Virus record (IMG/VR): IMGVR_UViG_2778261180_000002 | Span: 1-42,016 of that record | DNA: 42,016 nucleotides | From: a virus | Taxonomy: Duplodnaviria; Heunggongvirae; Uroviricota; Caudoviricetes | Strand: one strand, 5' to 3' | Shown here: one piece after another, positions 1 to 42,016 of the stretch | Numbering within the stretch: position 1 is the first letter of the stretch | How the letters are laid out: each line of letters starts with the position of its first letter | Program-made: the position numbers and the translations under genes | Notes under the pieces: generated by a model | Seen by the model: only the letters and a program-made list of their open reading frames with translations | Databases searched by the model: none | What the model was told of the DNA's origin: nothing

Positions 1-475
<475 letters not shown>

Positions 476-1873
476 ATGCCGCGCACTGTAACACATAATC
501 CGGATAGCCCCAATAATGACGATGTTTTAGCCGCTTCTGAAAAATGGGACGCCTGTAAACCCCCCTATACCAGCGCACACATGAAAATCTGTGTTGCTGC
601 CGCCAAAATCATCCTCGCTGCTTCCGGCGTGGCTCGCCGTTCCAAATACGAAAAAGAGAACTATCTCCGTATCGATTTCAGCAAAGCCGGTAAGGTTACA
701 TTTTACGCCGAGTTTCCAAAAAAGATGGGCCTCAAAGGTAAAAAGCTCGGCGAGTGGCCGGAGCTCGCTATCCAGCTGGCGCGCGAAAAAGCACTAGGTA
801 TGGCTGACGGTGGACTGCGGGCAGAGTCCGTACATGCAGCGCTGGAAATGTACCGGGATGACCTCAAAGCCAAAGTAGCCCGTCAGAAGCTGAGCCCGGA
901 CAGTTTCACAACCTACGGGGTGCGTATCGACCGGATTAAATCAACGTTCGGCGAGCGCGAGGTGTTCAGCGACGTAACATACAGTCGGCTGGTGGAAGTG
1001 CTGGACGAGTGGATCGCCACTCGCTCGAACAATAACGCCCTGGAGTTGTTTGCCGAGCTCCGTCGGTTCTGGAAGTTCTGCGCACCTACTCTTTGCAACG
1101 GCCGCAATGTTGCCGCCAGTCTGCCAGATGATTATGTTTCCTCCCGCGTACAGAAACCTACCCCCACACGGCTTTTTACCGATATTGAATCAATCGCCCG
1201 ACTCTGGCTCAATGTTGCTGCCTGCACCTCTGTACACCAGAAGAATGCTGTTCGCTTCATGATCATCACTGGTGTTCGTCCGATTAATGTCCATAACCTG
1301 CGCTGGGACTACGTTCACGAGGAGGCTGGTGAAATTGTTTATCCGGAAGGGGTTATCGGCATGCGAGGGGCTATGAAAACACAAAAGGCTTTCCGCCTGC
1401 CGATAACGCCTGAGATCCGGCGGATTATCGACGAGCAGAAAGCCTGGCGTGATTCAGTTCCTGAGTGCAACAGGGATTATGTATTTTTGCAGCCACGTGA
1501 TCCAATGCAGCCATTTTCAAAACGATCACTGGATAAGCTGGTGAAAACATACAGCCCGGACGGGGCTGTAAAAGGAATAAAACATGATGGGACTGTTAAA
1601 GGGAAAGACGGTGCATTTAATACGATGTGCCGTAAATTCCTTAAGAGCAATGTTATTGCCTTGATGAAGGAAAGAGGCTATTCCCGCTCAGACCGAAGGG
1701 AAATCAGCCTCCTTTGCCTTCACCACTCCAGCAAGTCAGATGACCCGATGGCAGAACATTACGACTTTTCTGATGAGATTTTACAGGAAGAGATTGCGTT
1801 GAAGCGCGAAGCTTTCGAGGCTCACGAGCGGAGCATACTTGCGCAGGTGGCATTGCTACGGCGGCGAGGTTAA
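476..1873 (+). CDS. int: phage integrase, tyrosine recombinase family (atypical, long)
   Basis: ORF open from TTG 470; ATG 476 follows AAGGA (465-469); alternative ATG 581. N-terminal segment (YLRIDFSKAGKVTFYAEF...) resembles P4-type integrase arm-binding domain. Position at prophage edge, convergent with an Xis-like gene. Catalytic motifs only loosely recognisable by eye. Confidence 0.8.
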   Translation: MPRTVTHNPDSPNNDDVLAASEKWDACKPPYTSAHMKICVAAAKIILAASGVARRSKYEKENYLRIDFSKAGKVTFYAEFPKKMGLKGKKLGEWPELAIQLAREKALGMADGGLRAESVHAALEMYRDDLKAKVARQKLSPDSFTTYGVRIDRIKSTFGEREVFSDVTYSRLVEVLDEWIATRSNNNALELFAELRRFWKFCAPTLCNGRNVAASLPDDYVSSRVQKPTPTRLFTDIESIARLWLNVAACTSVHQKNAVRFMIITGVRPINVHNLRWDYVHEEAGEIVYPEGVIGMRGAMKTQKAFRLPITPEIRRIIDEQKAWRDSVPECNRDYVFLQPRDPMQPFSKRSLDKLVKTYSPDGAVKGIKHDGTVKGKDGAFNTMCRKFLKSNVIALMKERGYSRSDRREISLLCLHHSSKSDDPMAEHYDFSDEILQEEIALKREAFEAHERSILAQVALLRRRG

Positions 1874-2070
1874 TACTGGCTGCGACATTTTTGAATAAAA
1901 GCGTCGACATTTCGGCGCTCATAACGAACTACTTTTGCACTGAAACGAATTGGTGCCAGGATAGCCCGATGACGATGCTTAATATTCCACTCACATAGCG
2001 TTTTCTGTGTAATACCTAACTTTTGGCATACTTCATCCGGGGTGAGTAAATCGTCGGGTTTCTCGCTCAT
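1870..2070 (-). CDS. small HTH DNA-binding protein, excisionase-like
   Basis: 66-aa ORF. ATG 2068-2070 overlaps the stop of the upstream helicase gene (ATGA coupling). Helix-turn-helix-like segment LTPDEVCQKLGITQKTL. Position next to integrase. Confidence 0.5.
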   Translation of the reverse strand: MSEKPDDLLTPDEVCQKLGITQKTLCEWNIKHRHRAILAPIRFSAKVVRYERRNVDAFIQKCRSQY

Positions 2071-3461
2071 GCTATACCTCTCTTTTTCATGGCATCGAGC
2101 AGGATGTCCTGCACTGTTCGTTTTGAGTTGCGCCGCTCCATCACCATTTCGTCCATAGTGTCGGCAGCAATAATGTGGTGAATAAATACCGGACGATTGT
2201 GTCCGGCCTGTATCTGTCTGGTTGGGCCGATACGTTCAATAATTTGCTGATACTGCTCCAGGTCCCACCAATGTGAGAAAAATACCAGTATGTTTCCGCC
2301 GTCCTGCATGTTCAGACCGTGGCCCGCGCTGGCTGGGTGTGCAAAGAGAACAGGAATCTTTCCGGAATTCCAGTCACGTAGTGTCTGTGGATCCTGGTCG
2401 AGGTGACGACCGCGAGGAAATGCTTTAAGCAAGCGTTCAAGATCGTGTTTCCAGTGATAAGCAACCAGCACAGGTGCGCCAGCTGCTTCGGTCAGTATGC
2501 TGTCCAGCGCCTGTAGTTTGGTGTCATGCAGTTCTGACCAACTTCCGGTGTCATCTGTGTATACTGCGCCGCTAGCGATTTGCAGACACTTCAGTGTCTT
2601 TGCCGCGGCGTTCGGTGCTTCGATGCCTTCGCCATTCAGCTCGAGGAACATTTCCTTTTCCATTTCACGATACTGCTGACGGGCCTTCGGCGGCATATCC
2701 ACGCGGATTACGTTATGGATGGGGTCTTTGATATCGAACCAGTCGGCCGCATCCAGCGAGAGAGTCACATCGGCTAACGCTCGCTGTATTTCACCCTGTG
2801 AGTGAGCAAACGGCTCCAGTTTGGTCCAGCTCTGCCCCGGAAACTGTATTGAGTTGAACCAGCGTGAGGTAAACGCGCCGTAAGTGCGCCCGAGACGTTG
2901 CCCCTGGTCCACAAACCACGATTGTCCCCACAAATCTACCAGGCCGTTCGGTGCTGGCGTACCGGTGAGATTTATCCAGCGCCGGACATACTTATGCGCC
3001 ACTTTGCCAAGCGCCGCCGCGCGCTTACCACCACCTCGCAGCCGGAAGGATTTTAGCCGGGTGCTTTCATCTGGAATGACAGTACCGAACGGCCATCGTT
3101 CTCCCAATTCTTCAACCAGCCAGACAAGGCTATCGTAGTTGATTGTGAACACGCTTGCGTTGCTGTTCGCCAGCGCCATAGAGCGCGCTTTGGCATTACC
3201 AACAATTGGCTGCACCTCGATATTGCGTAAATGCCCCCACTTCACTGCTTCATCCGGCCAGGTGTTTGCTGCAACACGTAGCGGTGCGAGGACCAGTGCG
3301 GGGCGTGTTTCTGCCCCTGCCATAAAGAGATCTTCCAGCGCAGTGAGCGTTGCCACGGTTTTACCCATTCCCATACCTGCCCAGATGTTGCCGCGCATGA
3401 TGTCGATTTCGTGGCTGATAATGAGATCTTGGTAGGGGCGTGGCTTAAAAGCTTGTGTCAT
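2067..3461 (-). CDS. SNF2-family DNA helicase
   Basis: 464 aa. Walker A GMGKT, DExx box (VIPDEST), C-terminal helicase motifs. Typical phage replication-module helicase. Confidence 0.8.
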   Translation of the reverse strand: MTQAFKPRPYQDLIISHEIDIMRGNIWAGMGMGKTVATLTALEDLFMAGAETRPALVLAPLRVAANTWPDEAVKWGHLRNIEVQPIVGNAKARSMALANSNASVFTINYDSLVWLVEELGERWPFGTVIPDESTRLKSFRLRGGGKRAAALGKVAHKYVRRWINLTGTPAPNGLVDLWGQSWFVDQGQRLGRTYGAFTSRWFNSIQFPGQSWTKLEPFAHSQGEIQRALADVTLSLDAADWFDIKDPIHNVIRVDMPPKARQQYREMEKEMFLELNGEGIEAPNAAAKTLKCLQIASGAVYTDDTGSWSELHDTKLQALDSILTEAAGAPVLVAYHWKHDLERLLKAFPRGRHLDQDPQTLRDWNSGKIPVLFAHPASAGHGLNMQDGGNILVFFSHWWDLEQYQQIIERIGPTRQIQAGHNRPVFIHHIIAADTMDEMVMERRNSKRTVQDILLDAMKKRGIA

Positions 3462-3493
3462 AATGCTTTTCCACTCTTAAAGGAATAGAACAA

Positions 3494-3820
3494 ATGTTTA
3501 TTCAAGTTACACCCGGAATCACCATTGATGACTTCTTCAAGAATGGCGGTACGATTGAATACGAGATAACATCTGATGAAATTTCGCCAAATAATCCAAA
3601 TTTCGAAAATTGGGACTCCATAAAAGATTCTTTATATACTGGCTTTTATTTCCCTGTTTCTGACGCAATAACTCAGGGAGCTGTCGAGGCTACTCAAGTT
3701 ATCAACTATGCTGATGCCTGGACCAAACTGATTACGCGCGTTGAACGTCTTGGGGGTGAGGTTATTTATAAGAAATTAAATTCTGGAAAATTCTCTGCAA
3801 CTTTTAAGCTGAACATTTAA
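3494..3820 (+). CDS. hypothetical protein, AT-rich antisense moron
   Basis: 108-aa ORF, ATG 3494 with AAGGA about 10 nt upstream. Opposite orientation to the surrounding minus-strand operon. Visibly lower GC than flanks. No recognisable motifs. Confidence 0.5.
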   Translation: MFIQVTPGITIDDFFKNGGTIEYEITSDEISPNNPNFENWDSIKDSLYTGFYFPVSDAITQGAVEATQVINYADAWTKLITRVERLGGEVIYKKLNSGKFSATFKLNI

Positions 3821-4085
3821 TAATTTCCTCCAGATTTTTGCTATCCAGCACCACCACGGTAAAGCCCAGCTCGCGCAGCCGCTTGTGCTCGCGCAACTGG
3901 TCGGCGCGTGGTGCTTTGCCGGGTGCTTTGCATTCAACGAAAACAAGACGGCCGCCGGGTAGCAGAACAATGCGATCTGGTACCGAGCGGCGACCAGGTG
4001 ATATGAACTTAAAGGCGACCCCACCAGCCTTTTTCACTTCGTCGACGAGATGCTTCTCGATTAGGTTTTCACGTTCATAGGCCAT
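3804..4085 (-). CDS. VRR-NUC domain nuclease
   Basis: Motifs match recalled VRR-NUC pattern (LLPGGRLVFVECKAPGK). ATG 4083-4085 preferred; alternative ATG 4110-4112 would overlap the upstream gene by 38 nt. Confidence 0.65.
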   Translation of the reverse strand: MAYERENLIEKHLVDEVKKAGGVAFKFISPGRRSVPDRIVLLPGGRLVFVECKAPGKAPRADQLREHKRLRELGFTVVVLDSKNLEEIIKCSA

Positions 4086-4374
4086 CTGAATCCCACTCTT
4101 CAAAAAGCACATTCAATTCCAGTTTCTCTGCCAACGCATTTTCTGCACGTGCGCCGGCAGAGTACTCCCACTCTTTGAGCATATAAATCGTATCGGCACA
4201 GCGAAGCATTGCGAGGCAGATGTCCATGTACTGAGCCTGTGTCAAACCATCGGGTAAAGTTGCGGGGTTAAGCACAACATATCCCTTGTCCGTTAGCCTC
4301 TTTGCTGCGTAATGAAAGGCCGGGCGGTTAAATTGCTCGTAACCGCTCATCGGCCCGGCAATGTAAACGATCAT
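4075..4374 (-). CDS. DUF4406 / nucleoside 2-deoxyribosyltransferase-like protein
   Basis: 99 aa. N-terminal MIVYIAGPMSG motif typical of this fold. ATGA overlap with the upstream gene. Confidence 0.55.
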   Translation of the reverse strand: MIVYIAGPMSGYEQFNRPAFHYAAKRLTDKGYVVLNPATLPDGLTQAQYMDICLAMLRCADTIYMLKEWEYSAGARAENALAEKLELNVLFEEWDSDGL

Positions 4375-4586
4375 TCTTCGACCGCCTTACGCTTTTCACG
4401 CATATTCTGCATCAGGCAAAAATCAGATCTGCGTTCACTCCATTCCTGATTCAGTTCGTGATGTGATTCGCGGTTGGCTTTTGCCCAGACCTTCGCTGCC
4501 CGGTCATATTCGCCGGATTGTTCAAGTCGCAAAGCCTCCCTTGCAGCCCTGTAATAAAGTGGATTATCCCGGTATTTAAATGACAT
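4371..4586 (-). CDS. hypothetical small protein
   Basis: 71-aa ORF with ATG and AAGGA about 9 nt upstream; coupled to the downstream gene. Function unknown. Confidence 0.5.
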   Translation of the reverse strand: MSFKYRDNPLYYRAAREALRLEQSGEYDRAAKVWAKANRESHHELNQEWSERRSDFCLMQNMREKRKAVEE

Positions 4587-4591
4587 AGGAG

Positions 4592-6667
4592 TTAATCCTT
4601 ACGGTAGCGGTACGCCTCAAAACCGCCAGCGTTCAGTGGGATATCGGGCGCCCATTCGGGGTTAGTGGAGAGAAGCGCGGAAAGCGCTTTATCGTTGAAA
4701 TCTTCTGTGTCAGGTGATTCGGTGATCACCTCGTCGTGTACCGTCAGCACAATGCTGTAACCGGCATCTTCGATAAGCGGCATGTTTCCGGCCAGAACGT
4801 CGCGGGCGGCCGCCTGGGTGACGTTCTCCACCAGCTTTCCGCCGTAGGTTTTGAGTCGTTGCCATTTACGCGAATAAGAGTTAACACCCATGTAGGTGAT
4901 ATTCCCTTGTTCGATAACCGGAGACGGGTAGCATACAGCGCGTCCGGATGGTAGCTGTATGCGCAGCCACGCGCCATCGCGGCGGATTTTAAGATAACCG
5001 CAATACAATGTTTTTTGCGGTGTGGCGATTGCTGTGCGGACAGTGCGCTCCAGCTCGTACCAGAAATCGCAGGTCGCCGGGTGCGCCCTGCGCCAGAGAC
5101 GTTTAAGTGAGTCGCAGGCGATAAATACCCGTTCAGAAAGCCCGTAGGTTGACTTACGTTTAACCGATTCGTCGTACCAGCTTTTCGCCTCGCGGATAAC
5201 ATCGTGGGGAATGTTTGGCAGTGCGGCGTTCGCCAGCTCGTCGAGATCGAGACCGTAAACCAGAGCAAAAGTGATGAAAGCCGATACACCACCTCCATAA
5301 CCCAGACCGAGTTCCATGACTTTACCGATCTGACGCATGTGTTTATCAACATCATCTGGTGCAATATCGAAAACTTTTGCATACGCTAGTTTATATAAGT
5401 CCGGACCCGTTCCGGCGTCGTACTCTCTGAATGCATTCAGTTTCCATTCTTCTCCCGCCAGCCATGCCAACATACGGCCTTCAATGTTCGACAAGTCACT
5501 TACCACCAGTTTTTTGCCTGTTGGCGCGATAATGCAGCCACGTAACGCTGAACTGGTTAGTTCCATGATATTGTCAAACAGCAGGTCTGCACATCCGGCT
5601 TTCAGTGCTTCGATGCCTTCGTCTATTTGTTCCTGTTTTAGTGAAGGGCGGGGAAGATTCTGGGGCTGGAATAGCCGTCCGGCCCAACGACCGGTACGTG
5701 ACGCCCCGCAGAACTGTAGCGTACCGCGTAAGCGCCCGTCGTGGCTTACGCCTTTCATCAGTGCCTTGTATTTACTGGTGCTGGTAGTACTGGCTTGCAG
5801 GCGGATAGCCAGTAATTCTTTCACGGCAGATGGTAAATTGGGGTCGGCTATACGACGTTCCAGGGTGCTGCGTTGCATGTCTGGCAGCTCCACACCGTAG
5901 GATTCAACAATGTGCTTAATCAACGCGTCTCGTTGTGTGGCTGCCTGCACTTCGCCATCAGTCATTTCCTGTGTACGCTTTGCCAGGCGCTTTTGCTCCT
6001 GGTCTACCGCTTCGATCGCAGCGCGCGCGAGTTGCATGTCCATGCAGACGCCCCGGTCGTTGATCTGTTGATCACGATGCCAGAGCGCCAGCTCTGTCCC
6101 CTGATAATTCCACTTCGGCAGACGTTTATAGACTTCGCGCATTGCCTCAATATCCAGTCCGGCGTAAGCAACAAAGCGCCGCCATTCTTCCGGGTGGGTT
6201 TTGCTGGTGGCACGGCGCAGTTTGCTGTTTTTCGGGCGTGGCTTACAGAACAGCTGGATCAGCGCTTTACCGTCTTTGTTCTTCGCTTTGTCTTGCGGGA
6301 CGCCGAGTATTTCGCAGAGTTCCCCCAGAGACCCCGGGAGACCGTGCGCCAGCGCCTGCACCATTGTGTCTCGCCAGCGTTTGGCACTACCTGCAACAAC
6401 ACATTGGGGAGTGTGCAGCAATGCATGGCGCAACATGGTGCGATCGAAATGGCTGTTGTGTGCATATATTAGTACGCTCTCATCGCTGAGAGCTGTCAGT
6501 AGTCGTGTCGGCAAGTTATAGTCTGTGGTTAAATCGTGTACGCTGACGGGGTCTTCGTCGATTGCCCATGCGAATAACATGATTTCGACTCCTTCTGCAT
6601 AGACATGGGTGCCGTTTTTTATTGGGATTTCGCTGAAAGTTTCGAGGTCTAACCAAAGTTTTTGCAT
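4592..6667 (-). CDS. family A DNA polymerase (PolA/T7-like) with 3'-5' exonuclease domain
   Basis: Exo motif LWLDLETFS near N-terminus; polymerase motifs ([16 protein letters not shown]). Start taken as ATG 6665-6667; the track start at 6709 is a TTG inside a terminator hairpin and is unlikely. Confidence 0.85.
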
Positions 6668-6696
6668 CAAGTAAGGACCCGTTGGATTTAATAAAT

Positions 6697-6724
6697 AAAA
6701 AGCCGCCAAAATGGCGGCTTTTTA
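6697..6724. terminator. bidirectional rho-independent terminator-like hairpin
   Basis: AAAAA-GCCGCC-AAAAT-GGCGGC-TTTTT. A-run on one side and T-run on the other, so it is terminator-like on both strands. On the minus strand it directly follows the SIR2-like gene stop (6744) and precedes the polymerase start. Confidence 0.7.
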
Positions 6725-6743
6725 TAACCGAAGTTAAGAATGC

Positions 6744-8225
6744 TTAATATGATAAATAATCATACAAGCATAAAAGTCGCCTGTATTGGGTATCAATTTT
6801 ATGCCCTGGTTTTGTTAAATAATCTCGTAGTTGTTTCAATGAAATAGTATCATTTAGTACGCAATACATAATCGTGTTAGCAACTTTATACTCTTTCGTT
6901 TCTTTTAGTATTTCATCAATAGACACAGCCTCACTCTTACATGTTTTAATTCGAGAAAGGTTACCAATGATTTTATCTAGCTGCCGTTTTCTGTATGTCT
7001 CGGTATTTTCTAGTTCAGGGCAGATAGAACTAAAAGCGTATATTGGAAAGTGTTCGCTATTAGCTATGGTTTGCTTATTCAGTAATGCGATAAGCTGAGA
7101 GTTTGCTTCGTCAACTATTTTAAAATAGTTCTGTATCATTTCAGATTTTGTTTGATAAACATATTGTACGGTTCTTTCTGAACCAACAGCAATGACCATT
7201 TCATCATTGCGAAGTTCATCTAAATTTTCTGTAATTTTAACCTTTATCTCACCACCACTTTTGATGGTACTCCAAACTTTTTGAACCTTTCTTATGTCCA
7301 TTGCGGATACTGGCAAAACTAGTCCAGAGATGGCATCATATACAGCTTTGTAATTGTTTGTTTTTATTTTGTTTATTCTTATGATAGACATGCCTTCTAT
7401 ATCTATGTCATGCTCCGTAATTTCAGTTGACATGCTGTCTTTTTCGTATTCAACCAAAAGAAAATTATCTTTTATCCTTTTTGCAAGTTCGGTATTTAAG
7501 TCAACGTATGAGAATATGGTTTTTAATAAGTACTTAATGTTTTTATCGCTAATACTATACCCTATAAATATGATAGGGTTGTGTATGAATATTGAGAGTA
7601 ATTGAGCGCGAATTAACTCATATTTATTGTCGAAGTTTGCGTAGTCTTCACCTGTGATAATTATGTTGTTAGGATCACTAACACAGCCATGTATTTTGTA
7701 AACTGAACCGTATGGGTTACTTAAAAGAATGTTGTTACCAATCAGTGGGTTAAATTCGAAGATATTCTCTACGAGTTGGTCGTAGTTTGTTGTAATGATG
7801 GAGCCTATGTTTTTTCTTGTTTTTATTAAGCTGTTTATTTCCTCCATCATTGACTCTTTTATCTTTAGGTCTTTAAGTATTGAAGTTAAATAAATTTTGA
7901 ATCGACTTAGTTTTTTTCCTTTTTTCATGTGCTCATAGAAAACATCATTGATGTCTTTGAACTTACCGTTACGATCTTCTGCCAGCTTTTTATTAAAAAT
8001 ATCTTCAAGTTTTGTAGCTAAGATATCATATCGATAGTCGTCACCTTCTAGGCTTTCAGCTTTCAAATCGTAGTAAAACTCAGCATTACCGGTTAGTTCC
8101 ATTGCGACACTCAAAAGAAGACCATCCCAGCTAAATGAGTTTTCTAGATACCGTAGGCTAAATCCTGTTCCAATGAATAGAACAGGGTGGTTTTTATAGT
8201 GATTTACAAACTCTTGGATTTCCAT
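6744..8225 (-). CDS. SIR2-like (SIR2_2 / ThsA-type) domain protein with unassigned C-terminal domain; candidate defence moron
   Basis: ORF open from GTG 8246; ATG 8225 (MEIQEF...) likely the real start. N-terminal half carries SIR2_2-type motifs VLFIGTGFS, IITTNYDQL, KIHGCVS...IITGEDY. C-terminal ~250 aa has no recognisable domain. Markedly AT-rich versus flanks; own downstream terminator. Confidence 0.65.
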   Translation of the reverse strand: MEIQEFVNHYKNHPVLFIGTGFSLRYLENSFSWDGLLLSVAMELTGNAEFYYDLKAESLEGDDYRYDILATKLEDIFNKKLAEDRNGKFKDINDVFYEHMKKGKKLSRFKIYLTSILKDLKIKESMMEEINSLIKTRKNIGSIITTNYDQLVENIFEFNPLIGNNILLSNPYGSVYKIHGCVSDPNNIIITGEDYANFDNKYELIRAQLLSIFIHNPIIFIGYSISDKNIKYLLKTIFSYVDLNTELAKRIKDNFLLVEYEKDSMSTEITEHDIDIEGMSIIRINKIKTNNYKAVYDAISGLVLPVSAMDIRKVQKVWSTIKSGGEIKVKITENLDELRNDEMVIAVGSERTVQYVYQTKSEMIQNYFKIVDEANSQLIALLNKQTIANSEHFPIYAFSSICPELENTETYRKRQLDKIIGNLSRIKTCKSEAVSIDEILKETKEYKVANTIMYCVLNDTISLKQLRDYLTKPGHKIDTQYRRLLCLYDYLSY

Positions 8226-8336
8226 ACCGATTCTCAAAGTTGACACGTAATACCTCTATAAAAACAAATAGCCGTAAAAATTCCAATAGCTTTTTGGATC
8301 TCGCCCGGCGTGTAACCGGGCGTCTATGAAGAAGGG

Positions 8337-8885
8337 TTAAATCAGTGCTTCAGCATCAGCACCTTCGCTGATATCGTCGAAATCGTCAGCGCTTGCCACT
8401 CCGCCGCCAGCGAATGCATCGCCGTCTCGCAGGAACTGGACTCCGCCGAGTGAGGCATTAATGCGTTTACCGAAATTATTGTCCTGTGCCCAGATATCGA
8501 TAACGGCGTTTACATAGCACCCTGCATAGGGACGTCCGTCAGCCTGAATTAGTGGCGAACGATCGCGATCAAGAACAGCTGGGCGCGCTTTGTTAGCAGC
8601 GTTCAGGAAGAAATTGCCGGGAAAGCCTTCATACTCTGCTTTTTCATCACCATCATGCAGGCACAGATTGAGTTTTTTCTCCAGCTGGTTATAAATGGAC
8701 TCCCACTTCTCTCCCCATTTTTCCTTCGCTACCTGCTTCATAGCTTTACGGATTTCTTCCAGTTGTGGGTGTTTGGGAGACATTAAAAATACTGCGGAGA
8801 AACGCGGATCGCCTTCGCCGTTTACAGTTTTAGCTTCAAACAGAGACGGGAAGGCCAGACGAACATTGTTCAGCTTCAGTTTCAT
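8337..8885 (-). CDS. putative phage ssDNA-binding protein (DUF2815-like)
   Basis: 182 aa beginning MKLKLNNVRLAF, as I recall for DUF2815 phage proteins. Acidic C-terminal tail (DDFDDISEGADAEALI) like SSB C-termini. Adjacent to the nuclease gene. Confidence 0.5.
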   Translation of the reverse strand: MKLKLNNVRLAFPSLFEAKTVNGEGDPRFSAVFLMSPKHPQLEEIRKAMKQVAKEKWGEKWESIYNQLEKKLNLCLHDGDEKAEYEGFPGNFFLNAANKARPAVLDRDRSPLIQADGRPYAGCYVNAVIDIWAQDNNFGKRINASLGGVQFLRDGDAFAGGGVASADDFDDISEGADAEALI

Positions 8886-8900
8886 GGGGATTTCCTTAAA

Positions 8901-10202
8901 TCAGATGAGGTCTGCGGTTAGCGTATCGTCGGATACGTCGTCGAAATCATTTACAGGGTTGATATTGAGTGCGGGGCGTGGGTCTGACTCGGGAACGACG
9001 GTGGGTTTACCATCAGCTCGTGTTATCAGTGCCTCGACTTTTGACCAACGGCGCGGACTGGCCTTTTTGATAAGTTTTTCGGCTTTTGTGGGACTAATAA
9101 GTTTAAAGTCGAATACTTCTTCAGTTTTGTACCTGAACTGGTCCTTCAGAAGTGCGCGAGCTGCCTCTTCGTCACTCCAGGCCCGGTTACCTTGTTTTCC
9201 TGTTACCAGTTTAAACCCCGGTACCGGATGTCCGGCATTGAGTTCATTGTGAACCCGGTCCCGTACTGCCTTTAGCCAGGATTCAATAAAGTCGGCCTGG
9301 CTATAGATCTCTGCAAGCTGCTCAATGGTTAACAGAGGTACACGTGCGCTGGCATTGGTGATTATTTCGCTGACAGGCTTTGTCAGATCTTCAAAATCGC
9401 TGGCCGCTGTTTGTAAATGCTGCATTTTCTGGGCAGTGCAAATAGCTTTTGCTTTACAGAAGCGGCACTGTTTTTCTCCAGGTATGAAGTTTTCCAGCGG
9501 TAGTGTCTCAATGCCTTCGCATTCAGCAATATTGAGAACAAGGATCGCACTGGTTGCGGCCTCCAGTGCCCGTTCACCGAAAGACTGAAGTTCCTGTACG
9601 GTTAAAGACCATTCTGAAACGTGGTTGAGCCTTGGTTGGTGAATAAATAATCTTACAGTCTCAAAGTCATACAGCATGCTGAATTGTTCGAGAGCACCCA
9701 GAGCATACAGTTGTAGTTGCTCATTTTGTTCTGCGTCAATGCGGACGCCTTTGCCATATTTCAGGTCGTGGATTTGTAATTCGTTACCAGCGATGATTAT
9801 GCCGTCGGCAGTTCCGAAAGATTCTTCCACCCCCGTTATATGTGAGAAATCAACACGTTGTTCAACCAATAGCTCATTATTTTGTGCAAGAGTCCAGACC
9901 GTATCAACATACCGGCCAACGGCTTCGACCATTTCATCATCCACCTGTGGGCCAGATGTATCATCAGGATTTTCGCGAAGGGGGTATGAGCCGAGAAACA
10001 TAGAAACATTGCATCCGGCGTAGTGTTCCGGGTGGCTTTGCCTGTTTCGTAGAACTTTTTCAGCAAGCGCGTGCGCTGCAGTGCCCTCGATTGCAAAAGT
10101 TGTTTCTTTATCCGGTTGTGTGGCCTCCAGCGCCAGACTTCCTGGGCAGCGCATCCATCGATGCGCCGATGACGGGGAAAGTCGTGCATGAACGTCTGGC
10201 AT
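8901..10202 (-). CDS. PD-(D/E)XK nuclease, Cas4-like (DUF2800-like)
   Basis: 433 aa. N-terminal [15 protein letters not shown] and a C-terminal Cys cluster ([10 protein letters not shown]) fit recalled DUF2800/Cas4-like phage exonucleases. Confidence 0.65.
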
Positions 10203-10204
10203 AA

Positions 10205-11107
10205 TTAACCCTCCAGTGCTTTTTCAGCCAGGGTGATTACTTCAGCGAGATTTTCATCCGTTACTTCACCAAGTTTCCTGGCTCCCTGTTTTTCCAGAAT
10301 TGCAATAGCTTCTGCCCGGTAACCCCCTTTTGCTAACTGGAGGATCAACCCTTCAGCTTGTTTGCGTAGTGCCGCGAAATCAATTGTATGGTCATCTTTG
10401 GCGTCATTATTCTGGCTGGAATTTGCTGCGTCTCTGCGTGCAAATTCTTCCTGCAGCTGAAGGTACTCAACACGGTTGATCTCGATATGGCCTTTTTTCA
10501 GCATCTCGTTCAACTTGCGTAAGGTGTGGAGTTCACTGGCTGCTGTGCCGGATACATTTTTGACGTAAAACGGCCCCGTGCGTTCTCCATCTTTGTTACT
10601 GGCCTTTTTCGGCTTAACTTCATCACGCCCATCCGCAGGTGCATCAAGTAGCTGCTCGGCAAAAGCACGCCGCTCGCCGATGGTTGGCAGGTCGTCCCAG
10701 AACTTAAGGATGTTACGGGACAGGTCCAGGAGAGCAGGTTTAAGCAGCGCCCTGGCTCGTTTGACGCCCTGCAATGCGCTGTCGAGAGCATCAATCTGAA
10801 CTACTCGTTTATCGCCTTCAGCATCACGGTAGGCAACAGCACGTTGCAGCATGTCTTCTGTGATAGGGGTGGCTACCGGGTAGAAACCAGCCAGTGCGAT
10901 AACGTCGCTGAACTCCAGATCATCCAGTGTCATTGCCGCTGACATATTTTCAGTTTCAGTTGCTGTATCCCGACATTCCTGCACTCGTGAAATCGTGTCA
11001 GGATGCATAACAATACCTGATGCCATTGTGCGGATAAGACGTTCAAGCAGCGCATTATGTTGTGCCAGAAGTTGATTATTAAGTTCGAGACTGGTTTCTA
11101 AACTCAT
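10205..11107 (-). CDS. hypothetical protein (early operon)
   Basis: 300-aa ORF, ATG 11105-11107 overlapping the upstream ORF stop (ATGA). No recognisable motifs. Confidence 0.55.
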
Positions 11108-11286
11108 ACTGTGGTCCTCGCTACAAGGAGAATGAAAGTGATGATCAGACCGAGCGCAGTGGCAACGGCCAGACCGGTCATCAAATCGAAGTTTTTACGG
11201 CGATAACGGAGAACATCGCGCCCCGTCAGTCGATGGAGGTATTCAGGTTTCATCGGTTGTATTCCTTTTTTCATATCGGGGAGCAC
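11104..11286 (-). CDS. hypothetical small protein with C-terminal hydrophobic helix
   Basis: 60-aa ORF (GTG 11286 or ATG 11274). Weak ribosome-binding site. C-terminal segment LAVATALGLIITFILLV looks transmembrane. Confidence 0.3.
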   Translation of the reverse strand: MLPDMKKGIQPMKPEYLHRLTGRDVLRYRRKNFDLMTGLAVATALGLIITFILLVARTTV

Positions 11287-11369
11287 GCTGTTGCGAGTGT
11301 GCTTTCAGACATAAAAAAGCCCGTCACGTGAGGCGGGCAAAGACTACACACAGCAATTACATGGATGAT

Positions 11370-11564
11370 TCAGTTGGTATTGTGCGTACGTGGTACCACA
11401 AGGTTGAAGCGGACACGCCAGTGCGTTGCAATGGTATGCAGGAAAGCACCACATCCAGGGCAGTGCTCATAACATTCGTTGATTTGGTATCGTTTTGGCT
11501 TTGGTGTCTGAAGCTGTGTTTGGCAAGCAGGGCATTCACTTTTGAGCGGTTTATACGTTTTCAC
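11370..11564 (-). CDS. small zinc-ribbon-like protein
   Basis: 64 aa, GTG start with GAGGAAA upstream. CPAC...CPGC Cys pairs. Sits between CI and the early-left operon where small regulators usually are. Confidence 0.4.
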   Translation of the reverse strand: MKTYKPLKSECPACQTQLQTPKPKRYQINECYEHCPGCGAFLHTIATHWRVRFNLVVPRTHNTN

Positions 11565-11823
11565 GCCGTTTCCTCATTCAGTTCACTTTGGTGGTTCGGC
11601 GGCTTCGACCCAGTGCTTCGCCGCACCCCAAAGGGAACTTACTGACCCGTATTGCCGACATCCTGTCCCGCCACGGTCCCGACGCATGGTTTAGAGTCGC
11701 GCCGTTCGACTTGTGGTTAAAATATCTGTGTATAGACATCTTAACTTCACGTGTATAGTTAAGACTTCTAAACTCACAAAGTCAAGTGTTATGGTTAAGA
11801 AAAGTGAACTTTTTCGGATAGGT

Positions 11824-11850
11824 AAAGAAAAGCCCGCTTAGGAAGCGGGC
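11824..11850 (-). terminator. rho-independent terminator downstream of the repressor gene
   Basis: Perfect 8-bp stem GCCCGCTT/AAGCGGGC with 3-nt loop (11832-11850), followed on the minus strand by TTTTCTTT. Lies just after the CI stop codon. Confidence 0.7.
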
Positions 11851-11874
11851 ATGTGGTATAGAGTGAATTTACGC

Positions 11875-12567
11875 TCAGAGCAGAACGGAGTACCAAAATA
11901 CTTGGCCTATAATCCTGATTTTATTAGCCTCTTGATTAAAATACTCTTCGTCTGCGTATTCATCCCTATTGAAAGAGCGTATCCGGAGTCCGCTTGGGAG
12001 ACGGTACAATAGTTTGACACGAAGTAATCCGTCTTGGTCTATAGCGTACATTTGACCATCTTTTACACCTGTTTTTGATGTATCTATGCCGACGACAGCG
12101 CCATCCGGTAATACCGGTTCCATGCTGTTGCCGTGGATACTGACACAAGCCGCACAATTTACGTCAACACCTGCTTTGCGCAACGTTGAACGGGCGAATC
12201 TTAACTTACATCCCATTCGATCTATATCAACATAAGTACCATTACCGGCAGATAGCTCAATTTCCTGATAGAACGGTATTTCCACTTCATCATCCTCTAA
12301 TGGCGTTGATGAGTCCCATACAGAAAACCCTCCCTCAACTTGTGCATTAGAATGTATTTCTTTGGTATCGCTTGTTTTGCCTGAAAGTAGCCACTCTGGA
12401 GAAACGTTCAATGCTTCGGCCAGATTTATAAGATTTTTCCCGTTAGGTGTGGTGTTTCCGGATTCCCATTGTGAAATCGTGGCTTTAGTTAGACCAATAC
12501 GTTTAGCAAGCGCATCCTGCGTTAGGTGGACATTGCGACGAGCCTCGCGAATACGATCATTAATCAT
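11875..12567 (-). CDS. cI: CI-like repressor (HTH_XRE + S24 LexA-like peptidase)
   Basis: N-terminal HTH (LTQDALAKRIGLTKATISQWESG). C-terminal S24 motifs (GNSMEP ... later Lys). Divergent from a Cro-like gene. Confidence 0.9.
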   Translation of the reverse strand: MINDRIREARRNVHLTQDALAKRIGLTKATISQWESGNTTPNGKNLINLAEALNVSPEWLLSGKTSDTKEIHSNAQVEGGFSVWDSSTPLEDDEVEIPFYQEIELSAGNGTYVDIDRMGCKLRFARSTLRKAGVDVNCAACVSIHGNSMEPVLPDGAVVGIDTSKTGVKDGQMYAIDQDGLLRVKLLYRLPSGLRIRSFNRDEYADEEYFNQEANKIRIIGQVFWYSVLL

Positions 12568-12680
12568 GGTTTTACCCTCATATAGTTTAGTTAGCTTAAC
12601 TTAATCAGGGTATCGCTTTCTTGACTTGTTGGTTTAGTTTTCTTAACCTCATATAACCATATATTTCCTGGGTAACGGTT
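12568..12680. promoter_or_regulatory. divergent immunity promoter/operator region (OR-like)
   Basis: 113-bp gap between divergent cI and cro. TTGACT at 12621-12626. Repeated CTTAAC/AGTTAG elements (for example AGTTAGCTTAACTT at about 12589-12602), also seen left of cI at 11740-11763. Confidence 0.5.
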
Positions 12681-12866
12681 ATGAAAAAAGCAGAAGCAAT
12701 TGAGCTTGCAGGAAGTAAAGCGAAACTAGCGAGACTATTGAAGGTTTCCAAAGGAGCCGTATCTCAATGGGGGGAGGAAATCCCAGAGTTAAGAGCTCTT
12801 CAACTTGAAAAGATTTTGGAGCAAAAAAATGTAGTCAAACAAAAAGGCTTAACCCATGTCCGATAG
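12681..12866 (+). CDS. cro: Cro-like HTH regulator
   Basis: 61 aa with HTH (KAKLARLLKVSKGAVSQW). Divergent from cI. Its stop overlaps the primase start. Confidence 0.75.
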   Translation: MKKAEAIELAGSKAKLARLLKVSKGAVSQWGEEIPELRALQLEKILEQKNVVKQKGLTHVR

Positions 12867-15066
12867 CAAACCATGGGGAGCTACGCCTGATGAGTGGTTT
12901 CATTTCGACCTGGTATTGGGGAGAACTGATCATCTTCTGCCAGTTGTATGTAACCCCGGTGCGACCATATCCCCTGATAGTAAACTGAAAGCGTTGGGTA
13001 AAACGCCGAGTCGCTATAACCGGGACCGCCAGGTCACCGGTATTGCTCAATGGACCGGGCATGTTGTTACTGAGCATGATTTTGCCCGCTGGTCGAATGA
13101 ACCGGATTATGGCATCTGCGTGCGTACAGGCCATGGCTGGCTGGCGCTGGACTGCGATAGCGAAGATGAAGACATTCAGGCGGATATTCGCAAAACGCTT
13201 GTGCAACTTCTGGGGGAGTTGCCGCCGCGACGCTGGCGAGCAAACAGTAATAAGTGTCTGTATCTGCTGGCCGTTGATGGTGATTTCCGTAAGCGTATCC
13301 ATCGCCTGGCGGGGGATATGGGCGTTATCGAGTTGCTGGCGAACGGGCAGCAGTTCGTTGCCTGCGGTACGCACAGCAGCGGCGCGCGTATTGAATGGGA
13401 CGGCGGTTTGCCGGATGAACCTCCGGCTATTACTGGTGAGCAGCTTGAAACGCTGTGGCAGCGCCTGGCTGAACAACTCCCTGTGTCGGTAACCACCGAA
13501 GCGGGCAACACGAAGATGCGCGACCGATCAGCATTCACGCCCGGCGCGACGGATGATACAGCTGAATATCTTGATGCCAATGGCTGGACGCTGCTGGATG
13601 GCGCAAACGGTGAACGATATATCCGCTGTCCGTTTGAAGACGGCCACAGTAGCGGGGGCGATCCAACAAGTACAGTTTATTTTCCTGCGGGAACTGCGGG
13701 CTTTGAGCAGGGGCATTTTAAATGCCTGCATGCCAGTTGTGCGCATCGTGATGACGGAGATTTCCTGAATGCCATCGGGATCCGCAACGACGATTTCGAA
13801 GATCTGACCAGCACCGAAGTGGCGGAACCTTTACCGCTGCCTGCTTTCGAGCGTGATAAATGGGGGCGTATCGAGGCAACCATCAGCAACGCAGCCAAAG
13901 CAGTAGTACGCCCTGATTTTGTGGACATCGATATTCGCTTTGACCTGTTCCGCGACGAAATCATGTTTGCCCCGGCAGGATCCGGACAATGGCGGGCATT
14001 CACCGATGCGGATTATGCGCGCCTGCGCATCACGATGGAAAAGCGGGGATTTAAACCTGTTGGCCGTGAACTTATTCGCGATGTGGTGTTACTTGCAGCC
14101 GATGAACAACCATTCGATTCAGCGATCACCTGGCTGAACGGACTGGAGTGGGATGGGGTGCCGCGCATCGAATGTTTCTACCATACGCACTTCGGTACCG
14201 CCGACACGCCTTATACCCGTGCGGTGTCTATGTACATGTGGACCGCGTTGGCGGGGCGAGTACTGGAGCCAGGCATCAAAGCGGATATGGTGCCGATCCT
14301 CGTTGGTCCGCAGGGCTGCGGTAAGTCTTCCGGAGTGGAGGCACTGAGCCCTGATCCTGCGTTTTTTACTGAAATCTCTTTTGCCGAAAAAGACGATGAT
14401 CTCGCTCGAAAAATGCGTGGTCGGCTGGTGGCAGAGATTGGTGAACTGCGCGGACTTAATACCAAAGAGCTGGAGTCAATCAAAGCGTTTGTGACGCGTA
14501 CTCACGAAAACTGGATCCCGAAATACCGGGAGTTCGCCACCCAGTTTCCTCGTCGCCTGGTGTTCGTTGGTACCACCAATGAGGACGAATTCCTTGCGGA
14601 CAAGACTGGTAACCGTCGCTGGCTCCCCGTGGAAGTGTCGAAAGTCGACGTGAAAGCGATAAAAAGAGATCTCCTTTTACTTTGGGCTGAGGCTCGTGAG
14701 GTGTTTCAGCGTCTGGGGGGTATCCAGTTCCGTGAGGCTGAACAACTGGCAGCGAGTGTCCATGAACAGTACACCATCAAGGATGCTTGGCTTGAAACGG
14801 TAGAGAAATGGCTCGACACGCCAGACCTGATGACTAATGAACTTCCGCGAAATTGCGAATTTTTACGCGCAAGTGATGTTTTGCGTGATGCGATTGGGCT
14901 AAATCCTGACCGCATCGGAAAACGCGAAGAAATGCGAATTAGTAATGTTTTGCAAAATTGCGGGTATAAGCGTGCCCAAAGGCGAATTGGGGGGAAAAAA
15001 TGCAAGGTTTGGGAACCGCTGGAACCACCTAAAAGAGAAGGTGGTTCCACCTTGCAGGCCTTGTGA
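12856..15066 (+). CDS. bifunctional primase-polymerase / VirE-type P-loop NTPase (replicative primase-helicase)
   Basis: 736 aa. N-terminal prim-pol-like region; Cys/His zinc-binding segment (CPFEDGH ... CLHASCAH); Walker A GPQGCGKSS in a VirE/D5-like C-terminal domain. Confidence 0.8.
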   Translation: MSDSKPWGATPDEWFHFDLVLGRTDHLLPVVCNPGATISPDSKLKALGKTPSRYNRDRQVTGIAQWTGHVVTEHDFARWSNEPDYGICVRTGHGWLALDCDSEDEDIQADIRKTLVQLLGELPPRRWRANSNKCLYLLAVDGDFRKRIHRLAGDMGVIELLANGQQFVACGTHSSGARIEWDGGLPDEPPAITGEQLETLWQRLAEQLPVSVTTEAGNTKMRDRSAFTPGATDDTAEYLDANGWTLLDGANGERYIRCPFEDGHSSGGDPTSTVYFPAGTAGFEQGHFKCLHASCAHRDDGDFLNAIGIRNDDFEDLTSTEVAEPLPLPAFERDKWGRIEATISNAAKAVVRPDFVDIDIRFDLFRDEIMFAPAGSGQWRAFTDADYARLRITMEKRGFKPVGRELIRDVVLLAADEQPFDSAITWLNGLEWDGVPRIECFYHTHFGTADTPYTRAVSMYMWTALAGRVLEPGIKADMVPILVGPQGCGKSSGVEALSPDPAFFTEISFAEKDDDLARKMRGRLVAEIGELRGLNTKELESIKAFVTRTHENWIPKYREFATQFPRRLVFVGTTNEDEFLADKTGNRRWLPVEVSKVDVKAIKRDLLLLWAEAREVFQRLGGIQFREAEQLAASVHEQYTIKDAWLETVEKWLDTPDLMTNELPRNCEFLRASDVLRDAIGLNPDRIGKREEMRISNVLQNCGYKRAQRRIGGKKCKVWEPLEPPKREGGSTLQAL

Positions 15067-15190
15067 CAAGCGGGTCGGAACTACTGGAACCACTGGAACC
15101 GCCTTTCTACTAGAAACCCCATATATATATATAAGTCGATTGAGGGAAAGGTTAGGAAAAGGTGGTTCCAGGTGGGGGCAGGTGGTTCCA
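15011..15190. repeat. iteron array with AT tract; candidate origin of replication
   Basis: GGAACC direct repeats with 9-bp phasing (15012, 15021; then 15077, 15086, 15095). Near-palindrome GGTGGTTCCACC (15040-15051). (AT)6-7 tract at 15121-15133. Three 10-bp phased inverted-orientation repeats GGTGGTTCCA/GGTGGGGGCA/GGTGGTTCCA (15161-15190). Overlaps the primase 3' end. Confidence 0.6.
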
Positions 15191-15320
15191 CTCCGAATTA
15201 GCAACTTTTTGCATTTTGATACATGCAATATGCGAATCGGAACTGCGTTATCCACACCCACGGATAAACAGACGTAGTTCTCAGAAAATTTTTTCGTAGC
15301 AAAACGTAGAGGTCAGAGCT

Positions 15321-15743
15321 ATGCGTAATATTCAACAGGTTTTAGAGCGCTGGGGTGGCTGGGCAGCGAGTGAAGGTGGTAGCGTCTACTTTCCTCCTGT
15401 TGCAGCCGGGTTTAAGAATCTGCTACCCGCGACGCAGTCTGGAAGGCTGAAATGCAGTGACAATGACGGTCTTATCATCAACTCCGCTATGAGCTGCCTG
15501 AAGAAAAAAGATCCGTATCTGTGCACGCTCCTTGAGTGGCATTACGTCCAGGCCATGCCCGTGCGGACGATGGGTGAGAAGCTCGGCGTATCTCACACCC
15601 ACGTTCTGAAGAGGCTTCAGGCGGCAGAGGGATTTATTGACGGTTGCTTAGCCATGCTGGATGTGGTGCTCGAAATGGATCAGTCGGTTCAGTCAAAGCC
15701 TCAGGTTATCAGGACGTTGCGTAGGAGCTGCTCGGCGGCATAA
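15321..15743 (+). CDS. Q-type late antiterminator (Phage_antitermQ-like)
   Basis: 140 aa beginning MRNIQQVLERWGGWAA, which resembles the N-terminus I recall for E. coli prophage Q-like antiterminators (QuuD-type). Located just upstream of the lysis cassette. Confidence 0.65.
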   Translation: MRNIQQVLERWGGWAASEGGSVYFPPVAAGFKNLLPATQSGRLKCSDNDGLIINSAMSCLKKKDPYLCTLLEWHYVQAMPVRTMGEKLGVSHTHVLKRLQAAEGFIDGCLAMLDVVLEMDQSVQSKPQVIRTLRRSCSAA

Positions 15744-15774
15744 TATCCAGCAATCAATCACGTAAGGGAACCAG

Positions 15775-16116
15775 ATGGCTCTGATCAGCGTTCGCAACAG
15801 ATTTGAAAGCTTCATGGAACAGAGGTACCCAGACCTGTCGTTGCAGGTCAAAGGTAATATTGGCGCATCAATGAAGGCTCAACTTGGCATCAGGGTTGAA
15901 CGAGAATTGTACAGTGAAGATGTTACTTACTGTGATTCAGCAGTTCAGTTGATGTGGACACTCTTTCAGGCAGGTGTTCTGGCCGAACGAAAAGCTACCA
16001 GCGTTACGCTTCCTGCGCTGAAGGCAAAGCCGGATAGCTTCTACGATGCGGGTTATAACGAAGGTATTCAGGACTGTCGTAAACATCTGACGGCATCAGG
16101 CATCAAGGTAAGATAA
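15775..16116 (+). CDS. hypothetical protein
   Basis: 113-aa ORF 31 nt after the Q-like gene, followed by a terminator. No recognisable motifs. Confidence 0.45.
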   Translation: MALISVRNRFESFMEQRYPDLSLQVKGNIGASMKAQLGIRVERELYSEDVTYCDSAVQLMWTLFQAGVLAERKATSVTLPALKAKPDSFYDAGYNEGIQDCRKHLTASGIKVR

Positions 16117-16183
16117 AAAATAGTTGTGGAATTCCAAAAAGCCGATTAGCCTGATATCTGTTGAAAACAGTTCATCACGAAGA

Positions 16184-16207
16184 GGCTCCCGCAAGGGGGC
16201 CTTTTTT
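16184..16207 (+). terminator. rho-independent terminator
   Basis: Stem GGCTCCC/GGGGGCC (one G-U pair), loop GCAA, then TTTTTT (16202-16207). Confidence 0.65.
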
Positions 16208-16561
16208 AATGCTCTATTCTCAGTAAAAGTTAATAAAACAGGGTTTTCGTCGCGAAAAAACGCTATGCAGTTTTTGCCCTTTTTTATGCACCTTTTATTC
16301 ACTCGAATTTTGCTATTCTGGACCACTTAAGTTGATTAAATAGGCCTTTCATCGCAAATCTATTGCGAGCGGTGATCGTGTGGTTCCTATAACGTACATT
16401 ATGTTAAATAACATCCTTTTTTAACAAATTTAACAAGGTTCGCTATGGCGAACTTTTTTTGTATTCAGGGCCCACCGAAGGACGGTTCATACCCCAATCC
16501 TACGGGCGTATACGCAGGGCCCGCCTTTCAACAACACCCCGTAATGGCGGAGGTGGGAAGT

Positions 16562-16903
16562 ATGAAAATGCACAATGCTCCTCATTCCTGGCCTGACTTA
16601 CTGGAACTCTTACAAAGTTGGTGGCGTGGAGATACGCCGTTGGGCGCAGTGGTTATGTCAATTGTTATGGCTGGCTTGCGCATTGCCTATTTTGGCGGTG
16701 GCGGCGGCTGGAAACGAAAAACGCTTGAGATTTTGCTCTGTGGTGCTCTGACGCTGACCTTTGCATCCGCTCTTGAGTATGTTGGATGGCCTAAATCGCT
16801 TTCTGTTGCCATTGGTGGTGGTGTTGGGCTGATCGGTGTGGATGCTATTCGTGGGGCTGCAATGCGAGTAATCGGTAACAAGTTTGGTGGCTCTAAGGAG
16901 TAA
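16562..16903 (+). CDS. class I holin with dual-start (MKM) motif
   Basis: GGAGG 8 nt upstream of ATG 16562; second in-frame ATG at 16568 (Met-Lys-Met as in lambda S). Hydrophobic helices. Immediately precedes the endolysin. The track's longer ORF from 16445 lacks a ribosome-binding site. Confidence 0.7.
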   Translation: MKMHNAPHSWPDLLELLQSWWRGDTPLGAVVMSIVMAGLRIAYFGGGGGWKRKTLEILLCGALTLTFASALEYVGWPKSLSVAIGGGVGLIGVDAIRGAAMRVIGNKFGGSKE

Positions 16904-16906
16904 TTC

Positions 16907-17383
16907 ATGCAGACACTAAATTCCCAACGTAAAGCTTTCCTGGATATGGTGGCATGGTCAGAAGGAACGGATAACGGGCGACAACCGACACGTAATCACG
17001 GTTATGACGTTATCGTCGGAGGTGAGTTGTTCACTGATTACTCCGATCACCCTCGCAAACTTGTCACGCTAAACCCGAAGCTTAAATCAACAGCCGCAGG
17101 ACGGTATCAGCTTCTTTCACGCTGGTGGGATGCCTACCGTAAGCAGCTTGGCCTGAAAGATTTTTCGCCAGAAAGTCAGGACGCTGTGGCGCTGCAGCAG
17201 ATTAAAGAGCGTGGCGCTTTACCGATGATTGACTGTGGCGATATTCGTCAGGCAATCGACCGTTGCAGCAATATCTGGGCGTCGTTACCTGGTGCAGGTT
17301 ACGGTCAGTATGAACATAAAATCGGTGACCTGATTTCCAGGTTTAAAGATGCTGGTGGGGTGGTAAATGAAGCTGACTTATAA
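16907..17383 (+). CDS. R: endolysin, lambda R-like lytic transglycosylase
   Basis: 158 aa with near-identity over most of its length to lambda R as I recall it (KAFLDM.AWSEGTDNGRQ.TRNHGYDVIVGGELFTDYSDHPRKLVTLNPKLKST). AAGGAG ribosome-binding site. Confidence 0.9.
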   Translation: MQTLNSQRKAFLDMVAWSEGTDNGRQPTRNHGYDVIVGGELFTDYSDHPRKLVTLNPKLKSTAAGRYQLLSRWWDAYRKQLGLKDFSPESQDAVALQQIKERGALPMIDCGDIRQAIDRCSNIWASLPGAGYGQYEHKIGDLISRFKDAGGVVNEADL

Positions 17384-17891
17384 GATTGTCATCGCGGCAC
17401 TTTTCTTCTCTGCCTTTGGGGCGCTCGTCTGGTCTGCAAACCATTACCACAGCAAGTATCAGGCAGAAAAGTTGCGGGCTGATAAAGCGGAAGGTGAAGC
17501 TGAATATCAAGGGAAAGTGATAGCTAATCAGGCATTAAACTTCAATCGTTTTAACCAGATAGCAGAAAACGCAAGCCGATTAAATTCTCTGGTCGACATC
17601 GATCACGAGAAGACAGTCATCAAATACCGTGAGGTTCTGCTCCGTGAAAAGAACTGTGATTTCCCTGTTCCTGCTGATATTGCTGTCGGGTTGCTCAACT
17701 ACGCGAACCGTTTACGCGCCAGCGCATTGCACGCCGATTCCGGGGACATTGACTCAGCCAGTGATCGTGCCACTACCACCAGAACGTTGACATATTGCCA
17801 GGCTGTTCTGTGGATTAACCCACTGTTGGCAGCCATCGAGAAGGCGAATAACCAGTTGGCTGGTGTCCGACAAGTAGAACAGTCCCGGTAA
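17367..17891 (+). CDS. Rz: i-spanin (Rz-like)
   Basis: 174 aa with N-terminal transmembrane helix (IVIAALFFSAFGALVW) and coiled-coil-like remainder. Overlaps the endolysin stop. Contains an embedded out-of-frame lipoprotein gene. Confidence 0.7.
   Translation: MKLTYKIVIAALFFSAFGALVWSANHYHSKYQAEKLRADKAEGEAEYQGKVIANQALNFNRFNQIAENASRLNSLVDIDHEKTVIKYREVLLREKNCDFPVPADIAVGLLNYANRLRASALHADSGDIDSASDRATTTRTLTYCQAVLWINPLLAAIEKANNQLAGVRQVEQSR
17644..17790 (+). CDS. Rz1: o-spanin (Rz1-like) lipoprotein embedded in +1 frame of Rz
   Basis: Hand translation from GTG 17644 gives MKRTVISLFLLILLSGCSTTRTVYAPAHCTPIPGTLTQPVIVPLPPER (48 aa). Signal peptide with lipobox LSGC and proline-rich mature part. Stop TGA 17788-17790. 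Not in the ORF track because it is under 60 aa. Confidence 0.65.
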   Translation: MKRTVISLFLLILLSGCSTTRTVYAPAHCTPIPGTLTQPVIVPLPPER

Positions 17892-17952
17892 TAGCATTAC
17901 AGAAGCTCTTCCAGGAGGGGCTTCGATAATGACCTGATAACTGGAAAATAAA

Positions 17953-18525
17953 ATGACTAAGAAGCTGAAAGCAAAACACGAGGTGTTTTGTCGCGAGTTT
18001 CTTGTCGATCTGAATGCTACACAAGCAGCTATTCGCGCAGGCTACGTCTCCAGGCGAGCACATGTTACGGGGGCTGAACTATACGGTAAACCTGAGATAC
18101 GCGCCCGTATTAACGAGCTAAAGCAGGAGCGTATTGATCAACTGGGCATTGATGCGAATTATGTGCTGATGCGACTGGTTGAGATCGACAGGCTCGATGT
18201 GGCTGACATCCTGGAGGACGATTTAAGTATTAAGCCTCTGTCTGCGTGGCCGGAATCGTGGCGTCGGTACCTGAGTGGATTTAACCTCGCTGAAATGTTT
18301 GAGGGGCGAGGAGATGACAGAGAAATGGTCGGGATCCTTAAAAAGATTAAGTGGCCTGATAAGGTTAAAAACCTTGAGTTGCTTGGGCGTCATGTTTCTG
18401 TTCAGGCGTTTAAAGACAACGTCAAAAATGAAGTGACTGGCGCTGATGGAGGACCAGTCAGAACAGAAATTACCAACTTAACGCCGGAGCAGGCTGCAGA
18501 GGCGTATAGAAAAATGATGGGCTAA
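17953..18525 (+). CDS. terminase small subunit
   Basis: 190 aa with N-terminal [27 protein letters not shown], characteristic of Terminase_2-type small subunits. Directly upstream of the large subunit. Confidence 0.7.
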
Positions 18526-18527
18526 GT

Positions 18528-20150
18528 ATGCCGTTACCATTCCCCTTCGATTTTAAACATCCTGATTACCAGATGGTTTTTGAATGGCGGATGGAACGCC
18601 TACAGCGCATTCGCCAGAATCCTGAAATATTGCCCGTATTGAAGCAGTTTTACCGAACCAATCCGGCTCAGTTCATCATCGACTGGGGCATGACAACGGA
18701 CCCGCGTAATATTGATTATGGCCTGCCGGTGACCATTCCGTTTTTACTCTTCCCTAAGCAGGAGGAGTGGATCCACTGGATTATGGAACGCTGGGGCAAT
18801 CGGGAGAATGGTATTACCGAAAAATCCCGTGAAATGGGGCTCAGTTGGACCGCGATCGGACTGGCATGTTCGCTTTGTCTCTTCAACAAAGAAATGGTTA
18901 TCGGTTTCGGCTCCCGTAAAGAGGAATACGTCGACAGCACCGGTGACCCGAAAGCATTGTTCTGGAAGGCGCGCAAGTTCGTGGAAACACTACCTGTAGA
19001 GTTTCGCGGTTCGTGGAGCGAGAAGAAGCACGCACCATATATGCGTGTTGAGTTTCCTGAAACTGGTGCCGTTATCAAAGGCGAGGCTGGCGATAATATT
19101 GGTCGTGGTGACCGTACCACGCTTTATCTGGTTGATGAGGCTGCATTCCTTCAGCGTCCTCTGCTGATTGATGCGGCGTTGTCACAAACGACGCGTTGCC
19201 GTATCGACCTGAGTTCAGTTAACGGCATGGCTAACCCGTTCGCTCAGAAGCGTCATGGCGGGAAAATACCGGTATTCACATTCCACTGGCGGGATGATCC
19301 TCGCAAGGATGAAGAGTGGTATCGCAGGGAATGCGAGAAAATCGATAATCCGGTGGTGGTGGCACAGGAACTTGATCTGAACTACAGCGCATCAGCGGAA
19401 GGCGTCCTGATTCCATCCGAATGGGTACAGGCTGCCGTTGATGCGCATATCAAACTGGGTATCCAGCCAACAGGCAAACGACTTGGCGCGATGGATGTCG
19501 CCGACGAAGGCAGGGACAAAAATGCCTTTTCCACCCGTCATGGCTTCCTCCTGGAAAATGTGCGGGAATGGTCCGGTGTGGGCAGCGACATTTATCAGTC
19601 CGTCGAGAAGGTTTTCGGCTTTTGCGAACAGGACAACCTCGAAGAGTTTCGCTTTGACGAGGACGGGCTGGGCGCTGGCGTTCGCGGCGATGCACGCGCT
19701 ATCAACGAACTGCGTAACGCTGCGCGTCGACCGTCAATACTCGCCACACCGTTTCGAGGTAGTGGCGCGGTATTTGATCCGGATGATGAAGCTGTTCGCG
19801 GGGACAACGGGCAAGCCGCACGTCTGAACAAGGACTTCTTCGCTAACGCCAAAGCCCAGAGCTGGTGGCGGTTACGTAAACTTTTTCAGAATACCTGGCG
19901 CGCCGTGGTTGAAGGTATGGCTTACAGCCCGGACGAAATCATCTCAATCAGCAGTAGCATGGCGCTCAAAGATAAACTCATCATCGAGCTTTCGCAGCCG
20001 ACCTATTCCATTAATGGTGTGGGAAAAATCGTTATTGATAAACAGCCTGATGGGACCCGGTCGCCAAATCTTGCCGACTCGGTGATGATCAACTATGCCC
20101 CAATGAATTCAGCCCTGAACATCTGGGAGTTGCTAGGGAGACAGGCCTGA
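18528..20150 (+). CDS. terminase large subunit
   Basis: 540 aa; ATPase-like and nuclease-like halves; position between small subunit and portal. Confidence 0.8.
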
Positions 20151-21616
20151 TGGCACGAAACAAACAAGCCCTGCGGCGAACTGCGCAGGCCACAGCTGAT
20201 GGTTATGAGAATTTTATTGCCCGCGTAGGGATGCAGACACCTAACCAGCACTCAGCATCCACCTACCGGGCTAATTTCACCAGTCGTAACCGCATGCTGG
20301 TGGAATGGTCCTATCGTTCATCCTGGATCATCGGCGAAGCAGTCGATGCTATCCCGGATGATATGACCCGCAAAGGCATTCGCATCACTTCGGAAATTGA
20401 TGCAAAAGATCGTGGCATTCTCGAATCACAACTGGATGAGTTGCAAATCTGGGATGCGCTGAATGACGTGCTGAAATGGTCGCGCCTCTACGGCGGCGCG
20501 GTGGGTTTCATCATGATTGAGGGGCAGGCACCAATGACCCCGCTGCGACCCGAAACCATCGGTAAGGGCAAGTTTAAGGGGATTCTCCCGCTCGACCGCT
20601 GGATGATCGACCCGGTACTGACCCGCCGCATTAAAGATATGGGGCCGGACCTGGGTAAACCTGAGTTTTACGATGTGGTGACCACAGCAACGGGAATTCC
20701 TGCCTGGCGCATTCATCACAGTCGCCTGATTCGCTTTGATGGCGTCACGCTGCCATTTCAGCAGAAGATGACCGAGAACGAATGGGGAATGTCGGTTGTA
20801 GAGCGTATCTGGGATCGTCTTACCGCGTTCGACAGCGCTACTGTCGGCGCGGCGCAGCTGGTCTACAAAGCGCATTTGCGTACCTACAGCGTGGAGAAGC
20901 TACGCGAGCTTATCGCACTTGGTGGTCCTGCGTATGAAGCGTTGCTGAAGAATATTGACCTGATTCGACAGTTCCAGAGCAATGAAGGCATGACTCTCAT
21001 GGACTCGCGGGATAAGTTTGAAACCCATCAGTACAGCTTCAGTGGTCTGGATGACATCCTTTCACAGTTTGCAGAACAGATTAGTGGCGCTGTTGGTATC
21101 CCACTGGTGCGGTTGTTCGGACAGTCCCCGAAGGGATTTTCTACCGGCGATGCAGACCTTGCCAACTATTACGACCGGGTAAGCTCGTTGCAGGAGAGGC
21201 GTTTACGTCTTCCGGTGCGGCGGATACTGGACATCATGCATCGTTCGGAACTTGGCAAGCCGCTCCCGGATGATTTCACGTTTGAGTTTAACCCGCTCTG
21301 GCAAATGTCTGATGTCGATCGCTCAACGGTGGCGTTAAACACCACCAACGCAATCAGTACGGCGCTGGGTGATGGTCTGATGACACTGAAAGCCGCTATG
21401 ACCGATTTGCGCGAAAATTCTGACGTAACCGGCATCGGGGCATCCATTACCGACGAGGACATAGAGAATGCCGAAGACGAAGCGCCGCCCGGCATCGGCG
21501 AACCTGATGACGAACCGCAGGAACCGTCAGGCGGAAATCCGCTATCGAACCAGCCTACGCAGGATAGCGCGGGCGGTCGGAGACATCGTAAATGGTCGCT
21601 ACGATGGTTCAAATGA
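20150..21616 (+). CDS. portal protein
   Basis: 488 aa directly after terminase (TGATG overlap). Acidic low-complexity C-terminus. Confidence 0.75.
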   Translation: MARNKQALRRTAQATADGYENFIARVGMQTPNQHSASTYRANFTSRNRMLVEWSYRSSWIIGEAVDAIPDDMTRKGIRITSEIDAKDRGILESQLDELQIWDALNDVLKWSRLYGGAVGFIMIEGQAPMTPLRPETIGKGKFKGILPLDRWMIDPVLTRRIKDMGPDLGKPEFYDVVTTATGIPAWRIHHSRLIRFDGVTLPFQQKMTENEWGMSVVERIWDRLTAFDSATVGAAQLVYKAHLRTYSVEKLRELIALGGPAYEALLKNIDLIRQFQSNEGMTLMDSRDKFETHQYSFSGLDDILSQFAEQISGAVGIPLVRLFGQSPKGFSTGDADLANYYDRVSSLQERRLRLPVRRILDIMHRSELGKPLPDDFTFEFNPLWQMSDVDRSTVALNTTNAISTALGDGLMTLKAAMTDLRENSDVTGIGASITDEDIENAEDEAPPGIGEPDDEPQEPSGGNPLSNQPTQDSAGGRRHRKWSLRWFK

Positions 21617-22241
21617 CAGTATCACGGAAATTATTGAGGCGCTGGAACGCTACAGTGAAATCATCACCCCCTGGGCGACAAAGGTCGCGGAAAACTTTAC
21701 CGCCGATATTGTGCGCAAGAATGATGAGCAGTGGCGTAAACACAGCAAAACCATCAGCCGTGAGCTACGCAATCTGGTAAACAGTGCCCCGCCAGGGCAG
21801 GTGATGAAATCCATCGTTGCTGAACAGGTTAAGTACATTAAATCGCTACCCCTCGAGGCGGCTGACAGGGTGTACGACATCCAGAATCGGGCGATTGAAG
21901 CTGTTGTGACCGGTGGGAGAGCGGAACATTTTGCTAAAGAAATAGCAGCATCGGGTGATATAGCAAAGTCCAGAGCTGACCTGATTGCCCGTACTGAACT
22001 TGGACGTGCAACCGGCGCGCTGGATCAGGCGCGTGCGCTGGCAATTGGTTCGAATGGTTATATCTGGCGTACAGCCGAAGATGGTGACGTCAGGCATTCT
22101 CATCGGGAAATGGAAGGTAAATTTGTCGAATGGGGCAAACCTCCAACGCTTGACGGCATGACAGGTCACGCTGGCGAGTTCCCGAATTGTCGCTGTTATA
22201 AAGAAATCGTTTTTCCCACCTCCCATTCTTACCCCGCCTGA
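21468..22241 (+). CDS. head morphogenesis protein (Mu F / SPP1 gp7-like)
   Basis: 257 aa. ATG 21468 preceded by GAGGA. Overlaps the portal 3' end by about 149 nt in another frame. Confidence 0.65.
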   Translation: MPKTKRRPASANLMTNRRNRQAEIRYRTSLRRIARAVGDIVNGRYDGSNDSITEIIEALERYSEIITPWATKVAENFTADIVRKNDEQWRKHSKTISRELRNLVNSAPPGQVMKSIVAEQVKYIKSLPLEAADRVYDIQNRAIEAVVTGGRAEHFAKEIAASGDIAKSRADLIARTELGRATGALDQARALAIGSNGYIWRTAEDGDVRHSHREMEGKFVEWGKPPTLDGMTGHAGEFPNCRCYKEIVFPTSHSYPA

Positions 22242-22255
22242 ATCGCAGGTAACAC

Positions 22256-23476
22256 ATGAAATATTTTTTCAATACCCGGCTGGGGGAAACCCGCTATCAG
22301 CTGGCTGACGGCTCGTTGCTGTGCAAAGACGTGCCGATAGGACGAACAGGTAAGCAGCTCTATGGTGCTGATGACCTGCCAAAACTGAAACCCGATAAGT
22401 TCGGTGAAATAGTCGTCACGCGTTCTCCTGAGCAGGTATTCCATCCGGCCACGCTTGCCTCATTCGAAGGGATGAGCATCACGATCCTGCATCCTGAAGA
22501 TGAAAACGGGAATGTGCGGCTGGTAAATCCCGAGAACTGGAAAGAGCTTGCTGTCGGGCACCTCCAGAATGTCCGGCGCGGGACGGGTGAGCAGTCTGAT
22601 TTGATGCTGGCTGACCTTATCGTCAAAGACGAAAACGCCATTCAGCTTATCGAAGATGGCCTGCGCGAAGTGTCGTGCGGCTATGACGCGGAGTATGAGC
22701 AGACCGAGCCAGGTAAAGCCGAGCAGGTCGATATTACCGGAAACCATGTGGCTCTTGTCCCTAAAGGCAGAGCCGGAAATCGTTGTGCAATTGGAGACAG
22801 AGACACAATGGCAAATCAAAAGAAAAGCTGGTGGACCCGCATGCGCACGGCCATCAAAACGGGGGACGCTGACACCATGAACGAACTGGTGGAGTCGGCT
22901 CCCGCATCGGTTACAGGAGATGAGGGGGATTTGCCGCAGGGCGTTAATCTCAACATCAACCTGTCCCCGCAGCAACCGCTACCGGACAAAGCACCAGAGA
23001 TGGGCGGAGGTCCAACCGGCGACAGTGATGATGACCTCAAAACATTACTGAAAGCCCTGCTGGCTAAGCTGGAAGGAAATGCCACGGGCGATAACGACAA
23101 TAAGCCTGACGATAATCCGACCGGTGACGGCGAGGACGATGAAGAGGAAACCACGATTACTGGTGACTCAGCCTGGCGTGCCGAAGTTATCGTTCCGGGT
23201 ATCGATCTGAGCCGTAAGATGAAACCGACCGAGTTCAAACGCGAGGTTCTGGCTTCCGCAGATAAAACGCTGGTTCGCCAGATCGTCGGTGATGCGGATA
23301 TCCGCAAATTGCCGAAACAATCGGTCGACATGGCGTTTAATGCCGTGTCTGAGATTGCCAAAGGGCGAAACACCCGCGCCACCACCGGCGATGCACAGCG
23401 CCTAAACATGGGCATGACCAGTATCGCTTCCCTGAACAAACAAAACGCTGAATTCTGGGCAAACCGTAAAGGGTAA
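22256..23476 (+). CDS. DUF2213-like head scaffold/protease protein
   Basis: 406 aa with N-terminal conserved region and acidic, D/E-rich C-terminal half typical of scaffolding proteins. Confidence 0.55.
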   Translation: MKYFFNTRLGETRYQLADGSLLCKDVPIGRTGKQLYGADDLPKLKPDKFGEIVVTRSPEQVFHPATLASFEGMSITILHPEDENGNVRLVNPENWKELAVGHLQNVRRGTGEQSDLMLADLIVKDENAIQLIEDGLREVSCGYDAEYEQTEPGKAEQVDITGNHVALVPKGRAGNRCAIGDRDTMANQKKSWWTRMRTAIKTGDADTMNELVESAPASVTGDEGDLPQGVNLNINLSPQQPLPDKAPEMGGGPTGDSDDDLKTLLKALLAKLEGNATGDNDNKPDDNPTGDGEDDEEETTITGDSAWRAEVIVPGIDLSRKMKPTEFKREVLASADKTLVRQIVGDADIRKLPKQSVDMAFNAVSEIAKGRNTRATTGDAQRLNMGMTSIASLNKQNAEFWANRKG

Positions 23477-23479
23477 AAA

Positions 23480-23986
23480 ATGAATAATGTATTTCTGTAC
23501 CGGATGCCTGTTGGCATTGCCGGGGCTGTCTCTCGCCCGCAGGACTTAACCGTCGAACCGGTGGTCCTTAAATCCGATAACGCCTTCGCTGCCTATGGCC
23601 TGGCTGGTAAATACGATGATGACGGTTTTTTCGTGCCGCTGGCAGATGGTGATACCGCAGACAAGGTGAAGGGGATCTACGTGCGCCCTTATCCGACCAC
23701 GTCGCAGCCGGACATGGTTCGCCAGGTGGGAACAGGCAAGAACTTCCCGGGCGACGCCATGAAGCGTGGCTACGTGACTGTTAATCTCGGTTCTGATTTT
23801 GATGCCAGCACCATCAAAAAAGGCGACCCGGTATACGTTGTCGTCTCCACTGATGAATCCATCAAAGTGCCGCTGGGTGGATTCATGTCCACGTCAGTCA
23901 GTGGCAAAAATGTGGTGCTGACCAACGCTGAATTCACAGGTGCCGGTGATGCTGACGGCAATGCAGAAATTTCCTGGAAGATTTAA
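23480..23986 (+). CDS. head structural protein (decoration/DUF2190-like)
   Basis: 168-aa ORF between scaffold-like and major capsid genes. Confidence 0.45.
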   Translation: MNNVFLYRMPVGIAGAVSRPQDLTVEPVVLKSDNAFAAYGLAGKYDDDGFFVPLADGDTADKVKGIYVRPYPTTSQPDMVRQVGTGKNFPGDAMKRGYVTVNLGSDFDASTIKKGDPVYVVVSTDESIKVPLGGFMSTSVSGKNVVLTNAEFTGAGDADGNAEISWKI

Positions 23987-23997
23987 GGAACAGACGA

Positions 23998-24939
23998 ATG
24001 ATTACTTTTGATCAGGCAACCGTTGACAGCTCTGGTGCCTTTCTCATCGGGGAGCTGGAGCGACTCGACCAGACGCTGAACCTGCCACTGGTGGGGTACA
24101 CCTGGACCCGCGATATTCAGTTGCGTGAAGATGTCTCTATCGCAGATGACATTTCCAGCTGGACGAATACCAGCTTCGCCGCTGCGGGTACTGGTGCAAA
24201 TCCGAATGGCAAAAACTGGGTAGGCAAAGACTCAACCGCTATTGCTGGCGTGAACGTGGATATCGGCAAATCCGGTAACCCGCTGAACCTGTGGGGGATG
24301 GAACTTGGCTGGACGGTCATAGAATTGCAGGCTGCTCAGCAGGTCGGCCGCCCGATTGATACGCAGAAGTATGACGGTATGCAACTGAAATGGCAGATGG
24401 ATAACGATGAACAGGTATATGTTGGCGATTCTGCATTAAACCTGAAAGGCCTTGTTACCCTGGACGGCGTGCCTGTCAACAACGCTGCTAAAACGTGGGC
24501 AACCTCAACACCGGACGAAATCCGCGCAAGCATTAACCAGGTGCTGTCTGATGCGTGGGCCGCTTCCGGTTACTCTGTGGTTCCGCGTGATTTGCTGATC
24601 CCGCCTGAGCAGTTTGCTCTGTTGTCCAGCATCATCGTTTCATCTGCGGGTAACCAGTCCCTGTTGACGTATCTTCAGACCAACACCATCAGCTATCACC
24701 AGAACGGTGTTCCGCTGAATATCCGCGCGGTTAAATGGCTGAAAGGCCGTGGTGTGGGGAAAAAGGATCGCATGGTTGCGTATACCAACGATAAAAAATA
24801 CGTCCGCTACCCGCTGGTTCCGCTTCAGAGCGTGCCGGTGCAGTATCGCGGTCTGTATCAGATCGTCACTTACTACGGCAAGCTGGGTGCGGTTGAGCCA
24901 GTGTACAAAGAAACCATTTCGTACGTTGATGGCATTTAA
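23998..24939 (+). CDS. major capsid protein
   Basis: 313-aa ORF in the head module, followed by a strong stem-loop. Confidence 0.65.
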   Translation: MITFDQATVDSSGAFLIGELERLDQTLNLPLVGYTWTRDIQLREDVSIADDISSWTNTSFAAAGTGANPNGKNWVGKDSTAIAGVNVDIGKSGNPLNLWGMELGWTVIELQAAQQVGRPIDTQKYDGMQLKWQMDNDEQVYVGDSALNLKGLVTLDGVPVNNAAKTWATSTPDEIRASINQVLSDAWAASGYSVVPRDLLIPPEQFALLSSIIVSSAGNQSLLTYLQTNTISYHQNGVPLNIRAVKWLKGRGVGKKDRMVAYTNDKKYVRYPLVPLQSVPVQYRGLYQIVTYYGKLGAVEPVYKETISYVDGI

Positions 24940-24946
24940 CAGCCAC

Positions 24947-24968
24947 ATGGCCCCCTGGCGGGGGCCAT
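24947..24968 (+). other. perfect 9-bp stem-loop immediately downstream of the major capsid gene
   Basis: ATGGCCCCC-TGGC-GGGGGCCAT; no U-tract follows. Likely mRNA-stabilising hairpin or partial terminator. Confidence 0.6.
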
Positions 24969-24981
24969 TAAGGATGACCCG

Positions 24982-25203
24982 ATGGCAAAAAATAATGCAG
25001 TAATACACGTACATACCCCGTTTGTGCTCACGCTTCCCGACGGTTCACGGCGCGAGTTTGTTAAAGGCCGTCATGCTGTGGAGGAAGACGTTGCCACGCA
25101 CTGGTTCACTCGTGCGCACGCGGAAGTATCCGTTGGCAAAGCCACAGACGCGCGTAACGAGGTAAAAAATGCCAAAGAATCAAAGTCTGCCAGCGGTAAG
25201 TGA
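24982..25203 (+). CDS. hypothetical small head-module protein
   Basis: 73-aa ORF; ATG 24982 with AAGGA 7 nt upstream. Confidence 0.45.
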
Positions 25204-25576
25204 TTTTCGCCGCGACTTCCCGCAGTTTGCTGACCCTGCCAAATATCCCGAAGCGCAAATCCAGTTTCGTCTGAATCTGGCCGATGAACTGCTGAGCGAA
25301 AACGTCACCGGCAAAAAGTTGTTTCCGTACTTTGCCGGGTTGTTCGTTGCGCACTACATGACGCTCTGGGCGGCTGACAGCAGGGCGATGCTGGCTGGTG
25401 GTCCGGGCGGTTCAACCAATGGTGTTCAGTCCTCAAAGTCCGTGGATAAGGTAAGCGTCAGTTATGACACCAGTGCGACGCTGAATCCTGATGCAGGTTT
25501 CTGGAATAACACCCGATATGGCGCTGAATTTTATCAGTTGATCACGATGTTCGGTGCAGGCGGTCGCCAGCTATGA
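25169..25576 (+). CDS. head-tail connector-like protein (DUF4054-like)
   Basis: 135-aa ORF; ATG 25169 with GAGGT upstream. Position in head-tail joining block. Confidence 0.45.
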
Positions 25577-26127
25577 GTTTCAAAAGCGGTGTAACAACGA
25601 GGGTGGATAACGCTAAGGCCATTCTGGATGCGCTCAGGTCGTTAACCAAAAAAGATGTGCTGGTCGGCATCCCTTCGGAAGACAACGAGCGGGATGATGT
25701 TCCGTTTGGTAATGCGGGCATCGGTTACCTCAACGAATACGGCTCACCAGAGCAGAACATCCCGCCACGACCTCACCTGGTCCCCGGCGTAAAATCGGCA
25801 GAAGAGCAGACGGTGCCGCAGCTCAAAACCGCGGCGCAGGCTGCTCTTGATGGTAATGCTGCGGGAGCAGAACGCGCACTCAACCGTGCCGGAACGCTGG
25901 CCGCTAATGGCGTAAGGCGTTACATGACCATTACCGGCTTTACGCCGCTTGCTGACAGTACTGTTGAAGCCCGGGCTCGTCGGGGGCGCAAGGGGGCAAC
26001 ACTGGAACTTGCCCGGCGTGCTGCTGGCGAATCTCCGGGAACCGATCTGGCGAAACCATTAATTGACACCGGGCAATATCGCAGAGCCATTACCCATGTT
26101 GTGAGGGATAAAGATGCCGACTCTTGA
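25573..26127 (+). CDS. hypothetical virion protein (head-tail joining block)
   Basis: 184-aa ORF, overlapping start/stop with neighbours. Confidence 0.45.
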
Positions 26128-26503
26128 TGTAACAGATGTGCTTTTTGACCCCGATTTTTGCGACTTCAATTTGTGGGTAACACGCCGAGTGCAAACGGTG
26201 GATGAGGACGGGATCGGCAGCAACAGTGAAGTTAAAAAGCAGTTTGCCGGAGTCGTAACTGTTGATCGCTCTCTGGAAAACCGCCGTATGCAGGCAGGGC
26301 AGGTAATCAGTGGTGCAATTCTGATTGTGACGACTGAGCGACTGACGCAGGGACAGACTGGCCGTGATGCCGATATCGTGACGTATCAGGGCCGTGATTA
26401 CCGTGTGACCTTCGTCGACCCGTATACAGCTTATGGTGCCGGATTCGTTCAGGCGCATTGTGAGTTGCTGCCGTTTGATGGGGGAATTCCGGTTGAGCAA
26501 TAA
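26114..26503 (+). CDS. hypothetical virion protein (head-tail joining block)
   Basis: 129-aa ORF in the structural operon. Confidence 0.45.
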   Translation: MPTLDVTDVLFDPDFCDFNLWVTRRVQTVDEDGIGSNSEVKKQFAGVVTVDRSLENRRMQAGQVISGAILIVTTERLTQGQTGRDADIVTYQGRDYRVTFVDPYTAYGAGFVQAHCELLPFDGGIPVEQ

Positions 26504-27041
26504 CACCAGCACAGAGCGCGGATGGCTGATACCAACCAGTGGCGATCCGGATTATGACGAAGCGCTCGACAGGCTGTTAAGCCAGTGGATGCGTAACGTT
26601 TCCGGTCTGTCTGCCGGGATGGTTCGTCCGCGCTGGCAGAAAGAGCAGCCGCCACTGCTACCGGCTGAAACGAACTGGTGTGCGTTTGGGGTTATCGGAT
26701 GGTCAGGTGATGACAGTCCGGCATTCACCAGACAGACCGATGATGGCTCTCAGCTCTGGCGGCATGAAACGATTGAGTGTATGGCTTCGTTTTATGGACC
26801 GGCGGGGATGGTGTATGCGTCCCGGTTTCGTGACGGTATATCTGTACCGCAGAACAATGCAGCACTGAATGCGCTGGGGCTGTCTCTTGGCGATTACACA
26901 GGTCTGACTCCCTTCCCTGAACTTATTAATCAGCAATGGGTCCGCCGCTACGATATGACGGTGCGCCTGCGCCGGAAGGTTGTGCGCGAGTACGGTATTA
27001 AATCGCTGGTGGAAGCACCAGTTATCTTTTTCGGAGATTAA
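26478..27041 (+). CDS. hypothetical virion protein
   Basis: ORF frame open from 26433; ATG 26478 chosen (TTG 26493 possible). Confidence 0.4.
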   Translation: MGEFRLSNNTSTERGWLIPTSGDPDYDEALDRLLSQWMRNVSGLSAGMVRPRWQKEQPPLLPAETNWCAFGVIGWSGDDSPAFTRQTDDGSQLWRHETIECMASFYGPAGMVYASRFRDGISVPQNNAALNALGLSLGDYTGLTPFPELINQQWVRRYDMTVRLRRKVVREYGIKSLVEAPVIFFGD

Positions 27042-27044
27042 GCT

Positions 27045-28190
27045 ATGGCACAGGGCTTGCCTGTATCAAACGTTGTTAATGTTGATGTGATCATGTCGCC
27101 GCGTGCAGCATCAGGGCGAAATTTTGGTGCATTACTCATTCTCGGCCCGTCCACAATCATTCCGGTAAGTGAGCGCATTCGTCGTTATTCTGCCGCGGAA
27201 GATATTGGAAAAGATTTTGGCGTGGAATCACCAGAATATAAAGCTGCGCAGGTGTTTTTCTCACAATCACCGAAACCTCAGGAGGTTTTTGTTGGTCGTT
27301 GGGTGAAAACGAAGGGAGACAGCGAACAGGCCACGCCTGAGACGCTGGAGCAGGCTGTGAATGCCATGCTCGATTATACTTCATGGTATGGGCTGGGGAT
27401 TGCAGACGATGAAGATATTCCGGATGCAGACTGGCTGAAAGTGGCTGCGGTGATCGAATCCTCTTCTGTAAGCCGTATTCTGGCGATTACGACAAGCGAT
27501 GATAAATGCCTGCAGACTGCATCCAGCGATGATTTGGCATCAAAACTGAAAACCGCCGGATATTCACGCAGTTTTATTCAGTATTCATCGGGTAATAAAT
27601 ACGCTGCGTTATCTGCATTTGGCCGGGCATTCACGGTTAATTTCAATGGCAGTAATACCGCGATTACGCTCAAGTTTAAGCAGGAGCCGGGTGTCGGGTA
27701 TGAAACACTGACAGTCAGCCAGGCATCGGCACTTGATGCAAAAAACTGCAATGTATTCGTGTACTACCAGAATGATACGGCTATCCTCCAGCAGGGAGTG
27801 ATGGCTAACGGCGATTTCTTTGATGAACGCCACGGCCTGGACTGGTTACAGAATTATGTGCAGACCAACCTCTATAACCTGCTTTATACCAGCACCACGA
27901 AAGTTCCCCAGACTGAAGCCGGTATTACCCGACTGTTATCAAATGTTGAAAAATCACTGGATCAGGCCGTTCAGAATGGACTGATTGCTCCGGGCGTATG
28001 GAACGGGGGCGACCTTGGTCAGTTGTCATCAGGTGACACACTGCCCAAAGGTTATTACGTATACGCCCAGCCGCTGGATGAACAGGCACAATCAGAACGT
28101 GAAGCCCGTAAGGCTCCGGTGATTCAGGCTGCAATAAAACTTGCAGGCGCGGTTCATTACGCTGACGTACAGATTAACGTTGTTCGCTAA
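27045..28190 (+). CDS. tail sheath protein (putative)
   Basis: 381 aa directly upstream of a tube-sized ORF, chaperone and tape measure. Contractile tail implied by baseplate J/V/W genes downstream. Confidence 0.55.
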
Positions 28191-28200
28191 GGGGAAGTGA

Positions 28201-28641
28201 ATGTCTACCTATTCTTTTATGGATGTCACTGCGACGCTGACCGGCCCGACCGGTTCGATTGACCTCGGGTACGGTTCTGCAAGTTCTGAAGAGGGGATTG
28301 TGGTTGCGATGGGCGGTCCTAAAAACACCATGACCATCGGTGCTGATGGTGAAGTGATGCACAGCCTCCATGCAGATAAAAGCGGGACGATTACCGTTAA
28401 CCTTCTGAAGACATCACCGACAAATAAAAAATTGTCGCTGGCGTATAACGCACAGAGCCAGTCTTCTGCCACATGGGGGAATAACGTTATCGTGATCCGC
28501 AACAAGGTCAGCGGCGACATCATCACGGCACGCAGTGTTGCGTTCCAGAAACAACCGGATAACGCCAACGCTAAAACCGCTAATACGATGCCGTGGGTGT
28601 TTGACTGCGGCAAGATTGACCAGGTTCTCGGGGAGTTTTAA
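28201..28641 (+). CDS. tail tube protein (putative)
   Basis: 146 aa between sheath-like gene and chaperone. Confidence 0.55.
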   Translation: MSTYSFMDVTATLTGPTGSIDLGYGSASSEEGIVVAMGGPKNTMTIGADGEVMHSLHADKSGTITVNLLKTSPTNKKLSLAYNAQSQSSATWGNNVIVIRNKVSGDIITARSVAFQKQPDNANAKTANTMPWVFDCGKIDQVLGEF

Positions 28642-28644
28642 TGC

Positions 28645-29097
28645 ATGGAATTCGAAATTAAAGGCGTGAAATATCGCGTGGCAAAACTCAGCGTTTTTGA
28701 CCAGCTGAAAGTGACCCGCAAACTTCTGCCGGTACTGGCGGGAATGATGTCAGATTTCGGGAGCATTCGCTCCCGTTTGCCTGCTGACGGCAAAATCGAC
28801 ACCGTGAAATTCGAGCAGTTAAAACCGGTGTTTGAAACCATGCTCCCGCGTATCGCTGAGGAACTGTCTTCCCTGACCGAAGATGACACCGATGCGATTA
28901 TTCATCCCTGTCTTGCGGTGGTGTCGCGGCGTCATATGGATGGATGGGTGCCGGTATTTACCCAGGGCGAACTGATGTTTGATGATATTGACTTGCTGGT
29001 CATGCTTCATCTGGTGGCGCGGGTGGTCGCCGATTCGCTGGGAAATTTTTTGCTTACACCCCTTACCAGCACGACACAGAGCCTGCAACAGGGCTGA
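28645..29097 (+). CDS. tail assembly chaperone with -1 frameshift signature
   Basis: 150 aa. Canonical slippery heptamer G GGA AAT at 29040-29046; the -1 frame then stays open for 80 codons to TGA 29283-29285, just past the tape-measure start. Confidence 0.6.
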   Translation: MEFEIKGVKYRVAKLSVFDQLKVTRKLLPVLAGMMSDFGSIRSRLPADGKIDTVKFEQLKPVFETMLPRIAEELSSLTEDDTDAIIHPCLAVVSRRHMDGWVPVFTQGELMFDDIDLLVMLHLVARVVADSLGNFLLTPLTSTTQSLQQG

Positions 29098-29274
29098 CGT
29101 TTAACAGCCTGCCGGACGGGCTGTCCTACCTTCTCAATCCGGTTGACGCCGGGTTAATTCCCTATACAGCACTTAAAGATGGCTCTGTCGATTTGTATGA
29201 CATTGCTCTCTTGAATGACCATCTGGCGGTAAAAGCGGATAACCAGCGGCGCATTGAGAAATGGAGAGAGGATA

Positions 29275-31281
29275 ATGAACGCTGAAACTATTAAAGATTT
29301 CCTCGTCTCGCTTGGCTTCAGTGTGGATGATGCAGGAGCGAAAAAGTTCGGTTCTGTCCTCGCCGGTACAACTGCAAATGTCATCAAAATGGGGCTGGCT
29401 GTTGAAGGAGCTGCGCTGTCCGTGGTGGCCTTCACGGCTAAGATCGCCTCCGGCCTGGATAATCTTTACTGGGCGTCACAGCGCACCGGCGCGACGGTCC
29501 AGGGAATTCAGTCTATTGGCTATGCGGTTTCGCAGGTTGGCGGCAGTGTGGACGCTGCGCGATCTTCTCTGGAAAGCCTCTCCCGGTTTATTCGTAACAA
29601 TCCCGGAGCAGAAGGCTTTCTGAATCGCCTGGGCGTACAGACCCGTGATGCCAGCGGTAACATGCGTGACATGGCTGCTATCTTTACGGGCGTTGGACAG
29701 AAACTCAGCAGCATGCCGTATTACCGGGCTAACCAGTATGCGCAGATGCTGGGCATTGACGAAAATACCCTGATGGCTATGCGTCGCGGAGTGGGGCAGT
29801 TCAGCGCTCAGTATTCAGAAATGGTGAAAGCGATCGGATTTAATGCCGATCAGGCTGCCTTATCGTCAAACCGGTTTATGACCTCGCTGAAATCGCTCGG
29901 TGAAATGGCCGGGATGGCGCGGGACAAAATCGGATCGAATCTTGCGGACGGACTGGCGGGGCAGATTGATAACCTGCGCAAAAAGATAATTGAAAATTTT
30001 CCCAAAATTGAAGTCACCATCACAAAGGTCATAAAGGGGATCCTCTGGCTGGGTGAGATAGTCGGGCGGGTAGCATTTCGGATAGTCGATGGTGTCGGAG
30101 ATATCATCGAGTGGTGGGGGAAACTGGATGCCGAAACGAAAACCCTGATAGAGGTTATCGGCGGTCTGGTTGTCGCCATGCGGATACTTAACTCTACTTT
30201 CTGGATGTCACCTATAGGGCTGATTACCGGTCTGATCGTGGCTCTCGGTCTCTTGTGGGAAGACTACAAAACATGGAAAGAAGGCGGTAACAGTCTTATC
30301 GACTGGGAAAAATGGCAACCGGCAATAGATAAAGCGAAGGATGCGATCACCTGGCTTCGTGATCACCTTCTGGAACTAAAAGATGGTGTTGGCGGCTGGC
30401 AAAATGCACTGGAAATCCTCGGTACATTCATCGCGGGTGTCTGGGTATCCAAGGTTCTGGGGGCTTTCGGAAAAATATCAGGTTTACCGGTCCCACCCTG
30501 GCTTAAATTGTGGGCGCTTTACGCGGGCTATATTGTTAGTGACAGAGAAAATATTGCTGATAGCGCAAAATCTTCACTGAGGTATACGAAGCGAATTATC
30601 GGCGACACGCTGGCTGCTATTGGTATAAAAACAGATATCGGACGCAGGGATGTCAGTGAGGTCCGTGAATGGCCTGCGTGGATGGACTGGTTGCACGGGG
30701 GACCCGGTAAAGTTATCCGGCAGGGACAGAGTAACGGTGTAGTGCATGGCTCCAATGTCCAGCCCGACATCCCCGGCGGCGGCACTCTTGCTGATCGCAA
30801 CAATAACCCCGGGAACATTCGCCCGGTGAGCGGTAAAGGGTTCCGTTTTTTCGAATCAGCGCTTGAGGGCTGGGAGGCGATGAAAAACCAGCTCATGCGT
30901 TACTTTACCGGGAAAACAACCGGACGGGCATTACAGACTATTCAGGATATTGTCAGTACCTGGGCCCCGGCAGGTGATAACAACGATCCGAAAAAGTATG
31001 CACAGGATGTTGCGAAATGGATGGGAGTATCACCGAATGCAATATTGAATCTTACAGATCCCCGGACTATGGGAGCATTGATGCAGTCGATGGCGCGCAA
31101 AGAAGGTTATTCAAACTGGAACAGCCCGCTGGCGTATAAGGTCGCCGCTGGCAGCCTTAACCAGCAGACTGTTATAAATGTTCATGGAGTTAACAACCCT
31201 CAGGAGGCGGCTAATCTGATCGCTGACAAGCAGGGGGCTGTAAATGCCAGGGCGGTACAGCAATTGAAAGGACCTGCGTAA
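29275..31281 (+). CDS. tail tape measure protein
   Basis: About 668 aa, helix-rich with hydrophobic central segment. ATG 29275 preceded by GGAGAGAGG. Follows chaperone. Confidence 0.75.
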   Translation: MNAETIKDFLVSLGFSVDDAGAKKFGSVLAGTTANVIKMGLAVEGAALSVVAFTAKIASGLDNLYWASQRTGATVQGIQSIGYAVSQVGGSVDAARSSLESLSRFIRNNPGAEGFLNRLGVQTRDASGNMRDMAAIFTGVGQKLSSMPYYRANQYAQMLGIDENTLMAMRRGVGQFSAQYSEMVKAIGFNADQAALSSNRFMTSLKSLGEMAGMARDKIGSNLADGLAGQIDNLRKKIIENFPKIEVTITKVIKGILWLGEIVGRVAFRIVDGVGDIIEWWGKLDAETKTLIEVIGGLVVAMRILNSTFWMSPIGLITGLIVALGLLWEDYKTWKEGGNSLIDWEKWQPAIDKAKDAITWLRDHLLELKDGVGGWQNALEILGTFIAGVWVSKVLGAFGKISGLPVPPWLKLWALYAGYIVSDRENIADSAKSSLRYTKRIIGDTLAAIGIKTDIGRRDVSEVREWPAWMDWLHGGPGKVIRQGQSNGVVHGSNVQPDIPGGGTLADRNNNPGNIRPVSGKGFRFFESALEGWEAMKNQLMRYFTGKTTGRALQTIQDIVSTWAPAGDNNDPKKYAQDVAKWMGVSPNAILNLTDPRTMGALMQSMARKEGYSNWNSPLAYKVAAGSLNQQTVINVHGVNNPQEAANLIADKQGAVNARAVQQLKGPA

Positions 31282-31931
31282 TGGACTTTTTATCTGTTTT
31301 ACTGCAGCAGCGAACCCGCTCAATAGGAATCATTATTCCTGATGTGGTTATTACCGAAAAGCACACTGACGCCCTGGAAATTACGGAACATCCTGTTGAA
31401 CAGCCCACGAATGCTGGTGCCAGTGGTGAGGGCGCTGGTTATATATCAGAACACGCATTCAGGCGCCCTTCTGAGGTTGTGATGGAAACCGGTTTTTCCG
31501 GAGGCGGATCGCTGCTTGATTTTGCCAGTAACCTGACGGCTACCAGTTTACTGGGGCTGAGCCCGAAAGAACTGTATCAGGAACTGCTTAACCTGCAGCG
31601 GAATCGTATTCCTTTCGATGTGACAACCGGCAAGCGTATTTACAACAATATGTTGATAAAAACGCTGGAGGTCACGACCGATAAGAGTAGTGAAAATGTG
31701 CTTCTGGCGACGCTTACCCTCAGGGAAGTAATTATTACCTCCACGCAGTCAGTCAGGGTTGCCCCGAAAAACAATATGACCGAGGGAGTCGGAACGTCTG
31801 CTGTGCAGAATACAGGCACCAAAACAACCGTGTCACCGAATAATTCCATTCTGAAATCGCTGCCACAGATGGCGCAAGAAGGTATCTCCACTGTTGATGG
31901 GTATTTGAGCAATTTATTTCTGGGAAGATGA
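31281..31931 (+). CDS. tail/baseplate assembly protein (hypothetical)
   Basis: 216-aa ORF, TAATG overlap with tape measure. Confidence 0.45.
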   Translation: MDFLSVLLQQRTRSIGIIIPDVVITEKHTDALEITEHPVEQPTNAGASGEGAGYISEHAFRRPSEVVMETGFSGGGSLLDFASNLTATSLLGLSPKELYQELLNLQRNRIPFDVTTGKRIYNNMLIKTLEVTTDKSSENVLLATLTLREVIITSTQSVRVAPKNNMTEGVGTSAVQNTGTKTTVSPNNSILKSLPQMAQEGISTVDGYLSNLFLGR

Positions 31932-31934
31932 TTC

Positions 31935-32237
31935 ATGAAAGCCGTAGAAATCCCACTGGTTGCTGACAATCAGACTTTTGCCACCACAATTAACGGTTCG
32001 GTTTATCACCTGTCTGTCATCTGGCGAGGAGAGTACTGGGTTCTGGATCTTGCTGACAGCAATGGTTCCGCCATTATATCAGGTATACCGATGATTACGG
32101 GGGCTGACCTGCTGGCACAGTATCGATATATGGATCTGGGTTTTTCTCTGGTGGTGCTTTGCGACGTGGCAGGGCCGGAGAATCCGACGCAATTCGATCT
32201 TGGAACGCTCTCACACCTCTATGTTTTCACGGAGTAA
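31935..32237 (+). CDS. hypothetical tail protein
   Basis: 100-aa ORF in the tail operon. Confidence 0.45.
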   Translation: MKAVEIPLVADNQTFATTINGSVYHLSVIWRGEYWVLDLADSNGSAIISGIPMITGADLLAQYRYMDLGFSLVVLCDVAGPENPTQFDLGTLSHLYVFTE

Positions 32238-32239
32238 CA

Positions 32240-33271
32240 ATGTCGAAAAACTGGATGCGTCACTTTGAATTATTGCTTGTTGATGATAAGGGCGACGGGA
32301 TAAAAATTTCTGAGCTTAAAGTCACTTTCAATATTCAGAAAATGCCTGCGACCATATTTAATGGATTCGTTGGGAATTTTAAGGTTTATAACCTGTCCCC
32401 TACCACTCAGAACCGGATTATGCAGAAGGAGTTTTCGCGTATACAGGTTATTGCCGGATACAAGGGGCAACCGGATGCAGCAGGTAATTATCCTGATGAA
32501 AACGTTGGCATGATATTCAATGGAGATATCCGTTTTACTGTCACTGGTAAAGATAATGCCACAGACAGTTGGATCATATTGCAGTGTATTGACAGCTGGG
32601 AAGGCCACCTGAACGCAAGTGTGAAAACCACAGTGGCAGCTGGCTGGAAGTACAGCGATCTTTTCAGTCTGGGTATGAAATCATTCGAACCATATGGCAT
32701 CGAATCCGGCGCAGTTCCTGACATGCCTGAAACGGTATTTCCCCGAGGCCGCGTTGTTTATCAAAACACATCAAGGTTGATGAATCATATCGCAGGGCAG
32801 TGTAAAGCTAACTGGTGGTATGAAAATAATCTGGTAAATATTGTTCCTGAAGATAAATATATTGGTGTTGCTACGGTGTTGAATGCTAACACCGGGCTTA
32901 TCGGTATGCCACAGCAGACGATGGGAGCTGGCGTAAATGTCAGATGTCTGATTAATCCAAATATTAAGCTGGGTGGACTTATTCGTCTGGATCAGGCATC
33001 CGTATACCGTGCCTCTTTGAGTAATGACCAGGTAGCGAAATCGCCAGCACGACTGGATGAGTCTGAAAGCGACGGTAATCTCTACGTTAACGGTCTGCCA
33101 GGCATGTCACAGCCTGCCAGTATTAATACTGACGGTGATTACATTGTGGGCAGCATTGATTATACTGGCGACACCCGAGGGCAGGCGTGGTATATGGACC
33201 TGCTTTGCCTGGCTAAAGGTGGCAAAGAATTGCTTAACTCGAAAGGGATTGATGCGGCGAAATACACATGA
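32240..33271 (+). CDS. baseplate hub-like protein (putative)
   Basis: ATG 32240 with GGAG upstream; the track's extension from 32159 overlaps the upstream gene. Position before the spike/baseplate genes. Confidence 0.5.
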   Translation: MSKNWMRHFELLLVDDKGDGIKISELKVTFNIQKMPATIFNGFVGNFKVYNLSPTTQNRIMQKEFSRIQVIAGYKGQPDAAGNYPDENVGMIFNGDIRFTVTGKDNATDSWIILQCIDSWEGHLNASVKTTVAAGWKYSDLFSLGMKSFEPYGIESGAVPDMPETVFPRGRVVYQNTSRLMNHIAGQCKANWWYENNLVNIVPEDKYIGVATVLNANTGLIGMPQQTMGAGVNVRCLINPNIKLGGLIRLDQASVYRASLSNDQVAKSPARLDESESDGNLYVNGLPGMSQPASINTDGDYIVGSIDYTGDTRGQAWYMDLLCLAKGGKELLNSKGIDAAKYT

Positions 33272-33603
33272 AAAGACCATTGTTGACAGTTTTACTTGTC
33301 TGTATCTCCTTCATTTCCTTTGCTGATACCGGTTGCGGACCATTTACGATCAACTGGAAAGCGCAAGACGGACTTGCAAGGATTAATGGACAGAAACCGG
33401 AGACACAGAAAATCATCTTTCTCAAACAGGAAGGTGATTATGACAATGTGAACATCCAATGGATGATTCCGGGTAATGGGCGTTGGTTAGGGATGGATTT
33501 TGTGGCCAGAAATGGCAAGCCGATCCTCAATGTTGAAGTTATCCGCAAAAATATGGACGACCCTCGGGAGTTCTGGACGTATGATTGCCGGAAGGTGAAG
33601 TGA
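33268..33603 (+). CDS. small secreted protein with cleavable signal peptide
   Basis: 111 aa. N-terminal MKRPLLTVLLVCISFISFA signal-like segment. ATGA overlap with the preceding baseplate gene. Confidence 0.5.
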   Translation: MKRPLLTVLLVCISFISFADTGCGPFTINWKAQDGLARINGQKPETQKIIFLKQEGDYDNVNIQWMIPGNGRWLGMDFVARNGKPILNVEVIRKNMDDPREFWTYDCRKVK

Positions 33604-33759
33604 ATTACATTGGCGTCCAGCTGCTGCAGAACAGCATGGACGCGCCGAAAATCATCGGCTCTTTCCCGTGTAAGAAAGTCGCTGGGGGACCAGTGTATAT
33701 CCTGCCAGGTTGATGATCTTAAAGTGGTGAGTTAGGATTTCTTGAAAGGGAGATTTAAC

Positions 33760-34512
33760 ATGTCATCAGCCTCACCGAAACTCATCACAGACCAGCTATT
33801 CGAAAGGTTATTCCCATCGCTTGAGCAGGGAGAGAATCTCTTGGGTGAGTTTGAAGTTTTTAGCATCATTCGTGATGCTAAAAAAATACCCGTAGAAGAT
33901 GAATCTCTTACTATTCAGGGCATGGGATGGATTGTTCTTGGGGATGTTGAGAAAGGTTCAGAATTATGTGAACGAGCCTTATCAATTAACTCATCGGAGT
34001 CAGCTATTTGGATAAATTATGCTGTAGCTCTTGGACAAAAAGGCCTGTACACCAAACAGCGGAACATTTTAAAGCGTGGAGCCGACATGCTTCTTCCCTC
34101 ATTGATGATGTTTGATTTTATCACATCCTCTTTTTGGGCTGATCATGAAGAGATGAAGCGAGTTAAAAAATTGTTTAAGAGCTTGGGTGATATTGAACTA
34201 AGCGATAAACAAAAAGGTGATTATATGGGTGCGGAGGTGATATACGACACGTTAGAAAAACTTCCTATATCTGAGAGGGGTAAATTGTCTGGCATGGCCG
34301 CTTTGGCAATGCAGATATTAGAAAGTAATGGTGTTAGAGCCAGAAATTGTGGGCAGTATGTATCCCCGGATGGAATGCTTTCATTTAATTATGACGTAAC
34401 GGGTGCTACACCAGATTTAATCGTAAAATTAAATGATGAGCTGGCCTCAAAAATAGTTGAGAATGACTTGTTTGATGCCGATTCTATAGTGCTATTTACT
34501 CCAGGGGGGTAA
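33760..34512 (+). CDS. hypothetical protein, first gene of AT-rich two-gene cargo module
   Basis: ATG 33760 with AAGGGAG 8 nt upstream (track start is a TTG at 33742). 250 aa, no recognisable domain. Visibly AT-rich relative to flanking tail genes. Confidence 0.6.
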   Translation: MSSASPKLITDQLFERLFPSLEQGENLLGEFEVFSIIRDAKKIPVEDESLTIQGMGWIVLGDVEKGSELCERALSINSSESAIWINYAVALGQKGLYTKQRNILKRGADMLLPSLMMFDFITSSFWADHEEMKRVKKLFKSLGDIELSDKQKGDYMGAEVIYDTLEKLPISERGKLSGMAALAMQILESNGVRARNCGQYVSPDGMLSFNYDVTGATPDLIVKLNDELASKIVENDLFDADSIVLFTPGG

Positions 34513-34513
34513 T

Positions 34514-34924
34514 GTGTCAATTGAAATATATGAATTCATAAAAATTGCCAAGAAAAATATTTCTGACGACTCTGGTGAGATTGGAGTAAGGACTGCGGTT
34601 AGTCGTGGTTATTATGCCATGTACCATGCTTGTTTAAGCCTTAGCGGTCCGGTACCAAGACAACATCCACTTAATGGCTCTTTTAAAGGCGGGACTCACT
34701 CACGCCTTGCCCAATACATGACTGAATGTTCAAAATTGATATCCTCTACAAATGATTTGGAAGTTCGCAAGCTAGGCGTAAAATTGAAGATGTATCATAA
34801 ATATCGCTGTGATGCTGATTATGAACTAAACAAAACTATTGATGGAAAGTATGCGGAAATTGTAATTGCAGAGGCTGAAAATATTGCTGAGAGTGTGCGA
34901 TTAGTTAGATCATCTGCTGCTTAG
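34514..34924 (+). CDS. HEPN-like domain protein, second gene of cargo module
   Basis: 136 aa from GTG 34514, 1 nt after the upstream TAA, with GGGGGG upstream. Motifs SRGYYAMYHACLSL and YRCDADYE resemble the classic HEPN (PF05168-type) pattern. Confidence 0.55.
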   Translation: MSIEIYEFIKIAKKNISDDSGEIGVRTAVSRGYYAMYHACLSLSGPVPRQHPLNGSFKGGTHSRLAQYMTECSKLISSTNDLEVRKLGVKLKMYHKYRCDADYELNKTIDGKYAEIVIAEAENIAESVRLVRSSAA

Positions 34925-34941
34925 TATCATTTAAATGAATG

Positions 34942-34966
34942 AACCCGCCATCCGGCGGGTTTTTTG
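34942..34966 (+). terminator. rho-independent terminator ending the cargo module
   Basis: Perfect 8-bp stem AACCCGCC/GGCGGGTT, loop ATCC, then TTTTTT. Followed directly by the ribosome-binding site of the next baseplate gene. Confidence 0.8.
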
Positions 34967-34984
34967 CTTTCTGGAGACATATGA

Positions 34985-35737
34985 ATGCCCGTTTCTTTAA
35001 GCGCTCAACTTGGTAGCAAAGAACAGGCCGATGTAAGACTTGCTGGCTCTGTCATGTCGGCGCTGCGTGTTTCTATGCCAGGCATCGTCCAGTCATTTGA
35101 TCCGGACACGGTAACAGTGGTTGTTCAACCTGCGATTAAAGGCTATGAGCCGGACTCAAATGGAATCAACCAGTCGACGACATTACCCTTGCTGGTGGAT
35201 GTGCCAGTGGTATTCCCGCGCGGCGGAGGCTGTACGTTGACTTTTCCGGTAAAAGCCGGTGATGAGTGTTTGGTGATTTTTGCCGATCGTTGTATTGATT
35301 TCTGGTGGCAGAGTGGCGGGATACAGGAGCCTGTTGATGACAGAATGCATGATTTATCGGATGCGTTTTGTATTGTCGGTCCCCAGTCGCAGGCTAGGAA
35401 GATTAGCGGTATTAATACCAGTGCCACACAGTTGCGTAGTGACGACGGCAGTACCTATTTTGAGCTTAATCCTGATACCAGGAAAATTAAAATTGTCGCT
35501 CCGGGGGGTCTTGATGTGGTTGCCCCCCTGGCTGATTTTTCTGAGAAAGTAACCATTCATGGCCTGTTAACCTGGATGGGTGGCATGGTGGGGTCTGTTG
35601 TTTCTGGTGTGGCTTCAAAAATCACTGGTGCTGTTGAGTTTTTGGGTAGCGTGAAGGCTAACGGCAAGCCAATCGATGATACGCACACTCATGGCGGTGT
35701 TCAGCGCGGTGGAAGCAATACCGACGGAGTAAACTGA
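34985..35737 (+). CDS. baseplate spike / assembly protein V-like
   Basis: 250 aa. GGAGA 7 nt upstream of ATG 34985. N-terminal region resembles Mu gp45/P2 gpV-type proteins as recalled. Confidence 0.65.
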   Translation: MPVSLSAQLGSKEQADVRLAGSVMSALRVSMPGIVQSFDPDTVTVVVQPAIKGYEPDSNGINQSTTLPLLVDVPVVFPRGGGCTLTFPVKAGDECLVIFADRCIDFWWQSGGIQEPVDDRMHDLSDAFCIVGPQSQARKISGINTSATQLRSDDGSTYFELNPDTRKIKIVAPGGLDVVAPLADFSEKVTIHGLLTWMGGMVGSVVSGVASKITGAVEFLGSVKANGKPIDDTHTHGGVQRGGSNTDGVN

Positions 35738-36090
35738 TGCGATACAGACGTGAAGACGCCGATGGCGATTACACCTTTGGCAGCGGTGATGACACCTGGC
35801 TGATTAACTCACCGGAGGCCGTGGCGCAGGCGGTAAAAACGCGATTCGAATTGTGGTATGGGCAATGGTTTCTCGACACCACCGAAGGGACTCCGTGGAT
35901 CCAGTCCGTGCTCGGTAAGCAGAAGCCGGAAACCTACAACCTAGCGATCCGTAAGCGCATCCTCGAAACGCGGGGTGTTAAATCAATCCTCTCTTTCAAT
36001 ACGACGGTGGATACCACGACCCGACGTGTCATGTTTTCCGCTGAAGTCGACACTCTTTATGGAATAACTACTGTTACATCGGAGGCGTAA
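35737..36090 (+). CDS. baseplate protein (gpW / Mu gp46-like)
   Basis: 117 aa, TGATG overlap with upstream gene; size and position typical. Confidence 0.5.
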   Translation: MRYRREDADGDYTFGSGDDTWLINSPEAVAQAVKTRFELWYGQWFLDTTEGTPWIQSVLGKQKPETYNLAIRKRILETRGVKSILSFNTTVDTTTRRVMFSAEVDTLYGITTVTSEA

Positions 36091-37289
36091 TGGCTCTGAA
36101 CCTTGATTCTCTCGGTTTATCTGCAAAGGTAACCGCGGAGGGGATCAGTGCGCCTGATTATCAGACGATACTCAGCACCCTGATTAGCTATTTTCAGCAG
36201 ATTTATGGCAGAGATGCCTACCTCGAACCGGACAGCAAAGACGGCCAGATGGTGGCTCTGATGGCGCTGGCGATTCATGATGCCAATAATACTGCGATAA
36301 CTGTCTACAACTGTTTTTCACCGGCAACCGGCTATGGGGCTGCGCTGACCAGTAACGTGAAAATAAATGGTATTTCACGTAAAGGCGCGACGAATTCTAC
36401 GGTTGATTTGCTTCTTACAGGAACTGCCGGAACAACCATCATTAATGGCAGCGTGAAAGATGGTAATAATGTGATATGGCGTTTGCCTGCTTCAGTGGTG
36501 GTTGGCGTGGATGGTACAGTGATGGTGACCGCAAAATGTTCCGTCAGTGGTGCAGTGGCGGCGCTGGCTGGAACTATCACTGAAATTAATACGCCAACCC
36601 GTGGCTGGGTTTCGGTAACCAATCCTGCTGCAGCTACTGTAGGCACTCCAGCAGAAACTGATGCGGAGTTACGTATCCGCCAGTCACAAAGTGTTGCGTT
36701 GCCATCAATAACCCCATTTGAAGCACTGGATGGTGCTGTTTCTAATGTTACCGGTGTAACCCGCCACAAACTCTATGAAAACGATACTGGTTCGGAGGAC
36801 GGTAACGGGTTACCGCCACACTCTGTTGCTGTAATTGTGGATGGCGGTGATGTGACGGATATTGCTCAGGCTATCAGAGGGAATAAAGGCCAGGGTACAG
36901 CCACTCACGGTACAACATCCGTTACGGTTCCGGATAAATACGGCAATCCCCATGTAATCAAATTCTCGCGTTCCAGTGATGTGCCTGTTTATGCCCGGAT
37001 TAAATTAAAAGTTTTTACGGGTTATACCTCACAGATAGGGCAGCAGATCCAGCAGGCTATTTCCGACTATATCAATAGTCTGACGATCGGTGATTCGGTC
37101 CTTTTAAGTCGCATTTACTCACCGGCGAATCTTGGCGTGGTGAGTGGCGGGAATGCACGCTATTACGATATTCAGGAACTGACGATTGGGAAATCCCCGG
37201 GGGCTTTGTCGTCATCAAACATTGATATCAGATACAACGAATCTGCGTCCTGTACCCCGGAAAATATCGTTATAACGGTGGAGTCATGA
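36090..37289 (+). CDS. baseplate J-like protein
   Basis: 399 aa; size and gene order V-W-J-I-fibre. Confidence 0.65.
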   Translation: MALNLDSLGLSAKVTAEGISAPDYQTILSTLISYFQQIYGRDAYLEPDSKDGQMVALMALAIHDANNTAITVYNCFSPATGYGAALTSNVKINGISRKGATNSTVDLLLTGTAGTTIINGSVKDGNNVIWRLPASVVVGVDGTVMVTAKCSVSGAVAALAGTITEINTPTRGWVSVTNPAAATVGTPAETDAELRIRQSQSVALPSITPFEALDGAVSNVTGVTRHKLYENDTGSEDGNGLPPHSVAVIVDGGDVTDIAQAIRGNKGQGTATHGTTSVTVPDKYGNPHVIKFSRSSDVPVYARIKLKVFTGYTSQIGQQIQQAISDYINSLTIGDSVLLSRIYSPANLGVVSGGNARYYDIQELTIGKSPGALSSSNIDIRYNESASCTPENIVITVES

Positions 37290-37966
37290 GCAAATACACC
37301 GAACTAATCACGAACTACCACGCCACCAAACCTAAATTTCTTGCGCATGTTGATCTGATGACCCGGCCACTTATTGATGTTGCGGCTGCCACCAGAGGGC
37401 TGATTACTGCATTTGATATTGACTCTGCGGTTGGTGTGCAACTTGACATTCTGGGATTGTGGATCGGACGTAGTCGTGTTGTCAGCCAGCCTATCTCAGG
37501 TGTCTATTTCAGCTGGGATACCGACGGGCTTGGATATGATCAAGGGGTATGGCAGGGACCATACGATCCTGATTCCGGATACATGTATCTCAGCGATGAA
37601 ACTTATCGTGTCATTCTTAAAGCGAAGATTGCGATTAATAACTGGGACGGACGGAATGATTCGCTTCCGGCAATCCTTGACGCTGCAACAGCAGGATCCG
37701 GACTGCGAATGCAGATTGTCGATAACCAGGACATGACGATATCGGTCTGGGTCTTTCCTGATACTGATATTTCAGATGTATCGCGTGAGTTAATTGCTGC
37801 AATTAAACAGGGATATCTCACAGTAAAAGCCGCCGGGGTGTGGGCGGGTGGAATTGAAACACCTTCGGTGGAAACCCCATCGGAAGGTTCAAAATTTTTT
37901 GGTTTTGATATGGATAACGAATTTATCAGTGGTTTTGATCTAGGGGCATGGGGAGTATTACTCTGA
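37286..37966 (+). CDS. baseplate/tail protein I-like (Mu gp48-like)
   Basis: 226 aa between J-like and tail-fibre genes. Confidence 0.55.
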
Positions 37967-38676
37967 TGGCAAAAAATGACTTTAAAGCATTCGCAACGGG
38001 TAAAAATGCCAATGTTATGTCGCAGGAGGAATGGGAAGCGTTGCCTGCGCTTTTGTCTGGATTTACAGCAGGGAAAGCCTCCAGTGCGCAAGTCAATAAG
38101 GTTATTCGGCAGGCCAGCTTTATTGCTGCAGCTCTGGCCCAGTTTGTAAGCGATAAAACGCAACGGGATGTGCTTGATAATGGTGATCTGCCCGGTTTTG
38201 TTGAATTGCTGGGATCGGGGTTTGCTGTTGAATACCTGAGCCGCAAGAATCCGTTTGGTGATATCAAATCGGACGGCACGGTGAAAACGGCTCTCGAAAA
38301 CCTTGGTTTGGGAGAAGCGGCAAAACGGGATGTGGGAACAGGGGAAAATCAGATACCGGATATGGCTTCTTTTGCCAGTGGTGATGGATGGATGAAATTA
38401 CCCAACGGTAAAATCCTGCAATATGGTCGAGGTGCGGTTACGCCGACATTATCGACGCAAACAATGAGAATTACATTCAGCATCCCTTTCCCCAAAAAAG
38501 CGGACTGCGCCATGCTTACTCATTCTGGTGATGGCGGTGCGCCTTTAGGCGCTGGACGGGGATTCGTGATGACTGCAGAAGGTCCAACACTAACCGGTTT
38601 TAATTCCGCTTACAGAACTGCATCAACCAGCTCCACAGTATCGATGAATTACAGTTGGTGGGCTGTTGGTGAGTAA
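37966..38676 (+). CDS. tail fibre protein (constant N-terminus plus currently expressed variable C-terminus)
   Basis: ATG 37966 (TGATG overlap). Contains the left inversion site; shares the peptide LGLGE at the crossover with the inverted alternative cassette. Confidence 0.75.
38291..38316. other. left inversion crossover site (hix/gix-like) inside tail-fibre gene
   Basis: CTCTCGAAAACC-TT-GGTTTGGGAGAA matches the recalled hix consensus TTCTTGAAAACC-AA-GGTTTTTGATAA at about 19 of 24 half-site positions. 15-bp core TTGGTTTGGGAGAAG (38303-38317) is a perfect inverted repeat of 40202-40216. Confidence 0.7.
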
Positions 38677-38696
38677 TTTTATTCAGGGTGATTTAT

Positions 38697-39140
38697 ATGA
38701 ACGAATATGTTTATAGTGCAAGGCATAATGCTTTTTTCCCTGTGGATATGATTGATAAATATAAATCAGAGGGATGGGATTTATCAGATGCAAAGGAAGT
38801 AAATCAAAATATTATCAGTGAGTTTATGGCTGAACCGCCACAAGGAAAAATCCGTATTGCCGGAGATGATGGGCTGCCTGCGTGGGCAGATATTCCTCCA
38901 CCCACGCATGAAGAGCTTATTGAAATTACTGAATCAGAAAGACAGCTACTAATTAACCAGGCCAACGAATACATGAACAGTAAGCAATGGCCCGGTAAAG
39001 CCGCTATTGGTCGTCTGAAAGGTGAGGAACTGGCGCAATATAATTTGTGGCTGGATTATCTGGATGCACTGGAGCTGGTTGATACCTCCAGTGCGCCAGA
39101 TATTGAATGGCCTACGCCTCCGGCAGTTCAGGCCAGATGA
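38697..39140 (+). CDS. tail fibre assembly protein (Tfa)
   Basis: ATG 38697 (GTG 38688 alternative). C-terminal region typical of Tfa chaperones; follows the tail-fibre gene. Confidence 0.7.
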   Translation: MNEYVYSARHNAFFPVDMIDKYKSEGWDLSDAKEVNQNIISEFMAEPPQGKIRIAGDDGLPAWADIPPPTHEELIEITESERQLLINQANEYMNSKQWPGKAAIGRLKGEELAQYNLWLDYLDALELVDTSSAPDIEWPTPPAVQAR

Positions 39141-39714
39141 CATCCGGCGCGGTGCTGGTATCTGTTGCCGCCACCGCGTCAATGTAATCCAGCACAGCGT
39201 TAAGTCTGGTTGTTTCTGCCTGTGTCAGTTTACGTCCGGCCTGCAATTTCAGTTGAATCAGACTGATGGAAGCCATTGCAGCATCAATCAGTGACTGGCG
39301 CTGTGCTTCTGCTGCTTCTACTGCGGCGTTATGCTGTGCCTCAGTATCTGTCACCCATTTTTCACCATCCCATTTATCGTATGGCGTTAACGGGGCGATA
39401 GTGGTTGTATTTTCAGGGTAATCACCCGGAGCTGTGATTTCTTTTGATTCTCCCGTTTCGGTGTTATAGACAACTTCACCGCGATGGTCTGGCACATATT
39501 CCCATGAGTTAAAATCTACAGATCGGCAGATTGCATAACCAGCTTTGTATGTGCCAGGGGCATCTAAACAGGAATATGCAGGGATACCGACACCAACGGC
39601 AAGATATTCAGTTGATGTGGAAATATATTCCCGTGTTTCGCCATCATAGTTATAGACGGTAATATTCCCCGCCTTTGTAGCAATAAACTCGCTATTTAAT
39701 ACAGCGTTATCCAT
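39112..39714 (-). CDS. alternative tail fibre assembly protein, inverted orientation
   Basis: 200 aa on minus strand. C-terminal motif (LNAVLDYIDAVAATDTSTAPDVIWPELP) parallels the plus-strand Tfa (LWLDYLDALELVDTSSAPDIEWPTPP). Confidence 0.7.
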   Translation of the reverse strand: MDNAVLNSEFIATKAGNITVYNYDGETREYISTSTEYLAVGVGIPAYSCLDAPGTYKAGYAICRSVDFNSWEYVPDHRGEVVYNTETGESKEITAPGDYPENTTTIAPLTPYDKWDGEKWVTDTEAQHNAAVEAAEAQRQSLIDAAMASISLIQLKLQAGRKLTQAETTRLNAVLDYIDAVAATDTSTAPDVIWPELPEA

Positions 39715-40256
39715 TATGCAGCCCTCACGATATAGTTAAATGCAATATTCCGTGGACGGGTTTCATTTATCCCATATGCTGTTGTTCTCTGATTCCCGAC
39801 AAAATATCCATTTGGATTAGAAGATACAGAATAATCATCAAAATCAAGTGGGCTATCAGCACCCGGCGTCAGGCTTGCAATATATCCTCTTCCCATAACT
39901 TCTGATGCTGGTATTTCTTTTGTACGATAATCACTAACTCTGAAGAGCTGCCCTTGGTGGGTGTGTGATTCCACTCCTCCATTCTGAAGACTTAGCAAGG
40001 CACGTACAGCATCAATACCACGCCCGTCATCCCAGCCACGAATAAACTCACCACGTAAATCAGGCAATTTATTTGTCGGATAAGCCTTTGCCAGTTCCGG
40101 GTATTCTTCAGCAGAAAAAGCGGCACCATTGCATTTCAGCCAGCCTGTTGGCGGAGTGGCTGAAGGCCACGGAACAGGCACCCCAACCGGTAATGCAGAG
40201 CCTTCTCCCAAACCAACGTTTAAGAAAATGCAGAGATTACGGCTAACTGGCATCAT
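39714..40256 (-). CDS. alternative tail-fibre variable C-terminal cassette (silent in this orientation)
   Basis: Minus-strand ORF whose N-terminal part ([13 protein letters not shown]) matches the crossover peptide of the plus-strand fibre (NLGLGEAAK). It would fuse in frame to the constant region after inversion. Confidence 0.65.
40203..40228. other. right inversion crossover site (hix/gix-like)
   Basis: Reverse complement reads TTTTCTTAAACG-TT-GGTTTGGGAGAA, sharing the 15-bp core with the left site in inverted orientation. Confidence 0.7.
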
Positions 40257-40283
40257 CCCCGGTTTTTATTCAGGGGATCCATC

Positions 40284-40547
40284 ATGCTTATTGGCTATGT
40301 CCGCGTATCAACAAATGACCAGAATACAGAATTGCAGCGTAACGCGCTGGAGTGCGCAGGATGTGAACTGATTTTTGAAGATAAAATCAGCGGAACGAAA
40401 TCAGCCAGACCGGGATTGAAAAAAACTGCTCAGAACGCTATCAGAAGGAGATACGCTGGTTGTCTGGAAGCTGGACAGACTGGGGCGCAGTGTGCGGCAT
40501 CTTGTCGTGCTGGTGGAGGAGTTGCGCGAACGAGGTGTTAATTTTAG
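40284..40547 (+). pseudogene. pin: Pin/Gin/Hin-family serine DNA invertase, frameshifted and 3'-truncated
   Basis: N-terminus [22 protein letters not shown]...[20 protein letters not shown] matches Pin-type invertases as recalled. An A7 run at 40419-40425 shifts the frame; the shifted frame continues [40 protein letters not shown]. Similarity ends near 40547 where AT-rich DNA begins; about 60 percent of the gene is missing. Confidence 0.75.
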
Positions 40548-40603
40548 TAGTTATGTTATTACAGGTGGGGGATTTCTCCCCCTTATGCAGCTTTTCTCGT
40601 TAA

Positions 40604-41449
40604 CTATTGGCGAAGTGGCCATATTTTTCTGTTTTTTAAAAAACTATCTTCAACTATATAACTGCAACAATGTTCACTAAGGCCATAAAAACTAATTATT
40701 CCATATTTATGAGAAGCTATATCAGACAGTTCTGCTAATACTGTGGCAAGCCAACGAGCGATGCTAAGAGAATAGAATCTTCCCCACTTTTGAACAATGG
40801 TATTTTGTCCAGTACGGATGGAGGCTGATATAAGGTCTTGCATAATGTTGGTACTTTCATTCATATACATGACCGTTGTATACGGTGAAAGAGTGGCATT
40901 GATAAACCTAGCATTTTCTTCAACACGTCTTTGTTCAACTGTATAATAATAATGTTTTTCAAGGATACTCTCGGCTACTTCTCCCCACCATTTATTAATA
41001 GGTTCATTATTGGTTAAATTGGGGCTGCTTAATGAGGAGAAATTTGCGTAACGTCCCCGTCGGGCATCAGCAAAGGAATCTAAACATTCAAGTATTTTGT
41101 AGGTAATTTTATGTGTAGGACGTGAATATCTCAGAGATAGTTGCATTTTTTTAGAAATACTATCAACCTCGTTGGTTAATTCAATGAGCTTGTGTCCAAA
41201 TTTTCTTACAATATTCTCGTCAGGCATTTTTCCTTTGTGTTCAATGGCATAGTGTGCAACAAGTATTAGTTTAGCAAGTCTCTCAAAACCTACAGAAAGC
41301 CCAAAAAATGCTGTGTAATATTCACCTATTTTGTCTGCATAATTGGCTTTACCTATGGCTGTTGCCCCAGAACCAATGAGCTGTGTTACTAAAGATGCTT
41401 CTCGGCCCAGAGCGTGCCATGCTGGAATATCCCAGGGATTTTTATTCAC
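40604..41449 (-). CDS. hypothetical protein in AT-rich right-end cargo (candidate defence gene)
   Basis: 281-aa ORF from GTG 41449 with AAGGA-like site upstream. AT-rich. No recognised domain; possible Rx5H segment (RYSRPTH) but unverified. Confidence 0.55.
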   Translation of the reverse strand: MNKNPWDIPAWHALGREASLVTQLIGSGATAIGKANYADKIGEYYTAFFGLSVGFERLAKLILVAHYAIEHKGKMPDENIVRKFGHKLIELTNEVDSISKKMQLSLRYSRPTHKITYKILECLDSFADARRGRYANFSSLSSPNLTNNEPINKWWGEVAESILEKHYYYTVEQRRVEENARFINATLSPYTTVMYMNESTNIMQDLISASIRTGQNTIVQKWGRFYSLSIARWLATVLAELSDIASHKYGIISFYGLSEHCCSYIVEDSFLKNRKIWPLRQ

Positions 41450-41576
41450 TTTATTATTTTCCTTTGCTCATAAATTTAAATTGTTTGAGTATCTCATAAA
41501 ATATAAGGAGGTGGTTAAGGTTGTTGATCGCATATAATAGCTATTGAAAGTCAAGAACTCGGTTTTATGTTCTACC

Positions 41577-41617
41577 ACTAATTAATATATTGTGAGTCTG
41601 ACAATATATTAATTAGT
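41577..41617. repeat. perfect 17-bp inverted repeat with 7-bp spacer
   Basis: ACTAATTAATATATTGT-GAGTCTG-ACAATATATTAATTAGT, in the 300-bp gap between two minus-strand ORFs. Operator-like. Confidence 0.7.
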
Positions 41618-41749
41618 ATGATCAAACCAGCCATCAACTGATTCCTTGTATCTTTCAGAGTCTCCAGAACAAAAGCCTTAACGAATTCCTTATTTGTGAG
41701 TGCCTTACAAAAAGCCATTGTTGCAGGGAACGAGTATAAAACTCGCCAG

Positions 41750-42016
41750 CTACTGGAGCAGGCTACCTGATTGTCGATCGATTCCTGCGTCCATATAGTC
41801 GATGGTCTTCTGGAGCTCTTCGATTAGGGCAACAGCTTTTGCTCGAGAAATACATATTAGTTGATCCGGAAATTCTTGTAAGGGCCAGTTTGGTATACAG
41901 GCCATGTTATCAGTGAAGGATGCAGACAAGTAAACTTCATTGGTAACCAGAGAATAGCTTACCTCAAAATTGGTGAGTTCCGGCAAACTGCTAACGTTTG
42001 ACTCTTTTCTGCGCAT
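41750..42016 (-). CDS. hypothetical protein; start coincides with window edge so may be truncated
   Basis: 88-aa minus-strand ORF whose ATG is the last three bases of the window; could extend upstream beyond the window. Confidence 0.35.
   Translation of the reverse strand: MRRKESNVSSLPELTNFEVSYSLVTNEVYLSASFTDNMACIPNWPLQEFPDQLICISRAKAVALIEELQKTIDYMDAGIDRQSGSLLQ

Follow-up and report, generated by a model that had tools for sequence, protein, structure and literature searches.

Classical morons, the extra prophage genes expressed during lysogeny, include rexAB of lambda, gp15 of HK97 and sieA/sieB of P22. Hotspots lying between the core genes of prophages act as reservoirs of antiviral genes (Rousset et al. 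2022, PMC9122126). In mobile integrons, at least a third of the tested cassettes of unknown function conferred phage resistance (Kieffer et al., bioRxiv 10.1101/2024.07.02.601719), and the protective cassettes, like those of the chromosomal integrons of Vibrio (bioRxiv 10.64898/2026.03.17.712381), are often devoid of recognisable domains. Here we analyse a small gene found in a viral stretch of 42,016 nucleotides, referred to below as the window. The kind of feature to which it belongs, an AT-rich moron lodged in a hotspot, is well known, and its family, although listed as PHROG 28127 and annotated in RefSeq as hypothetical protein, is uncharacterised.

A small antisense gene in the early-left operon

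The host element is a temperate E. coli prophage of the myovirus type, integrated beside yfhL (1-261, minus strand). At its left end, the gene for a tyrosine integrase of 467 aa (470-1873, plus strand) converges with that of a 66-aa excisionase-like protein of the AlpA type (HTH_17, PF12728; 1870-2070, minus strand). The leftward block contains, in order, the HTH, SNF2, VRR-NUC, DUF4406, PerC-like, family A DNA polymerase, SIR2, Enc34-type ssDNA-binding and DUF2800 genes, and all the identified genes between the CI/S24 repressor (11875-12567, minus strand) and position 1870 are on the minus strand. A 61-aa ORF (12681-12866, plus strand) occupies what is, by position alone, the place of cro, and a VapE-type primase is encoded beyond it on the plus strand. 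The induced phages vB_EcoM-606R2, 689R2 and 611R5 are related to this prophage, with 97% identity over 64% of the region 1870-12000. Relatives that share the replication module carry other integrases and are inserted at other sites, near rcsD or near sbcB.

The small ORF (3494-3820, plus strand) opens with an ATG, encodes 108 aa and belongs to PHROG 28127. It lies between two conserved flanks on the minus strand: on one side the gene of an SNF2-family helicase of the early-left operon (2067-3461; SNF2-rel_dom, E 2.6e-12), and on the other that of a VRR-NUC nuclease of the PD-(D/E)XK type (3804-4112; PHROG 93 endonuclease, E 1.8e-31). The VRR_NUC Pfam match of the latter ORF is weak (E 0.026), and RefSeq places the start of this gene at the position equivalent to 4085. 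The leader of the small ORF (3462-3493, 32 nt) begins directly after the SNF2 start codon and includes a Shine-Dalgarno-like AAGGAA (3480-3485) located 8 nt (3486-3493) before the ATG, or 9 nt when counted from the AGGA core. At the other end, the ORF positions give a tail-to-tail overlap of 17 nt with the VRR-NUC gene (3804-3820). These coordinates and the AAGGAA sequence agree with an earlier note, which had described a plus-strand ORF of 108 aa, preceded by a ribosome-binding site, between an SNF2 helicase gene and a VRR-NUC gene that it overlapped by 17 nt; the SNF2-rel_dom and PHROG 93 matches bear out the identity that it had given to both neighbours.

The interval is AT-rich, as the same note had stated. 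We measured about 38% GC for the small ORF and about 55% in the flanks. Along the sequence, the GC content is 0.385-0.395 over 3401-3800, and rises to 0.545-0.565 in SNF2 (3101-3400) and to 0.535-0.555 in VRR-NUC (3801-4100). This contrast between low-GC cargo and SNF2 (0.38 versus 0.54 in the window) is repeated in every locus that carries a family member and, judged by its low GC content, the small gene is horizontally acquired. The minus strand was also correctly described as devoid of an ORF across the interval, the longest one being of just 43 aa (3537-3668).

We then asked whether the ORF is a gene. The same ORF is annotated as a CDS in RefSeq (WP_089647683.1, "hypothetical protein") in E. 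coli OkiPb01695, with 99.9% DNA identity. The dN/dS ratio is 0.07 between the alleles of L010 (Klebsiella type) and L017 (Pectobacterium), with dN 0.15, dS 2.15 and 74% amino-acid identity, and 0.32-0.41 when the window gene is compared with those of loci L004 and L005. Moreover, Shine-Dalgarno-like sequences are kept in the homologous loci despite differing leaders. On the basis of the RefSeq CDS, the PHROG 28127 match, the 31 relatives detailed below and the purifying selection, 3494-3820 is a real gene, maintained under purifying selection. The copies of L004 (2985-3314) and L005 (3019-3348) differ from each other by about 10 amino acids and almost no synonymous changes (dN/dS about 1.5), and the near-invariant Trp76 is lost in family member P0003. 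Positive selection, decay or an assembly error could account for these two observations, and some copies of the family may therefore be decaying.

The SNF2/VRR-NUC interval as a cargo hotspot

The small gene fills a variable slot of low GC content that runs from the SNF2 start codon to the VRR-NUC stop codon (3462-3803). Among the 5426 complete E. coli genomes examined, 134 matched the flanks and a single one contained the small ORF; in the other 133, similarity starts at the VRR-NUC stop codon, and the conservation of the flanks ends exactly at the SNF2 start codon. The earlier note had named absence from related prophages, without consequence, as a sign against its interpretation. This absence was indeed seen in 133 of the 134 genomes, but it does not imply that the gene is non-functional; rather, it points to a gene that the phage can do without, as one would expect for a moron.

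Using the SNF2 helicase as a probe, we collected 43 loci from other Enterobacterales species. For 32 of them (36 of 59 sequences when the window and 15 earlier loci are included), we could locate both flanking genes and determine the length of the gap. From VRR-NUC to SNF2 the distance varies between -52 nt and 3.7 kb, and the GC content of the gap is usually lower than that of SNF2. Mechanical, unvalidated calls of ORFs of at least 50 aa sort its contents, which lie in either orientation, into about 50 distinct clusters. The identified occupants are Arc-like proteins, DUF6338, Dam and C5 methylases, Bro-N proteins, ANT/Rha antirepressors and TIR-like proteins. A second antisense family, with a GC content of 0.32-0.37, occupies the same slot in other E. 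coli prophages (265 aa, L002 2170-2967; 245 aa, L003 2268-3005), and neither of these two proteins has a match in Pfam, NCBIfam or PADLOC. We also considered other antisense occupants of about 107-113 aa as distant relatives of the small protein and rejected them, as they are Arc-like and the family HMM gives E > 10. The SNF2/VRR-NUC slot is a recombination-prone cargo hotspot. Since antirepressors, Bro-N proteins and methylases are found there too, the slot position in itself is not specific for defence.

Two other places of the operon vary among relatives. The gene of a 500-aa SIR2_2-domain protein (6744-8246, minus strand; PADLOC candidate PDC-S25, E 5e-158; GC about 0.32) sits in a second cargo hotspot, between the DNA polymerase and the Enc34-type ssDNA-binding genes, and its place is taken in relatives by Nmad5 (L001) or by a 507-aa SIR2_2 protein (L007). 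A third variable slot, between VRR-NUC and the DNA polymerase, holds in the window a DUF4406 gene (nucleoside 2-deoxyribosyltransferase-like, PHROG 355) together with that of a 71-aa PerC-like protein (4075-4586, minus strand), and in relatives YfbU with a 169-aa protein, a TIR-domain protein with an IS4 element, or a TIR-like protein.

Diverged members of the family, at 33-44% identity to the window protein, occupy the very same slot in the same antisense orientation and end 4-17 nt inside VRR-NUC, the overlap being of 4 nt in the alleles of the P0005 and P0007 types. The prophages that carry them differ in integrase and in attachment site. According to the cluster names, the window type occurs in E. 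coli and Enterobacter, the P0005 type in Providencia and Proteus, and the P0007 type in Klebsiella and Raoultella; L017 is from Pectobacterium. Across the loci, the identity of the flanks is 79-96% for SNF2 and 69-91% for VRR-NUC, and the similarity of the flanks does not track the allele type of the small gene. When the window is compared with L004 and L005, dS is 0.22-0.26 for the small gene, which is below the 0.77-1.0 of SNF2, indicating that the cargo has been exchanged independently of its flanks. A functional pairing of the small protein with the adjacent VRR-NUC was considered and rejected: between L005 and L010 the VRR-NUC proteins are 91% identical and the small proteins only 36%.

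The variety of the slot contents raises the question of whether the small gene is immune cargo at all. It might instead serve host physiology or prophage regulation, or be a passenger, decaying and currently without function in this strain. The regulators that share the slot (Arc-like, ANT/Rha, Bro-N) are in line with such a reading, as are the rarity of the gene in E. coli (one of 5426 complete genomes) and the relaxed constraint between L004 and L005. However, purifying selection acts across the diverged alleles, the confident predicted fold is conserved at 25-40% identity, an intact ORF with its ribosome-binding site has been kept repeatedly in several genera, and the protein has no DNA-binding or other regulatory domain. 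We therefore regard a non-immune or passenger gene as improbable.

A protein family on prophages, integrons and a plasmid

The window protein matches the PHROG 28127 HMM with an E-value of 1.2e-25 over residues 5-104 of 108, and all 33 aligned relatives match this PHROG and no other. Searched exhaustively with HMMER, 1.84 billion representatives yielded 31 relatives, nearly all of 102-122 aa and aligned end to end. A tblastn search of 50,697 phage records with the window protein and P0007 gave no match, and a scan of IMG/VR with an alignment of the close family retrieved none. No paper was found in the literature under the accession, PHROG 28127 or the names of the related phages.

The alignment displays the motifs NGG, FE, L-x-(T/S)-G-F-E-L-P-P-S, Y-G-D-x-W and G-G-x-I-x-Y-K-K-L. 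Residues F51, G88 and Y92 are invariant, and G18, G19, E38, L47, G50, W76 and A102 nearly so. Since the conserved positions are mostly glycine, aromatic or hydrophobic residues, plus one glutamate, the product most likely acts by binding another macromolecule and not by catalysis. The window protein has a pI of 4.5, a net charge of -5 and no hydrophobic segment; the family as a whole is soluble, with a median pI of 4.9 and a median net charge of -4. With the alignment of 33 sequences, AlphaFold2 reached a pLDDT of 91.9 and a pTM of 0.82 (pLDDT 65 with an alignment of 3 sequences). The predicted structure is a compact alpha/beta domain made of a strand, a helix, a strand, short helices, three helices and a beta-hairpin, and the predicted fold is retained at 25-40% identity.

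The homology and structure searches that the earlier note had suggested led only to PHROG 28127, whose function is not annotated, and to no fold relative. No model of Pfam, NCBIfam or PADLOC (PADLOC-DB 2.0, E <= 0.01) matches the window protein, in keeping with the statement of the note that it has no recognisable domain, and Pfam returned nothing for all 33 relatives. The best Foldseek hits in the PDB were histidine-kinase ATP-binding domains, but an E-value of 0.06 and TM-scores of 0.33-0.37 led us to reject a GHKL/Bergerat-fold ATP-binding domain. Among the predicted viral structures of BFVD there was no fold match. A sequence-profile match to fibrillarin in the PDB, covering 31 residues with an E-value of 0.15, was dismissed as chance.

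Outside the slot, relatives were found in quite different settings. In Vibrio vulnificus and V. antiquarius, the P0008 type forms a single-gene cassette, with a spacing of 518 nt between attC-like repeats of about 130 nt. In a Cellvibrio genome, P0042 closes a similar array as its final cassette. The family gene lies at 1862-2191 in L014, between repeats at 1665-1797 and 2183-2315, at 3782-4111 in L013, between repeats at 3574-3711 and 4092-4229, and at 6001-6330 in L060, between repeats at 5865-5975 and 6365-6509. The arrays themselves (L013 1-10111, L014 1-8191, L060 1-6600) are of the chromosomal integron type, with attC-like repeats of about 110-145 nt, and their other cassettes encode a PhdYeFM/ParE toxin-antitoxin, a GNAT acetyltransferase, a GyrI-like protein and Tae4. 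The window copy is not an integron cassette, sitting as it does in a prophage slot. The P0031 gene, close to the integrase of an unrelated prophage, lies on the plus strand and its immediate neighbours on the minus strand. In all, two unrelated prophage backbones have a family member in an antisense position. Finally, a Burkholderia megaplasmid has a copy within a series of small genes that follows a MazEF pair. The family thus moves as single genes on prophages, in integron cassettes and on a plasmid. The earlier note had spoken of an oppositely oriented moron, and both the variable slot and this single-gene autonomy elsewhere strengthen that description.

One clade of the family, found in prophages and islands of alphaproteobacteria, has a partner. 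In six loci out of six (L061, L064, L065, L066, L067 and L070), a 104-aa subfamily member is followed on the same strand, 8-9 nt downstream, by the gene of a CoiA_nuc-like PD-(D/E)XK nuclease of about 250 aa. The pair spans 6001-7080 in L061, 6001-7085 in L064, 6001-7073 in L065, 4001-5080 in L066 and L067, which duplicate the L061 type, and about 2180-3256 in L070; L061, L064, L066/L067 and L070 are Rhizobium-type loci. It occurs in two settings, antisense in the tail/lysis region of a prophage and, once, beside an AbiJ homologue. Neither gene of the pair has a match in PADLOC, and two metagenome scans, one with the 104-aa subfamily and one with its nuclease, returned nothing. A homologue of the CoiA-like nuclease was found neither in the window nor in the enterobacterial loci. 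It is possible that the two genes form a toxin/immunity or defence system not described before.

Such an arrangement leads to another explanation of the whole family, in which the small protein would neutralise a nuclease in the manner of an antitoxin or immunity protein. The alphaproteobacterial pair would then be a toxin or abortive-infection module, and the solitary copies orphan immunity or anti-defence genes, guarding the cell, or the prophage itself, against a related nuclease whose gene lies elsewhere. In type II toxin-antitoxin systems, the antitoxin gene usually lies upstream of the toxin gene, and the small protein is likewise acidic and encoded upstream, 8-9 nt before the CoiA_nuc-like gene in six loci representing two settings, one of them beside AbiJ. 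The small partner also diverges faster than the nuclease (46% versus 76% identity between L061 and L070), and the fast turnover of alleles would fit an arms race over specificity. However, no such nuclease lies beside the members of the Enterobacterales, Vibrio, Cellvibrio and Burkholderia or of the metagenomic prophage L062/L063. The window has no CoiA-like nuclease, and the adjacent VRR-NUC gene is convergent with the small gene and does not co-vary with its allele type. In addition, the nuclease has no PADLOC match, and the pair could consist of two morons travelling together. The pairing favours nuclease neutralisation, but most members are partnerless, and we consider it rather unlikely that this explanation holds for the family.

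Proposed role and comparison with known systems

Expression of the window gene can be approached through its signals and its orientation. By eye, a candidate extended -10 element (TGtCATAAT, 3456-3464, plus strand) with no good -35 sequence overlaps the reverse-complemented SNF2 start codon. CATAAT is invariant in 6 loci, but this conservation is uninformative because the hexamer contains the reverse complement of that start codon. A consensus scan detected no two-hexamer promoter upstream of the small ORF and no terminator downstream. The RNA structure predicted 3' of the stop codon was no stronger than that of shuffled sequences (z = -0.2), and an Rfam scan of 3000-4400 revealed no family. 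The gene is nevertheless oriented against the repressor-controlled leftward operon, and this orientation recurs in three unrelated prophage backbones. From this orientation and its recurrence, we infer that it is probably transcribed independently in the lysogen. The earlier note had suggested expression in lysogeny for such morons, with superinfection exclusion, anti-defence or host modulation as their roles, and these may apply to the window gene.

The orientation also bears on the possibility that the protein is a counter-defence factor of the phage itself, that is, an inhibitor of host immunity of the anti-CRISPR or anti-restriction type. The protein has the profile of such a factor: small, acidic, fast-evolving, of no known fold and encoded in the variable slot of a mobile element. 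Moreover, methylases, a classic anti-restriction cargo, are found in the same slot, and the plasmid copy lies within a run of small genes. Yet the gene opposes the early operon and would not be co-expressed with the early lytic genes, which makes counter-defence less likely than protection of the lysogen. Single-gene cassettes of chromosomal integrons are not an obvious home for a phage counter-defence gene either, and the predicted fold showed no similarity to the phage inhibitors solved in the PDB (anti-CRISPR, Tad, Acb, Ocr-type and others). Counter-defence thus appears to us very unlikely.

The explanation that we favour is that of an autonomous moron, probably expressed in the lysogen, whose product would be a small acidic binding protein that protects the lysogen. 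The gene would be a single-gene moron whose slot in the early-left (replication) operon is bordered by the SNF2 helicase gene and the VRR-NUC gene. Given its orientation against the leftward operon, a ribosome-binding site of its own and the possible extended -10 promoter, it is probably transcribed separately in the lysogen, and would meet interference from the opposing operon during lytic growth. The small, soluble and mildly acidic alpha/beta product would then bind and block another macromolecule, to the benefit of the lysogen, either by blocking a component of an incoming phage or by neutralising a nuclease. As no PADLOC, Pfam or NCBIfam model and no solved or viral predicted structure matched the protein, it is the genomic context that suggests a protective role, either in excluding phages or in neutralising a nuclease. 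Phage exclusion or defence is favoured by the locations in a prophage hotspot and in integron cassettes, by the SIR2 and TIR proteins in neighbouring slots, and by the published findings on antiviral genes of prophage hotspots and on phage-resistance cassettes cited above. The alphaproteobacterial copy that is both beside AbiJ and paired with a nuclease supports protection in general. Taken as a whole, this explanation is quite possible, and we advance it tentatively, stopping short of calling it probable. A bolder proposal would be that PHROG 28127 constitutes a new family of single-protein immunity, with a fold not seen before, spread over Gamma-, Beta- and Alphaproteobacteria in prophage hotspots, in cassettes of chromosomal integrons and on plasmids. 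Its members would bind and block a component of a phage or else a PD-(D/E)XK nuclease, and the alphaproteobacterial pair would be a new two-gene system; we hold this bolder proposal to be doubtful, although a serious prospect.

Several features place this gene above a routine hypothetical one: its predicted fold is confident and has no known relatives, its family occurs on mobile elements of three classes, and one clade is paired with a nuclease. The gene would define a cargo hotspot in widespread temperate phages of the Enterobacterales that share the SNF2/VRR-NUC/family A polymerase module, and it belongs to a compact family of about 105-110 aa carried by three kinds of mobile elements. A protective phenotype, if true, would extend the known repertoire by a single-gene system of very small size, and the nuclease pairing would give a mechanistic handle. 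If the gene has no protective effect, it will be one more hypothetical moron.

How does the locus compare with described systems? Like type II toxin-antitoxin or nuclease-immunity pairs, the alphaproteobacterial loci encode a small acidic protein, the faster-diverging partner, upstream of a PD-(D/E)XK nuclease; unlike type II toxin-antitoxin systems, the window gene is partnerless and its product lacks a DNA-binding antitoxin domain. The Vibrio and Cellvibrio members resemble the bacteriophage resistance integron cassettes (BRiCs) in being single small genes between attC-like repeats. The window copy differs from BRiCs by its location in a prophage, and there was no sign of the PHROG 28127 family among the tested cassettes. 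Furthermore, about a third of BRiCs encode membrane proteins (bioRxiv 10.1101/2024.07.02.601719), whereas the window protein is soluble.

The likeness to the hotspots of P2-like phages and P4-like satellites (PMC9122126) lies in a slot that is bounded by conserved core genes and whose content is swapped among close relatives, in the low GC content and the mostly uncharacterised genes of the cargo, and in the SIR2 and TIR proteins present in neighbouring slots of the operon. The backbone is different, being made here of SNF2, VRR-NUC, family A polymerase and DUF2800 genes, and the slot is inside an early operon. Unlike the defence cargo of those hotspots, the window gene matches no known defence gene and is known here from sequence alone. 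As for the classical morons, the window gene has no clear promoter/terminator pair and no sequence or fold similarity to them, but it resembles them in being an extra gene of deviant base composition, with its own translation signals and an independent orientation, that is dispensable for the phage.

Follow-up and report, generated by a model that had tools for sequence, protein, structure and literature searches.

NAD+ depletion by SIR2 proteins is a well-established theme, and several described systems are close to the gene analyzed here. Thoeris ThsA (Bacillus cereus, PDB 6lhx; SeThsA, PDB 7uxt) combines a SIR2 domain with SLOG and has a ThsB/TIR partner. Kongming KomC (PDB 8zsf, 9v0g), a SIR2 NADase, is a bare SIR2 domain of 264 aa that depends on KomB and on a dITP signal, which KomA and a phage kinase help to make. 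DSR1 and DSR2 (~1,000-1,250 aa) are single polypeptides carrying an N-terminal SIR2 NADase and long helical-repeat sensors. SIR2-STAND Avs5 and human FAM118B are also close. The family PDC-S25 is one of 145 candidates proposed on computational grounds only; the seeds of the PDC models were genes lying within BREX, DISARM or type I RM systems (Payne et al., bioRxiv 10.1101/2024.01.29.577857). Our literature searches for functional studies of PDC-S25, of single-gene SIR2 prophage defence or of PF13289 found none, PDC-S25 being merely listed. A single-gene SIR2 from a P4 hotspot (pFR88, from E. coli M605) was cloned with its native promoter and tested on eight coliphages; it is reported under the "additional tested systems", outside the validated set (Rousset et al. 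2022, PMC9122126).

The window analyzed here is a stretch of 42,016 nucleotides from a virus of the Caudoviricetes (IMG/VR record IMGVR_UViG_2778261180_000002). An earlier note on this DNA, made from the letters alone, had pointed to a SIR2-like gene, and the ORF list, the Pfam SIR2_2 profile and the PADLOC model PDLC04968 (PDC-S25) all identify it as a SIR2-family ORF of 500 aa plus stop on the minus strand (6744-8246). Two starts, 8225 and 8246, had been offered. We retain the GTG at 8246 and discard 8225, because a Shine-Dalgarno-like AGAGG read in the sequence (8253-8257, minus strand) lies 6 nt upstream of this GTG and because the resulting N-terminus, MSTLRIGM, is conserved in homologues whose start codon is ATG. 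The four motifs previously noticed are all present, VLFIGTGFS at residues 22-30, TTNYDQL at 152-158, KIHGCVS at 184-190 and IITGEDY at 196-202, and the profile search that the note had proposed (PF13289) established the SIR2_2 identity (E = 1.9e-22; 80.3 bits for a cut-off of 24.5). Residues 1-305 (7332-8246, minus strand) form a predicted NADase domain of the ThsA/KomC-like immune SIR2 type (SIRim), with an inserted helical stretch at roughly residues 40-145. The predicted catalytic residues are Asn154 (TTNYD; codon 7785-7787, minus strand) and His186 (KIHGC; codon 7689-7691, minus strand), which a PDB sequence search aligned with N112 and H152 of B. cereus ThsA. Both are invariant, together with G26, G28, S30 and D156, among 44 homologues with identities down to 55%, and this conservation of the catalytic residues extends across phyla. 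In KomC, the substitution H146A, equivalent of His186, abolishes defence (bioRxiv 10.1101/2024.12.20.629578). The predicted structure of the protein contains the SIR2 Rossmann fold, and its closest folds are KomC, ThsA, Avs5 and FAM118B, all of them NADases; the catalytic loop (residues 166-188) has a pLDDT <50 in this model. Homologues of ~500 aa number more than 1,700. The 500-aa protein is probably an enzyme of the NAD-destroying "immune sirtuin" type (PF13289, SIRim class), its NADase activity being predicted from these likenesses.

Among the known systems, the PADLOC check proposed in the earlier note gave as best match the candidate family PDC-S25 and no characterized complete system. 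The match to PDLC04968 covers the full length (E = 5.1e-158, 525 bits, residues 4-500 on profile positions 4-514 of 517), and a second model, PDLC04967, matches with E = 4.5e-56. Judged by these profiles, the gene is a member of an already catalogued family and is flagged by standard tools: it has the same single-gene organization and SIR2_2 domain as PDC-S25, from which no sequence-level difference separates it, the family itself being a computational candidate. The proposed likeness to ThsA and to DSR proteins exists and is restricted to the SIR2 domain, as are all PDB sequence matches. The protein is indeed much shorter than DSR1/DSR2, with which it would share the architecture of a single polypeptide joining an N-terminal SIR2 to a C-terminal sensor, if the sensor role proposed here is right. 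The PADLOC Dsr1 match (E = 3e-5) involves only the SIR2 domain, the NCBIfam model NF041818 (Dsr1) scores 11 bits for a cut-off of 1,400, and the NCBIfam search gave no meaningful match. PADLOC matches to SIR2 and Aga_SIR2 are marginal (E = 1e-4 to 2e-2), and no HerA (SIR2-HerA, Nezha) or short Argonaute (SIR2-APAZ/pAgo, SPARSA) is adjacent, the neighbours encoding an Enc34-type SSB and a family A polymerase. Unlike ThsA, the protein has an all-helical C-terminus devoid of SLOG or Macro and of any fold match, and unlike SIR2-STAND Avs5 it has no STAND NTPase domain. Compared to KomC, it adds a C-terminal half of 195 residues; neither a KomA adenosine deaminase nor a HAM1-like KomB was found among the early-region ORFs scanned, and neither is conserved beside homologues. 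Like the window gene, the pFR88 SIR2 is a single gene in a hotspot of a mobile element. It shows 33% identity over residues 20-308, matches PDC-S25 profile positions 10-342 (E = 4e-85) and diverges past about residue 345 (399 residues compared). A SIR2 module shared up to about profile position 342 and followed by different sequences is the pattern that would be expected for a swappable sensor. The Sir2 homologue of Vassallo et al. 2022 was also considered; no link to the window gene was found, and the latter matched no PD-T4, PD-lambda or PD-T7 PADLOC model.

The earlier note had regarded about 250 C-terminal residues as unrecognizable. The lack of a recognizable domain was borne out by Pfam and by the fold comparison that it had suggested, but the extent has to be reduced to about 160-195 aa, since the SIR2 module runs to about residue 305-340. 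Residues 306-500 gave no match in Pfam, in the PDB or among viral folds (BFVD, none at E ≤ 0.001). SLOG, Macro and STALD were not found in this all-helical region by Pfam or fold comparison, and the six-helix death fold (bDLD, Kaur et al. 2021) was not observed at the C-terminus. The region is confined to the SIR2-fused architecture, with 91 representatives in a set of 1.84 billion protein clusters, and comprises two parts: (i) residues 306-410 (7017-7331, minus strand), a family-specific region that is conserved like the SIR2 core (column entropy of 0.97 vs 1.01), is 90% identical to the lambdoid and P2 alleles and is poorly modelled at residues 313-363 (pLDDT <50), and (ii) residues 411-500 (6747-7016, minus strand), an all-helical tip whose 90 residues diverge two to three times faster than the remaining protein and which is presumed to be the specificity or sensor part. 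As the C-terminal region is devoid of a detectable relative of known function, its presumed role as a sensor is drawn from analogy and from evolutionary rate. Two other sets of sequences matching this region were examined and rejected. Stand-alone C-terminal proteins of ~135 aa, which start at a conserved internal Met, could have represented decoys, an isoform from an internal start or part of a split system; judged by their contexts, they come from copies of the full-length gene that are frameshifted, truncated or disrupted by IS elements. The giant repeat proteins P0178 and P0199, which match 45 residues of the tip, are T9SS/Ig-repeat adhesins retrieved through a summed compositional artefact.

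The description of the gene as an AT-rich moron holds. vB_EcoM-611R5 and the IAI1 prophage are homologous to the window up to 6649 and again from 8303, which delimits a swapped cargo cassette of 1,653 bp (6650-8302; GC 0.33). The ORF has a GC content of 0.33 and a GC3 of 0.32; the corresponding values are 0.53 and 0.57 in the polymerase gene, and 0.49 and 0.48 in the SSB gene. The upstream backbone gene encodes the Enc34-type ssDNA-binding protein (DUF2815; 8337-8885, minus strand; PF10991, E = 2.4e-44) and the downstream one the family A DNA polymerase (Pfam DNA_pol_A; 4592-6667, minus strand). The polymerase probably starts at the ATG at 6667 and not at the TTG at 6709, which overlaps a terminator; the RefSeq start in the identical ECONIH2 prophage is equivalent to 6667. 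This bidirectional intrinsic terminator (6697-6724) is internal to the cassette, where it separates the SIR2 stop codon from the start of the polymerase gene. As previously proposed, it is symmetric and strong, with a stem of 13-14 bp flanked by an A-run and a T-run (dG -20.1 kcal/mol on one strand and -21.4 kcal/mol on the other; z -4.9 and -5.4, respectively; none of 200 shuffles folds as well). The GC hairpin at the other junction (8302-8322) also exists (8 bp, dG -16.1, z -3.5, 15 nt past the SSB stop codon). However, it does not bracket the insert as a part of it but belongs to the phage backbone, since sibling homology restarts at 8303 and since siblings have a near-identical hairpin, including IAI1, whose cargo differs. 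It has no T-run and therefore is not a canonical terminator.

The slot located between the SSB and polymerase genes is a new cargo hotspot in E. coli prophages of a widespread family. In sibling prophages it is occupied by at least five other cargoes, among which a 209-aa protein of unknown function, a BRO-N protein, Nmad5 with an unknown protein, and Ant with unknown proteins. The 209-aa cargo was found in 67 of the 159 E. coli genomes with this backbone and the SIR2 cargo in five, whose SIR2 ORFs are 99.6-99.8% identical; the ORF is intact in the window.

Alleles of the gene are also found in very different contexts: (i) between gpQ and gpA of a P2-like prophage (83% identity), (ii) in a lambdoid early-left operon (86%), and (iii) in the same SSB/polymerase slot of a diverged Klebsiella prophage lineage (71%). 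The gpA-gpQ locus of P2 was shown to be a defence hotspot, whose 30 most abundant systems include SIR2 cassettes (Rousset et al. 2022, PMC9122126). Of the more distant homologues, that of Streptococcus phage Javan227 belongs to the lysogeny module and that of Bacillus phBC6A51 is a neighbour of the lysis genes. Outside phages, the gene is found solo among housekeeping genes (Methylobacter, Aeromonas) or in islands with RM or RT genes. No conserved neighbour was detected in the Klebsiella, Firmicute, Methylobacter, Salmonella and Aeromonas contexts. The neighbours being wholly different over 11 loci from six genera and five phage types, the gene stands alone. In agreement with the earlier note, no TIR (including ThsB), HerA or Argonaute partner was found in the window, nor in the unrelated genomic contexts examined; for TIR, the search of the window combined Pfam and PADLOC on the early genes with tblastn.

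The explanation that we consider rather probable is that this moron of a temperate E. coli phage, carried in the SSB/polymerase hotspot, is a single-protein abortive-infection system, namely an immune-sirtuin NADase (PF13289) with a fused C-terminal sensor. The gene would thus probably protect its host from other phages. The SIR2_2 profile, the cassette and the solo status of the gene all support the proposal of the earlier note, a single-gene NAD-depleting defence or a sensor fused to SIR2, defence itself being what we infer from them. In an uninfected lysogen, the SIR2 enzyme would be held inactive. Upon infection by a competing phage, the C-terminal half (306-500) would sense a phage component, the last 90 residues setting the specificity. 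Sensing would release or assemble the N-terminal SIR2, probably by oligomerization as in ThsA, KomC, Avs5 and FAM118B, and the SIR2 domain would then hydrolyse NAD+ via Asn154 and His186, so that the infection aborts. A more detailed version, which we put forward tentatively and hold to be somewhat doubtful, is that residues 306-500 are a previously undescribed phage-sensing module in which residues 306-410 couple to SIR2 and gate it and the hypervariable 90-residue helical tip directly recognizes a phage protein, activation occurring by SIR2 filament assembly as in ThsA, KomC and Avs5. The alleles of PolA-type, P2-like and lambdoid phages would then have distinct exclusion specificities and be weapons in prophage competition. 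Were the defence reading confirmed, PDC-S25 would be promoted from a candidate in a database to a validated defence, a compact NADase of one protein whose sensor domain resembles none of SLOG, Macro, STAND and the DSR repeats. The material for a test is at hand: a natural allelic series with a hypervariable tip in three types of E. coli phages, a natural control provided by prophages with this backbone and different cargo, and a defined pair of catalytic residues. The practical value would be moderate.

A rival reading is that the gene instead serves the lytic programme of its own phage, as an NAD+-dependent enzyme (ADP-ribosyltransferase or deacylase) that targets replication proteins of the host or the phage, as a manipulator of the NAD pool blunting host NAD-dependent immunity, or as a lysis-lysogeny modulator. 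The gene lies in the early replication operon and in the same orientation, with a good ribosome-binding site. A consensus scan from the junction hairpin to the start codon (8247-8302) revealed no convincing promoter of its own, and read-through from the SSB gene is plausible because the upstream hairpin has no T-run. Given this lack of a convincing promoter and the co-orientation with the early operon, production of the SIR2 protein may be confined to lytic growth, and its expression in lysogens, which the defence reading supposes, is itself conjectural. Furthermore, the DNA identity of the Klebsiella allele (73.5%) is similar to that of the backbone (78.6%), which suggests a long residence in this slot. 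However, carriage by just five of the ~159 E. coli prophages with this backbone and the acceptance of unrelated cargo by the slot indicate that the gene is dispensable for replication. Close alleles also occur away from replication loci in P2-like and lambdoid phages, as well as in non-phage contexts, and the characterized members of this SIR2 clade found here are all defence or immune NADases. We therefore consider a role in the lytic programme unlikely.

It seems less probable still that the gene is a selfish or decaying passenger, i.e. a toxic NADase persisting by horizontal transfer among temperate phages without current benefit, or one already shut down, as H-NS could do with such AT-rich DNA. 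Its GC content stays at 30-34% whatever the host, including cases in which the flanks are as high as 58%, and the sister gene of pFR88 lies outside the validated set. Many copies are broken by IS elements (including an IS1 insertion), frameshifts or truncations, although such frequent breakage also fits a costly or toxic gene. By contrast, the intact ORF and the near identity of the five E. coli copies argue against decay, as does strong purifying selection (pN of 0.09-0.19 vs a saturated pS) together with the invariance of the catalytic residues across phyla. Since synonymous sites are saturated, selection is reported as pN/pS and regional contrasts in place of a whole-gene dN/dS. The gene also recurs at loci experimentally shown to hold defence genes.

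On the other side of the polymerase gene, sibling prophages carry a TIR gene that matches PF10137, the CAP12/Pycsar effector type (E = 2.9e-31), and PDC-S35 (E = 7e-109). Two Thoeris-like readings were considered. One, in which the SIR2 protein is an orphan effector activated by a small nucleotide signal from a TIR or other cyclase encoded elsewhere, for example by this TIR gene, is very improbable; the other, a Thoeris system split between the SIR2 gene and the sibling TIR, was rejected. The TIR is a separate single-gene candidate and no ThsB, both genes assort independently (TIR without SIR2 in IAI1 and vB_EcoM-611R5, SIR2 without TIR in the window), TIR homologues are absent from the 10 other SIR2-homologue loci examined, and the all-helical C-terminus has none of the SLOG, Macro or STALD domains. 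Besides the slot described here, two further variable slots in these prophages hold other candidates, such as the PDC-S35 TIR.

The window is an E. coli prophage that carries an integrase gene (470-1873), genes for an SNF2 helicase, VRR-NUC, DUF4406, a family A DNA polymerase, an Enc34-type SSB (DUF2815), a DUF2800 nuclease, a cI-like repressor, a VapE primase and antiterminator Q, and then structural genes. The 500-aa minus-strand ORF described by the earlier note is real (6744-8246) and contains each of the four SIR2 motifs quoted there. Its start is likely the GTG at 8246, since AGAGG lies 6 nt upstream and the N-terminus MSTLRIGM is kept in homologues starting with ATG. The Pfam search confirmed its SIR2_2-type identity (PF13289, E 1.9e-22, 80 bits for a cut-off of 24.5), NCBIfam includes no model for it, and PADLOC-DB returned a near end-to-end match to PDC-S25 (PDLC04968, E 5.1e-158, residues 4-500) together with weaker matches to ThsA, Dsr1, SIR2-HerA and Ago-SIR2 confined to the SIR2 domain. 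Based on this full-length profile match, the gene can be assigned to PDC-S25 and to the immune SIR2 (PF13289) class. PDC-S25, listed among 145 candidates, has candidate status only (bioRxiv 10.1101/2024.01.29.577857); our literature search on PDC-S25, single-gene SIR2 prophage defence and PF13289 found no functional study. Since the gene is already picked up by standard tools and RefSeq already has identical proteins labelled 'SIR2 family protein', it belongs to an already catalogued kind and not to a new type of system.

Homologues of the PDC-S25 type form more than 1,700 clusters (90% identity) in Enterobacterales, Aeromonas, Vibrionaceae, Methylobacter and Firmicutes, with lengths tightly kept at about 493-515 aa. 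The active site is intact: GxGxS (G26, G28, S30), N154, D156 and H186 are invariant among 44 aligned members (identity down to 55%), and a profile search of PDB pairs N154 and H186 with the catalytic residues N112 and H152 in ThsA of Bacillus cereus. The closest fold relatives (KomC, ThsA, Avs5 and FAM118B) are all immune NADases, several of which are switched on by filament formation (PMC11897194, PMC12700824, bioRxiv 10.64898/2026.03.01.708072).

The alignments with ThsA stop near residue 305 and, as the earlier note had suspected, the C-terminal part has no recognisable domain: Pfam matches nothing in residues 306-500. Modelled on its own, this part is a confident all-helical domain over residues 365-500 (pLDDT >90), whereas residues 313-363 are modelled with pLDDT <50 though strongly conserved. 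Searching 1.84 billion cluster representatives with residues 306-500 (phmmer) retrieved 91 proteins only, and in every full-length match, of ~500-540 aa, the region spans about 300-500; therefore, it exists only in this architecture. The last 90 residues (411-500, the tip) evolve fast: (i) column entropy reaches 2.03, compared to 1.01 for residues 1-305 and 0.97 for residues 306-410, (ii) non-synonymous divergence between the window and three other alleles is 2-3 times higher there, and (iii) a Klebsiella allele is 44% identical in the tip compared to 77-79% elsewhere. Synonymous sites are saturated, so selection on the gene overall is strongly purifying. This architecture-specific half is the uncharacterised part of the protein and is worth experiment.

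Phage vB_EcoM-611R5 and the prophage of E. coli IAI1 have a backbone 92-98% identical to the window but carry, between polymerase and SSB genes, a 209-aa protein of unknown function on the strand opposite to that of the SIR2 gene. Homology ends at 6649 and restarts at 8303, which delimits a cassette at 6650-8302. The backbone junction is present in 159 of 5,426 complete E. coli genomes, 67 of which carry the 209-aa cargo and five the SIR2 cassette (99.6-99.8% identity, one split by IS1). Other cargoes of this slot are a BRO-N protein, Nmad5 with an unknown, and Ant with unknowns. The slot is thus a cargo hotspot, and this survey bears out the 'moron' reading, as the cassette is swapped for unrelated cargo among siblings. 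As had been noticed, the gene is also AT-rich: its GC is 0.33 (GC3 0.32), compared to 0.53 in the polymerase gene and 0.49 in the SSB gene. The whole gene family shares this low GC wherever it occurs, with values of 0.30-0.345 in all settings compared, even with flanks at 0.585. The IS1-split copy, otherwise 99.8% identical, is that of E. coli strain 23CRST009 (NZ_AP045766.1 1200892-1203469); broken copies (frameshifted, IS-flanked or truncated) are also common in metagenomes and occur in a Bacillus subtilis genome.

Related alleles occupy other phage loci. The Klebsiella allele (71% identity) lies in the same SSB/polymerase slot of a diverged and very widespread prophage remnant; one with 86% identity lies in a lambdoid early-left operon, with RecT on one side and Dam/xis/int on the other. 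In a P2-like prophage, another (83% identity) lies between portal gpQ and gpA, a locus experimentally shown to be a defence hotspot, where SIR2 cassettes are among the 30 most abundant systems (Rousset et al. 2022, PMC9122126). Distant near-full-length homologues (27-31% identity) are found between repressor and integrase in Streptococcus phage Javan227 and adjoining the lysis cassette in Bacillus phBC6A51. Outside phages, the gene stands solo amid housekeeping genes in Methylobacter and Aeromonas, or in islands with RT/ATPase, M78-peptidase or EcoRII RM genes. A Firmicute homologue (L008, 1-4126) adjoins a 993-aa reverse-transcriptase protein and an HATPase_c_4 protein, with recombinase fragments and a KilA-N gene around, a setting that resembles a DRT-like defence neighbourhood. 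In a Salmonella integrative island, a 408-aa protein without Pfam or PADLOC match is encoded 30 nt downstream of the homologue on the same strand (L015, 7527-8753); it is absent from all other contexts examined and could be a lineage-specific partner.

Across these phage and non-phage settings, no conserved neighbour of the gene was found. Its solo status in the window agrees with what had been proposed: neither HerA nor Argonaute accompanies it, and TIR is absent, DUF4406 filling the corresponding slot. In the ECONIH2 prophage, a TIR-domain gene is encoded 2 kb away from the same SIR2 cassette, across the polymerase gene. A split Thoeris was rejected, this TIR being a CAP12/Pycsar-type effector (PF10137) and itself a single-gene candidate (PDC-S35). 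The TIR gene is present without SIR2 in IAI1 and 611R5 and absent from the window and 10 other loci with SIR2 homologues; the co-occurrence is incidental, reflecting two independent cargo slots.

We consider it most likely, with fair probability, that the protein is a prophage-borne, single-protein abortive-infection system, which would be expressed in lysogens. Its C-terminal half would hold the SIR2 domain inactive and sense a component of an infecting phage, the variable tip determining specificity; activation, probably by oligomerisation, would free Asn154/His186 to hydrolyse NAD+, which would starve the infection. DSR1 and DSR2 also combine effector and sensor in one chain, most likely the same working mode as here, although the protein, which the earlier note already called much shorter, has only half their length. 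Assembly-activated SIR2 domains, as in ThsA, KomC and Avs5, are most likely paralleled here too, whereas the SLOG or Macro domain and ThsB of Thoeris, the HerA and Argonaute of SIR2-HerA and SIR2-Ago systems, KomA and KomB of Kongming (among the early-region ORFs scanned) and the STAND domain of Avs5 are all missing. pFR88, a single-gene SIR2 from the P4 hotspot, has the SIR2 module in common with the protein (33% identity; match to positions 10-342 of the PDC-S25 profile) and is divergent beyond, a modular pattern that supports the sensor-plus-SIR2 reading. Its test against eight coliphages speaks against a defence role, however, as pFR88 was listed only under 'additional tested systems', not among the validated ones (PMC9122126). 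Frequent inactivated copies agree with a costly gene. A role in the lytic programme of the phage itself seems unlikely to us; it would fit the consensus scan of the 56 bp from junction hairpin to start codon, which gave no convincing promoter, so that the gene may be co-transcribed with the early replication operon.

The bidirectional intrinsic terminator announced downstream of the gene was recovered at 6697-6724 as a strong symmetric hairpin with A-run and T-run flanks. Its free energy is -20.1 kcal/mol on one strand and -21.4 kcal/mol on the other (z about -5), a stability that 200 shuffles never reached. It was not among the calls of the consensus terminator scan, probably since pairing of the A/T runs lengthens the stem. 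The upstream GC hairpin (8302-8322; 8 bp, -16.1 kcal/mol, z -3.5, without T-run) exists but does not bracket the insert: the terminator lies inside the cassette and the GC hairpin outside, siblings having it too. The polymerase ATG (6667) follows the terminator after only ~30 nt, in the same orientation, so expression of the polymerase must rely on antitermination or on a promoter that escaped recognition; the mechanical call of the polymerase ORF, which starts from a TTG at 6709 and overlaps the terminator, is probably too long. The cargo breakpoint coincides with the cargo-proximal arm of the GC hairpin, just past the SSB stop codon (about 5995-6020 in IAI1, L002). It could serve as a mark for the exchange of cassettes or promote it, or else stabilise the SSB transcript.

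Two other slots vary among siblings. The one between the polymerase gene and an ANR-type regulator (window 4075-4586; L002 2417-3178; ECONIH2, L003 5178-5939) holds the 253-aa TIR protein in siblings (PDC-S35, E 7e-109) and a 99-aa DUF4406 protein in the window. The other, between SNF2 helicase and VRR-NUC (window 3494-3820, plus strand; L003 3856-4476; L002 891-1688), holds a 108-aa ORF without Pfam or PADLOC match in the window (local GC dip 0.39), a DUF6338 protein in ECONIH2 and the Klebsiella prophage, and a 265-aa unknown in IAI1. HNH or NUMOD4 homing-endonuclease genes, absent from the window, lie beside DUF2815/DUF2800 in the replication operon of some siblings (L021 1-87; L024 4181-4699). 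Finally, the mechanically called minus-strand ORFs of VRR-NUC (3804-4112) and DUF4406 (4075-4374) overlap by 38 nt, and VRR-NUC probably starts further downstream than called.

Follow-up and report, generated by a model that had tools for sequence, protein, structure and literature searches.

Results and Discussion

We propose that this E. coli prophage starts its vegetative replication at the cluster of short repeats at 15011-15190, that the origin is of the SaPI/PICI type, and that it is served by the adjacent self-loading Prim-Pol/SF3-helicase Rep; we put the probability of this reading at roughly 85%. The window referred to below is the whole stretch of DNA that was analysed, 42,016 nucleotides long. 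The original prediction, made from the letters of the DNA, had named this site a candidate origin, and analogy supports it: Rep is homologous to SaPI1 Rep1, and the layout resembles that of the characterised SaPI origin.

The repeats and the AT-rich region

The region 15011-15190 holds eight 9-mers with a GGAAC core and one degenerate copy (Table 1). Direct GGAAC(C) repeats in two blocks with 9-bp phasing, a near-palindrome and an (AT)6-7 tract, all named in the original prediction, are found in the sequence, the last as (AT)6A. Three 10-bp phased inverse repeats had also been claimed; two of them are perfect copies, but the third is degenerate. Because rep ends at 15066 (stop codon at 15064-15066), the first three iterons lie inside coding sequence and the others in the gap between rep and the Q antiterminator gene, which is 254 bp long. 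The predicted span does cover the 3' end of the primase gene and the gap, but the putative functional unit is larger, taking in the wing codons from about 14965 and extending to about 15231.

The hexamer GGAACC occurs at seven sites within 200 bp, against a maximum of four in 1000 first-order Markov simulations, a clustering that is far beyond chance. Six of the seven TGGAACC sites in the window, and all five of its TGGAACCAC sites, fall within 15020-15190, and the window has no second iteron cluster. Among the 12-bp duplexes of the window, ranked by nearest-neighbour energy, the (AT)6A tract comes out as the least stable (rank 1 of 42,004), and it is the only alternating AT run of 8 bp or more there. 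The spacer between the arrays (15105-15159) is 67% A+T compared with 51% window-wide, the enrichment outside the (AT)6 tract being only moderate.

Table 1. Coordinates of the candidate origin and of the gene that adjoins it (nucleotide positions in the window, or residues of Rep)
Feature	Position	Strand or orientation	Description
rep	12856-15066	+	736-aa initiator: Prim-Pol, VapE/SF3 helicase, C-terminal domain (putative DNA-binding)
Prim-Pol primase domain	aa 53-188		Pfam PF09250, 2.1e-10
VapE/SF3 helicase domain	aa 427-639		Pfam VapE, 2.4e-60
Predicted recognition helix codons	14920-14958	+	aa 689-701, REEMRISNVLQNC; AF2 secondary structure and protein alignment
Predicted beta-hairpin 'wing' codons	14965-15018	+	aa 704-721, YKRAQRRIGGKKCKVWEP; AF2
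Proposed specificity cassette	14974-15231		Wing codons and whole origin; block differing between near-identical E. coli prophages
Upstream cluster inside rep 3' end	15011-15049		Direct copies at 15011 and 15020 with a 9-bp period; inverted copy at 15041-15049
Upstream copy 1	15011-15019	direct	GGGAACCGC, 7/9 vs consensus
Upstream copy 2	15020-15028	direct	TGGAACCAC
Upstream copy 3	15041-15049	inverted	GTGGTTCCA, within near-palindrome
Near-palindrome	15040-15051		GGTGGTTCCACC
Left iteron array	15076-15102	+	Three direct 9-mers, strict 9-bp period
Left-array copies	15076, 15085, 15094	+	CGGAACTAC, TGGAACCAC, TGGAACCGC, respectively
Spacer with candidate DNA-unwinding element	15103-15161		59 bp, contains (AT)6A
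(AT)6A tract	15121-15133
Right iteron array	15162-15190	-	Inverted orientation, 10-bp period
Right-array copies	15162, 15172, 15182	-	GTGGTTCCA perfect; GTGGGGGCA degenerate, 6/9; GTGGTTCCA perfect
20-nt direct repeat of 14935-14954	15194-15213	+	17/20 identical; directly 3' of right array

The only perfect DnaA box of the window, TTATCCACA, is at 15248-15256, which is 58 nt past the last iteron. We reject it as a core part of the origin since just 21 of 97 distinct relatives carry it, and it appears to travel with the Q-leader sequence. The box is absent from the 13 distant relatives that were checked, including APSE-1, YeP4-like L112, ACF1 and Jess A.

The adjacent probable initiator

That phased iterons flank an AT-rich element beside an initiator gene was part of the original claim, and it holds; the gene upstream encodes a Rep with a Prim-Pol and a VapE/SF3 domain. 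Residues 393-657 match SaPI1 Rep1 (PDB accession code: 7PDS) with an E-value of 8.4e-34 in a phmmer search against the PDB, and 7PDS is also the best Foldseek match of the AF2 model of residues 369-736 (pLDDT 93; TMq 0.77, E 2e-23). The helicase part of Rep is homologous to SaPI1 Rep1. A scan of Rep against NCBIfam gives no match. At the C-terminus the model places a helix (672-680), a second helix (689-701) and a beta hairpin (704-711/714-721), all with pLDDT above 90, and from this topology a winged-helix-like domain is predicted. The isolated C-terminal domain retrieves mostly winged-helix proteins in Foldseek (Stf76, PadR, MarR-like, TubR, RTP), all with E of at least 0.1 and individually non-significant. 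The predicted recognition helix is invariant across the E. coli specificity types in the protein alignment.

Conservation of the layout

The CCCC(AT)n anchor is retained in 75 distinct relatives, and we examine the layout in these. All 75 have direct copies followed by one inverted copy, then 2-4 direct copies, the AT tract and 1-4 inverted copies, and the '+(+)(+)-' pattern of the upstream cluster is kept in every one of them. Neighbouring copies of the left array are 9 bp apart in 135 of 136 pairs, and the left/right copy numbers vary independently (2/3, 3/2, 4/3, 3/4). Most relatives have one extra 10-bp copy in the upstream cluster, with the reading frame of the protein tail shifted. The motifs CCCC(AT)nAAGTCG and AAAGGTTAG are kept across iteron types, the length of (AT)n differing by 2-4 bp among the E. 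coli types and ranging from about 4 to 8 repeats in the wider set. The 20-nt repeat beyond the right array has a conserved offset in 78 of 97 distinct relatives. The original prediction expected the repeats to be conserved in related phages. What is conserved in 75/75 is the layout; the repeats come in at least ten different sequences among the relatives and co-vary with 15 C-terminal residues of Rep.

Judged by eye, a like layout is found 3' of homologous genes in the isolated phages YeP4 and APSE-1, in Caulobacter Jess A (genus Rauchvirus), in Acidovorax ACF1 and in Kosakonia Kc259, and vB_EcoM-683R1 has one 3' of a DUF5906-type SF3 Rep; the repeat sequence differs in each of them. Of 5,426 complete E. 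coli genomes, at least 102 carry a prophage of this family. The prophage of E. coli O103:H2 12009 is 98.6% identical in this region. With the array of the window (type A, defined below) as query, 80 loci (83 matching stretches) are retrieved from IMG/VR, 29 of them in the origin layout, and all 29 of these contigs encode Rep. The other 51 are unrelated, for example coding tandem repeats, and no orphan origin or satellite with type-A iterons is seen among the 80 loci.

A probable origin is in this way located for a common E. coli and enterobacterial prophage family, and also for the YeP4-like Yersinia phages and for APSE, the defensive phage carried by symbionts of aphids. We found no literature description of an origin in APSE, YeP4 or lambdoid VapE phages, and no marker-frequency, plasmid-maintenance or binding data for this phage family. 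The APSE genomics paper places the origin by a skew tool only. GC skew in the window has no switch at the site and is uninformative for a prophage.

Iteron types and the predicted wing of Rep

In the DNA alignment of the E. coli prophages every iteron copy switches in concert, giving type A (TGGAACCAC), type B (TGTACCAAC) and type C (TGTTACCAC). The flanks of the cassette are about 100% identical while its interior switches among the three types. Rep follows the same division: residues 330-706 are identical at 375 of 377 positions among these prophages, residues 707-721 at only 6-8 of 15 between iteron types, and the latter is the only protein segment that differs between types. The mutual information between the wing heptad and the iteron 9-mer is 1.96, compared with a maximum of 1.04 in 5000 permutations, none of which reaches the observed value, although the association is partly confounded by shared descent and physical linkage. 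The concerted switch of the iterons and residues 707-721 is a strong argument, from comparison, for cognate recognition of the origin by Rep.

Since the wing and the iterons are adjacent, they would be co-inherited in any cassette exchange. A broader proposal, the chances of which seem to us evenly balanced, is that the last ~15 Rep residues and the ~260-bp origin form a portable cassette swapped by recombination between prophages that are near-identical elsewhere, with at least ten replicon-specificity types; that the wing and not the invariant helix sets the specificity by a simple code; and that the 'PICI-unique' architecture is a widespread phage architecture and the source of satellite replicons. 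In such a code the last wing position (W vs F/Y) would track CCAC vs CAAC, and the 5' half of the iteron would follow the pair of residues next to G-K on its C-terminal side, with the pairs KC/KS-GGAA, VQ/VC-GTAA, LM-GTTA, MT-GTAC and KM/KQ-GTCC.

The proposed natural wing-plus-origin specificity cassette is what is new here beyond a known origin type. Reps that are near-identical apart from 15 residues, with a separate iteron to go with each Rep, make a natural allelic series, and therefore origin recognition by a self-loading SF3 helicase and the evolution of replicon specificity become directly testable. Compact, mutually orthogonal rep-ori pairs are the predicted practical use.

A model of initiation

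We infer the following roles of Rep and its wing in binding, melting and loading at the origin. Upon induction, rightward transcription would lead to the production of Rep, whose C-terminal winged-helix-like domains would bind the 9-bp iterons in double-stranded form. Of the iteron bases, the constant ones would be read by the invariant recognition helix and the type-specific ones by the variable wing (aa 707-721). Rep oligomers would be set oppositely around the 59-bp spacer by the two arrays, direct with a 9-bp period on the left and inverted with a 10-bp period on the right; in the spacer the (AT)6 tract would melt and two SF3 hexamers could load without a separate loader. Priming would be done by the N-terminal Prim-Pol domain of Rep, and extension, which would be bidirectional, by the phage's own family-A polymerase with SSB. 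The upstream cluster may serve in auxiliary binding or in autoregulation.

Alternative explanations

The next question is whether the same features can be explained in another way. Cruciforms extrude readily from alternating (AT)n tracts, and a strong hairpin is predicted from the inverted arrays (15005-15200, z = -5.1). The site might thus be an origin in which the opposed arrays extrude a stem-loop or cruciform of ~100 nt and Rep reads the DNA structure, as proposed for plasmid pRN1 and Bordetella phage BIP-1. The Rep of pRN1 has a like domain order, and a ~100-nt stem-loop situated 3' of the gene is the origin essential to pRN1 (PMC4234260); a similar stem-loop is reported 3' of the BIP-1 replication gene (PMC4234260), and the concerted iteron changes resemble compensatory changes in a stem. 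A stem, however, has no need of arms that are each internally periodic, and the unequal periods, 9 bp in the left arm and 10 bp in the right, would put a bulge into every unit. The copy numbers of the two sides vary independently, the middle right unit (15172) is degenerate in all type-A relatives while being a good copy in types B and C, and the motif recurs in a third, upstream cluster. The homologous SaPI Rep, moreover, gel-shifts origin DNA that contains iterons (PMC9371898). We consider recognition of structure unlikely. An RNA element (a terminator, attenuator or processing hairpin) that is part of the early rightward transcript, lies between rep and Q and sets the timing of the late genes, the site being no origin, would share the strong predicted fold, and the element does lie in a transcribed gap before Q, for which no promoter is predicted. 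The promoter and terminator scan found no promoter and one terminator-like match, located at the palindrome, but this match is on the minus strand and at chance level (1 found vs 0.8 expected), and the plus-strand stems have no T-run after them. No Rfam family matches; the scan of 14500-15800 gave only a sub-threshold chance match outside the element. The layout is present also where the downstream gene is not Q (Jess A, ACF1, Kc259), and a transcript element explains neither the direct repeats of 9-10-bp period nor their covariation with 15 Rep residues, which leaves it the least probable of the explanations weighed here.

Instead of initiation, binding of Rep or of a different phage protein to the repeats could serve, for example, autoregulation of rep or Q, packaging (pac) or partition. 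Iteron-binding initiators commonly autoregulate, as in iteron plasmids, and the upstream cluster has no obvious role in melting; autoregulation, though, could be an extra role and not an alternative to initiation. Packaging is at odds with the position of the small terminase gene (17953-18525), 2.8 kb away, as pac sites are usually in or near that gene, and no partition genes are seen. The immunity proteins do not co-vary with iteron type: an identical Cro (WP_000170998.1) occurs with types A and B. Because this one Cro serves two types, and because the operator repeats of the cI-cro gap are unrelated in sequence to the iterons, we reject the possibility that the iterons are CI/Cro immunity operators. 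Initiation is the better fit to an AT tract that sits centrally between opposed arrays and to the homology with an origin type that has been defined by experiment, and a role apart from initiation appears very improbable to us.

Comparison with known replicons

SaPI1 Rep1 is an experimentally characterised self-loading helicase-initiator (PMC9371898). In the SaPI/PICI origins, as described there, 6-12 iterons follow rep directly on its 3' side, an AT-rich region has two or more of them to its left and to its right, in opposite directions, and Rep binds them via a C-terminal winged helix. The element studied here is like SaPI1 Rep1 and the SaPIbov1 ori in having a homologous SF3 helicase-initiator (E 8e-34, TM 0.77) with an origin directly 3' of rep, and oppositely oriented iteron sets around an AT-rich region (three direct; two good and one degenerate inverted). 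The C-terminal DNA-binding domain that gives cognate specificity in the SaPI system has a predicted counterpart here. It differs in that SaPI iterons are penta- or hexanucleotides and ours are 9-mers, that the SaPI1 primase is a separate protein whereas here a Prim-Pol is fused (a fusion found in SaPI5 too), that the origin begins inside the rep coding sequence with an extra upstream cluster, and that it is carried not by a satellite but by a complete temperate phage, which encodes a polymerase itself.

In the E. coli PICI EcCICFT073 a rep-ori fragment replicated a conditional plasmid; deletion of rep abolished plasmid maintenance and deletion of the origin significantly reduced it (PMC6092414). 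Its pri-rep-ori region, from the same host species, also has two iteron sets around an AT-rich region 3' of the initiator (PMC6092414), the likeness being one of layout. A phage-inducible chromosomal island (PICI) is a satellite without virion and lysis genes that relies on a helper phage. We reject a PICI as the element itself, for the window has a holin, lysin, small terminase, integrase, repressor/cro, Q, its own DNA polymerase and SSB; the long run of ORFs after the terminase gene is taken to be the structural module, and the element is a full prophage. A replicon of the SaPI/PICI and pRN1 type carried by a full-size temperate phage is supported. The origin layout taken to be a hallmark of PICIs thus occurs also in full-size phages of Gamma-, Beta- and Alphaproteobacteria, which bears on the ancestry of satellite replicons.

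With pRN1 ORF904 and BIP-1/BPP-1 (PMC4234260) our Rep shares the domain order Prim-Pol, SF3 helicase and C-terminal winged helix (the last predicted here from AF2 topology), and in all of them the gene is directly followed by the origin, an inverted repeat; the Rauchvirus Jess A is among the relatives surveyed. Their element, however, is read by its authors as an iteron-less stem-loop (PMC4234260), whereas the arms here are periodic iteron arrays. We reject an iteron-less ~100-nt stem-loop origin of the pRN1 type on account of the periodic arms, their unequal periods and the independent variation in copy number. P4 needs two separated cis sites, ori and crr. Its alpha protein, as summarised in PMC4234260, has primase, SF3 helicase and a C-terminal winged-helix origin-binding domain reading short repeats in one polypeptide, an arrangement like that predicted for Rep. 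The P4 primase is of the Toprim type, unlike the Prim-Pol (PF09250) here, and with a Prim-Pol N-terminus and a single iteron cluster in the window we reject an alpha/ori-crr system.

The gene order of repressor, cro, replication gene and Q is that of lambda, and as in lambda O/ori-lambda the iterons overlap the initiator gene and adjoin an AT-rich region. In lambdoid phages the initiator and the iteron specificity co-vary. The lambda iterons, however, occupy the central part of O, whose N-terminal domain reads them, whereas those here are found at the 3' end of the gene and beyond it, and the C-terminal domain of the helicase would be what reads them. No O or P family match is found among the early-region proteins scanned; a lambda O/P-type origin is rejected for want of these homologues and since the sole replication gene between cro and Q encodes the Prim-Pol/VapE protein, with no DnaB recruitment implied. 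A classical iteron-plasmid origin (RepA/pi/TrfA) would have direct iterons of 17-22 bp, conserved DnaA boxes and the host DnaB; we reject it given 9-mers in opposed arrays, a DnaA box in 21/97 relatives and an initiator that is itself a helicase. The Enterococcus phage Abitsa (PMC13517437, 2026) differs from our prophage in being a lytic Gram-positive phage with a Rep of another subfamily, for which no comparative covariation evidence is given. Its self-loading helicase is homologous to SaPI5 PriRep5, it has seven 10-bp iterons around an AT-rich region (PMC13517437), and its origin, like ours, is a predicted one.

Organization of the repeat region and its gene context

We begin with the region from 15011 to 15190, where inspection of the window sequence gives nine copies of a 9-mer iteron with the consensus TGGAACCAC, arranged as listed in the table below. 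We read this region, with a probability of about 85%, as the replication origin of the prophage. This reading, made already in the original prediction, is supported by what is observed: the layout, the clustering statistics, the homology of the replication protein (Rep) to SaPI1 Rep1, the conservation of the pattern and the covariation of iterons with Rep. The repeats, near-palindrome and AT tract described there prove accurate on re-inspection; of the three inverse repeats on the right, the 10-bp spacing and the two outer copies (both perfect) stand, but the middle copy is degenerate.

Repeat elements and neighboring genes of the prophage, in window coordinates
Feature	Position	Strand or orientation	Remarks
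Upstream direct iterons	15011 (7/9), 15020 (9/9)	+	9 bp apart
Upstream inverted iteron	15041-15049	inverted	within near-palindrome GGTGGTTCCACC
Left array, direct iterons	15076 (7/9), 15085 (9/9), 15094 (8/9)	+	9 bp apart
AT tract (AT)6A	15121-15133		
Right array, inverted iterons	15162 (9/9), 15172 (6/9, degenerate), 15182 (9/9)	inverted	10 bp apart
SNF2-like helicase	2067-3461	-	leftward early operon
Family-A DNA polymerase	4592-6709	-	leftward early operon
SIR2_2 protein, 500 aa	6744-8246	-	PF13289, 1.9e-22; between polymerase and SSB genes
Enc34-type SSB	8337-8885	-	leftward early operon
DUF2800/PD-(D/E)XK nuclease	8901-10202	-	leftward early operon
S24-type repressor	11875-12567	-	
cro	12681-12866		
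Replication gene (rep), 736 aa	12856-15066		
Gap between rep and Q			254 bp
Antiterminator Q	15321-15743		

Six of the seven TGGAACC sites and all five TGGAACCAC sites of the 42-kb window fall in the repeat region, and seven GGAACC lie within 200 bp, against never more than four in 1000 first-order Markov simulations. Besides the (AT)6A tract, the window has no alternating AT run that reaches 8 bp, and of its 12-bp duplexes the tract is the least stable (rank 1 of 42,004). The period is 9 bp in the left array (15076-15102) versus 10 bp in the right array (15162-15190), an asymmetry that is kept across the iteron types.

The window represents an entire temperate phage, integrated in E. coli; a prophage of O103:H2 strain 12009 is 98.6% identical to it, and of 5,426 complete genomes at least 102 contain related prophages. 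Unlike lambda with its O/P-type module, of which there is no sign among the early-region proteins scanned, this phage has a single replication gene between cro and Q, and lysis and terminase genes follow downstream of Q. The leftward early operon (2067-10202, minus strand) codes for parts of a replisome in an APSE-like arrangement, and its SIR2_2 gene is possibly cargo with a role in defence or anti-defence.

Homology of Rep to SaPI1 Rep1

Rep contains a Prim-Pol domain (PF09250, 2e-10), a VapE/SF3 helicase (PF05272, 2e-60) and a C-terminal domain. Its sole PDB sequence match is SaPI1 Rep1 bound to DNA (7PDS, E 8.4e-34), and the same entry is the best structural match (TMq 0.77, E 2e-23) of the AlphaFold model of residues 369-736 (pLDDT 93), with the helicase regions of NrS-1, ASFV PrimPol and poxvirus D5 as the runners-up. 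The Reps of the SaPIs are self-loading SF3 helicases and, via a C-terminal winged helix, initiators as well, and their origins lie immediately 3' of rep, with 6-12 short iterons, at least two per side of an AT-rich region and in opposed orientation (PMC9371898). The E. coli PICIs have the same organization, and on a conditional plasmid the deletion of rep abolished maintenance and the deletion of the origin significantly reduced it (PMC6092414). In location, iterons and AT-rich region, the element in the window agrees point by point with this description.

Conservation of the layout in relatives

In the comparison with related phages that the original prediction had suggested, the layout is kept and the repeat sequence differs among the relatives. 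Six annotated phages with genes homologous or analogous to rep all have the layout of the window just 3' of the gene, each with its own repeat: Yersinia YeP4 (AGACAACCT), Hamiltonella APSE-1 (GTAACAACC), Caulobacter Jess A (GTAACCAC), Acidovorax ACF1 (TGTTCCTAC), Kosakonia Kc259 (TGGAACATA) and Escherichia phage vB_EcoM-683R1 (AGGTGACGG, at 4225-4500 of its surveyed locus, L007). The last of these shares only the Prim-Pol half with Rep (62% identity over residues 1-321), its helicase half being of a different SF3 subfamily (DUF5906); because the origin layout is nevertheless the same, the primase and helicase-origin modules recombine independently.

Our wider survey takes in 25 loci from genomes and 80 viral contigs, with the conserved peptide ...NCGYKR (window nt 14973) as the common anchor. 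In 95 distinct origin sequences the elements keep fixed offsets from this anchor. Two direct copies stand near +47 and +57 and an inverted one near +78; three more direct copies follow near +112, +121 and +130, then CCCC(AT)n near +156 and three inverted copies near +198, +208 and +218. Where CCCC(AT)n is retained (75 sequences), the orientation pattern is invariant; neighboring copies of the left array are 9 bp apart in 135 of 136 pairs, and those of the right array 9-10 bp, or 19-20 bp where one unit is degenerate. Since Rep accompanies every type-A array in origin layout in IMG/VR (29/29), no orphan or hijacked type-A origin is seen among them.

Concerted switching of iterons and the predicted Rep wing

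Ten E. coli prophages with essentially identical flanks carry three iteron types: type A (TGGAACCAC; the window, O103, Rb-50 and 2013C-4465), type B (TGTACCAAC; four strains) and type C (TGTTACCAC; two strains). Between types all copies are changed, in all three clusters and both orientations, while the AT tract and spacer motifs are constant. Rep is 375/377 identical over residues 330-706 and only 6-8/15 identical over residues 707-721, which read AQRRIGGKKCKVWEP, VQRRIGGKMTRIFEA and ETRRVEGKLMKVWRR in types A, B and C. In the AlphaFold model this segment lies within a beta hairpin (704-711/714-721), the wing, that follows a predicted recognition helix (689-701) invariant among the three types.

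Over the whole survey, 17 wing heptads pair almost one-to-one with iteron 9-mers, with a mutual information of 1.96 (at most 1.04 in 5000 permutations) that is inflated by shared ancestry; the E. coli series, with its near-identical background, is the cleaner evidence. The last wing position (W vs F/Y) goes with iteron CCAC vs CAAC, with APSE as the exception, and the two residues after G-K track the iteron 5' half. In three IMG/VR contigs (L069, L080, L064), TGTATCCAC and TGTAACCAC are mixed in one origin under the wing GKVLKVW, so that this wing seems compatible with either A or T at position 5 of the iteron. Judged from the surveyed sequences, the compact wing-plus-origin cassette (14974-15231) would define at least 10 specificity types.

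Proposed mechanism and alternatives

In the mechanism that we propose, the C-terminal domains of Rep would bind the duplex iterons, with the wing as the putative specificity element, and the oppositely oriented arrays would set Rep oligomers to the left and right of the spacer, which is 59 bp long. Next, the (AT)6 tract would melt and two SF3 hexamers would load themselves; the Prim-Pol domain would prime, and the phage polymerase and SSB would extend. Early rightward transcription through the origin may also play a role.

The opposed arrays are predicted to form a strong hairpin (z = -5.1), and the element could instead work exclusively as a stem-loop origin of the kind suggested for pRN1 and for Bordetella phage BIP-1 (PMC4234260); it is still an origin in that case, with another mode of recognition. 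We consider this improbable, because the arms are internally periodic with unequal periods, the number of copies on one side varies independently of that on the other (2/3, 3/2, 4/3, 3/4), and the motif is found again in the third cluster. The middle right unit, moreover, is degenerate in all type-A relatives seen, although types B and C have a good copy. An RNA terminator or attenuator ahead of Q is hardly credible: the terminator scan gives no plus-strand terminator, the element has no Rfam match, and the covariation with Rep would be left unaccounted for. Inside Q, a sub-threshold match to Rfam a1b1, a c4 antisense RNA target family (15386-15426; 16.3 bits vs a gathering score of 46.7, E 0.36), is probably due to chance.

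CI or Cro operators are rejected, as the operators are unrelated in sequence and a single Cro allele occurs together with two iteron types. So is a DnaA-dependent origin: only 21 of the 97 distinct relatives have the perfect DnaA box of the window, and the distant relatives examined lack it. The sole perfect box of the window (TTATCCACA, 15248-15256) lies 58 nt past the last iteron, within an inverted TTATCC...GGATAA pair, and appears to travel with the Q-leader sequence and not with the origin.

Relation to known origins

Origins of this kind have precedents in SaPI/PICI replicons, in pRN1 and in P4 alpha, and a recent prediction puts a SaPI5-like origin in a lytic Enterococcus phage (PMC13517437); the result will not surprise a replication specialist. 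Our literature search found this origin described neither for APSE nor for the YeP4-like and E. coli VapE-type prophages. The survey places the SaPI/PICI-type layout in full-size phages of several proteobacterial classes, and opens a directly testable question on origin recognition and the evolution of specificity in self-loading SF3 helicase-initiators.

Copy-number plasticity and flanking repeats

Single iterons are gained or lost among the relatives, whose (AT)n tracts range between about 4 and 8 repeats. Upstream, a third copy (GCGGAACCAC) is present in most type-A relatives and absent from the window. The Rep tail reads ...EPPKREGGSTLQAL in the window and one surveyed relative (L099), and ...EPRGTT in most relatives. 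A 10-bp iteron gain or loss in the 3' end of rep (window 15011-15066 vs 4010-4043 of the relative locus L003) shifts the frame and gives the different tail, so that the residues past about 722 are incidental products of translating the iterons. In several of the types rep terminates within the first iteron itself (GCG TAA CCACC).

The origin is also bracketed by a 20-nt direct repeat (17/20 identical), CGAATTAGTAATGTTTTGCA at 14935-14954 and CGAATTAGCAACTTTTTGCA at 15194-15213. This repeat might have been left by a duplication, or it might serve as a recombination handle or priming site. Part of the predicted Rep recognition helix is encoded by the left copy; the right one comes directly after the right iteron array, at an offset conserved in 78 of 97 distinct relatives.

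What the first reader, a model, noticed from the sequence alone, without database searches (positions are those of the whole stretch)
29040..29285. Programmed -1 frameshift signature in the tail assembly chaperone
The chaperone ORF contains the canonical slippery heptamer G GGA AAT (29040-29046). By hand translation the -1 frame stays open for 80 codons (FFAYTPYQHDTEPATGL...IEKWREDNER) until TGA at 29283-29285, just past the tape-measure start codon. This is the arrangement expected for a conserved long-tailed-phage frameshift product. The extension is absent from the six-frame track because it has no start codon.
Basis: partly seen in the sequence, partly recalled or inferred. Interest (0 to 1): 0.45.

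Follow-up and report, generated by a model that had tools for sequence, protein, structure and literature searches.

The report
Tail chaperone −1 ribosomal frameshift site

Summary
The chaperone ORF (28645-29097) contains G GGA AAT at 29040-29046. The −1 frame is open from 28992 to TGA 29283-29285, just past the tape-measure ATG (29275). The −1 extension is a real coding sequence. It matches Pfam DUF6889 (E=1e-20). In 11 close relatives its variable sites fall mostly on −1-frame third positions (36/59, against 6/58 and 2/59). It has no usable start codon. It lies in the −1 frame in all 34 annotated or genomic relatives examined, and 160 further viral contigs keep a conserved slippery patch. 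Two homologous phages (Mulock, Magia) already carry an annotated frameshift product, so this is a routine lambda G/GT-type or P2 E/E+E'-type site. RefSeq mis-annotates it in E. coli as a separate CTG-started "DUF6889 family protein". It is lost in 17 of 80 relatives and is a weak shifter in published E. coli assays. The T-run core is invariant. No downstream hairpin exists here. A synonymously frozen Shine-Dalgarno-like block (29020-29029) is a plausible upstream stimulator. Interest is low.

The parts
28645..29097 (+). Short (zero-frame) tail assembly chaperone, 150 aa, analogous to lambda gpG and P2 gpE
   Evidence: Pfam Phage_TAC_15 E=1.5e-30, 106.8 bits against a cutoff of 22. phrog_1688 tail assembly chaperone 3.6e-64. 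It lies between the tube gene (28201-28641) and the tape-measure gene.
29020..29029 (+). Shine-Dalgarno-like block CGGGUGGUCG. It contains GGTGG at 29022-29026, and a second GGTGG lies at 29013-29017. Putative upstream frameshift stimulator (inferred).
   Evidence: It is the strongest anti-SD duplex in the ORF, −12.7 kcal/mol, in the top 0.06% of window 10-mers; the genuine RBSs of four neighbouring genes score −6.6 to −9.7. It sits inside a synonymous-site freeze: 1 of 11 third positions varies against a 77% background, and 29020-29053 is 97-100% identical in four representative close relatives (100% in three) against 55-88% in the flanks. GGNGG 6-17 nt before the motif meets the validated criteria of PMC4066793 for heptamers 1 and 2.
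29040..29046 (+).
   Evidence: In register. Intact in 63 of 80 IMG/VR relatives. It is the only heptamer in Bordetella phage IFTN9, where a −27.9 kcal/mol hairpin starts 7 nt downstream. Weak in E. coli assays.
29043..29049 (+). Heptamer 2, A AAT TTT (best single candidate)
   Evidence: Belongs to the efficient E. coli class H_HHU_UUY, 11.4% with the IS3 stimulator. Intact in 72 of 80 relatives. It is positionally homologous to the C_CCT_TTT or A_AAT_TTT motif plus hairpin of the distant clade.
29046..29052 (+). Heptamer 3, T TTT TTG (same motif as the P2 E/E+E' site). Bases 29046-29049 form the universally conserved U_UUU core.
   Evidence: T_TTT_TTN is intact in 80 of 80 relatives. P2 shifts −1 at TTTTTTG without a hairpin (PMC3091744). 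The motif is weak in reporter assays, 0.77%. xxT TTT is present in every lineage except Bordetella.
29046..29285 (+). −1 frame extension (T-like part of the long chaperone form), 79 codons plus the TGA stop. The DUF6889 domain maps to about 29160-29276.
   Evidence: Pfam DUF6889 E=1.2e-20, 73.4 bits against a cutoff of 23.9, and phrog_4364 2e-23. Variable columns by −1-frame codon position are 6/58, 2/59 and 36/59. Synonymous to nonsynonymous changes against SEN34 are 24:5 in the −1 frame and 2:28 in the zero frame.
29275..31281 (+). Tape measure protein gene. Its start overlaps the end of the −1 extension by 11 nt.
   Evidence: phrog_2276 tape measure 5.6e-248. ATG at 29275 is preceded by GGAGAGAGG. 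Homologues are annotated as tape measure proteins.
28201..28641 (+). Tail tube gene immediately upstream (context)
   Evidence: Pfam KPP10_Orf10 5.7e-60. On a near-identical contig the same product is recorded as Phage_Tube_PhiTE (PF11681).

Best explanation
A minority of ribosomes translating the chaperone mRNA slip back one nucleotide inside the 13-nt patch GGGAAAUUUUUUG (29040-29052). They then read the −1 frame to TGA 29283-29285 and make a fusion protein of about 213 aa. Its first ~135 residues are the chaperone and its last ~79 residues carry the DUF6889 domain. The other ribosomes terminate at 29095-29097 and make the 150-aa short form.

The shared core of the slip is most likely the tRNA-Phe decoding UUU 29047-29049, which re-pairs with UUU 29046-29048. 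It would slip together with either tRNA-Asn in the P site (A_AAU_UUU, 29043-29049; favoured) or tRNA-Leu in the A site (U_UUU_UUG, 29046-29052; as in P2). G_GGA_AAU (29040-29046) may contribute a little. Three consecutive slip opportunities may add up.

There is no downstream hairpin in this clade. An internal Shine-Dalgarno-like sequence at 29020-29029, 11-17 nt upstream, probably pairs with 16S rRNA and stimulates the slip, as in dnaX and IS911.

By analogy with lambda G/GT, the shared N-terminal part would coat the tape measure protein and the −1 domain would recruit the tube protein, with neither form ending up in the virion.

Shown here: the frame arrangement, coding constraint on the −1 frame, conservation of the slippery patch, and absence of an independent start. 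Inferred: which tRNA pair slips, the SD stimulation, the efficiency, and the protein functions.
For: (1) Gene identity and position: Phage_TAC_15 lies between the tube and tape-measure genes.

(2) The −1 extension is a curated family (DUF6889, 1.2e-20; phrog_4364).

(3) Purifying selection acts in the −1 frame only, across 29098-29273.

(4) No conserved start codon lies upstream of the conserved LP-G-ED-WLL-RPV block. The window, SEN34, YP3, Omnitron and AbTJ have no such start at all.

(5) The extension is in the −1 frame in 34 of 34 loci, down to 26% chaperone identity. The fusion protein matches 40 phage records as two pieces in two frames.

(6) The only in-register heptamers in the ORF are the three in the patch.

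(7) The shift windows of all relatives intersect at roughly window-equivalent 29043-29077. In PSTCR3 a −1-frame stop aligns with 29040-42, and in Bordetella the zero-frame stop falls at about 29077.

(8) Natural variants: heptamer 1 is intact in 63/80, heptamer 2 in 72/80 and heptamer 3 in 80/80. xxT TTT is present in 79/79 distant-clade loci, with a hairpin 5-6 nt downstream.

(9) Published E. coli efficiencies with the IS3 stimulator: AAAUUUU 11.4%, GGGAAAU 1.05%, UUUUUUG 0.77% (PMC4066793 Table S3). P2 uses TTTTTTG (PMC3091744).

(10) The SD-like block is the strongest in the ORF, is frozen at synonymous sites, and is retained to 58% identity.

(11) Homologues in Mulock and Magia are annotated as joined frameshift products.
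Against: - No experimental evidence for this family was found. The Mulock genome paper does not mention the frameshift, and the family is not among the prophage clusters of PMC4066793.
- Without a stimulator, all three heptamers give only background (0.07-0.12%) in reporter assays, and no downstream structure is present here. Efficiency therefore depends on the unproven SD-like element or on context.
- The SD-like element is absent in about 6 of 41 distinct variants and in some distant lineages such as Acinetobacter. PSTCR3 has only a weak AGGA.
- The evidence on which heptamer is used conflicts. SD spacing (13 nt from the end of GGTGG 29022-29026; 11 nt from the paired block) and the Bordetella relative favour heptamer 1. 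Efficiency data and the hairpin clade favour heptamer 2. Conservation within the enterobacterial clade and the P2 precedent favour heptamer 3.
Confidence: 0.85

Rival explanations
1. The slip occurs exactly where the first reader said. tRNA-Gly and tRNA-Asn shift in tandem on G_GGA_AAU (29040-29046), and the T-run is irrelevant.
For: The heptamer is in register. The SD-like GGTGG ends 13 nt before it, a spacing that I recall (not checked here) as close to the dnaX optimum, and one that meets the 6-17 nt criterion. Bordetella phage IFTN9 has only this heptamer, with a strong hairpin starting 7 nt after it. The predicted product (…SLGNFFAYTP…) is identical to that of heptamer 2, so the two cannot be told apart at the protein level.
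Against: The heptamer is destroyed in 17 of 80 relatives that keep the two-frame arrangement. It is absent in the Burkholderia, Ralstonia, Providencia, Edwardsiella and Pseudochelatococcus lineages. In PSTCR3 a −1-frame stop occupies the equivalent position. G_GGA_AAU gives 0.11% with the IS911 stimulator and 1.05% with the IS3 stimulator in E. coli, and it lies outside the efficient V_VVA_AAR class.
Confidence: 0.12
2. RNA polymerase slippage, not ribosome slippage. The polymerase adds one extra U on the T6 run (29046-29051), giving a subpopulation of mRNAs in which the two frames are fused and read by standard translation.
For: The T6 run is invariant in 80 of 80 enterobacterial-clade relatives. 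A +1 T would give exactly the fusion …SLGNFFAYTP…. Public assemblies contain T7 versions of this locus that encode the 213-aa fusion as one ORF, so the run is indel-prone at the DNA or sequencing level.
Against: The review PMC5009743 describes productive bacterial transcriptional slippage on runs of about 9 A's or T's, and six is short. Distant relatives keep the same two-frame arrangement with only T4 (CCT TTT ATY) plus a hairpin placed 5-6 nt after the heptamer, which is a ribosomal-frameshift architecture. Bordetella has no T-run. An upstream SD-like element and its synonymous freeze make sense for ribosomes, not for the polymerase.
Confidence: 0.05
3. There is no recoding. The DUF6889 domain is made as a small independent protein from its own start, as RefSeq/PGAP annotates (CTG at window-equivalent 29121) and as several GenBank records annotate downstream ATG or TTG ORFs.
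For: PGAP calls a 54-aa 'DUF6889 family protein' at this locus in the complete E. coli genomes listed. GZ7, yong1, PSTCR3, BgManors32, ZHS and an Acinetobacter record annotate small ORFs of 41-69 aa. phrog_4364 is a 54-residue family.
Against: In the window the only canonical starts in the frame are TTG codons inside the domain. The PGAP start is a CTG with no spaced SD, and it cuts off the conserved LPDG block immediately upstream. No start position is conserved among relatives, and five lineages have none upstream of the conserved block. −1-frame homology begins right at the slippery patch (F-F/Y-x-R…) in nearly every locus. The conserved slippery patch, its synonymous freeze and the distant-clade hairpin would all be left unexplained.
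Confidence: 0.04
4. This is a decaying gene. The ancestral gene was a single fused ORF (T7), and the T6 state in the window is an inactivating frameshift mutation or a sequencing error.
For: About ten single-ORF 212-213 aa versions exist in public data, for example E. coli ISC7 CDL28562.1 and Logan contig L036 with GGGAAATTTTTTTG.
Against: The two-frame state is found in 34 of 34 annotated or genomic relatives, in all 40 phage records and in all 80 close viral contigs, each with a zero-frame stop 40-49 nt after the patch. These include cultured, plaque-forming phages. All 12 complete E. coli genomes listed carry separate chaperone and DUF6889 annotations. The fused versions are rare and differ by one base in a homopolymer.
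Confidence: 0.02

Closest known systems
Phage lambda G/GT tail assembly chaperone frameshift (Levin et al. 1993; Xu et al. 2004, 2013, 2014, as summarised in PMC5009743)
   Same: The gene sits between the major tail/tube gene and the tape-measure gene. [quoted passage not shown] The extension has no start of its own and ends at the start of the tape-measure gene. The first heptamer resembles lambda's G_GGA_AAG.
   Different: No detectable sequence homology to lambda gpG or gpT (Pfam gives Phage_TAC_15 plus DUF6889 only). This is a contractile-tail phage. The Z base is U rather than G, which in E. coli lowers efficiency about 40-fold. The patch has three overlapping heptamers and a candidate upstream SD-like stimulator.
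Phage P2 E / E+E' frameshift (Christie et al. 2002, as described in PMC3091744)
   Same: An E. coli myovirus with a chaperone pair between the tube and tape-measure genes. A −1 shift occurs at T_TTT_TTG in the same register. There is no downstream hairpin.
   Different: No Pfam-level homology to P2 gpE was detected. P2 E is 91 aa and E+E' is 142 aa, against 150 and ~213 aa here. Here TTTTTTG is preceded by two further overlapping heptamers. The P2 site has been demonstrated experimentally; this one has not.
Annotated 'tape measure chaperone frameshift product' of Klebsiella phage Mulock (MN098327, QFG06717.1) and Burkholderia phage Magia (MT701587, QPB08698.1)
   Same: True homologues, with 58% and 26% chaperone identity and 64% and 40% extension identity. 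They have the same gene order and the same −1 arrangement. Mulock has the identical GGGAAATTTTTTG patch and the identical CGGGTGGTCG block.
   Different: Magia uses C_CCT_TTT with a hairpin 5 nt downstream, not the T6 patch. These are annotations only, and the Mulock paper does not discuss the frameshift.
E. coli dnaX and IS911/IS3-family −1 frameshift cassettes
   Same: A slippery heptamer is preceded at about 10-17 nt by an internal Shine-Dalgarno-like sequence that pairs with the 16S rRNA 3' end. GGNGG is in the experimentally validated stimulatory set (PMC4066793 methods; PMC5009743).
   Different: dnaX and the IS elements use A_AAA_AAG and also have a downstream hairpin or pseudoknot. None is present here. 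The stimulatory role of the block here is inferred from pairing energy and synonymous-site conservation only.

Membership tests
Tailed-phage tail assembly chaperone programmed frameshift (lambda G/GT type, Xu et al. 2004) | The gene pair is located between the major tail/tube gene and the tape-measure gene | tested here: met
   Tube 28201-28641, chaperone 28645-29097, tape measure 29275-31281.
Tailed-phage tail assembly chaperone programmed frameshift (lambda G/GT type, Xu et al. 2004) | The downstream reading frame overlaps the 3' end of the chaperone ORF in another frame and lacks its own initiation signal | tested here: met
   The −1 frame is open from 28992 and overlaps the ORF by 105 nt. 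It has no ATG or GTG, its only TTG codons lie inside the domain, and no start is conserved in relatives.
Tailed-phage tail assembly chaperone programmed frameshift (lambda G/GT type, Xu et al. 2004) | A slippery sequence lies in the overlap, in register, and is conserved among relatives | tested here: met
   Three overlapping heptamers at 29040-29052 are the only ones in the ORF. The T-run heptamer is intact in 80/80, and xxT TTT in 79/79 distant loci.
Tailed-phage tail assembly chaperone programmed frameshift (lambda G/GT type, Xu et al. 2004) | The extension is a real protein-coding sequence | tested here: met
   DUF6889 1.2e-20 and phrog_4364 2e-23. Variable columns by −1-frame codon position are 6/58, 2/59 and 36/59, with synonymous to nonsynonymous 24:5.
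Tailed-phage tail assembly chaperone programmed frameshift (lambda G/GT type, Xu et al. 2004) | Both short and long products are made, at a fixed low ratio, and both are needed for tail assembly | not testable with these tools
   This needs protein detection and genetics. No experimental report for this family was found.
Pfam Phage_TAC_15 (PF21822) | Score above the gathering threshold | tested here: met
   106.8 bits against 22; residues 6-136 match profile positions 1-120 of 127.
Pfam DUF6889 (PF21829) | Score above the gathering threshold | tested here: met
   73.4 bits against 23.9; −1-frame residues 39-77 match profile positions 2-40 of 40.
P2 E/E+E' frameshift | T_TTT_TTG in register in the overlap, with no downstream hairpin | tested here: met
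   29046-29052. No hairpin meets the published rule. P2 facts are from PMC3091744.
P2 E/E+E' frameshift | Sequence homology to P2 gpE / gpE+E' | tested here: not met
   The Pfam scan of both parts returns only Phage_TAC_15 and DUF6889. The site works like P2 E/E+E' but is not a member of that protein family.
SD-stimulated −1 frameshift cassettes (dnaX / IS911 type) | [quoted passage not shown] | tested here: met
   GGTGG 29022-29026 is 14 nt from heptamer 1, 17 nt from heptamer 2 and 20 nt from heptamer 3, the last being out of range.
SD-stimulated −1 frameshift cassettes (dnaX / IS911 type) | The SD-like element is conserved beyond what the protein sequence requires | tested here: inconclusive
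   Synonymous freeze with P about 4e-6 before correcting for the ~140 windows scanned, and 97-100% nucleotide identity across 29020-29053 in four representative close relatives (100% in three). The element is retained to 58% identity. It is missing in about 6 of 41 distinct variants and in some distant lineages, and the sequences are not phylogenetically independent.
SD-stimulated −1 frameshift cassettes (dnaX / IS911 type) | Pairing with 16S rRNA increases frameshifting | not testable with these tools
   Only a predicted duplex energy is available (−12.7 kcal/mol).

The most novel reading that the evidence does not exclude
Within one chaperone family the frameshift stimulator has been swapped. 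The Burkholderia, Acinetobacter and Edwardsiella clades use a single X_XXU_UUU heptamer with a 9-bp hairpin 5-6 nt downstream. The enterobacterial clade, which includes this window, has lost the hairpin. In its place it has a 13-nt run of three overlapping heptamers plus an upstream Shine-Dalgarno-like block, so the required low shift ratio would come from several weak, additive slip opportunities and not from one strong site.
Probability: 0.35. Interest if true: 0.4.

Novelty: new member of a known kind. Interest (0 to 1): 0.25.

Why it matters
The main value is for annotation. The locus is present in 346 of 5,426 complete E. coli genomes. In all 12 listed, RefSeq splits the long chaperone form into a chaperone plus an artificial CTG-started "DUF6889 family protein". 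SEN34, YP3 and the vB_EcoM phages omit the extension entirely. Recognising DUF6889 as the T-like, frameshift-encoded half of a Phage_TAC_15 chaperone gives that domain of unknown function a role. It would also allow a joined CDS to be annotated across this large prophage and phage group, which has at least 590 and 517 matches in the two IMG/VR scans. For the mechanism, the family offers a natural series for studying how slippery-site composition and stimulator type trade off: a hairpin-plus-one-heptamer clade against a no-hairpin, three-heptamer, SD-like clade. It does not change the understanding of phage tail assembly or of frameshifting.

Tried and rejected
- **Downstream stimulatory structure.** Folding 29040-29140 gives z = −0.6. 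The consensus fold of 7 relatives has no covarying pair and encloses the slip site rather than following it. No hairpin meets the published rule (starts 4-10 nt after the motif, ΔG ≤ −7.6) for any of the three heptamers. Rejected for this clade.
- **"Open for 80 codons" as evidence.** A control over 81 ORFs shows that long open −1 frames past a stop codon are common here. Dropped as an argument.
- **Independent initiation.** All ATG, GTG, TTG, CTG and ATT codons in the frame were listed and starts were compared across 23 lineages. Rejected.
- **Prior listing in PMC4066793.** The family is not among its five prophage clusters.
- **Mulock genome paper.** It does not mention the frameshift.
- **P2 primary paper (PMC135442).** Not held, so P2 facts come from PMC3091744. 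The figure of about 10% for P2 efficiency is from memory only and is not used as evidence.
- **PDB sequence search and NCBIfam.** No hits.
- **Structure prediction of the fusion.** Not run. Alignment depth for the extension could not be supplied under the tool's input restrictions, and the result would not bear on the frameshift question.
- **Tracking of SD position with heptamer configuration.** Suggestive (GGAGG lies 13 nt before heptamer 3 in lineages lacking heptamers 1 and 2), but there are too few independent lineages to count as a test.


Full report
**Observation**

The chaperone ORF runs 28645-29097 and encodes 150 aa. Its zero-frame codons around the site are CTG GGA AAT TTT TTG, so G GGA AAT at 29040-29046 is in X XXY YYZ register. 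The tape-measure ATG is at 29275, behind GGAGAGAGG. The −1 frame is open from 28992, so the window in which a shift can occur is 28992-29097. The frame has no ATG or GTG, and its only TTG codons (29193, 29211) fall inside the conserved domain.

First, long open −1 frames past a stop codon are common in this window: 29 of 81 ORFs have 55 or more open codons. Openness alone therefore proves little. Second, the only in-register heptamers in the whole ORF are three overlapping ones in GGGAAATTTTTTG (29040-29052): G GGA AAT, A AAT TTT and T TTT TTG.

**What it is**

The neighbourhood is the tail module of a SEN34-like (Brunovirus) prophage with an E217/Pam3-type contractile tail:

| Gene | Coordinates |
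|---|---|
| Terminator | 26433-27041 |
| Sheath | 27045-28190 |
| Tube | 28201-28641 |
| Chaperone (Phage_TAC_15, E=1.5e-30) | 28645-29097 |
| Tape measure | 29275-31281 |
| Dit-like | 31281-31931 |
| Plug | 31935-32237 |
| Hub | 32240-33271 |

The −1 extension matches Pfam DUF6889 (73.4 bits against a cutoff of 23.9) and phrog_4364.

In 11 close relatives, the stretch that only the −1 frame could encode (29098-29273) varies at −1-frame codon positions 1, 2 and 3 in 6/58, 2/59 and 36/59 columns. Against SEN34 it shows 24 synonymous and 5 nonsynonymous codon changes in the −1 frame, compared with 2 and 28 in the zero frame. That frame is translated and is under purifying selection.

**Independent start or fusion?**

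Aligning the −1 translations from 28 distinct relatives shows a conserved block, LP-G-ED-WLL-RPV…DG--DL-DIA-MND-L-V-ADN. No conserved start codon lies upstream of it. The window, SEN34, YP3, Omnitron and AbTJ have no such start at all.

RefSeq/PGAP does annotate a separate "DUF6889 family protein" at this locus, which occurs in 346 of 5,426 complete E. coli genomes. Its start is a CTG at window-equivalent 29121. That CTG has no spaced Shine-Dalgarno sequence and cuts off the conserved LPDG block. Several GenBank records call small ATG or TTG ORFs at non-homologous positions. These look like annotation workarounds.

Against that, the extension lies in the −1 frame relative to the chaperone in all 34 loci analysed, down to 26% chaperone identity. 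The predicted fusion matches 40 phage records as two pieces in two frames. The homologous genes of Klebsiella phage Mulock and Burkholderia phage Magia are already deposited as joined "tape measure chaperone frameshift product" CDSs.

**Where the slip happens**

*Shift-window intersection.* In Providencia phage PSTCR3 a −1-frame stop aligns with window 29040-29042. In Bordetella phage IFTN9 the zero-frame stop falls at about window-equivalent 29077. If the site is homologous across relatives, it lies in roughly 29043-29077.

*Natural variants.* Among the 80 closest IMG/VR relatives (58-71% identity in the extension), counts of intact heptamers are:

| Heptamer | Intact |
|---|---|
| 1, G_GGA_AAT | 63/80 |
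| 2, A_AAT_TTT | 72/80 |
| 3, T_TTT_TTN | 80/80 |

*Distant clade.* In a second set of 80 distant relatives (Burkholderia type), xxT TTT is present in all 79 scored. It is mostly C_CCT_TTT, at the position homologous to heptamer 2. It is followed after 5-6 nt by a 9-bp hairpin, GGGCUGCU…AGCAGCCC. Three of the nine pairs show kept double changes, for example GGGUUGC/GCAACCC. By eye, the Acinetobacter MD-2021a stem is GGACUG/CAGUCC and the Edwardsiella ZHS stem is GGAGCUG/CAGCUCC. Edwardsiella ZHS keeps only the U_UUU tetramer, GAT TTT.

*Bordetella exception.* That phage has only G_GGA_AAT, with a −27.9 kcal/mol hairpin starting 7 nt later.

*Published E. coli measurements* (PMC4066793 Table S3; % with no stimulator, IS911 stimulator and IS3 stimulator):

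| Motif | None | IS911 | IS3 |
|---|---|---|---|
| GGGAAAU | 0.07 | 0.11 | 1.05 |
| AAAUUUU | 0.07 | 0.36 | 11.4 |
| UUUUUUG | 0.12 | 0.25 | 0.77 |
| GGGAAAG (lambda) | 0.28 | 3.8 | 43 |

The efficient classes are V_VVA_AAR and H_HHU_UUY. P2 nevertheless uses TTTTTTG, without a hairpin (PMC3091744).

*Synthesis.* The common denominator is the Phe codon UUU at 29047-29049 preceded by U. Its tRNA can re-pair perfectly one base back. Whether it slips as the A-site partner of tRNA-Asn (heptamer 2) or as the P-site partner of tRNA-Leu (heptamer 3) cannot be decided from sequence. Heptamer 1 is the least supported. Slips on heptamers 1 and 2 give …SLGNFFAYTP…, and a slip on heptamer 3 gives …SLGNFLAYTP….

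**Stimulators**

There is no significant downstream structure in this clade: z = −0.6, no covarying pair and no hairpin meeting the published rule.

The nucleotides 29020-29053 are 100% identical in three of four representative close relatives and 97% in the fourth, against 55-88% in the flanks. Only 1 of 11 zero-frame third positions varies across the 11 close relatives, against a 77% background (P about 4e-6 for that window, uncorrected for the ~140 windows scanned).

Inside this frozen block, CGGGUGGUCG (29020-29029) forms the strongest predicted duplex with the 16S rRNA 3' tail anywhere in the ORF. At −12.7 kcal/mol it is in the top 0.06% of window 10-mers and stronger than the real ribosome-binding sites of four neighbouring genes. 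It contains GGTGG, which is in the experimentally validated SD-like set when placed 6-17 nt before the motif (PMC4066793 methods). Its distances from the second base of heptamers 1, 2 and 3 are 14, 17 and 20 nt.

The block is retained unchanged in relatives down to 58% chaperone identity. In most lineages that keep only heptamer 3 (L050, L103, L074), a GGAGG or GGAG sits 6 nt closer; one such lineage (L075) has no SD-like element. It is absent in about 6 of 41 distinct variants and in some distant lineages. I treat SD stimulation as plausible but unproven.

**Rivals**

- *RNA polymerase slippage on T6.* It would give the same fusion. Public assemblies do contain T7 versions that encode the 213-aa fusion as one ORF (P0001; E. 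coli ISC7 CDL28562.1; contig L036 with GGGAAATTTTTTTG). However, six T's is short for productive slippage (PMC5009743 describes runs of about 9). Distant relatives keep the arrangement with T4 plus a correctly spaced hairpin.
- *Pseudogene or sequencing-error reading.* This is excluded by the universality of the two-frame state, including in cultured phages.

**Comparison and verdict**

This works like lambda G/GT and P2 E/E+E'. By protein sequence it belongs to neither family; it is Phage_TAC_15 plus DUF6889. It is a homologue of the annotated Mulock and Magia frameshift pairs. No experimental study of this family was found.

It is a new, mis-annotated member of a well-known kind. The practical result is that DUF6889 is the T-like half of a frameshifted chaperone. 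The modestly novel angle is the apparent exchange of a downstream hairpin for a triple heptamer plus an SD-like block between clades. Interest is low (0.25).

Noticed in passing
L036:1896-1909 (Logan SRR23924998 contig); protein cluster of P0001, including E. coli ISC7 CDL28562.1: About ten public assemblies carry GGGAAATTTTTTTG (T7 where the window has T6). This fuses the chaperone and DUF6889 into one 212-213 aa ORF with the junction SLGNFFAYTP. They may be homopolymer sequencing errors or real indel mutants of the prophage. Either way the slip run is an indel hotspot.
   Followed up: partly
window 29121-29285 (equivalent to NZ_CP127314.1 2649786-2649950): RefSeq/PGAP annotates a separate 54-aa 'DUF6889 family protein' starting at a CTG codon at this locus, which is found in 346 of 5,426 complete E. 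coli genomes (all 12 listed hits carry this annotation; the CTG start was checked in one). SEN34, YP3 and the vB_EcoM phages leave the stretch unannotated. All are likely mis-annotations of a frameshift product.
   Followed up: yes
L117-L196, about position 698-745 of each; L029:1178-1225; L020:1998-2045; L030:1208-1262: Distant relatives (Burkholderia, Acinetobacter, Edwardsiella and WC36-2 phages) have a conserved 9-bp hairpin, GGGCUGCU…AGCAGCCC, 5-6 nt after a C_CCT_TTT or A_AAT_TTT heptamer, with a few compensatory changes. The window's clade lacks it.
   Followed up: yes
window 33742-34924 (also the ORF at 33268-33603): GC content drops to 0.39-0.40, against about 0.48-0.52 on either side. 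The low-GC stretch covers unknown ORFs (256 aa with a weak, sub-threshold HAT/TPR-like match, and 136 aa) inserted between the baseplate hub and the remaining baseplate genes. The preceding 111-aa ORF has a hydrophobic, signal-like N-terminus. This may be prophage cargo (a moron or a defence gene).
   Followed up: partly
window 29275-31281, residues about 488-667 of the product: The C-terminal third of the tape measure protein matches endolysin and transglycosylase PHROGs (phrog_873, phrog_7182). Homologues are annotated as lytic transglycosylases, so the tape measure probably carries a peptidoglycan-degrading domain.
   Followed up: no
window 29104-29124: An 8-bp hairpin, ACAGCCUG…CGGGCUGU, is kept in close relatives. 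It has no covariation and overlaps the codons of the conserved LPDG block. It lies too far downstream (more than 50 nt) to be a classical frameshift stimulator.
   Followed up: partly
window 29254 vs 29275: The mechanical ORF list starts the tape-measure ORF at TTG 29254. The ATG at 29275, with GGAGAGAGG 5 nt upstream, is the likely true start, and it is where homologues are annotated.
   Followed up: partly

Follow-up and report, generated by a model that had tools for sequence, protein, structure and literature searches.

A tail-fibre P segment with a truncated pin gene in a SEN34-like prophage, probably still inverted by recombinases of co-resident elements

The window, that is the whole 42,016-nucleotide stretch of DNA analysed here (IMG/VR record IMGVR_UViG_2778261180_000002), is essentially one complete prophage of a SEN34-like temperate myovirus of 42 kb. 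Besides an integrase (positions 470-1873), it possesses genes for an SNF2 helicase, a family A polymerase, a SIR2-like protein, a CI-like repressor and a VapE-type primase, together with structural genes for head, sheath, tape-measure and baseplate (including DUF2612 and baseplate J). The tail operon ends with an invertible segment. The gene immediately upstream of the fibre gene belongs to the DUF2612 family, whose members have been found to be enriched beside predicted programmed inversions (PMC9881135). The E. coli prophage records vB_EcoM-611R5 and 606R2 are 97% identical to the window over ~60% of the queried tail region (27000-38300), and Salmonella phage SEN34 is a distant relative. The same element adjoins yfhH-yfhb-tadA-mltF in complete E. 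coli genomes, none of which matches the window in full in our collection, and a version of the element that has an intact pinE occupies a different integration site.

Two convergent cassettes, each composed of a variable fibre C-terminus and a Tfa chaperone, make up the 1.9-kb segment between the crossover sites (Table 1), and both copies of cassette and chaperone are intact. The ORFs and domain matches hence agree with the initial annotation, which had placed a fibre C-terminus and Tfa on the plus strand and an alternative Tfa and fibre C-terminus on the minus strand. The fibre gene begins where the fibre is annotated to begin in relatives, and its residues 1-125 match PHROG tail-fibre families. 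Judging from the reading frame, C-terminus A is the one currently expressed, being joined to the constant part, and C-terminus B is not joined to it in the window's orientation. A leader of 14 residues, located outside the segment, gives the unjoined C-terminus B its own ATG and resembles the leader of e14 stfE; it was read from the sequence alone and assessed against the K-12 stfE pseudogene and the inverted product. The peptide GLGE is read across the site in both cassettes, and the earlier proposal that inversion would keep the frame is borne out, as reverse-complementing 38303-40216 in silico yields an uninterrupted fibre of 279 aa (constant N-terminus and collar C-terminus). In its ORFs, its domains and the product of in-silico inversion, the segment is a host-range cassette of the Mu S/S'-U/U' type.

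Table 1. Features of the invertible segment and its surroundings (positions in the window)
Feature	Position	Strand	Basis or remark
Tail-fibre gene, whole ORF	37966-38676	+	Gp53-like_C domain at C-terminus
Constant fibre N-terminal part	37966-38302	+	ORF and translation; ~112 codons, outside the invertible segment
pixL, left crossover site	38291-38316		Central dinucleotide TT at 38303-38304
Variable fibre C-terminus A	38305-38676	+	Pfam PF21882 Gp53-like C-terminal, E=4.8e-12; phrog_4890
Tfa chaperone, cassette A	38697-39140	+	Pfam Caudo_TAP, E=1.9e-31
TfaE-like chaperone, cassette B	39112-39714	-	Pfam Caudo_TAP, E=1.7e-32; tfaE annotation in relatives
Variable fibre C-terminus B	39714 to about 40214-40216	-	Pfam Collar, E=6.5e-16; phrog_523/3100
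pixR, right crossover site	40203-40228		Central dinucleotide AA at 40215-40216
Short leader outside the segment	40217-40256	-	ORF 39714-40256; ATG at 40256
pin remnant	40284-40551	+	Codons 1-89 of a ~184-aa serine invertase; alignment with intact pinE genes
Candidate Fis-bound recombinational enhancer	40329-40391		Two G-N13-C 15-mers, 48 bp apart
281-aa gene replacing the pin 3' half	40604-41449	-	Predicted HEPN-like fold

The segment is bounded by inverted-repeat arms of 20 nt (38298-38317 and 40202-40221) which differ by one mismatch. Within these arms, 15 nt are perfect (38303-38317 and 40202-40216), confirming the 15-bp perfect inverted repeat reported at first. The 20-mer, with up to two mismatches allowed, is present at two places only in the 42 kb and was recovered 0 times in 100 shuffles. 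A Din-type core pattern, TTCNNNNAAACCAASGTTT, also matches just these two sites in the window, indicating a simple two-site system, and a multi-site (Min-like) arrangement was rejected for the same reason. The left 26-bp site reads TTCTCCCAAACC AA GGTTTTCGAGAG in reverse complement, and the right one reads TTCTCCCAAACC AA CGTTTAAGAAAA. When compared with the published sites (Table 3 of PMC3241671), the reverse complement of the left site is identical to pixL (26/26) and the right site is nearly so to pixR (25/26). Both are therefore the Pin sites of the e14 P segment themselves, which refines the hix/gix-like character originally assigned to the 26-bp sites. The e14 element of K-12 has the same crossover sites as the window; the left site is identical to its counterpart there and is kept in 11 of the 11 E. 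coli loci examined. The inverted pair fits the dix consensus, and the TT and AA cores are compatible after inversion.

Only a remnant of pin is left beside pixR. The ORF starting at 40284 shows 94% identity to PinE over residues 1-47, and the Pfam Resolvase profile is covered solely at positions 2-58 of 145. Two lesions were found, in line with the earlier description of the cognate invertase as frameshifted and truncated. An A-run at 40419-40425 is A7 in the window versus A6 in every other copy examined (n=13), causing a +1 frameshift at codon 47. Similarity to intact pin then stops after 40551 (codon 89), where unrelated DNA and a minus-strand gene of 281 aa follow. The product of this gene is predicted to be HEPN-like by an alignment-based fold model, single-sequence prediction having been uninformative (pLDDT 39). 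With its 3' half, pin has lost the DNA-binding domain and helix E, the oligomerisation helix; site binding and the assembly of dimers and tetramers depend on these two parts. Dozens of RefSeq genomes have the remnant annotated as an incomplete recombinase. No intact small serine invertase of about 185-195 aa, with its catalytic domain, helix E and HTH DNA-binding domain, adjoins the segment, and a tblastn search covering the whole 42-kb window gave no other serine recombinase or invertase. With its own pin dead, the switch is an orphan.

Wild-type Din invertases require a Fis-bound enhancer in cis. The Hin enhancer is situated ~100 bp from a hix site, and the Fis sites of Mu lie within the gin coding region. 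The two 15-mers of the candidate enhancer in the window (40329-40343 and 40377-40391) precede both pin lesions at a distance of ~120 bp from pixR, and a like pair occurs at the same positions in Mu gin. Motif spacing and analogy thus suggest that a putative enhancer may have survived the truncation of pin. The call is tentative, because a strict scan for Fis pairs 48 bp apart does not recover the pair from pin alleles of the K-12 type.

The truncation is not confined to the window. A query anchored on both the pin remnant and the 281-aa gene recovered the arrangement from 43 complete E. coli genomes, and the exact junction is also present in 4 IMG/VR contigs; a scan of species-representative genomes gave no match to it. 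The shared junction, together with the A6 run elsewhere, indicates that the truncation is ancestral to a widespread lineage and that the frameshift is private to the window. This extra A may reflect either a genuine second mutation or a sequencing error in the homopolymer. The occurrence of one single junction further argues that the truncation predates the split of the sublineages. Most relatives possess a frame that stays open for 104 or 131 codons, includes the catalytic Ser10 region and continues into a C-terminal extension of unrelated sequence, varying in length between sublineages. The 5' 190 nt of the remnant exist as two alleles that are only ~82% identical, one of them being 96-98% identical to K-12 pinE, and the DNA downstream is ~99% identical in all copies. 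Such mosaic alleles imply that these prophages have recombined with other P modules and must therefore have shared a cell with them. The cassettes are likewise mosaic among the relatives.

Both orientations of the segment are present in this lineage. Similarity to the window begins exactly at the repeat edge, 40202, in 33 of the 43 genomes. By annotation, the collar-type cassette lies beside the pin remnant, as it does in the window, in 13 of the 43, and the gp53-like cassette takes this place in at least 23. Three pairs of relatives with the same truncated pin carry both orientations in otherwise identical or almost identical DNA. Within every pair, everything from one 2-bp core to the other is reverse-complemented, at 100% DNA identity. 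The segment measures 1860 bp in A4 and MS20658 (left flank, 0 mismatches in 3155 nt; right flank, 16 in 5283 nt, all in host genes from yfhH onward), 1824 bp in 22AR0747 and WP3-W18-ESBL-08 (0 in 3191 nt and 0 in 6231 nt, respectively) and 1613 bp in 97-3250 and 8D (2 in 3402 nt and 1 in 6231 nt, the latter near the host end of the locus). The perfect repeat is just 15 bp in every pair, and the breakpoints are mappable only to within it; this short length points to site-specific rather than homologous recombination. These three independent, exact and pix-bounded inversions, all of them with a dead pin, show that flipping has occurred since pin was truncated. The initial annotation had left it as either locked or dependent on a trans-acting invertase, and these three pairs favour dependence in trans and speak against permanent locking. 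Near-clonal O157 isolates with intact pinE, which have both orientations at the same chromosomal position, served as a positive control. Chimeric queries spanning the right junction, built from its observed and its in-silico inverted form, were kept only for this control and were replaced by the query anchored on the 281-aa gene, because they contained too little of the truncation-specific part and mostly retrieved intact-pin loci.

Possible sources of an invertase were surveyed with chimeric blastn queries, each joining an anchor to a gene, across 44 chromosomes, all of which contain the 281-aa gene and 43 of which contain the pin remnant. The survey covers chromosomes at blastn sensitivity and, for one genome, MS20658, the plasmid as well. 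A second 3' half of the pinE/gin type was absent from 30 of the 44 chromosomes by blastn, with a query that would detect Mu gin, and 13 of the 44 had neither such a 3' half nor a pinQ-type gene at the same sensitivity. Among these 13, which include A4, MS20658, 8D and WP3-W18-ESBL-08, both orientations occur, and the only plasmid of MS20658 showed no serine recombinase by annotation or tblastn. A helper is therefore not always present today. The compared prophage portions of A4 and MS20658 (~7 kb) are identical and their host flanks differ, indicating recent movement of the phage between hosts; the present orientation may therefore date from a previous host. In the ST38-like clade, a candidate helper was found in 3/3 genomes of the minority orientation versus 11/20 of the majority, a link that is suggestive but not significant (one-sided p ~0.2, calculated by hand).

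Taken together, we think it likely that the locus is an orphan Pin-type P segment that stays fixed in the absence of a helper and is inverted in trans by Din-family invertases belonging to co-resident elements. With a serine invertase bound at both pix sites, cleavage at the central 2 bp would be followed by rotation of the 1.9-kb segment, and the rotation would swap the receptor-binding C-terminus fused to the constant fibre N-terminus, along with its chaperone, resulting in a change of host range. The 3' half of pin was replaced by the HEPN-like cargo gene in an ancestor, with the frameshift gained later in the window's copy. Gin, Cin, Pin and Hin substitute for one another in classical experiments. 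Candidate helpers would be PinE-like enzymes from other prophages, Gin- or Cin-like enzymes, or possibly PinQ and PinR, and the retained 5' part of pin probably provides the Fis enhancer in cis. The segment in the window's own strain may behave in the same manner. A direct precedent for action in trans exists, as PinQ of prophage Qin, expressed from a plasmid, inverts the e14 P segment at the repeat that the window shares, TTGGTTTGGGAGAAG (PMC12529663). A K-12 pinE deletion was nevertheless locked in culture despite chromosomal pinQ and pinR (PMC12529663), so flipping in trans must be rare or conditional.

The locked K-12 deletion is also what one would expect if no inversion had taken place since pin was truncated, the differences in orientation having been imported by homologous exchange with other P modules or dating from before the truncation. 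The many carriers without a detectable helper fit such a history, as does the mosaic structure of the cassettes and of the 5' region of the pin remnant, which tells that modules have been exchanged. However, in each of three separate sublineages the two orientations are told apart solely by the exact inversion of what lies between the pix cores, with at most 3 mismatches in ~9.6 kb of prophage flank per pair, and import would need a sequence-identical donor of opposite orientation on three occasions. As the one shared junction also argues for truncation before the sublineages split, we regard this history as highly improbable. Nor is it at all likely that the segment was inverted without a site-specific recombinase, through infrequent RecA-dependent or template-switch events at the short inverted repeats. 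Such events would explain both orientations in genomes without a detectable invertase, and the breakpoints are indeed resolved only to the 15-bp identical stretch. Efficient RecA recombination in E. coli usually needs roughly 20-30 bp, though, and with 15 bp at least three independent events are still counted among 43 genomes; moreover, the repeat exactly matches a functional Pin site. That the truncated Pin fragment is still active and flips its own segment is barely conceivable, since the fragment has neither helix E nor the DNA-binding domain, it ends in an unrelated extension whose length varies between sublineages, and the window's copy is frameshifted at codon 47 as well, even though the frame of 104 or 131 codons in most relatives does include the Ser10 region.

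Inversion by helpers of co-resident elements thus appears to be the best account of the locus, and it may be extended, more speculatively, in several directions. The orphan segment could be maintained as a helper-dependent switch in which pin codons 1-89 persist as the carrier of the Fis enhancer and host range is set by the invertase of other elements. Otherwise, an unrecognised recombinase might flip the segment where no Din- or PinQ-type gene is found, or the unjoined cassette with its leader ATG might be expressed in the prophage and exert an effect at the host surface, which has been described for StfE2 of e14. We consider these extensions rather unlikely.

The system is of a known kind on a new prophage backbone, and the orphan switch is probably still flipped in nature. 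A host-range switch would then have outlived its own enzyme, making a phage trait conditional on the other mobile elements in the cell. Pipelines that call such loci dead from a pseudogene recombinase may be wrong, and assemblies of near-identical strains can legitimately differ at this locus. The known picture of the Din-family inversion mechanism is unchanged.

The closest known layout is that of the e14 P segment and PinE, in which a fibre N-terminus is likewise followed by two convergent cassettes of C-terminus plus Tfa and then by pin. TfaE, the StfE-type C-terminus and the first 89 codons of Pin are homologous to those of the window (84-86% nucleotide identity for pin), whereas cassette A differs. 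The prophages themselves are distinct. The e14 element is defective, has ymfQ, carries mcrA beside pin and integrates at icd, while the window is a complete 42-kb SEN34-like prophage with a DUF2612 baseplate gene and a truncated pin followed by the HEPN-like gene, and its relatives adjoin yfhH. None of the hallmarks of the e14 backbone (ymfQ/DUF2313, mcrA next to pin, the icd site) was found in the window, which carries a full set of replication and structural genes. In the case of PinQ and PinR, the recombinase of one prophage likewise inverts the P segment of another; in that case e14 had its own intact PinE and PinQ was plasmid-expressed, whereas the window has no enzyme in cis and is known from sequence alone.

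More distant systems share the same principle. The G segment of Mu with Gin, the C segment of P1 with Cin and Min of p15B have Din-family sites of 26 bp with a central AA or GA and likewise swap fibre C-termini and chaperones, the invertase being encoded just outside the segment with the Fis sites in its 5' coding part. The Mu G segment differs from the window in its site sequence, in the GA core of gix and in its intact Gin, and Min of p15B acts on multiple segments, whereas the window has two sites only. The nearest relatives are the prophages with truncated pin located at yfhH-tadA (A4, MS20658 and FDAARGOS_144) and vB_EcoM-611R5 and 606R2, which have the same junction and 281-aa gene and are 97-99.9% identical to the window outside the cassettes. 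The window is set apart from them by a different gp53-like cassette A and by the private extra A in its pin remnant.

The remnant of the serine invertase gene pin beside the invertible tail-fibre segment is a mosaic, as judged by comparison of the window with eleven E. coli loci (L001-L011). Two allele groups are only ~82% identical over nt 1-190 of the remnant, while their identity rises to 92-94% over nt 191-268 and reaches ~99% downstream. A further, different pin allele is found in PEC411 (L007) and extends right up to the junction where pin similarity ends. On these sequence comparisons, other prophages exchange the P module with this group by homologous recombination.

Two genomes matched by a query anchored on the remnant and the neighbouring 281-aa gene may be cases in which this locus has decayed further. 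In strain 14EC029 (NZ_CP024141.1) the match to the window begins only where pin has its ATG (query position 284), and hence this strain may lack the right crossover site pixR and the segment, or carry other DNA in their place. The match in CAU16175 (NZ_CP047378.1) starts only inside the region of the 281-aa gene.

Features in and around the segment and elsewhere in the prophage
Feature	Position	Strand	Remarks
SIR2_2-domain protein, 500 aa	6744-8246	-	phrog_2695; early/replication region
Two small genes	33742-34924	+	256 aa, phrog_37103; 136 aa, phrog_5176; both PHROGs of unknown function
Overlap of Tfa gene 3' ends	39112-39140		29 nt; convergent genes
Own ATG and 14-residue leader of the unjoined fibre C-terminus	40217-40256	-	outside the segment
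pin remnant	40284-40551	+	
Inverted repeat, 20 nt, 1-nt spacer	41577-41617		arms ACTAATTAATATATTGTGAG / CTGACAATATATTAATTAGT

The leader of the unjoined fibre C-terminus is homologous in position to that of stfE in the cryptic K-12 prophage e14. Inversion would place it at the head of the other C-terminus, giving a putative product like the StfE2 chimera, which reportedly blocks T2 adsorption (PMC12529663). The overlap of the two tail-fibre assembly (Tfa) genes is likewise annotated in e14 and in related prophages.

The two small genes have the tail genes on one side and the spike gene on the other. Their stretch looks like a variable cargo slot, because annotations of the relatives place DUF2335 or DUF4282 genes at the same spot. 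SIR2-like domains, as in the protein of the early region, occur in several defence systems. The inverted repeat is located inside an AT-rich stretch near the right prophage end, where it might act as an operator or be related to an att site.

Follow-up and report, generated by a model that had tools for sequence, protein, structure and literature searches.

PrrC is an anticodon nuclease encoded within a type I R-M operon, EcoprrI (prrA-prrB-prrC-prrD), in which it constitutes an independent defence, and RloC is its relative; both carry an N-terminal ABC-type ATPase, and the nuclease of PrrC is a C-terminal HEPN domain. HEPN domains are four-helix up-and-down bundles in which a conserved catalytic Rx4-6H motif opens the last core helix; their hallmark is RNA cleavage that needs no metal, as a rule carried out by a dimer that forms a composite active site. 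In prophage e14 of E. coli K-12, the cargo gene mcrA encodes a proven type IV restriction enzyme, an HNH nuclease. Recent work has described PrrC as a HEPN tRNA nuclease that is inhibited via protein-protein interaction (doi 10.64898/2026.02.22.705581) and HepS, from the Salmonella prophage Gifsy-1, as a single HEPN-domain abortive-infection protein (Nature 2026, PMC13043305). Genomic location is informative as well: 'guilt by embedding' has been experimentally validated as a predictor of defence genes, and the embedding criterion nominated 145 PDC systems (Payne et al., doi 10.1101/2024.01.29.577857), while P2-like phages carry defence hotspots (NAR 2026, PMC13586616).

The window analysed here, a stretch of 42,016 nt from IMG/VR virus record IMGVR_UViG_2778261180_000002, holds a temperate prophage of about 41.7 kb inserted in yfhL of E. 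coli (ORF 1-261, minus strand), with integrase, replication, lysis, head and tail modules that look complete (Table 1). The att core inside yfhL matches the window exactly once, against zero matches over 100 shuffles, and its second copy, 211-228 nt past the window end (L001 11027-11044), supplies the element boundary that a preliminary description of this DNA had sought beyond position 42016. That description had likened the integrase-distal end of the prophage to e14, and accurately so: both have an invertible tail-fibre segment (stfE/tfaE in e14), a Pin-type invertase, cargo and then the prophage end, and in K-12 first mcrA and then attR come after pinE. The two differ in that e14 retains an intact pinE with mcrA on the same strand, whereas the window carries an unrelated cargo on the opposite strand and its invertase is destroyed.

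Table 1. Features of the prophage ends and of the cargo region (positions in the window).
Feature	Position	Strand	Remarks
Left att core, 18 bp, TTCACACATATCACAATT	214..231		Inside 5' end of yfhL, integrase-side prophage end
Invertible tail-fibre segment	38298..40221		20-nt inverted crossover sites at 38298-38317 and 40202-40221
Pin-type serine invertase pseudogene	40284..40547	+	Codons 1-87 of 184; tblastn with K-12 PinE
AT-rich replacement block, 1.19 kb, 36.4% GC	40547..41734		Cargo varying among related prophages
6-bp GC hairpin, GGGGGA/TCCCCC	40567..40582		22 nt downstream of the 281-aa gene stop
281-aa cargo gene, WP_001039127.1	40604..41449	-	Large unannotated all-alpha family, predicted HEPN-like fold
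AT-rich palindrome	41577..41617		Arms 41577-41596 and 41598-41617; between dinI-like remnant and 281-aa gene
dinI-like gene remnant, frameshifted	41609..41727	-	About 40 C-terminal codons; overlooked by the preliminary description
88-aa gene, phrog_17793	41750..42016	-	Last prophage gene, att-proximal backbone, ~210 nt from attR

A related prophage in E. coli O103:H2 12009 occupies the same yfhL/yfhH site and allowed the insertion point to be mapped. Homology between the two prophages runs through pin to position 40544 and resumes at 41735, and between these breakpoints the O103:H2 prophage has the remainder of a full-length pinE and a different 215-aa gene. GC content in the window drops correspondingly, from 0.495 in the prophage body to 0.364 across 40547-41734. 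Because relatives at the same site keep full-length pin and a different gene, the AT-rich block is a cargo replacement, as had been proposed from the window, and it is not the native continuation in all relatives: 44 E. coli genomes carry the window's block and 71 carry full-length pin with the 215-aa gene. The block is 99.2-99.5% identical across lineages whose pin fragments share just 85%. We propose that a single recombination would have exchanged the 3' 53% of pin, together with whatever came next, for an incoming block made up of the dinI-like remnant, the palindrome and one intact gene. The slot is at the integrase-distal prophage end, with the invertible tail-fibre module on one side and the last backbone gene on the other. 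In different phages of the group it contains at least three different cargoes, namely the 281-aa gene, the 215-aa gene (no Pfam or PADLOC match) and, in Salmonella phage SEN34, an O-acetyltransferase moron (Acyl_transf_3 confirmed), a serotype-conversion acyltransferase.

The minus-strand ORF at the window edge had been grouped with the AT-rich cargo. It is present and complete. Its ATG coincides with the final three nucleotides of the window, and a start at another in-frame ATG, 12 nt beyond, would lengthen the product to 92 aa. The ORF matches PHROG phrog_17793 with residues 1-88 on profile positions 1-88 of 91 (E 9.5e-46). Its assignment to the cargo was rejected, as the gene occurs in 125 E. 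coli genomes regardless of which cargo they carry and its homologues adjoin int/att in Salmonella phage SEN34 and phage Fostie, which marks it as conserved backbone.

Alignment of K-12 PinE by tblastn places residues 1-47 on 40284-40424 in frame 1 and residues 46-87 in frame 2, ending after ...ELRERGVNF at about 40547, with no alignment past that point. The preliminary description had recognized this abrupt stop and overlooked the +1 frameshift, which falls at an A7 run (40421-40427) in the window; the copy in vB_EcoM-611R5, about 96% identical across the region, does not have it. RefSeq labels the stretch 'recombinase family protein, incomplete, missing C-terminus'. With its C-terminal half gone, including the DNA-binding domain, the remnant lacks the complete catalytic domain and C-terminal helix-turn-helix (about 184 aa) of Pin, Gin and Hin, and on sequence grounds it is a pseudogene from that family rather than a functional member. 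The adjoining invertible segment encodes alternative tips of the tail fibre together with Tfa chaperones, the annotation of these genes being tail fibre or tail fibre assembly. Its crossover sites form an inverted repeat, 95% complementary, and the DNA between them is inverted with respect to the O103:H2 relative.

The 281-aa minus-strand ORF of the block, present where the preliminary description placed it, begins with GTG and has an AAGGA ribosome-binding site; a promoter scan near the gene returned weak consensus matches only. Each of the 44 genomes has an intact copy of the ORF, and its E. coli lineages differ by 4 synonymous and 0 non-synonymous changes. Over 34 homologues (56-74% identity) mean column identity is 74%, and the family as a whole numbers 957 clusters at 50% identity, nearly all of 265-290 aa, from Gamma- and Alphaproteobacteria, Mycobacterium, Nitrospinota, Gemmatimonadota and Binatia, with E17, E56, K60, H86, Y134, W154 and R232 invariant down to 27% identity. 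This pattern of conservation identifies the ORF as a real gene under selection. Among contexts in Enterobacter, Serratia and Klebsiella, sharing at the DNA level covers the ORF and 15-37 bp upstream only, and GC content of the ORF is below that of its flanks at 12 of 13 family loci. The family is horizontally mobile and consists of stand-alone all-alpha proteins.

The AF2 model of the 281-aa protein (pTM 0.80) is all-alpha, and its fold may be HEPN-like, the similarity being modest. Domain and fold searches assigned the 281-aa protein to no domain family. Pfam, PADLOC, PHROGs and NCBIfam gave no match (HdrC in NCBIfam, E 0.054, is noise), nor did the 5027 models of PADLOC-DB v2.0.0, including PDC candidates from R-M embedding, at E values up to 1. 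No P-loop family matched. Across 46 diverse family members there was no Pfam match and nothing meaningful in PADLOC, two of them touching CARF_HEPN_mCpol at E 0.014, and a 273-aa homologue from IncX1 had no Pfam or PADLOC match. The sole hits of the PDB profile searches were to a coiled-coil lectin neck and to a designed protein (E > 0.1), Pfam and PDB profiles detected no HEPN family, and Foldseek against PDB and BFVD found no match at E 0.001 or better. Literature searches under the phage name and the protein accession found nothing. Internal duplication of the two halves of the protein was rejected (hhalign probability 0.4%).

Within the model, the invariant H86 lies at the N-terminus of helix 88-101, and position 82 is basic (K in 23 sequences, R in 22), forming a [K/R]-x3-H arrangement that is the nearest approach to the canonical HEPN Rx4-6H motif, itself absent from the family. 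HepS has the canonical catalytic His/Arg site that the 281-aa family is without, and it shows no detectable sequence relationship and modest predicted structural similarity to the 281-aa protein. The predicted fold may resemble the HEPN nuclease domain of PrrC. The 281-aa protein contains no ABC-type ATPase such as PrrC and RloC have, shows no sequence similarity to the PADLOC PrrC models and lacks the Rx4-6H motif. Identity with DARNA (PD-T7-3) was rejected, since DARNA is a 456-aa protein with a canonical RX4H, and since PADLOC, where the PD-T systems from the DARNA screen have models, gave no match.

Eleven of 39 independent contexts of the family lie inside type I R-M operons, in the same orientation and closely spaced, with three copies immediately after hsdR and eight between hsdS and hsdR, the position that prrC holds in EcoprrI. 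In one of these operons a CAP12/Pycsar TIR protein is embedded too. A Serratia homologue lies in a P2-like prophage, in the variable region that separates the replication gene gpA from the portal gene, beside a PvuII R-M system; P2-like phages are among those with defence hotspots. An Enterobacter homologue shares an integrase island with genes for HNH, Vsr and DUF4917 proteins. Unlike PrrC, which is R-M-embedded, most family copies adjoin no R-M system (about 70% of contexts), and the window's copy is solitary in its prophage with no R-M partner beside it. A species-level scan included 8 R-M-embedded loci, and at its 24 loci without an adjacent type I R-M operon the directly adjoining genes are mostly housekeeping genes. 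Homologues also occur in the maintenance region of IncX1 conjugative plasmids, and Fic and RelE genes are neighbours of some. The family thus displays the embedding by which PDC candidates were chosen, and the PDC models in PADLOC fire on neighbouring genes but not on the family itself; given no match to PADLOC v2, PDC models included, it appears not to have been nominated by Payne et al. (2024).

Genomic context and fold together make the 281-aa gene a good candidate for a new anti-phage defence gene, and it is best read as an effector of defence or abortive infection that works on its own and is possibly an RNase. We infer that the protein would be expressed in the lysogen as an anti-phage effector of the abortive-infection type, and that its HEPN-like helical domain would bear a catalytic centre around H86, with [K/R]82, E56/R57/K60, E17, R133/Y134/N136 and R232 as putative partners. 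Such an effector would remain latent until infection supplied a trigger, and its target would then be RNA or some other nucleic acid that the cell needs. To this account as a whole, a cargo slot whose present content arrived by a single recombination and encodes a lysogen-expressed abortive-infection effector, we give roughly even chances. The occurrence of family genes at the PrrC position in many type I R-M operons suggests a back-up layer to restriction. A bolder proposal, which we advance as something of a long shot, is that the roughly 1000 clusters (50% identity), which range from Proteobacteria to Mycobacterium, represent a widespread unnamed single-gene immune family with a divergent HEPN-like fold and a [K/R]x3H centre. 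Its members would be ATPase-less counterparts of PrrC that guard type I restriction and fire when phage anti-restriction disables R-M, and would also act alone in prophages, P2 hotspots and IncX plasmids.

The placement in R-M operons could also point to an accessory factor or modulator of type I R-M, serving restriction alleviation, assembly or regulation with no independent role in defence. Phages carry type I R-M modulators such as Ral and Lar, and the prophage copy might likewise manipulate the resident type I system, shielding phage DNA or tuning restriction. Type I R-M is indeed the sole recurrent partner of the family, mostly between hsdS and hsdR in overlapping or near-abutting frames, and a Lar-like gene is annotated in Fostie, the phage with an 88-aa homologue. 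We nevertheless consider a modulator unlikely, given the large share of contexts without an adjacent R-M system, many of them solitary among housekeeping genes, the copy beside a type II PvuII system, and an invariant E, K, H, R and Y set that, with the predicted HEPN-like fold, is more enzyme-like than adaptor-like. The genes known to be embedded at the same position, PrrC and TgvAB, are independent defences. For TgvAB this has been reported (PMC11411939).

The defence reading must also be weighed against a selfish origin, in which the gene would be a toxin-like addiction gene, or a moron with a function other than anti-phage activity (stress tolerance or RNA metabolism), that meets defence loci at shared hotspots. 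Its patchy distribution, low GC and single-gene mobility fit such an element, as do the homologues in the plasmid maintenance region, the Fic and RelE neighbours and the acyltransferase found in the SEN34 slot. Yet there is no conserved antitoxin partner beside the gene, the interior of an hsdS-hsdR operon is no general insertion hotspot, and the very strong conservation seen between phyla points to a specific molecular activity, so that we regard this explanation as doubtful.

The preliminary description further suggested that the palindrome may be the operator of the cargo gene. The perfect 17-bp inverted repeat exists, within 20-nt arms that are 95% complementary, and it folds with a 7-nt loop at -19.8 kcal/mol (z -4.8, with none of 200 shuffles as stable), much more strongly than expected by chance. 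It lies 128-168 nt upstream of the 281-aa start codon, overlaps weak -35/-10-like hexamers on both strands and accompanies the gene in all 44 E. coli genomes. A role as an operator or promoter element of the 281-aa gene is still improbable: upstream of the Enterobacter, Serratia and Klebsiella homologues the palindrome is not conserved, DNA similarity ending close to the ORF; the block contains no candidate gene for a DNA-binding regulator; and the palindrome begins where the dinI-like remnant has its stop codon, a location typical of hairpins at 3' ends. Its confinement to the 44 genomes that bear the block led us to reject a mobile-element end or repeated element. Rfam found no family in 40200-42016, with one spurious miRNA line on the palindrome.

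The dinI-like remnant has about 75% DNA identity with annotated DinI-like genes in about 675 E. coli records. It reads ...FVLETLKDT and then shifts frame to ESVDGWFDHTN, with its stop codon within the palindrome; it is no full-length DinI-like ORF (about 80 aa), and it explains the 46-aa ORF at 41578-41718. In strain GCEC19 an intact invertase is followed by a DinI-like gene. The GC hairpin, also recognized earlier, folds on the minus strand at -14.6 kcal/mol (z -2.7) and has no U-run after it. A terminator scan called neither this hairpin nor the palindrome, and it missed the former because of the absent T-run; the hairpin, placed between the pin fragment and the cargo gene, may weakly terminate transcription from either direction. 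That the whole block is junk in decay where the prophage end has degraded, with the ORF a chance or dying frame and the palindrome and hairpin recombination scars, is very improbable even with a truncated, frameshifted pin and a frameshifted dinI-like remnant as debris in the slot, since the remaining prophage modules look complete, hundreds of full-length homologues retain invariant residues, and conservation, with an intact reading frame and purely synonymous differences, already effectively refutes it for the 281-aa ORF.

Cargo turnover at the prophage end can thus disable tail-fibre phase variation by destroying the cis invertase, and with phase variation disabled the host range of the phage would be fixed. 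The stretch from pin to attR is a swap slot in this phage group that could be mined for more candidates. Should the 281-aa protein prove to be a defence effector, it would represent a very widespread single-gene family missed by Pfam, NCBIfam, PHROGs and PADLOC. The recurrent placement of the family between hsdS and hsdR offers a tractable test of type I R-M 'guard' effectors beyond PrrC.

The window matches the chromosome of E. coli FDAARGOS_144 at 99.7% identity over the 1.8 kb tested, and this 1.8-kb end region is also present in 43 other complete E. coli genomes. In the annotation of the matching chromosome, the space between yfhL and yfhH is occupied by a temperate phage that is complete, its modules covering integrase, replication, lysis, head, tail, baseplate, and tail fibre. 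The preliminary description of this DNA had advised extending it past position 42016 to find the element boundary; because the 18-bp att core recurs 211–228 nt past the right edge, the prophage measures ∼41.7 kb. Since the left copy falls within the yfhL 5′ end, integration takes place in that gene, whose 5′ end the phage replaces with one of its own. The region under study is the integrase-distal prophage end, with the 88-aa ORF as its last gene. This ORF, formerly counted as cargo, is instead phage backbone: it is a full-length match to phrog_17793 (E 9.5e-46; no match in Pfam or NCBIfam), and its homologues adjoin int/att in SEN34 and Fostie, with others in Stenotrophomonas and Yersinia phages. 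Separately, ON470588.1 (vB_EcoM-611R5), deposited as a "complete phage genome", carries host yfhH, pgpC, and tadA at one end (L002 8125–10378) and looks like a prophage prediction plus host flank, not a packaged genome.

Features of the prophage and genomic placements of the 281-aa gene (window coordinates unless a retrieved genomic locus, L, is named)
Feature	Position	Strand	Details
yfhL ORF	1–261	minus	window start is exactly the yfhL stop codon
att core, left copy	214–231		18 bp, TTCACACATATCACAATT; within 5′ end of yfhL
Crossover sites	38298–38317 and 40202–40221		20-nt inverted pair; bound 1.9-kb tail-fibre/Tfa segment 38318–40201
GC hairpin	40567–40582		fold −14.6 kcal/mol
281-aa cargo ORF	40604–41449	minus	GTG start, AAGGA ribosome-binding site upstream
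Palindrome	41577–41617		20-nt arms, 17 bp perfect; fold −19.8 kcal/mol, z −4.8
dinI-like pseudogene	41609–41727	minus	C-terminal remnant, frameshifted; ∼75% identity to annotated DinI-like genes
88-aa ORF	41750–42016	minus	last prophage gene
att core, second copy	L001 11027–11044		86 nt from yfhH end
Homologue between hsdS and hsdR (n = 8)	L019, L034, L041, L047, L051, L053, L054, L056		
Homologue directly after hsdR (n = 3)	L004-8, L015, L043		Enterobacter island, Pseudidiomarina, Bradyrhizobium, respectively

Invertase similarity ends as abruptly as first described. When K-12 PinE (184 aa) was aligned to the window, residues 1–47 matched at 40284–40424 with 94% identity, and the alignment resumed after a frame change and ended at residue 87 (...ELRERGVNF) near 40547, past which no PinE similarity was found. 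The DNA beyond is indeed AT-rich, GC content falling from 0.495 to 0.364 over 40547–41734. The proposal that cargo replaced the 3′ part of the invertase was confirmed by the suggested comparison with pin-containing relatives, which also mapped the breakpoints. A related prophage occupies the same site in E. coli O103:H2 12009; its pinE is full-length (554 bp, though also carrying a frameshift), the next gene is a different one of 215 aa on the minus strand, and its homology to the window stops at 40544 and restarts at 41735, which is 15 nt beyond the stop codon of the 88-aa gene. The 88-aa gene and attR-side flank are common to 125 E. coli genomes, with similarity running through the entire block in 43 and stopping at 41735 in ∼80; overall, the window's block occurs in 44 genomes and the alternative block in 71. 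In the window lineage, the swap took away the 3′ 53% of pin.

Other relatives carry further occupants. Salmonella phage SEN34, which has the window's baseplate and tail module in common and an 88-aa homologue adjoining attP/int, carries an O-acetyltransferase here, and in another E. coli prophage (strain GCEC19) an intact DinI-like gene comes directly after an intact invertase. In e14, the order is pinE, mcrA, prophage end. Given these differing occupants, the stretch from invertase to prophage end is a cargo-swap slot. The 215-aa alternative cargo (WP_001288820.1, L023 6310–6957 in O103:H2 12009) has no match in Pfam or PADLOC and is a second uncharacterised candidate in the slot. At another point, between baseplate genes, this prophage has a DUF2335 gene (∼34426–34998; L001 3226–3798) and vB_EcoM-611R5 a different hypothetical gene of 170 aa (L002 301–813); this position may be a second variable cargo slot.

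Identity to vB_EcoM-611R5 is only ∼85% over the first two-thirds of the pin fragment but >99% over its last ∼70 nt and the whole cargo, a pattern more consistent with one junction event and later recombination inside pin than with repeated insertions. This jump in identity places a mosaic boundary within the invertase gene at ∼40470. The 7-mer GAACGAG occurs both at 40528–40534, 12 nt before the left junction, and at 41728–41734, exactly at the right junction; the pair may represent recombination microhomology, or chance (roughly 5%). The frame change in the pin fragment is one extra A in an A-run at 40421–40427 (7 vs 6). Since both vB_EcoM-611R5 (∼96% identical overall, same truncation junction) and intact invertases have A6, the A7 run is a second, later lesion of the window lineage. 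The invertible tail-fibre segment lies in the orientation opposite to that of the O103:H2 12009 relative and, with no working cis invertase, is therefore frozen or reliant on a trans invertase from another prophage.

Both the small GC hairpin and the perfect 17-bp inverted repeat reported earlier in the block were recovered by folding. The hairpin's position would suit a terminator of the 281-aa gene, but it lacks a U-tract. The palindrome is non-random and begins at the stop codon of a dinI-like remnant overlooked in the preliminary description, the stop codon lying inside one palindrome arm. The remnant's frame shift falls within ...FVLETLKDT / ESVDGWFDHTN-stop, and some 675 E. coli records hold DinI-like genes matching it. 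The suggestion that the palindrome is the operator of the 281-aa gene is unlikely: besides its position at the remnant's stop codon, its occurrence is limited to the 44 genomes carrying the block, and in a comparison of context DNA it was not kept with homologues of the gene outside them. The palindrome, which matches no Rfam family, could be a scar of recombination or the 3′-end hairpin of the ancestral dinI-like gene, or could serve as an insulator or a local operator.

The 281-aa ORF itself (WP_001039127.1) stands as first called, and the recommended domain searches placed its product in no family of Pfam, NCBIfam, PHROGs, or PADLOC. A word-indexed search retrieved 486 relatives, the best 120 of which are mostly 279–283 aa, are 56–74% identical, and come from Enterobacter, Citrobacter, Serratia, Klebsiella, Vibrio, Marinobacter, Methylocella, and other genera. 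An exhaustive profile search yielded 957 clusters at 50% identity (690 with E ≤1e-10), nearly all single-domain proteins of 265–290 aa, and a species-level genome scan gave 33 loci, including Mycobacterium, Nitrospinota, Gemmatimonadota, Binatia, and Desulfovibrionaceae. A distant 273-aa homologue occurs on ∼135 plasmid records (E. coli, Klebsiella, Salmonella), mostly conjugative; on pE001, the one plasmid examined and of type IncX1, it is 33% identical over residues 17–175 and is flanked by genes for a resolvase-type recombinase and a DinQ-like toxin (L025 3968–4789). Residues E17, E56, K60, H86, Y134, W154, and R232 are invariant down to 27% identity, R57, R133, N136, E198, and D268 are nearly so, and two E. 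coli lineages differ in the gene by four synonymous and no non-synonymous changes. Across contexts, DNA similarity covers the ORF plus 15–37 bp upstream and no further, and ORF GC is below that of the flanks at 12 of 13 loci. Judged from these sequence comparisons, the gene is mobile as a single unit.

Among 39 independent contexts inspected, 11 place the homologue within a type I R-M operon, in the same orientation and tightly packed (see table). Some Alphaproteobacterial type I R-M operons hold a second embedded gene beside the homologue; the neighbour is a CAP12/Pycsar TIR-domain protein at L041 (5291–6028; Pfam E 5e-34) and a 204-aa protein with a weak VRR-NUC match at L053 (7368–7982) and L054. 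Experiments have shown that defence genes can be predicted from their embedding in multi-gene defence operons, and the classic embedded gene is PrrC, which is almost confined to type I R-M systems (Payne et al., doi 10.1101/2024.01.29.577857). The Serratia homologue is part of a P2-like prophage, where it is located between gpA and the portal gene, next to a PvuII R-M system; the Klebsiella homologue is at a prophage end, and the Enterobacter homologue belongs to an island that also contains an integrase and genes for HNH, Vsr, and DUF4917 proteins. These contexts point towards mobile and defence DNA. At the other loci the gene mostly stands alone amid housekeeping genes, Fic, RelE, reverse-transcriptase, or PDC genes being occasional neighbours. 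The family is not among PADLOC candidates, though PDC models match some neighbouring genes.

An AlphaFold2 model built with 34 homologues is all-alpha (pLDDT 80.7, pTM 0.80). Foldseek searches returned nothing significant in PDB or BFVD, sequence profiles gave no tie to any HEPN family, and the HEPN-defining Rx4-6H motif was not found, the family having instead [K/R]x3H with K or R at 82. Invariant His86, at the N-terminal end of a helix preceded by a short connecting helix, is in the right topological place for HEPN. We therefore label the fold HEPN-like and do not file the family as HEPN.

The defence role suggested for the gene is plausible, and the best-supported reading, to which we give an even chance, is that the protein acts alone against phages as an abortive-infection effector, because of the prophage cargo slot, single-gene mobility, low GC, P2 hotspot, recurrent PrrC-position embedding in type I R-M operons, HEPN-like fold, and invariant charged residue cluster. 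For such an effector we infer expression, activity, target, and trigger alike. HepS of Gifsy-1 offers a precedent for a single HEPN protein doing both sensing and execution (PMC13043305). RNase chemistry is a more tentative proposition, making the protein a candidate latent RNase, and a PrrC-like "R-M guard" is more doubtful still. It is similarly improbable that the protein modulates type I R-M, and we attach equally little weight to a non-defence moron, selfish or of host benefit. That the ORF is junk is contradicted by its conservation and can be dismissed almost entirely. The 281-aa family is one uncharacterised candidate among many; it represents a real gap in present annotation and is well suited to being tested by experiment.
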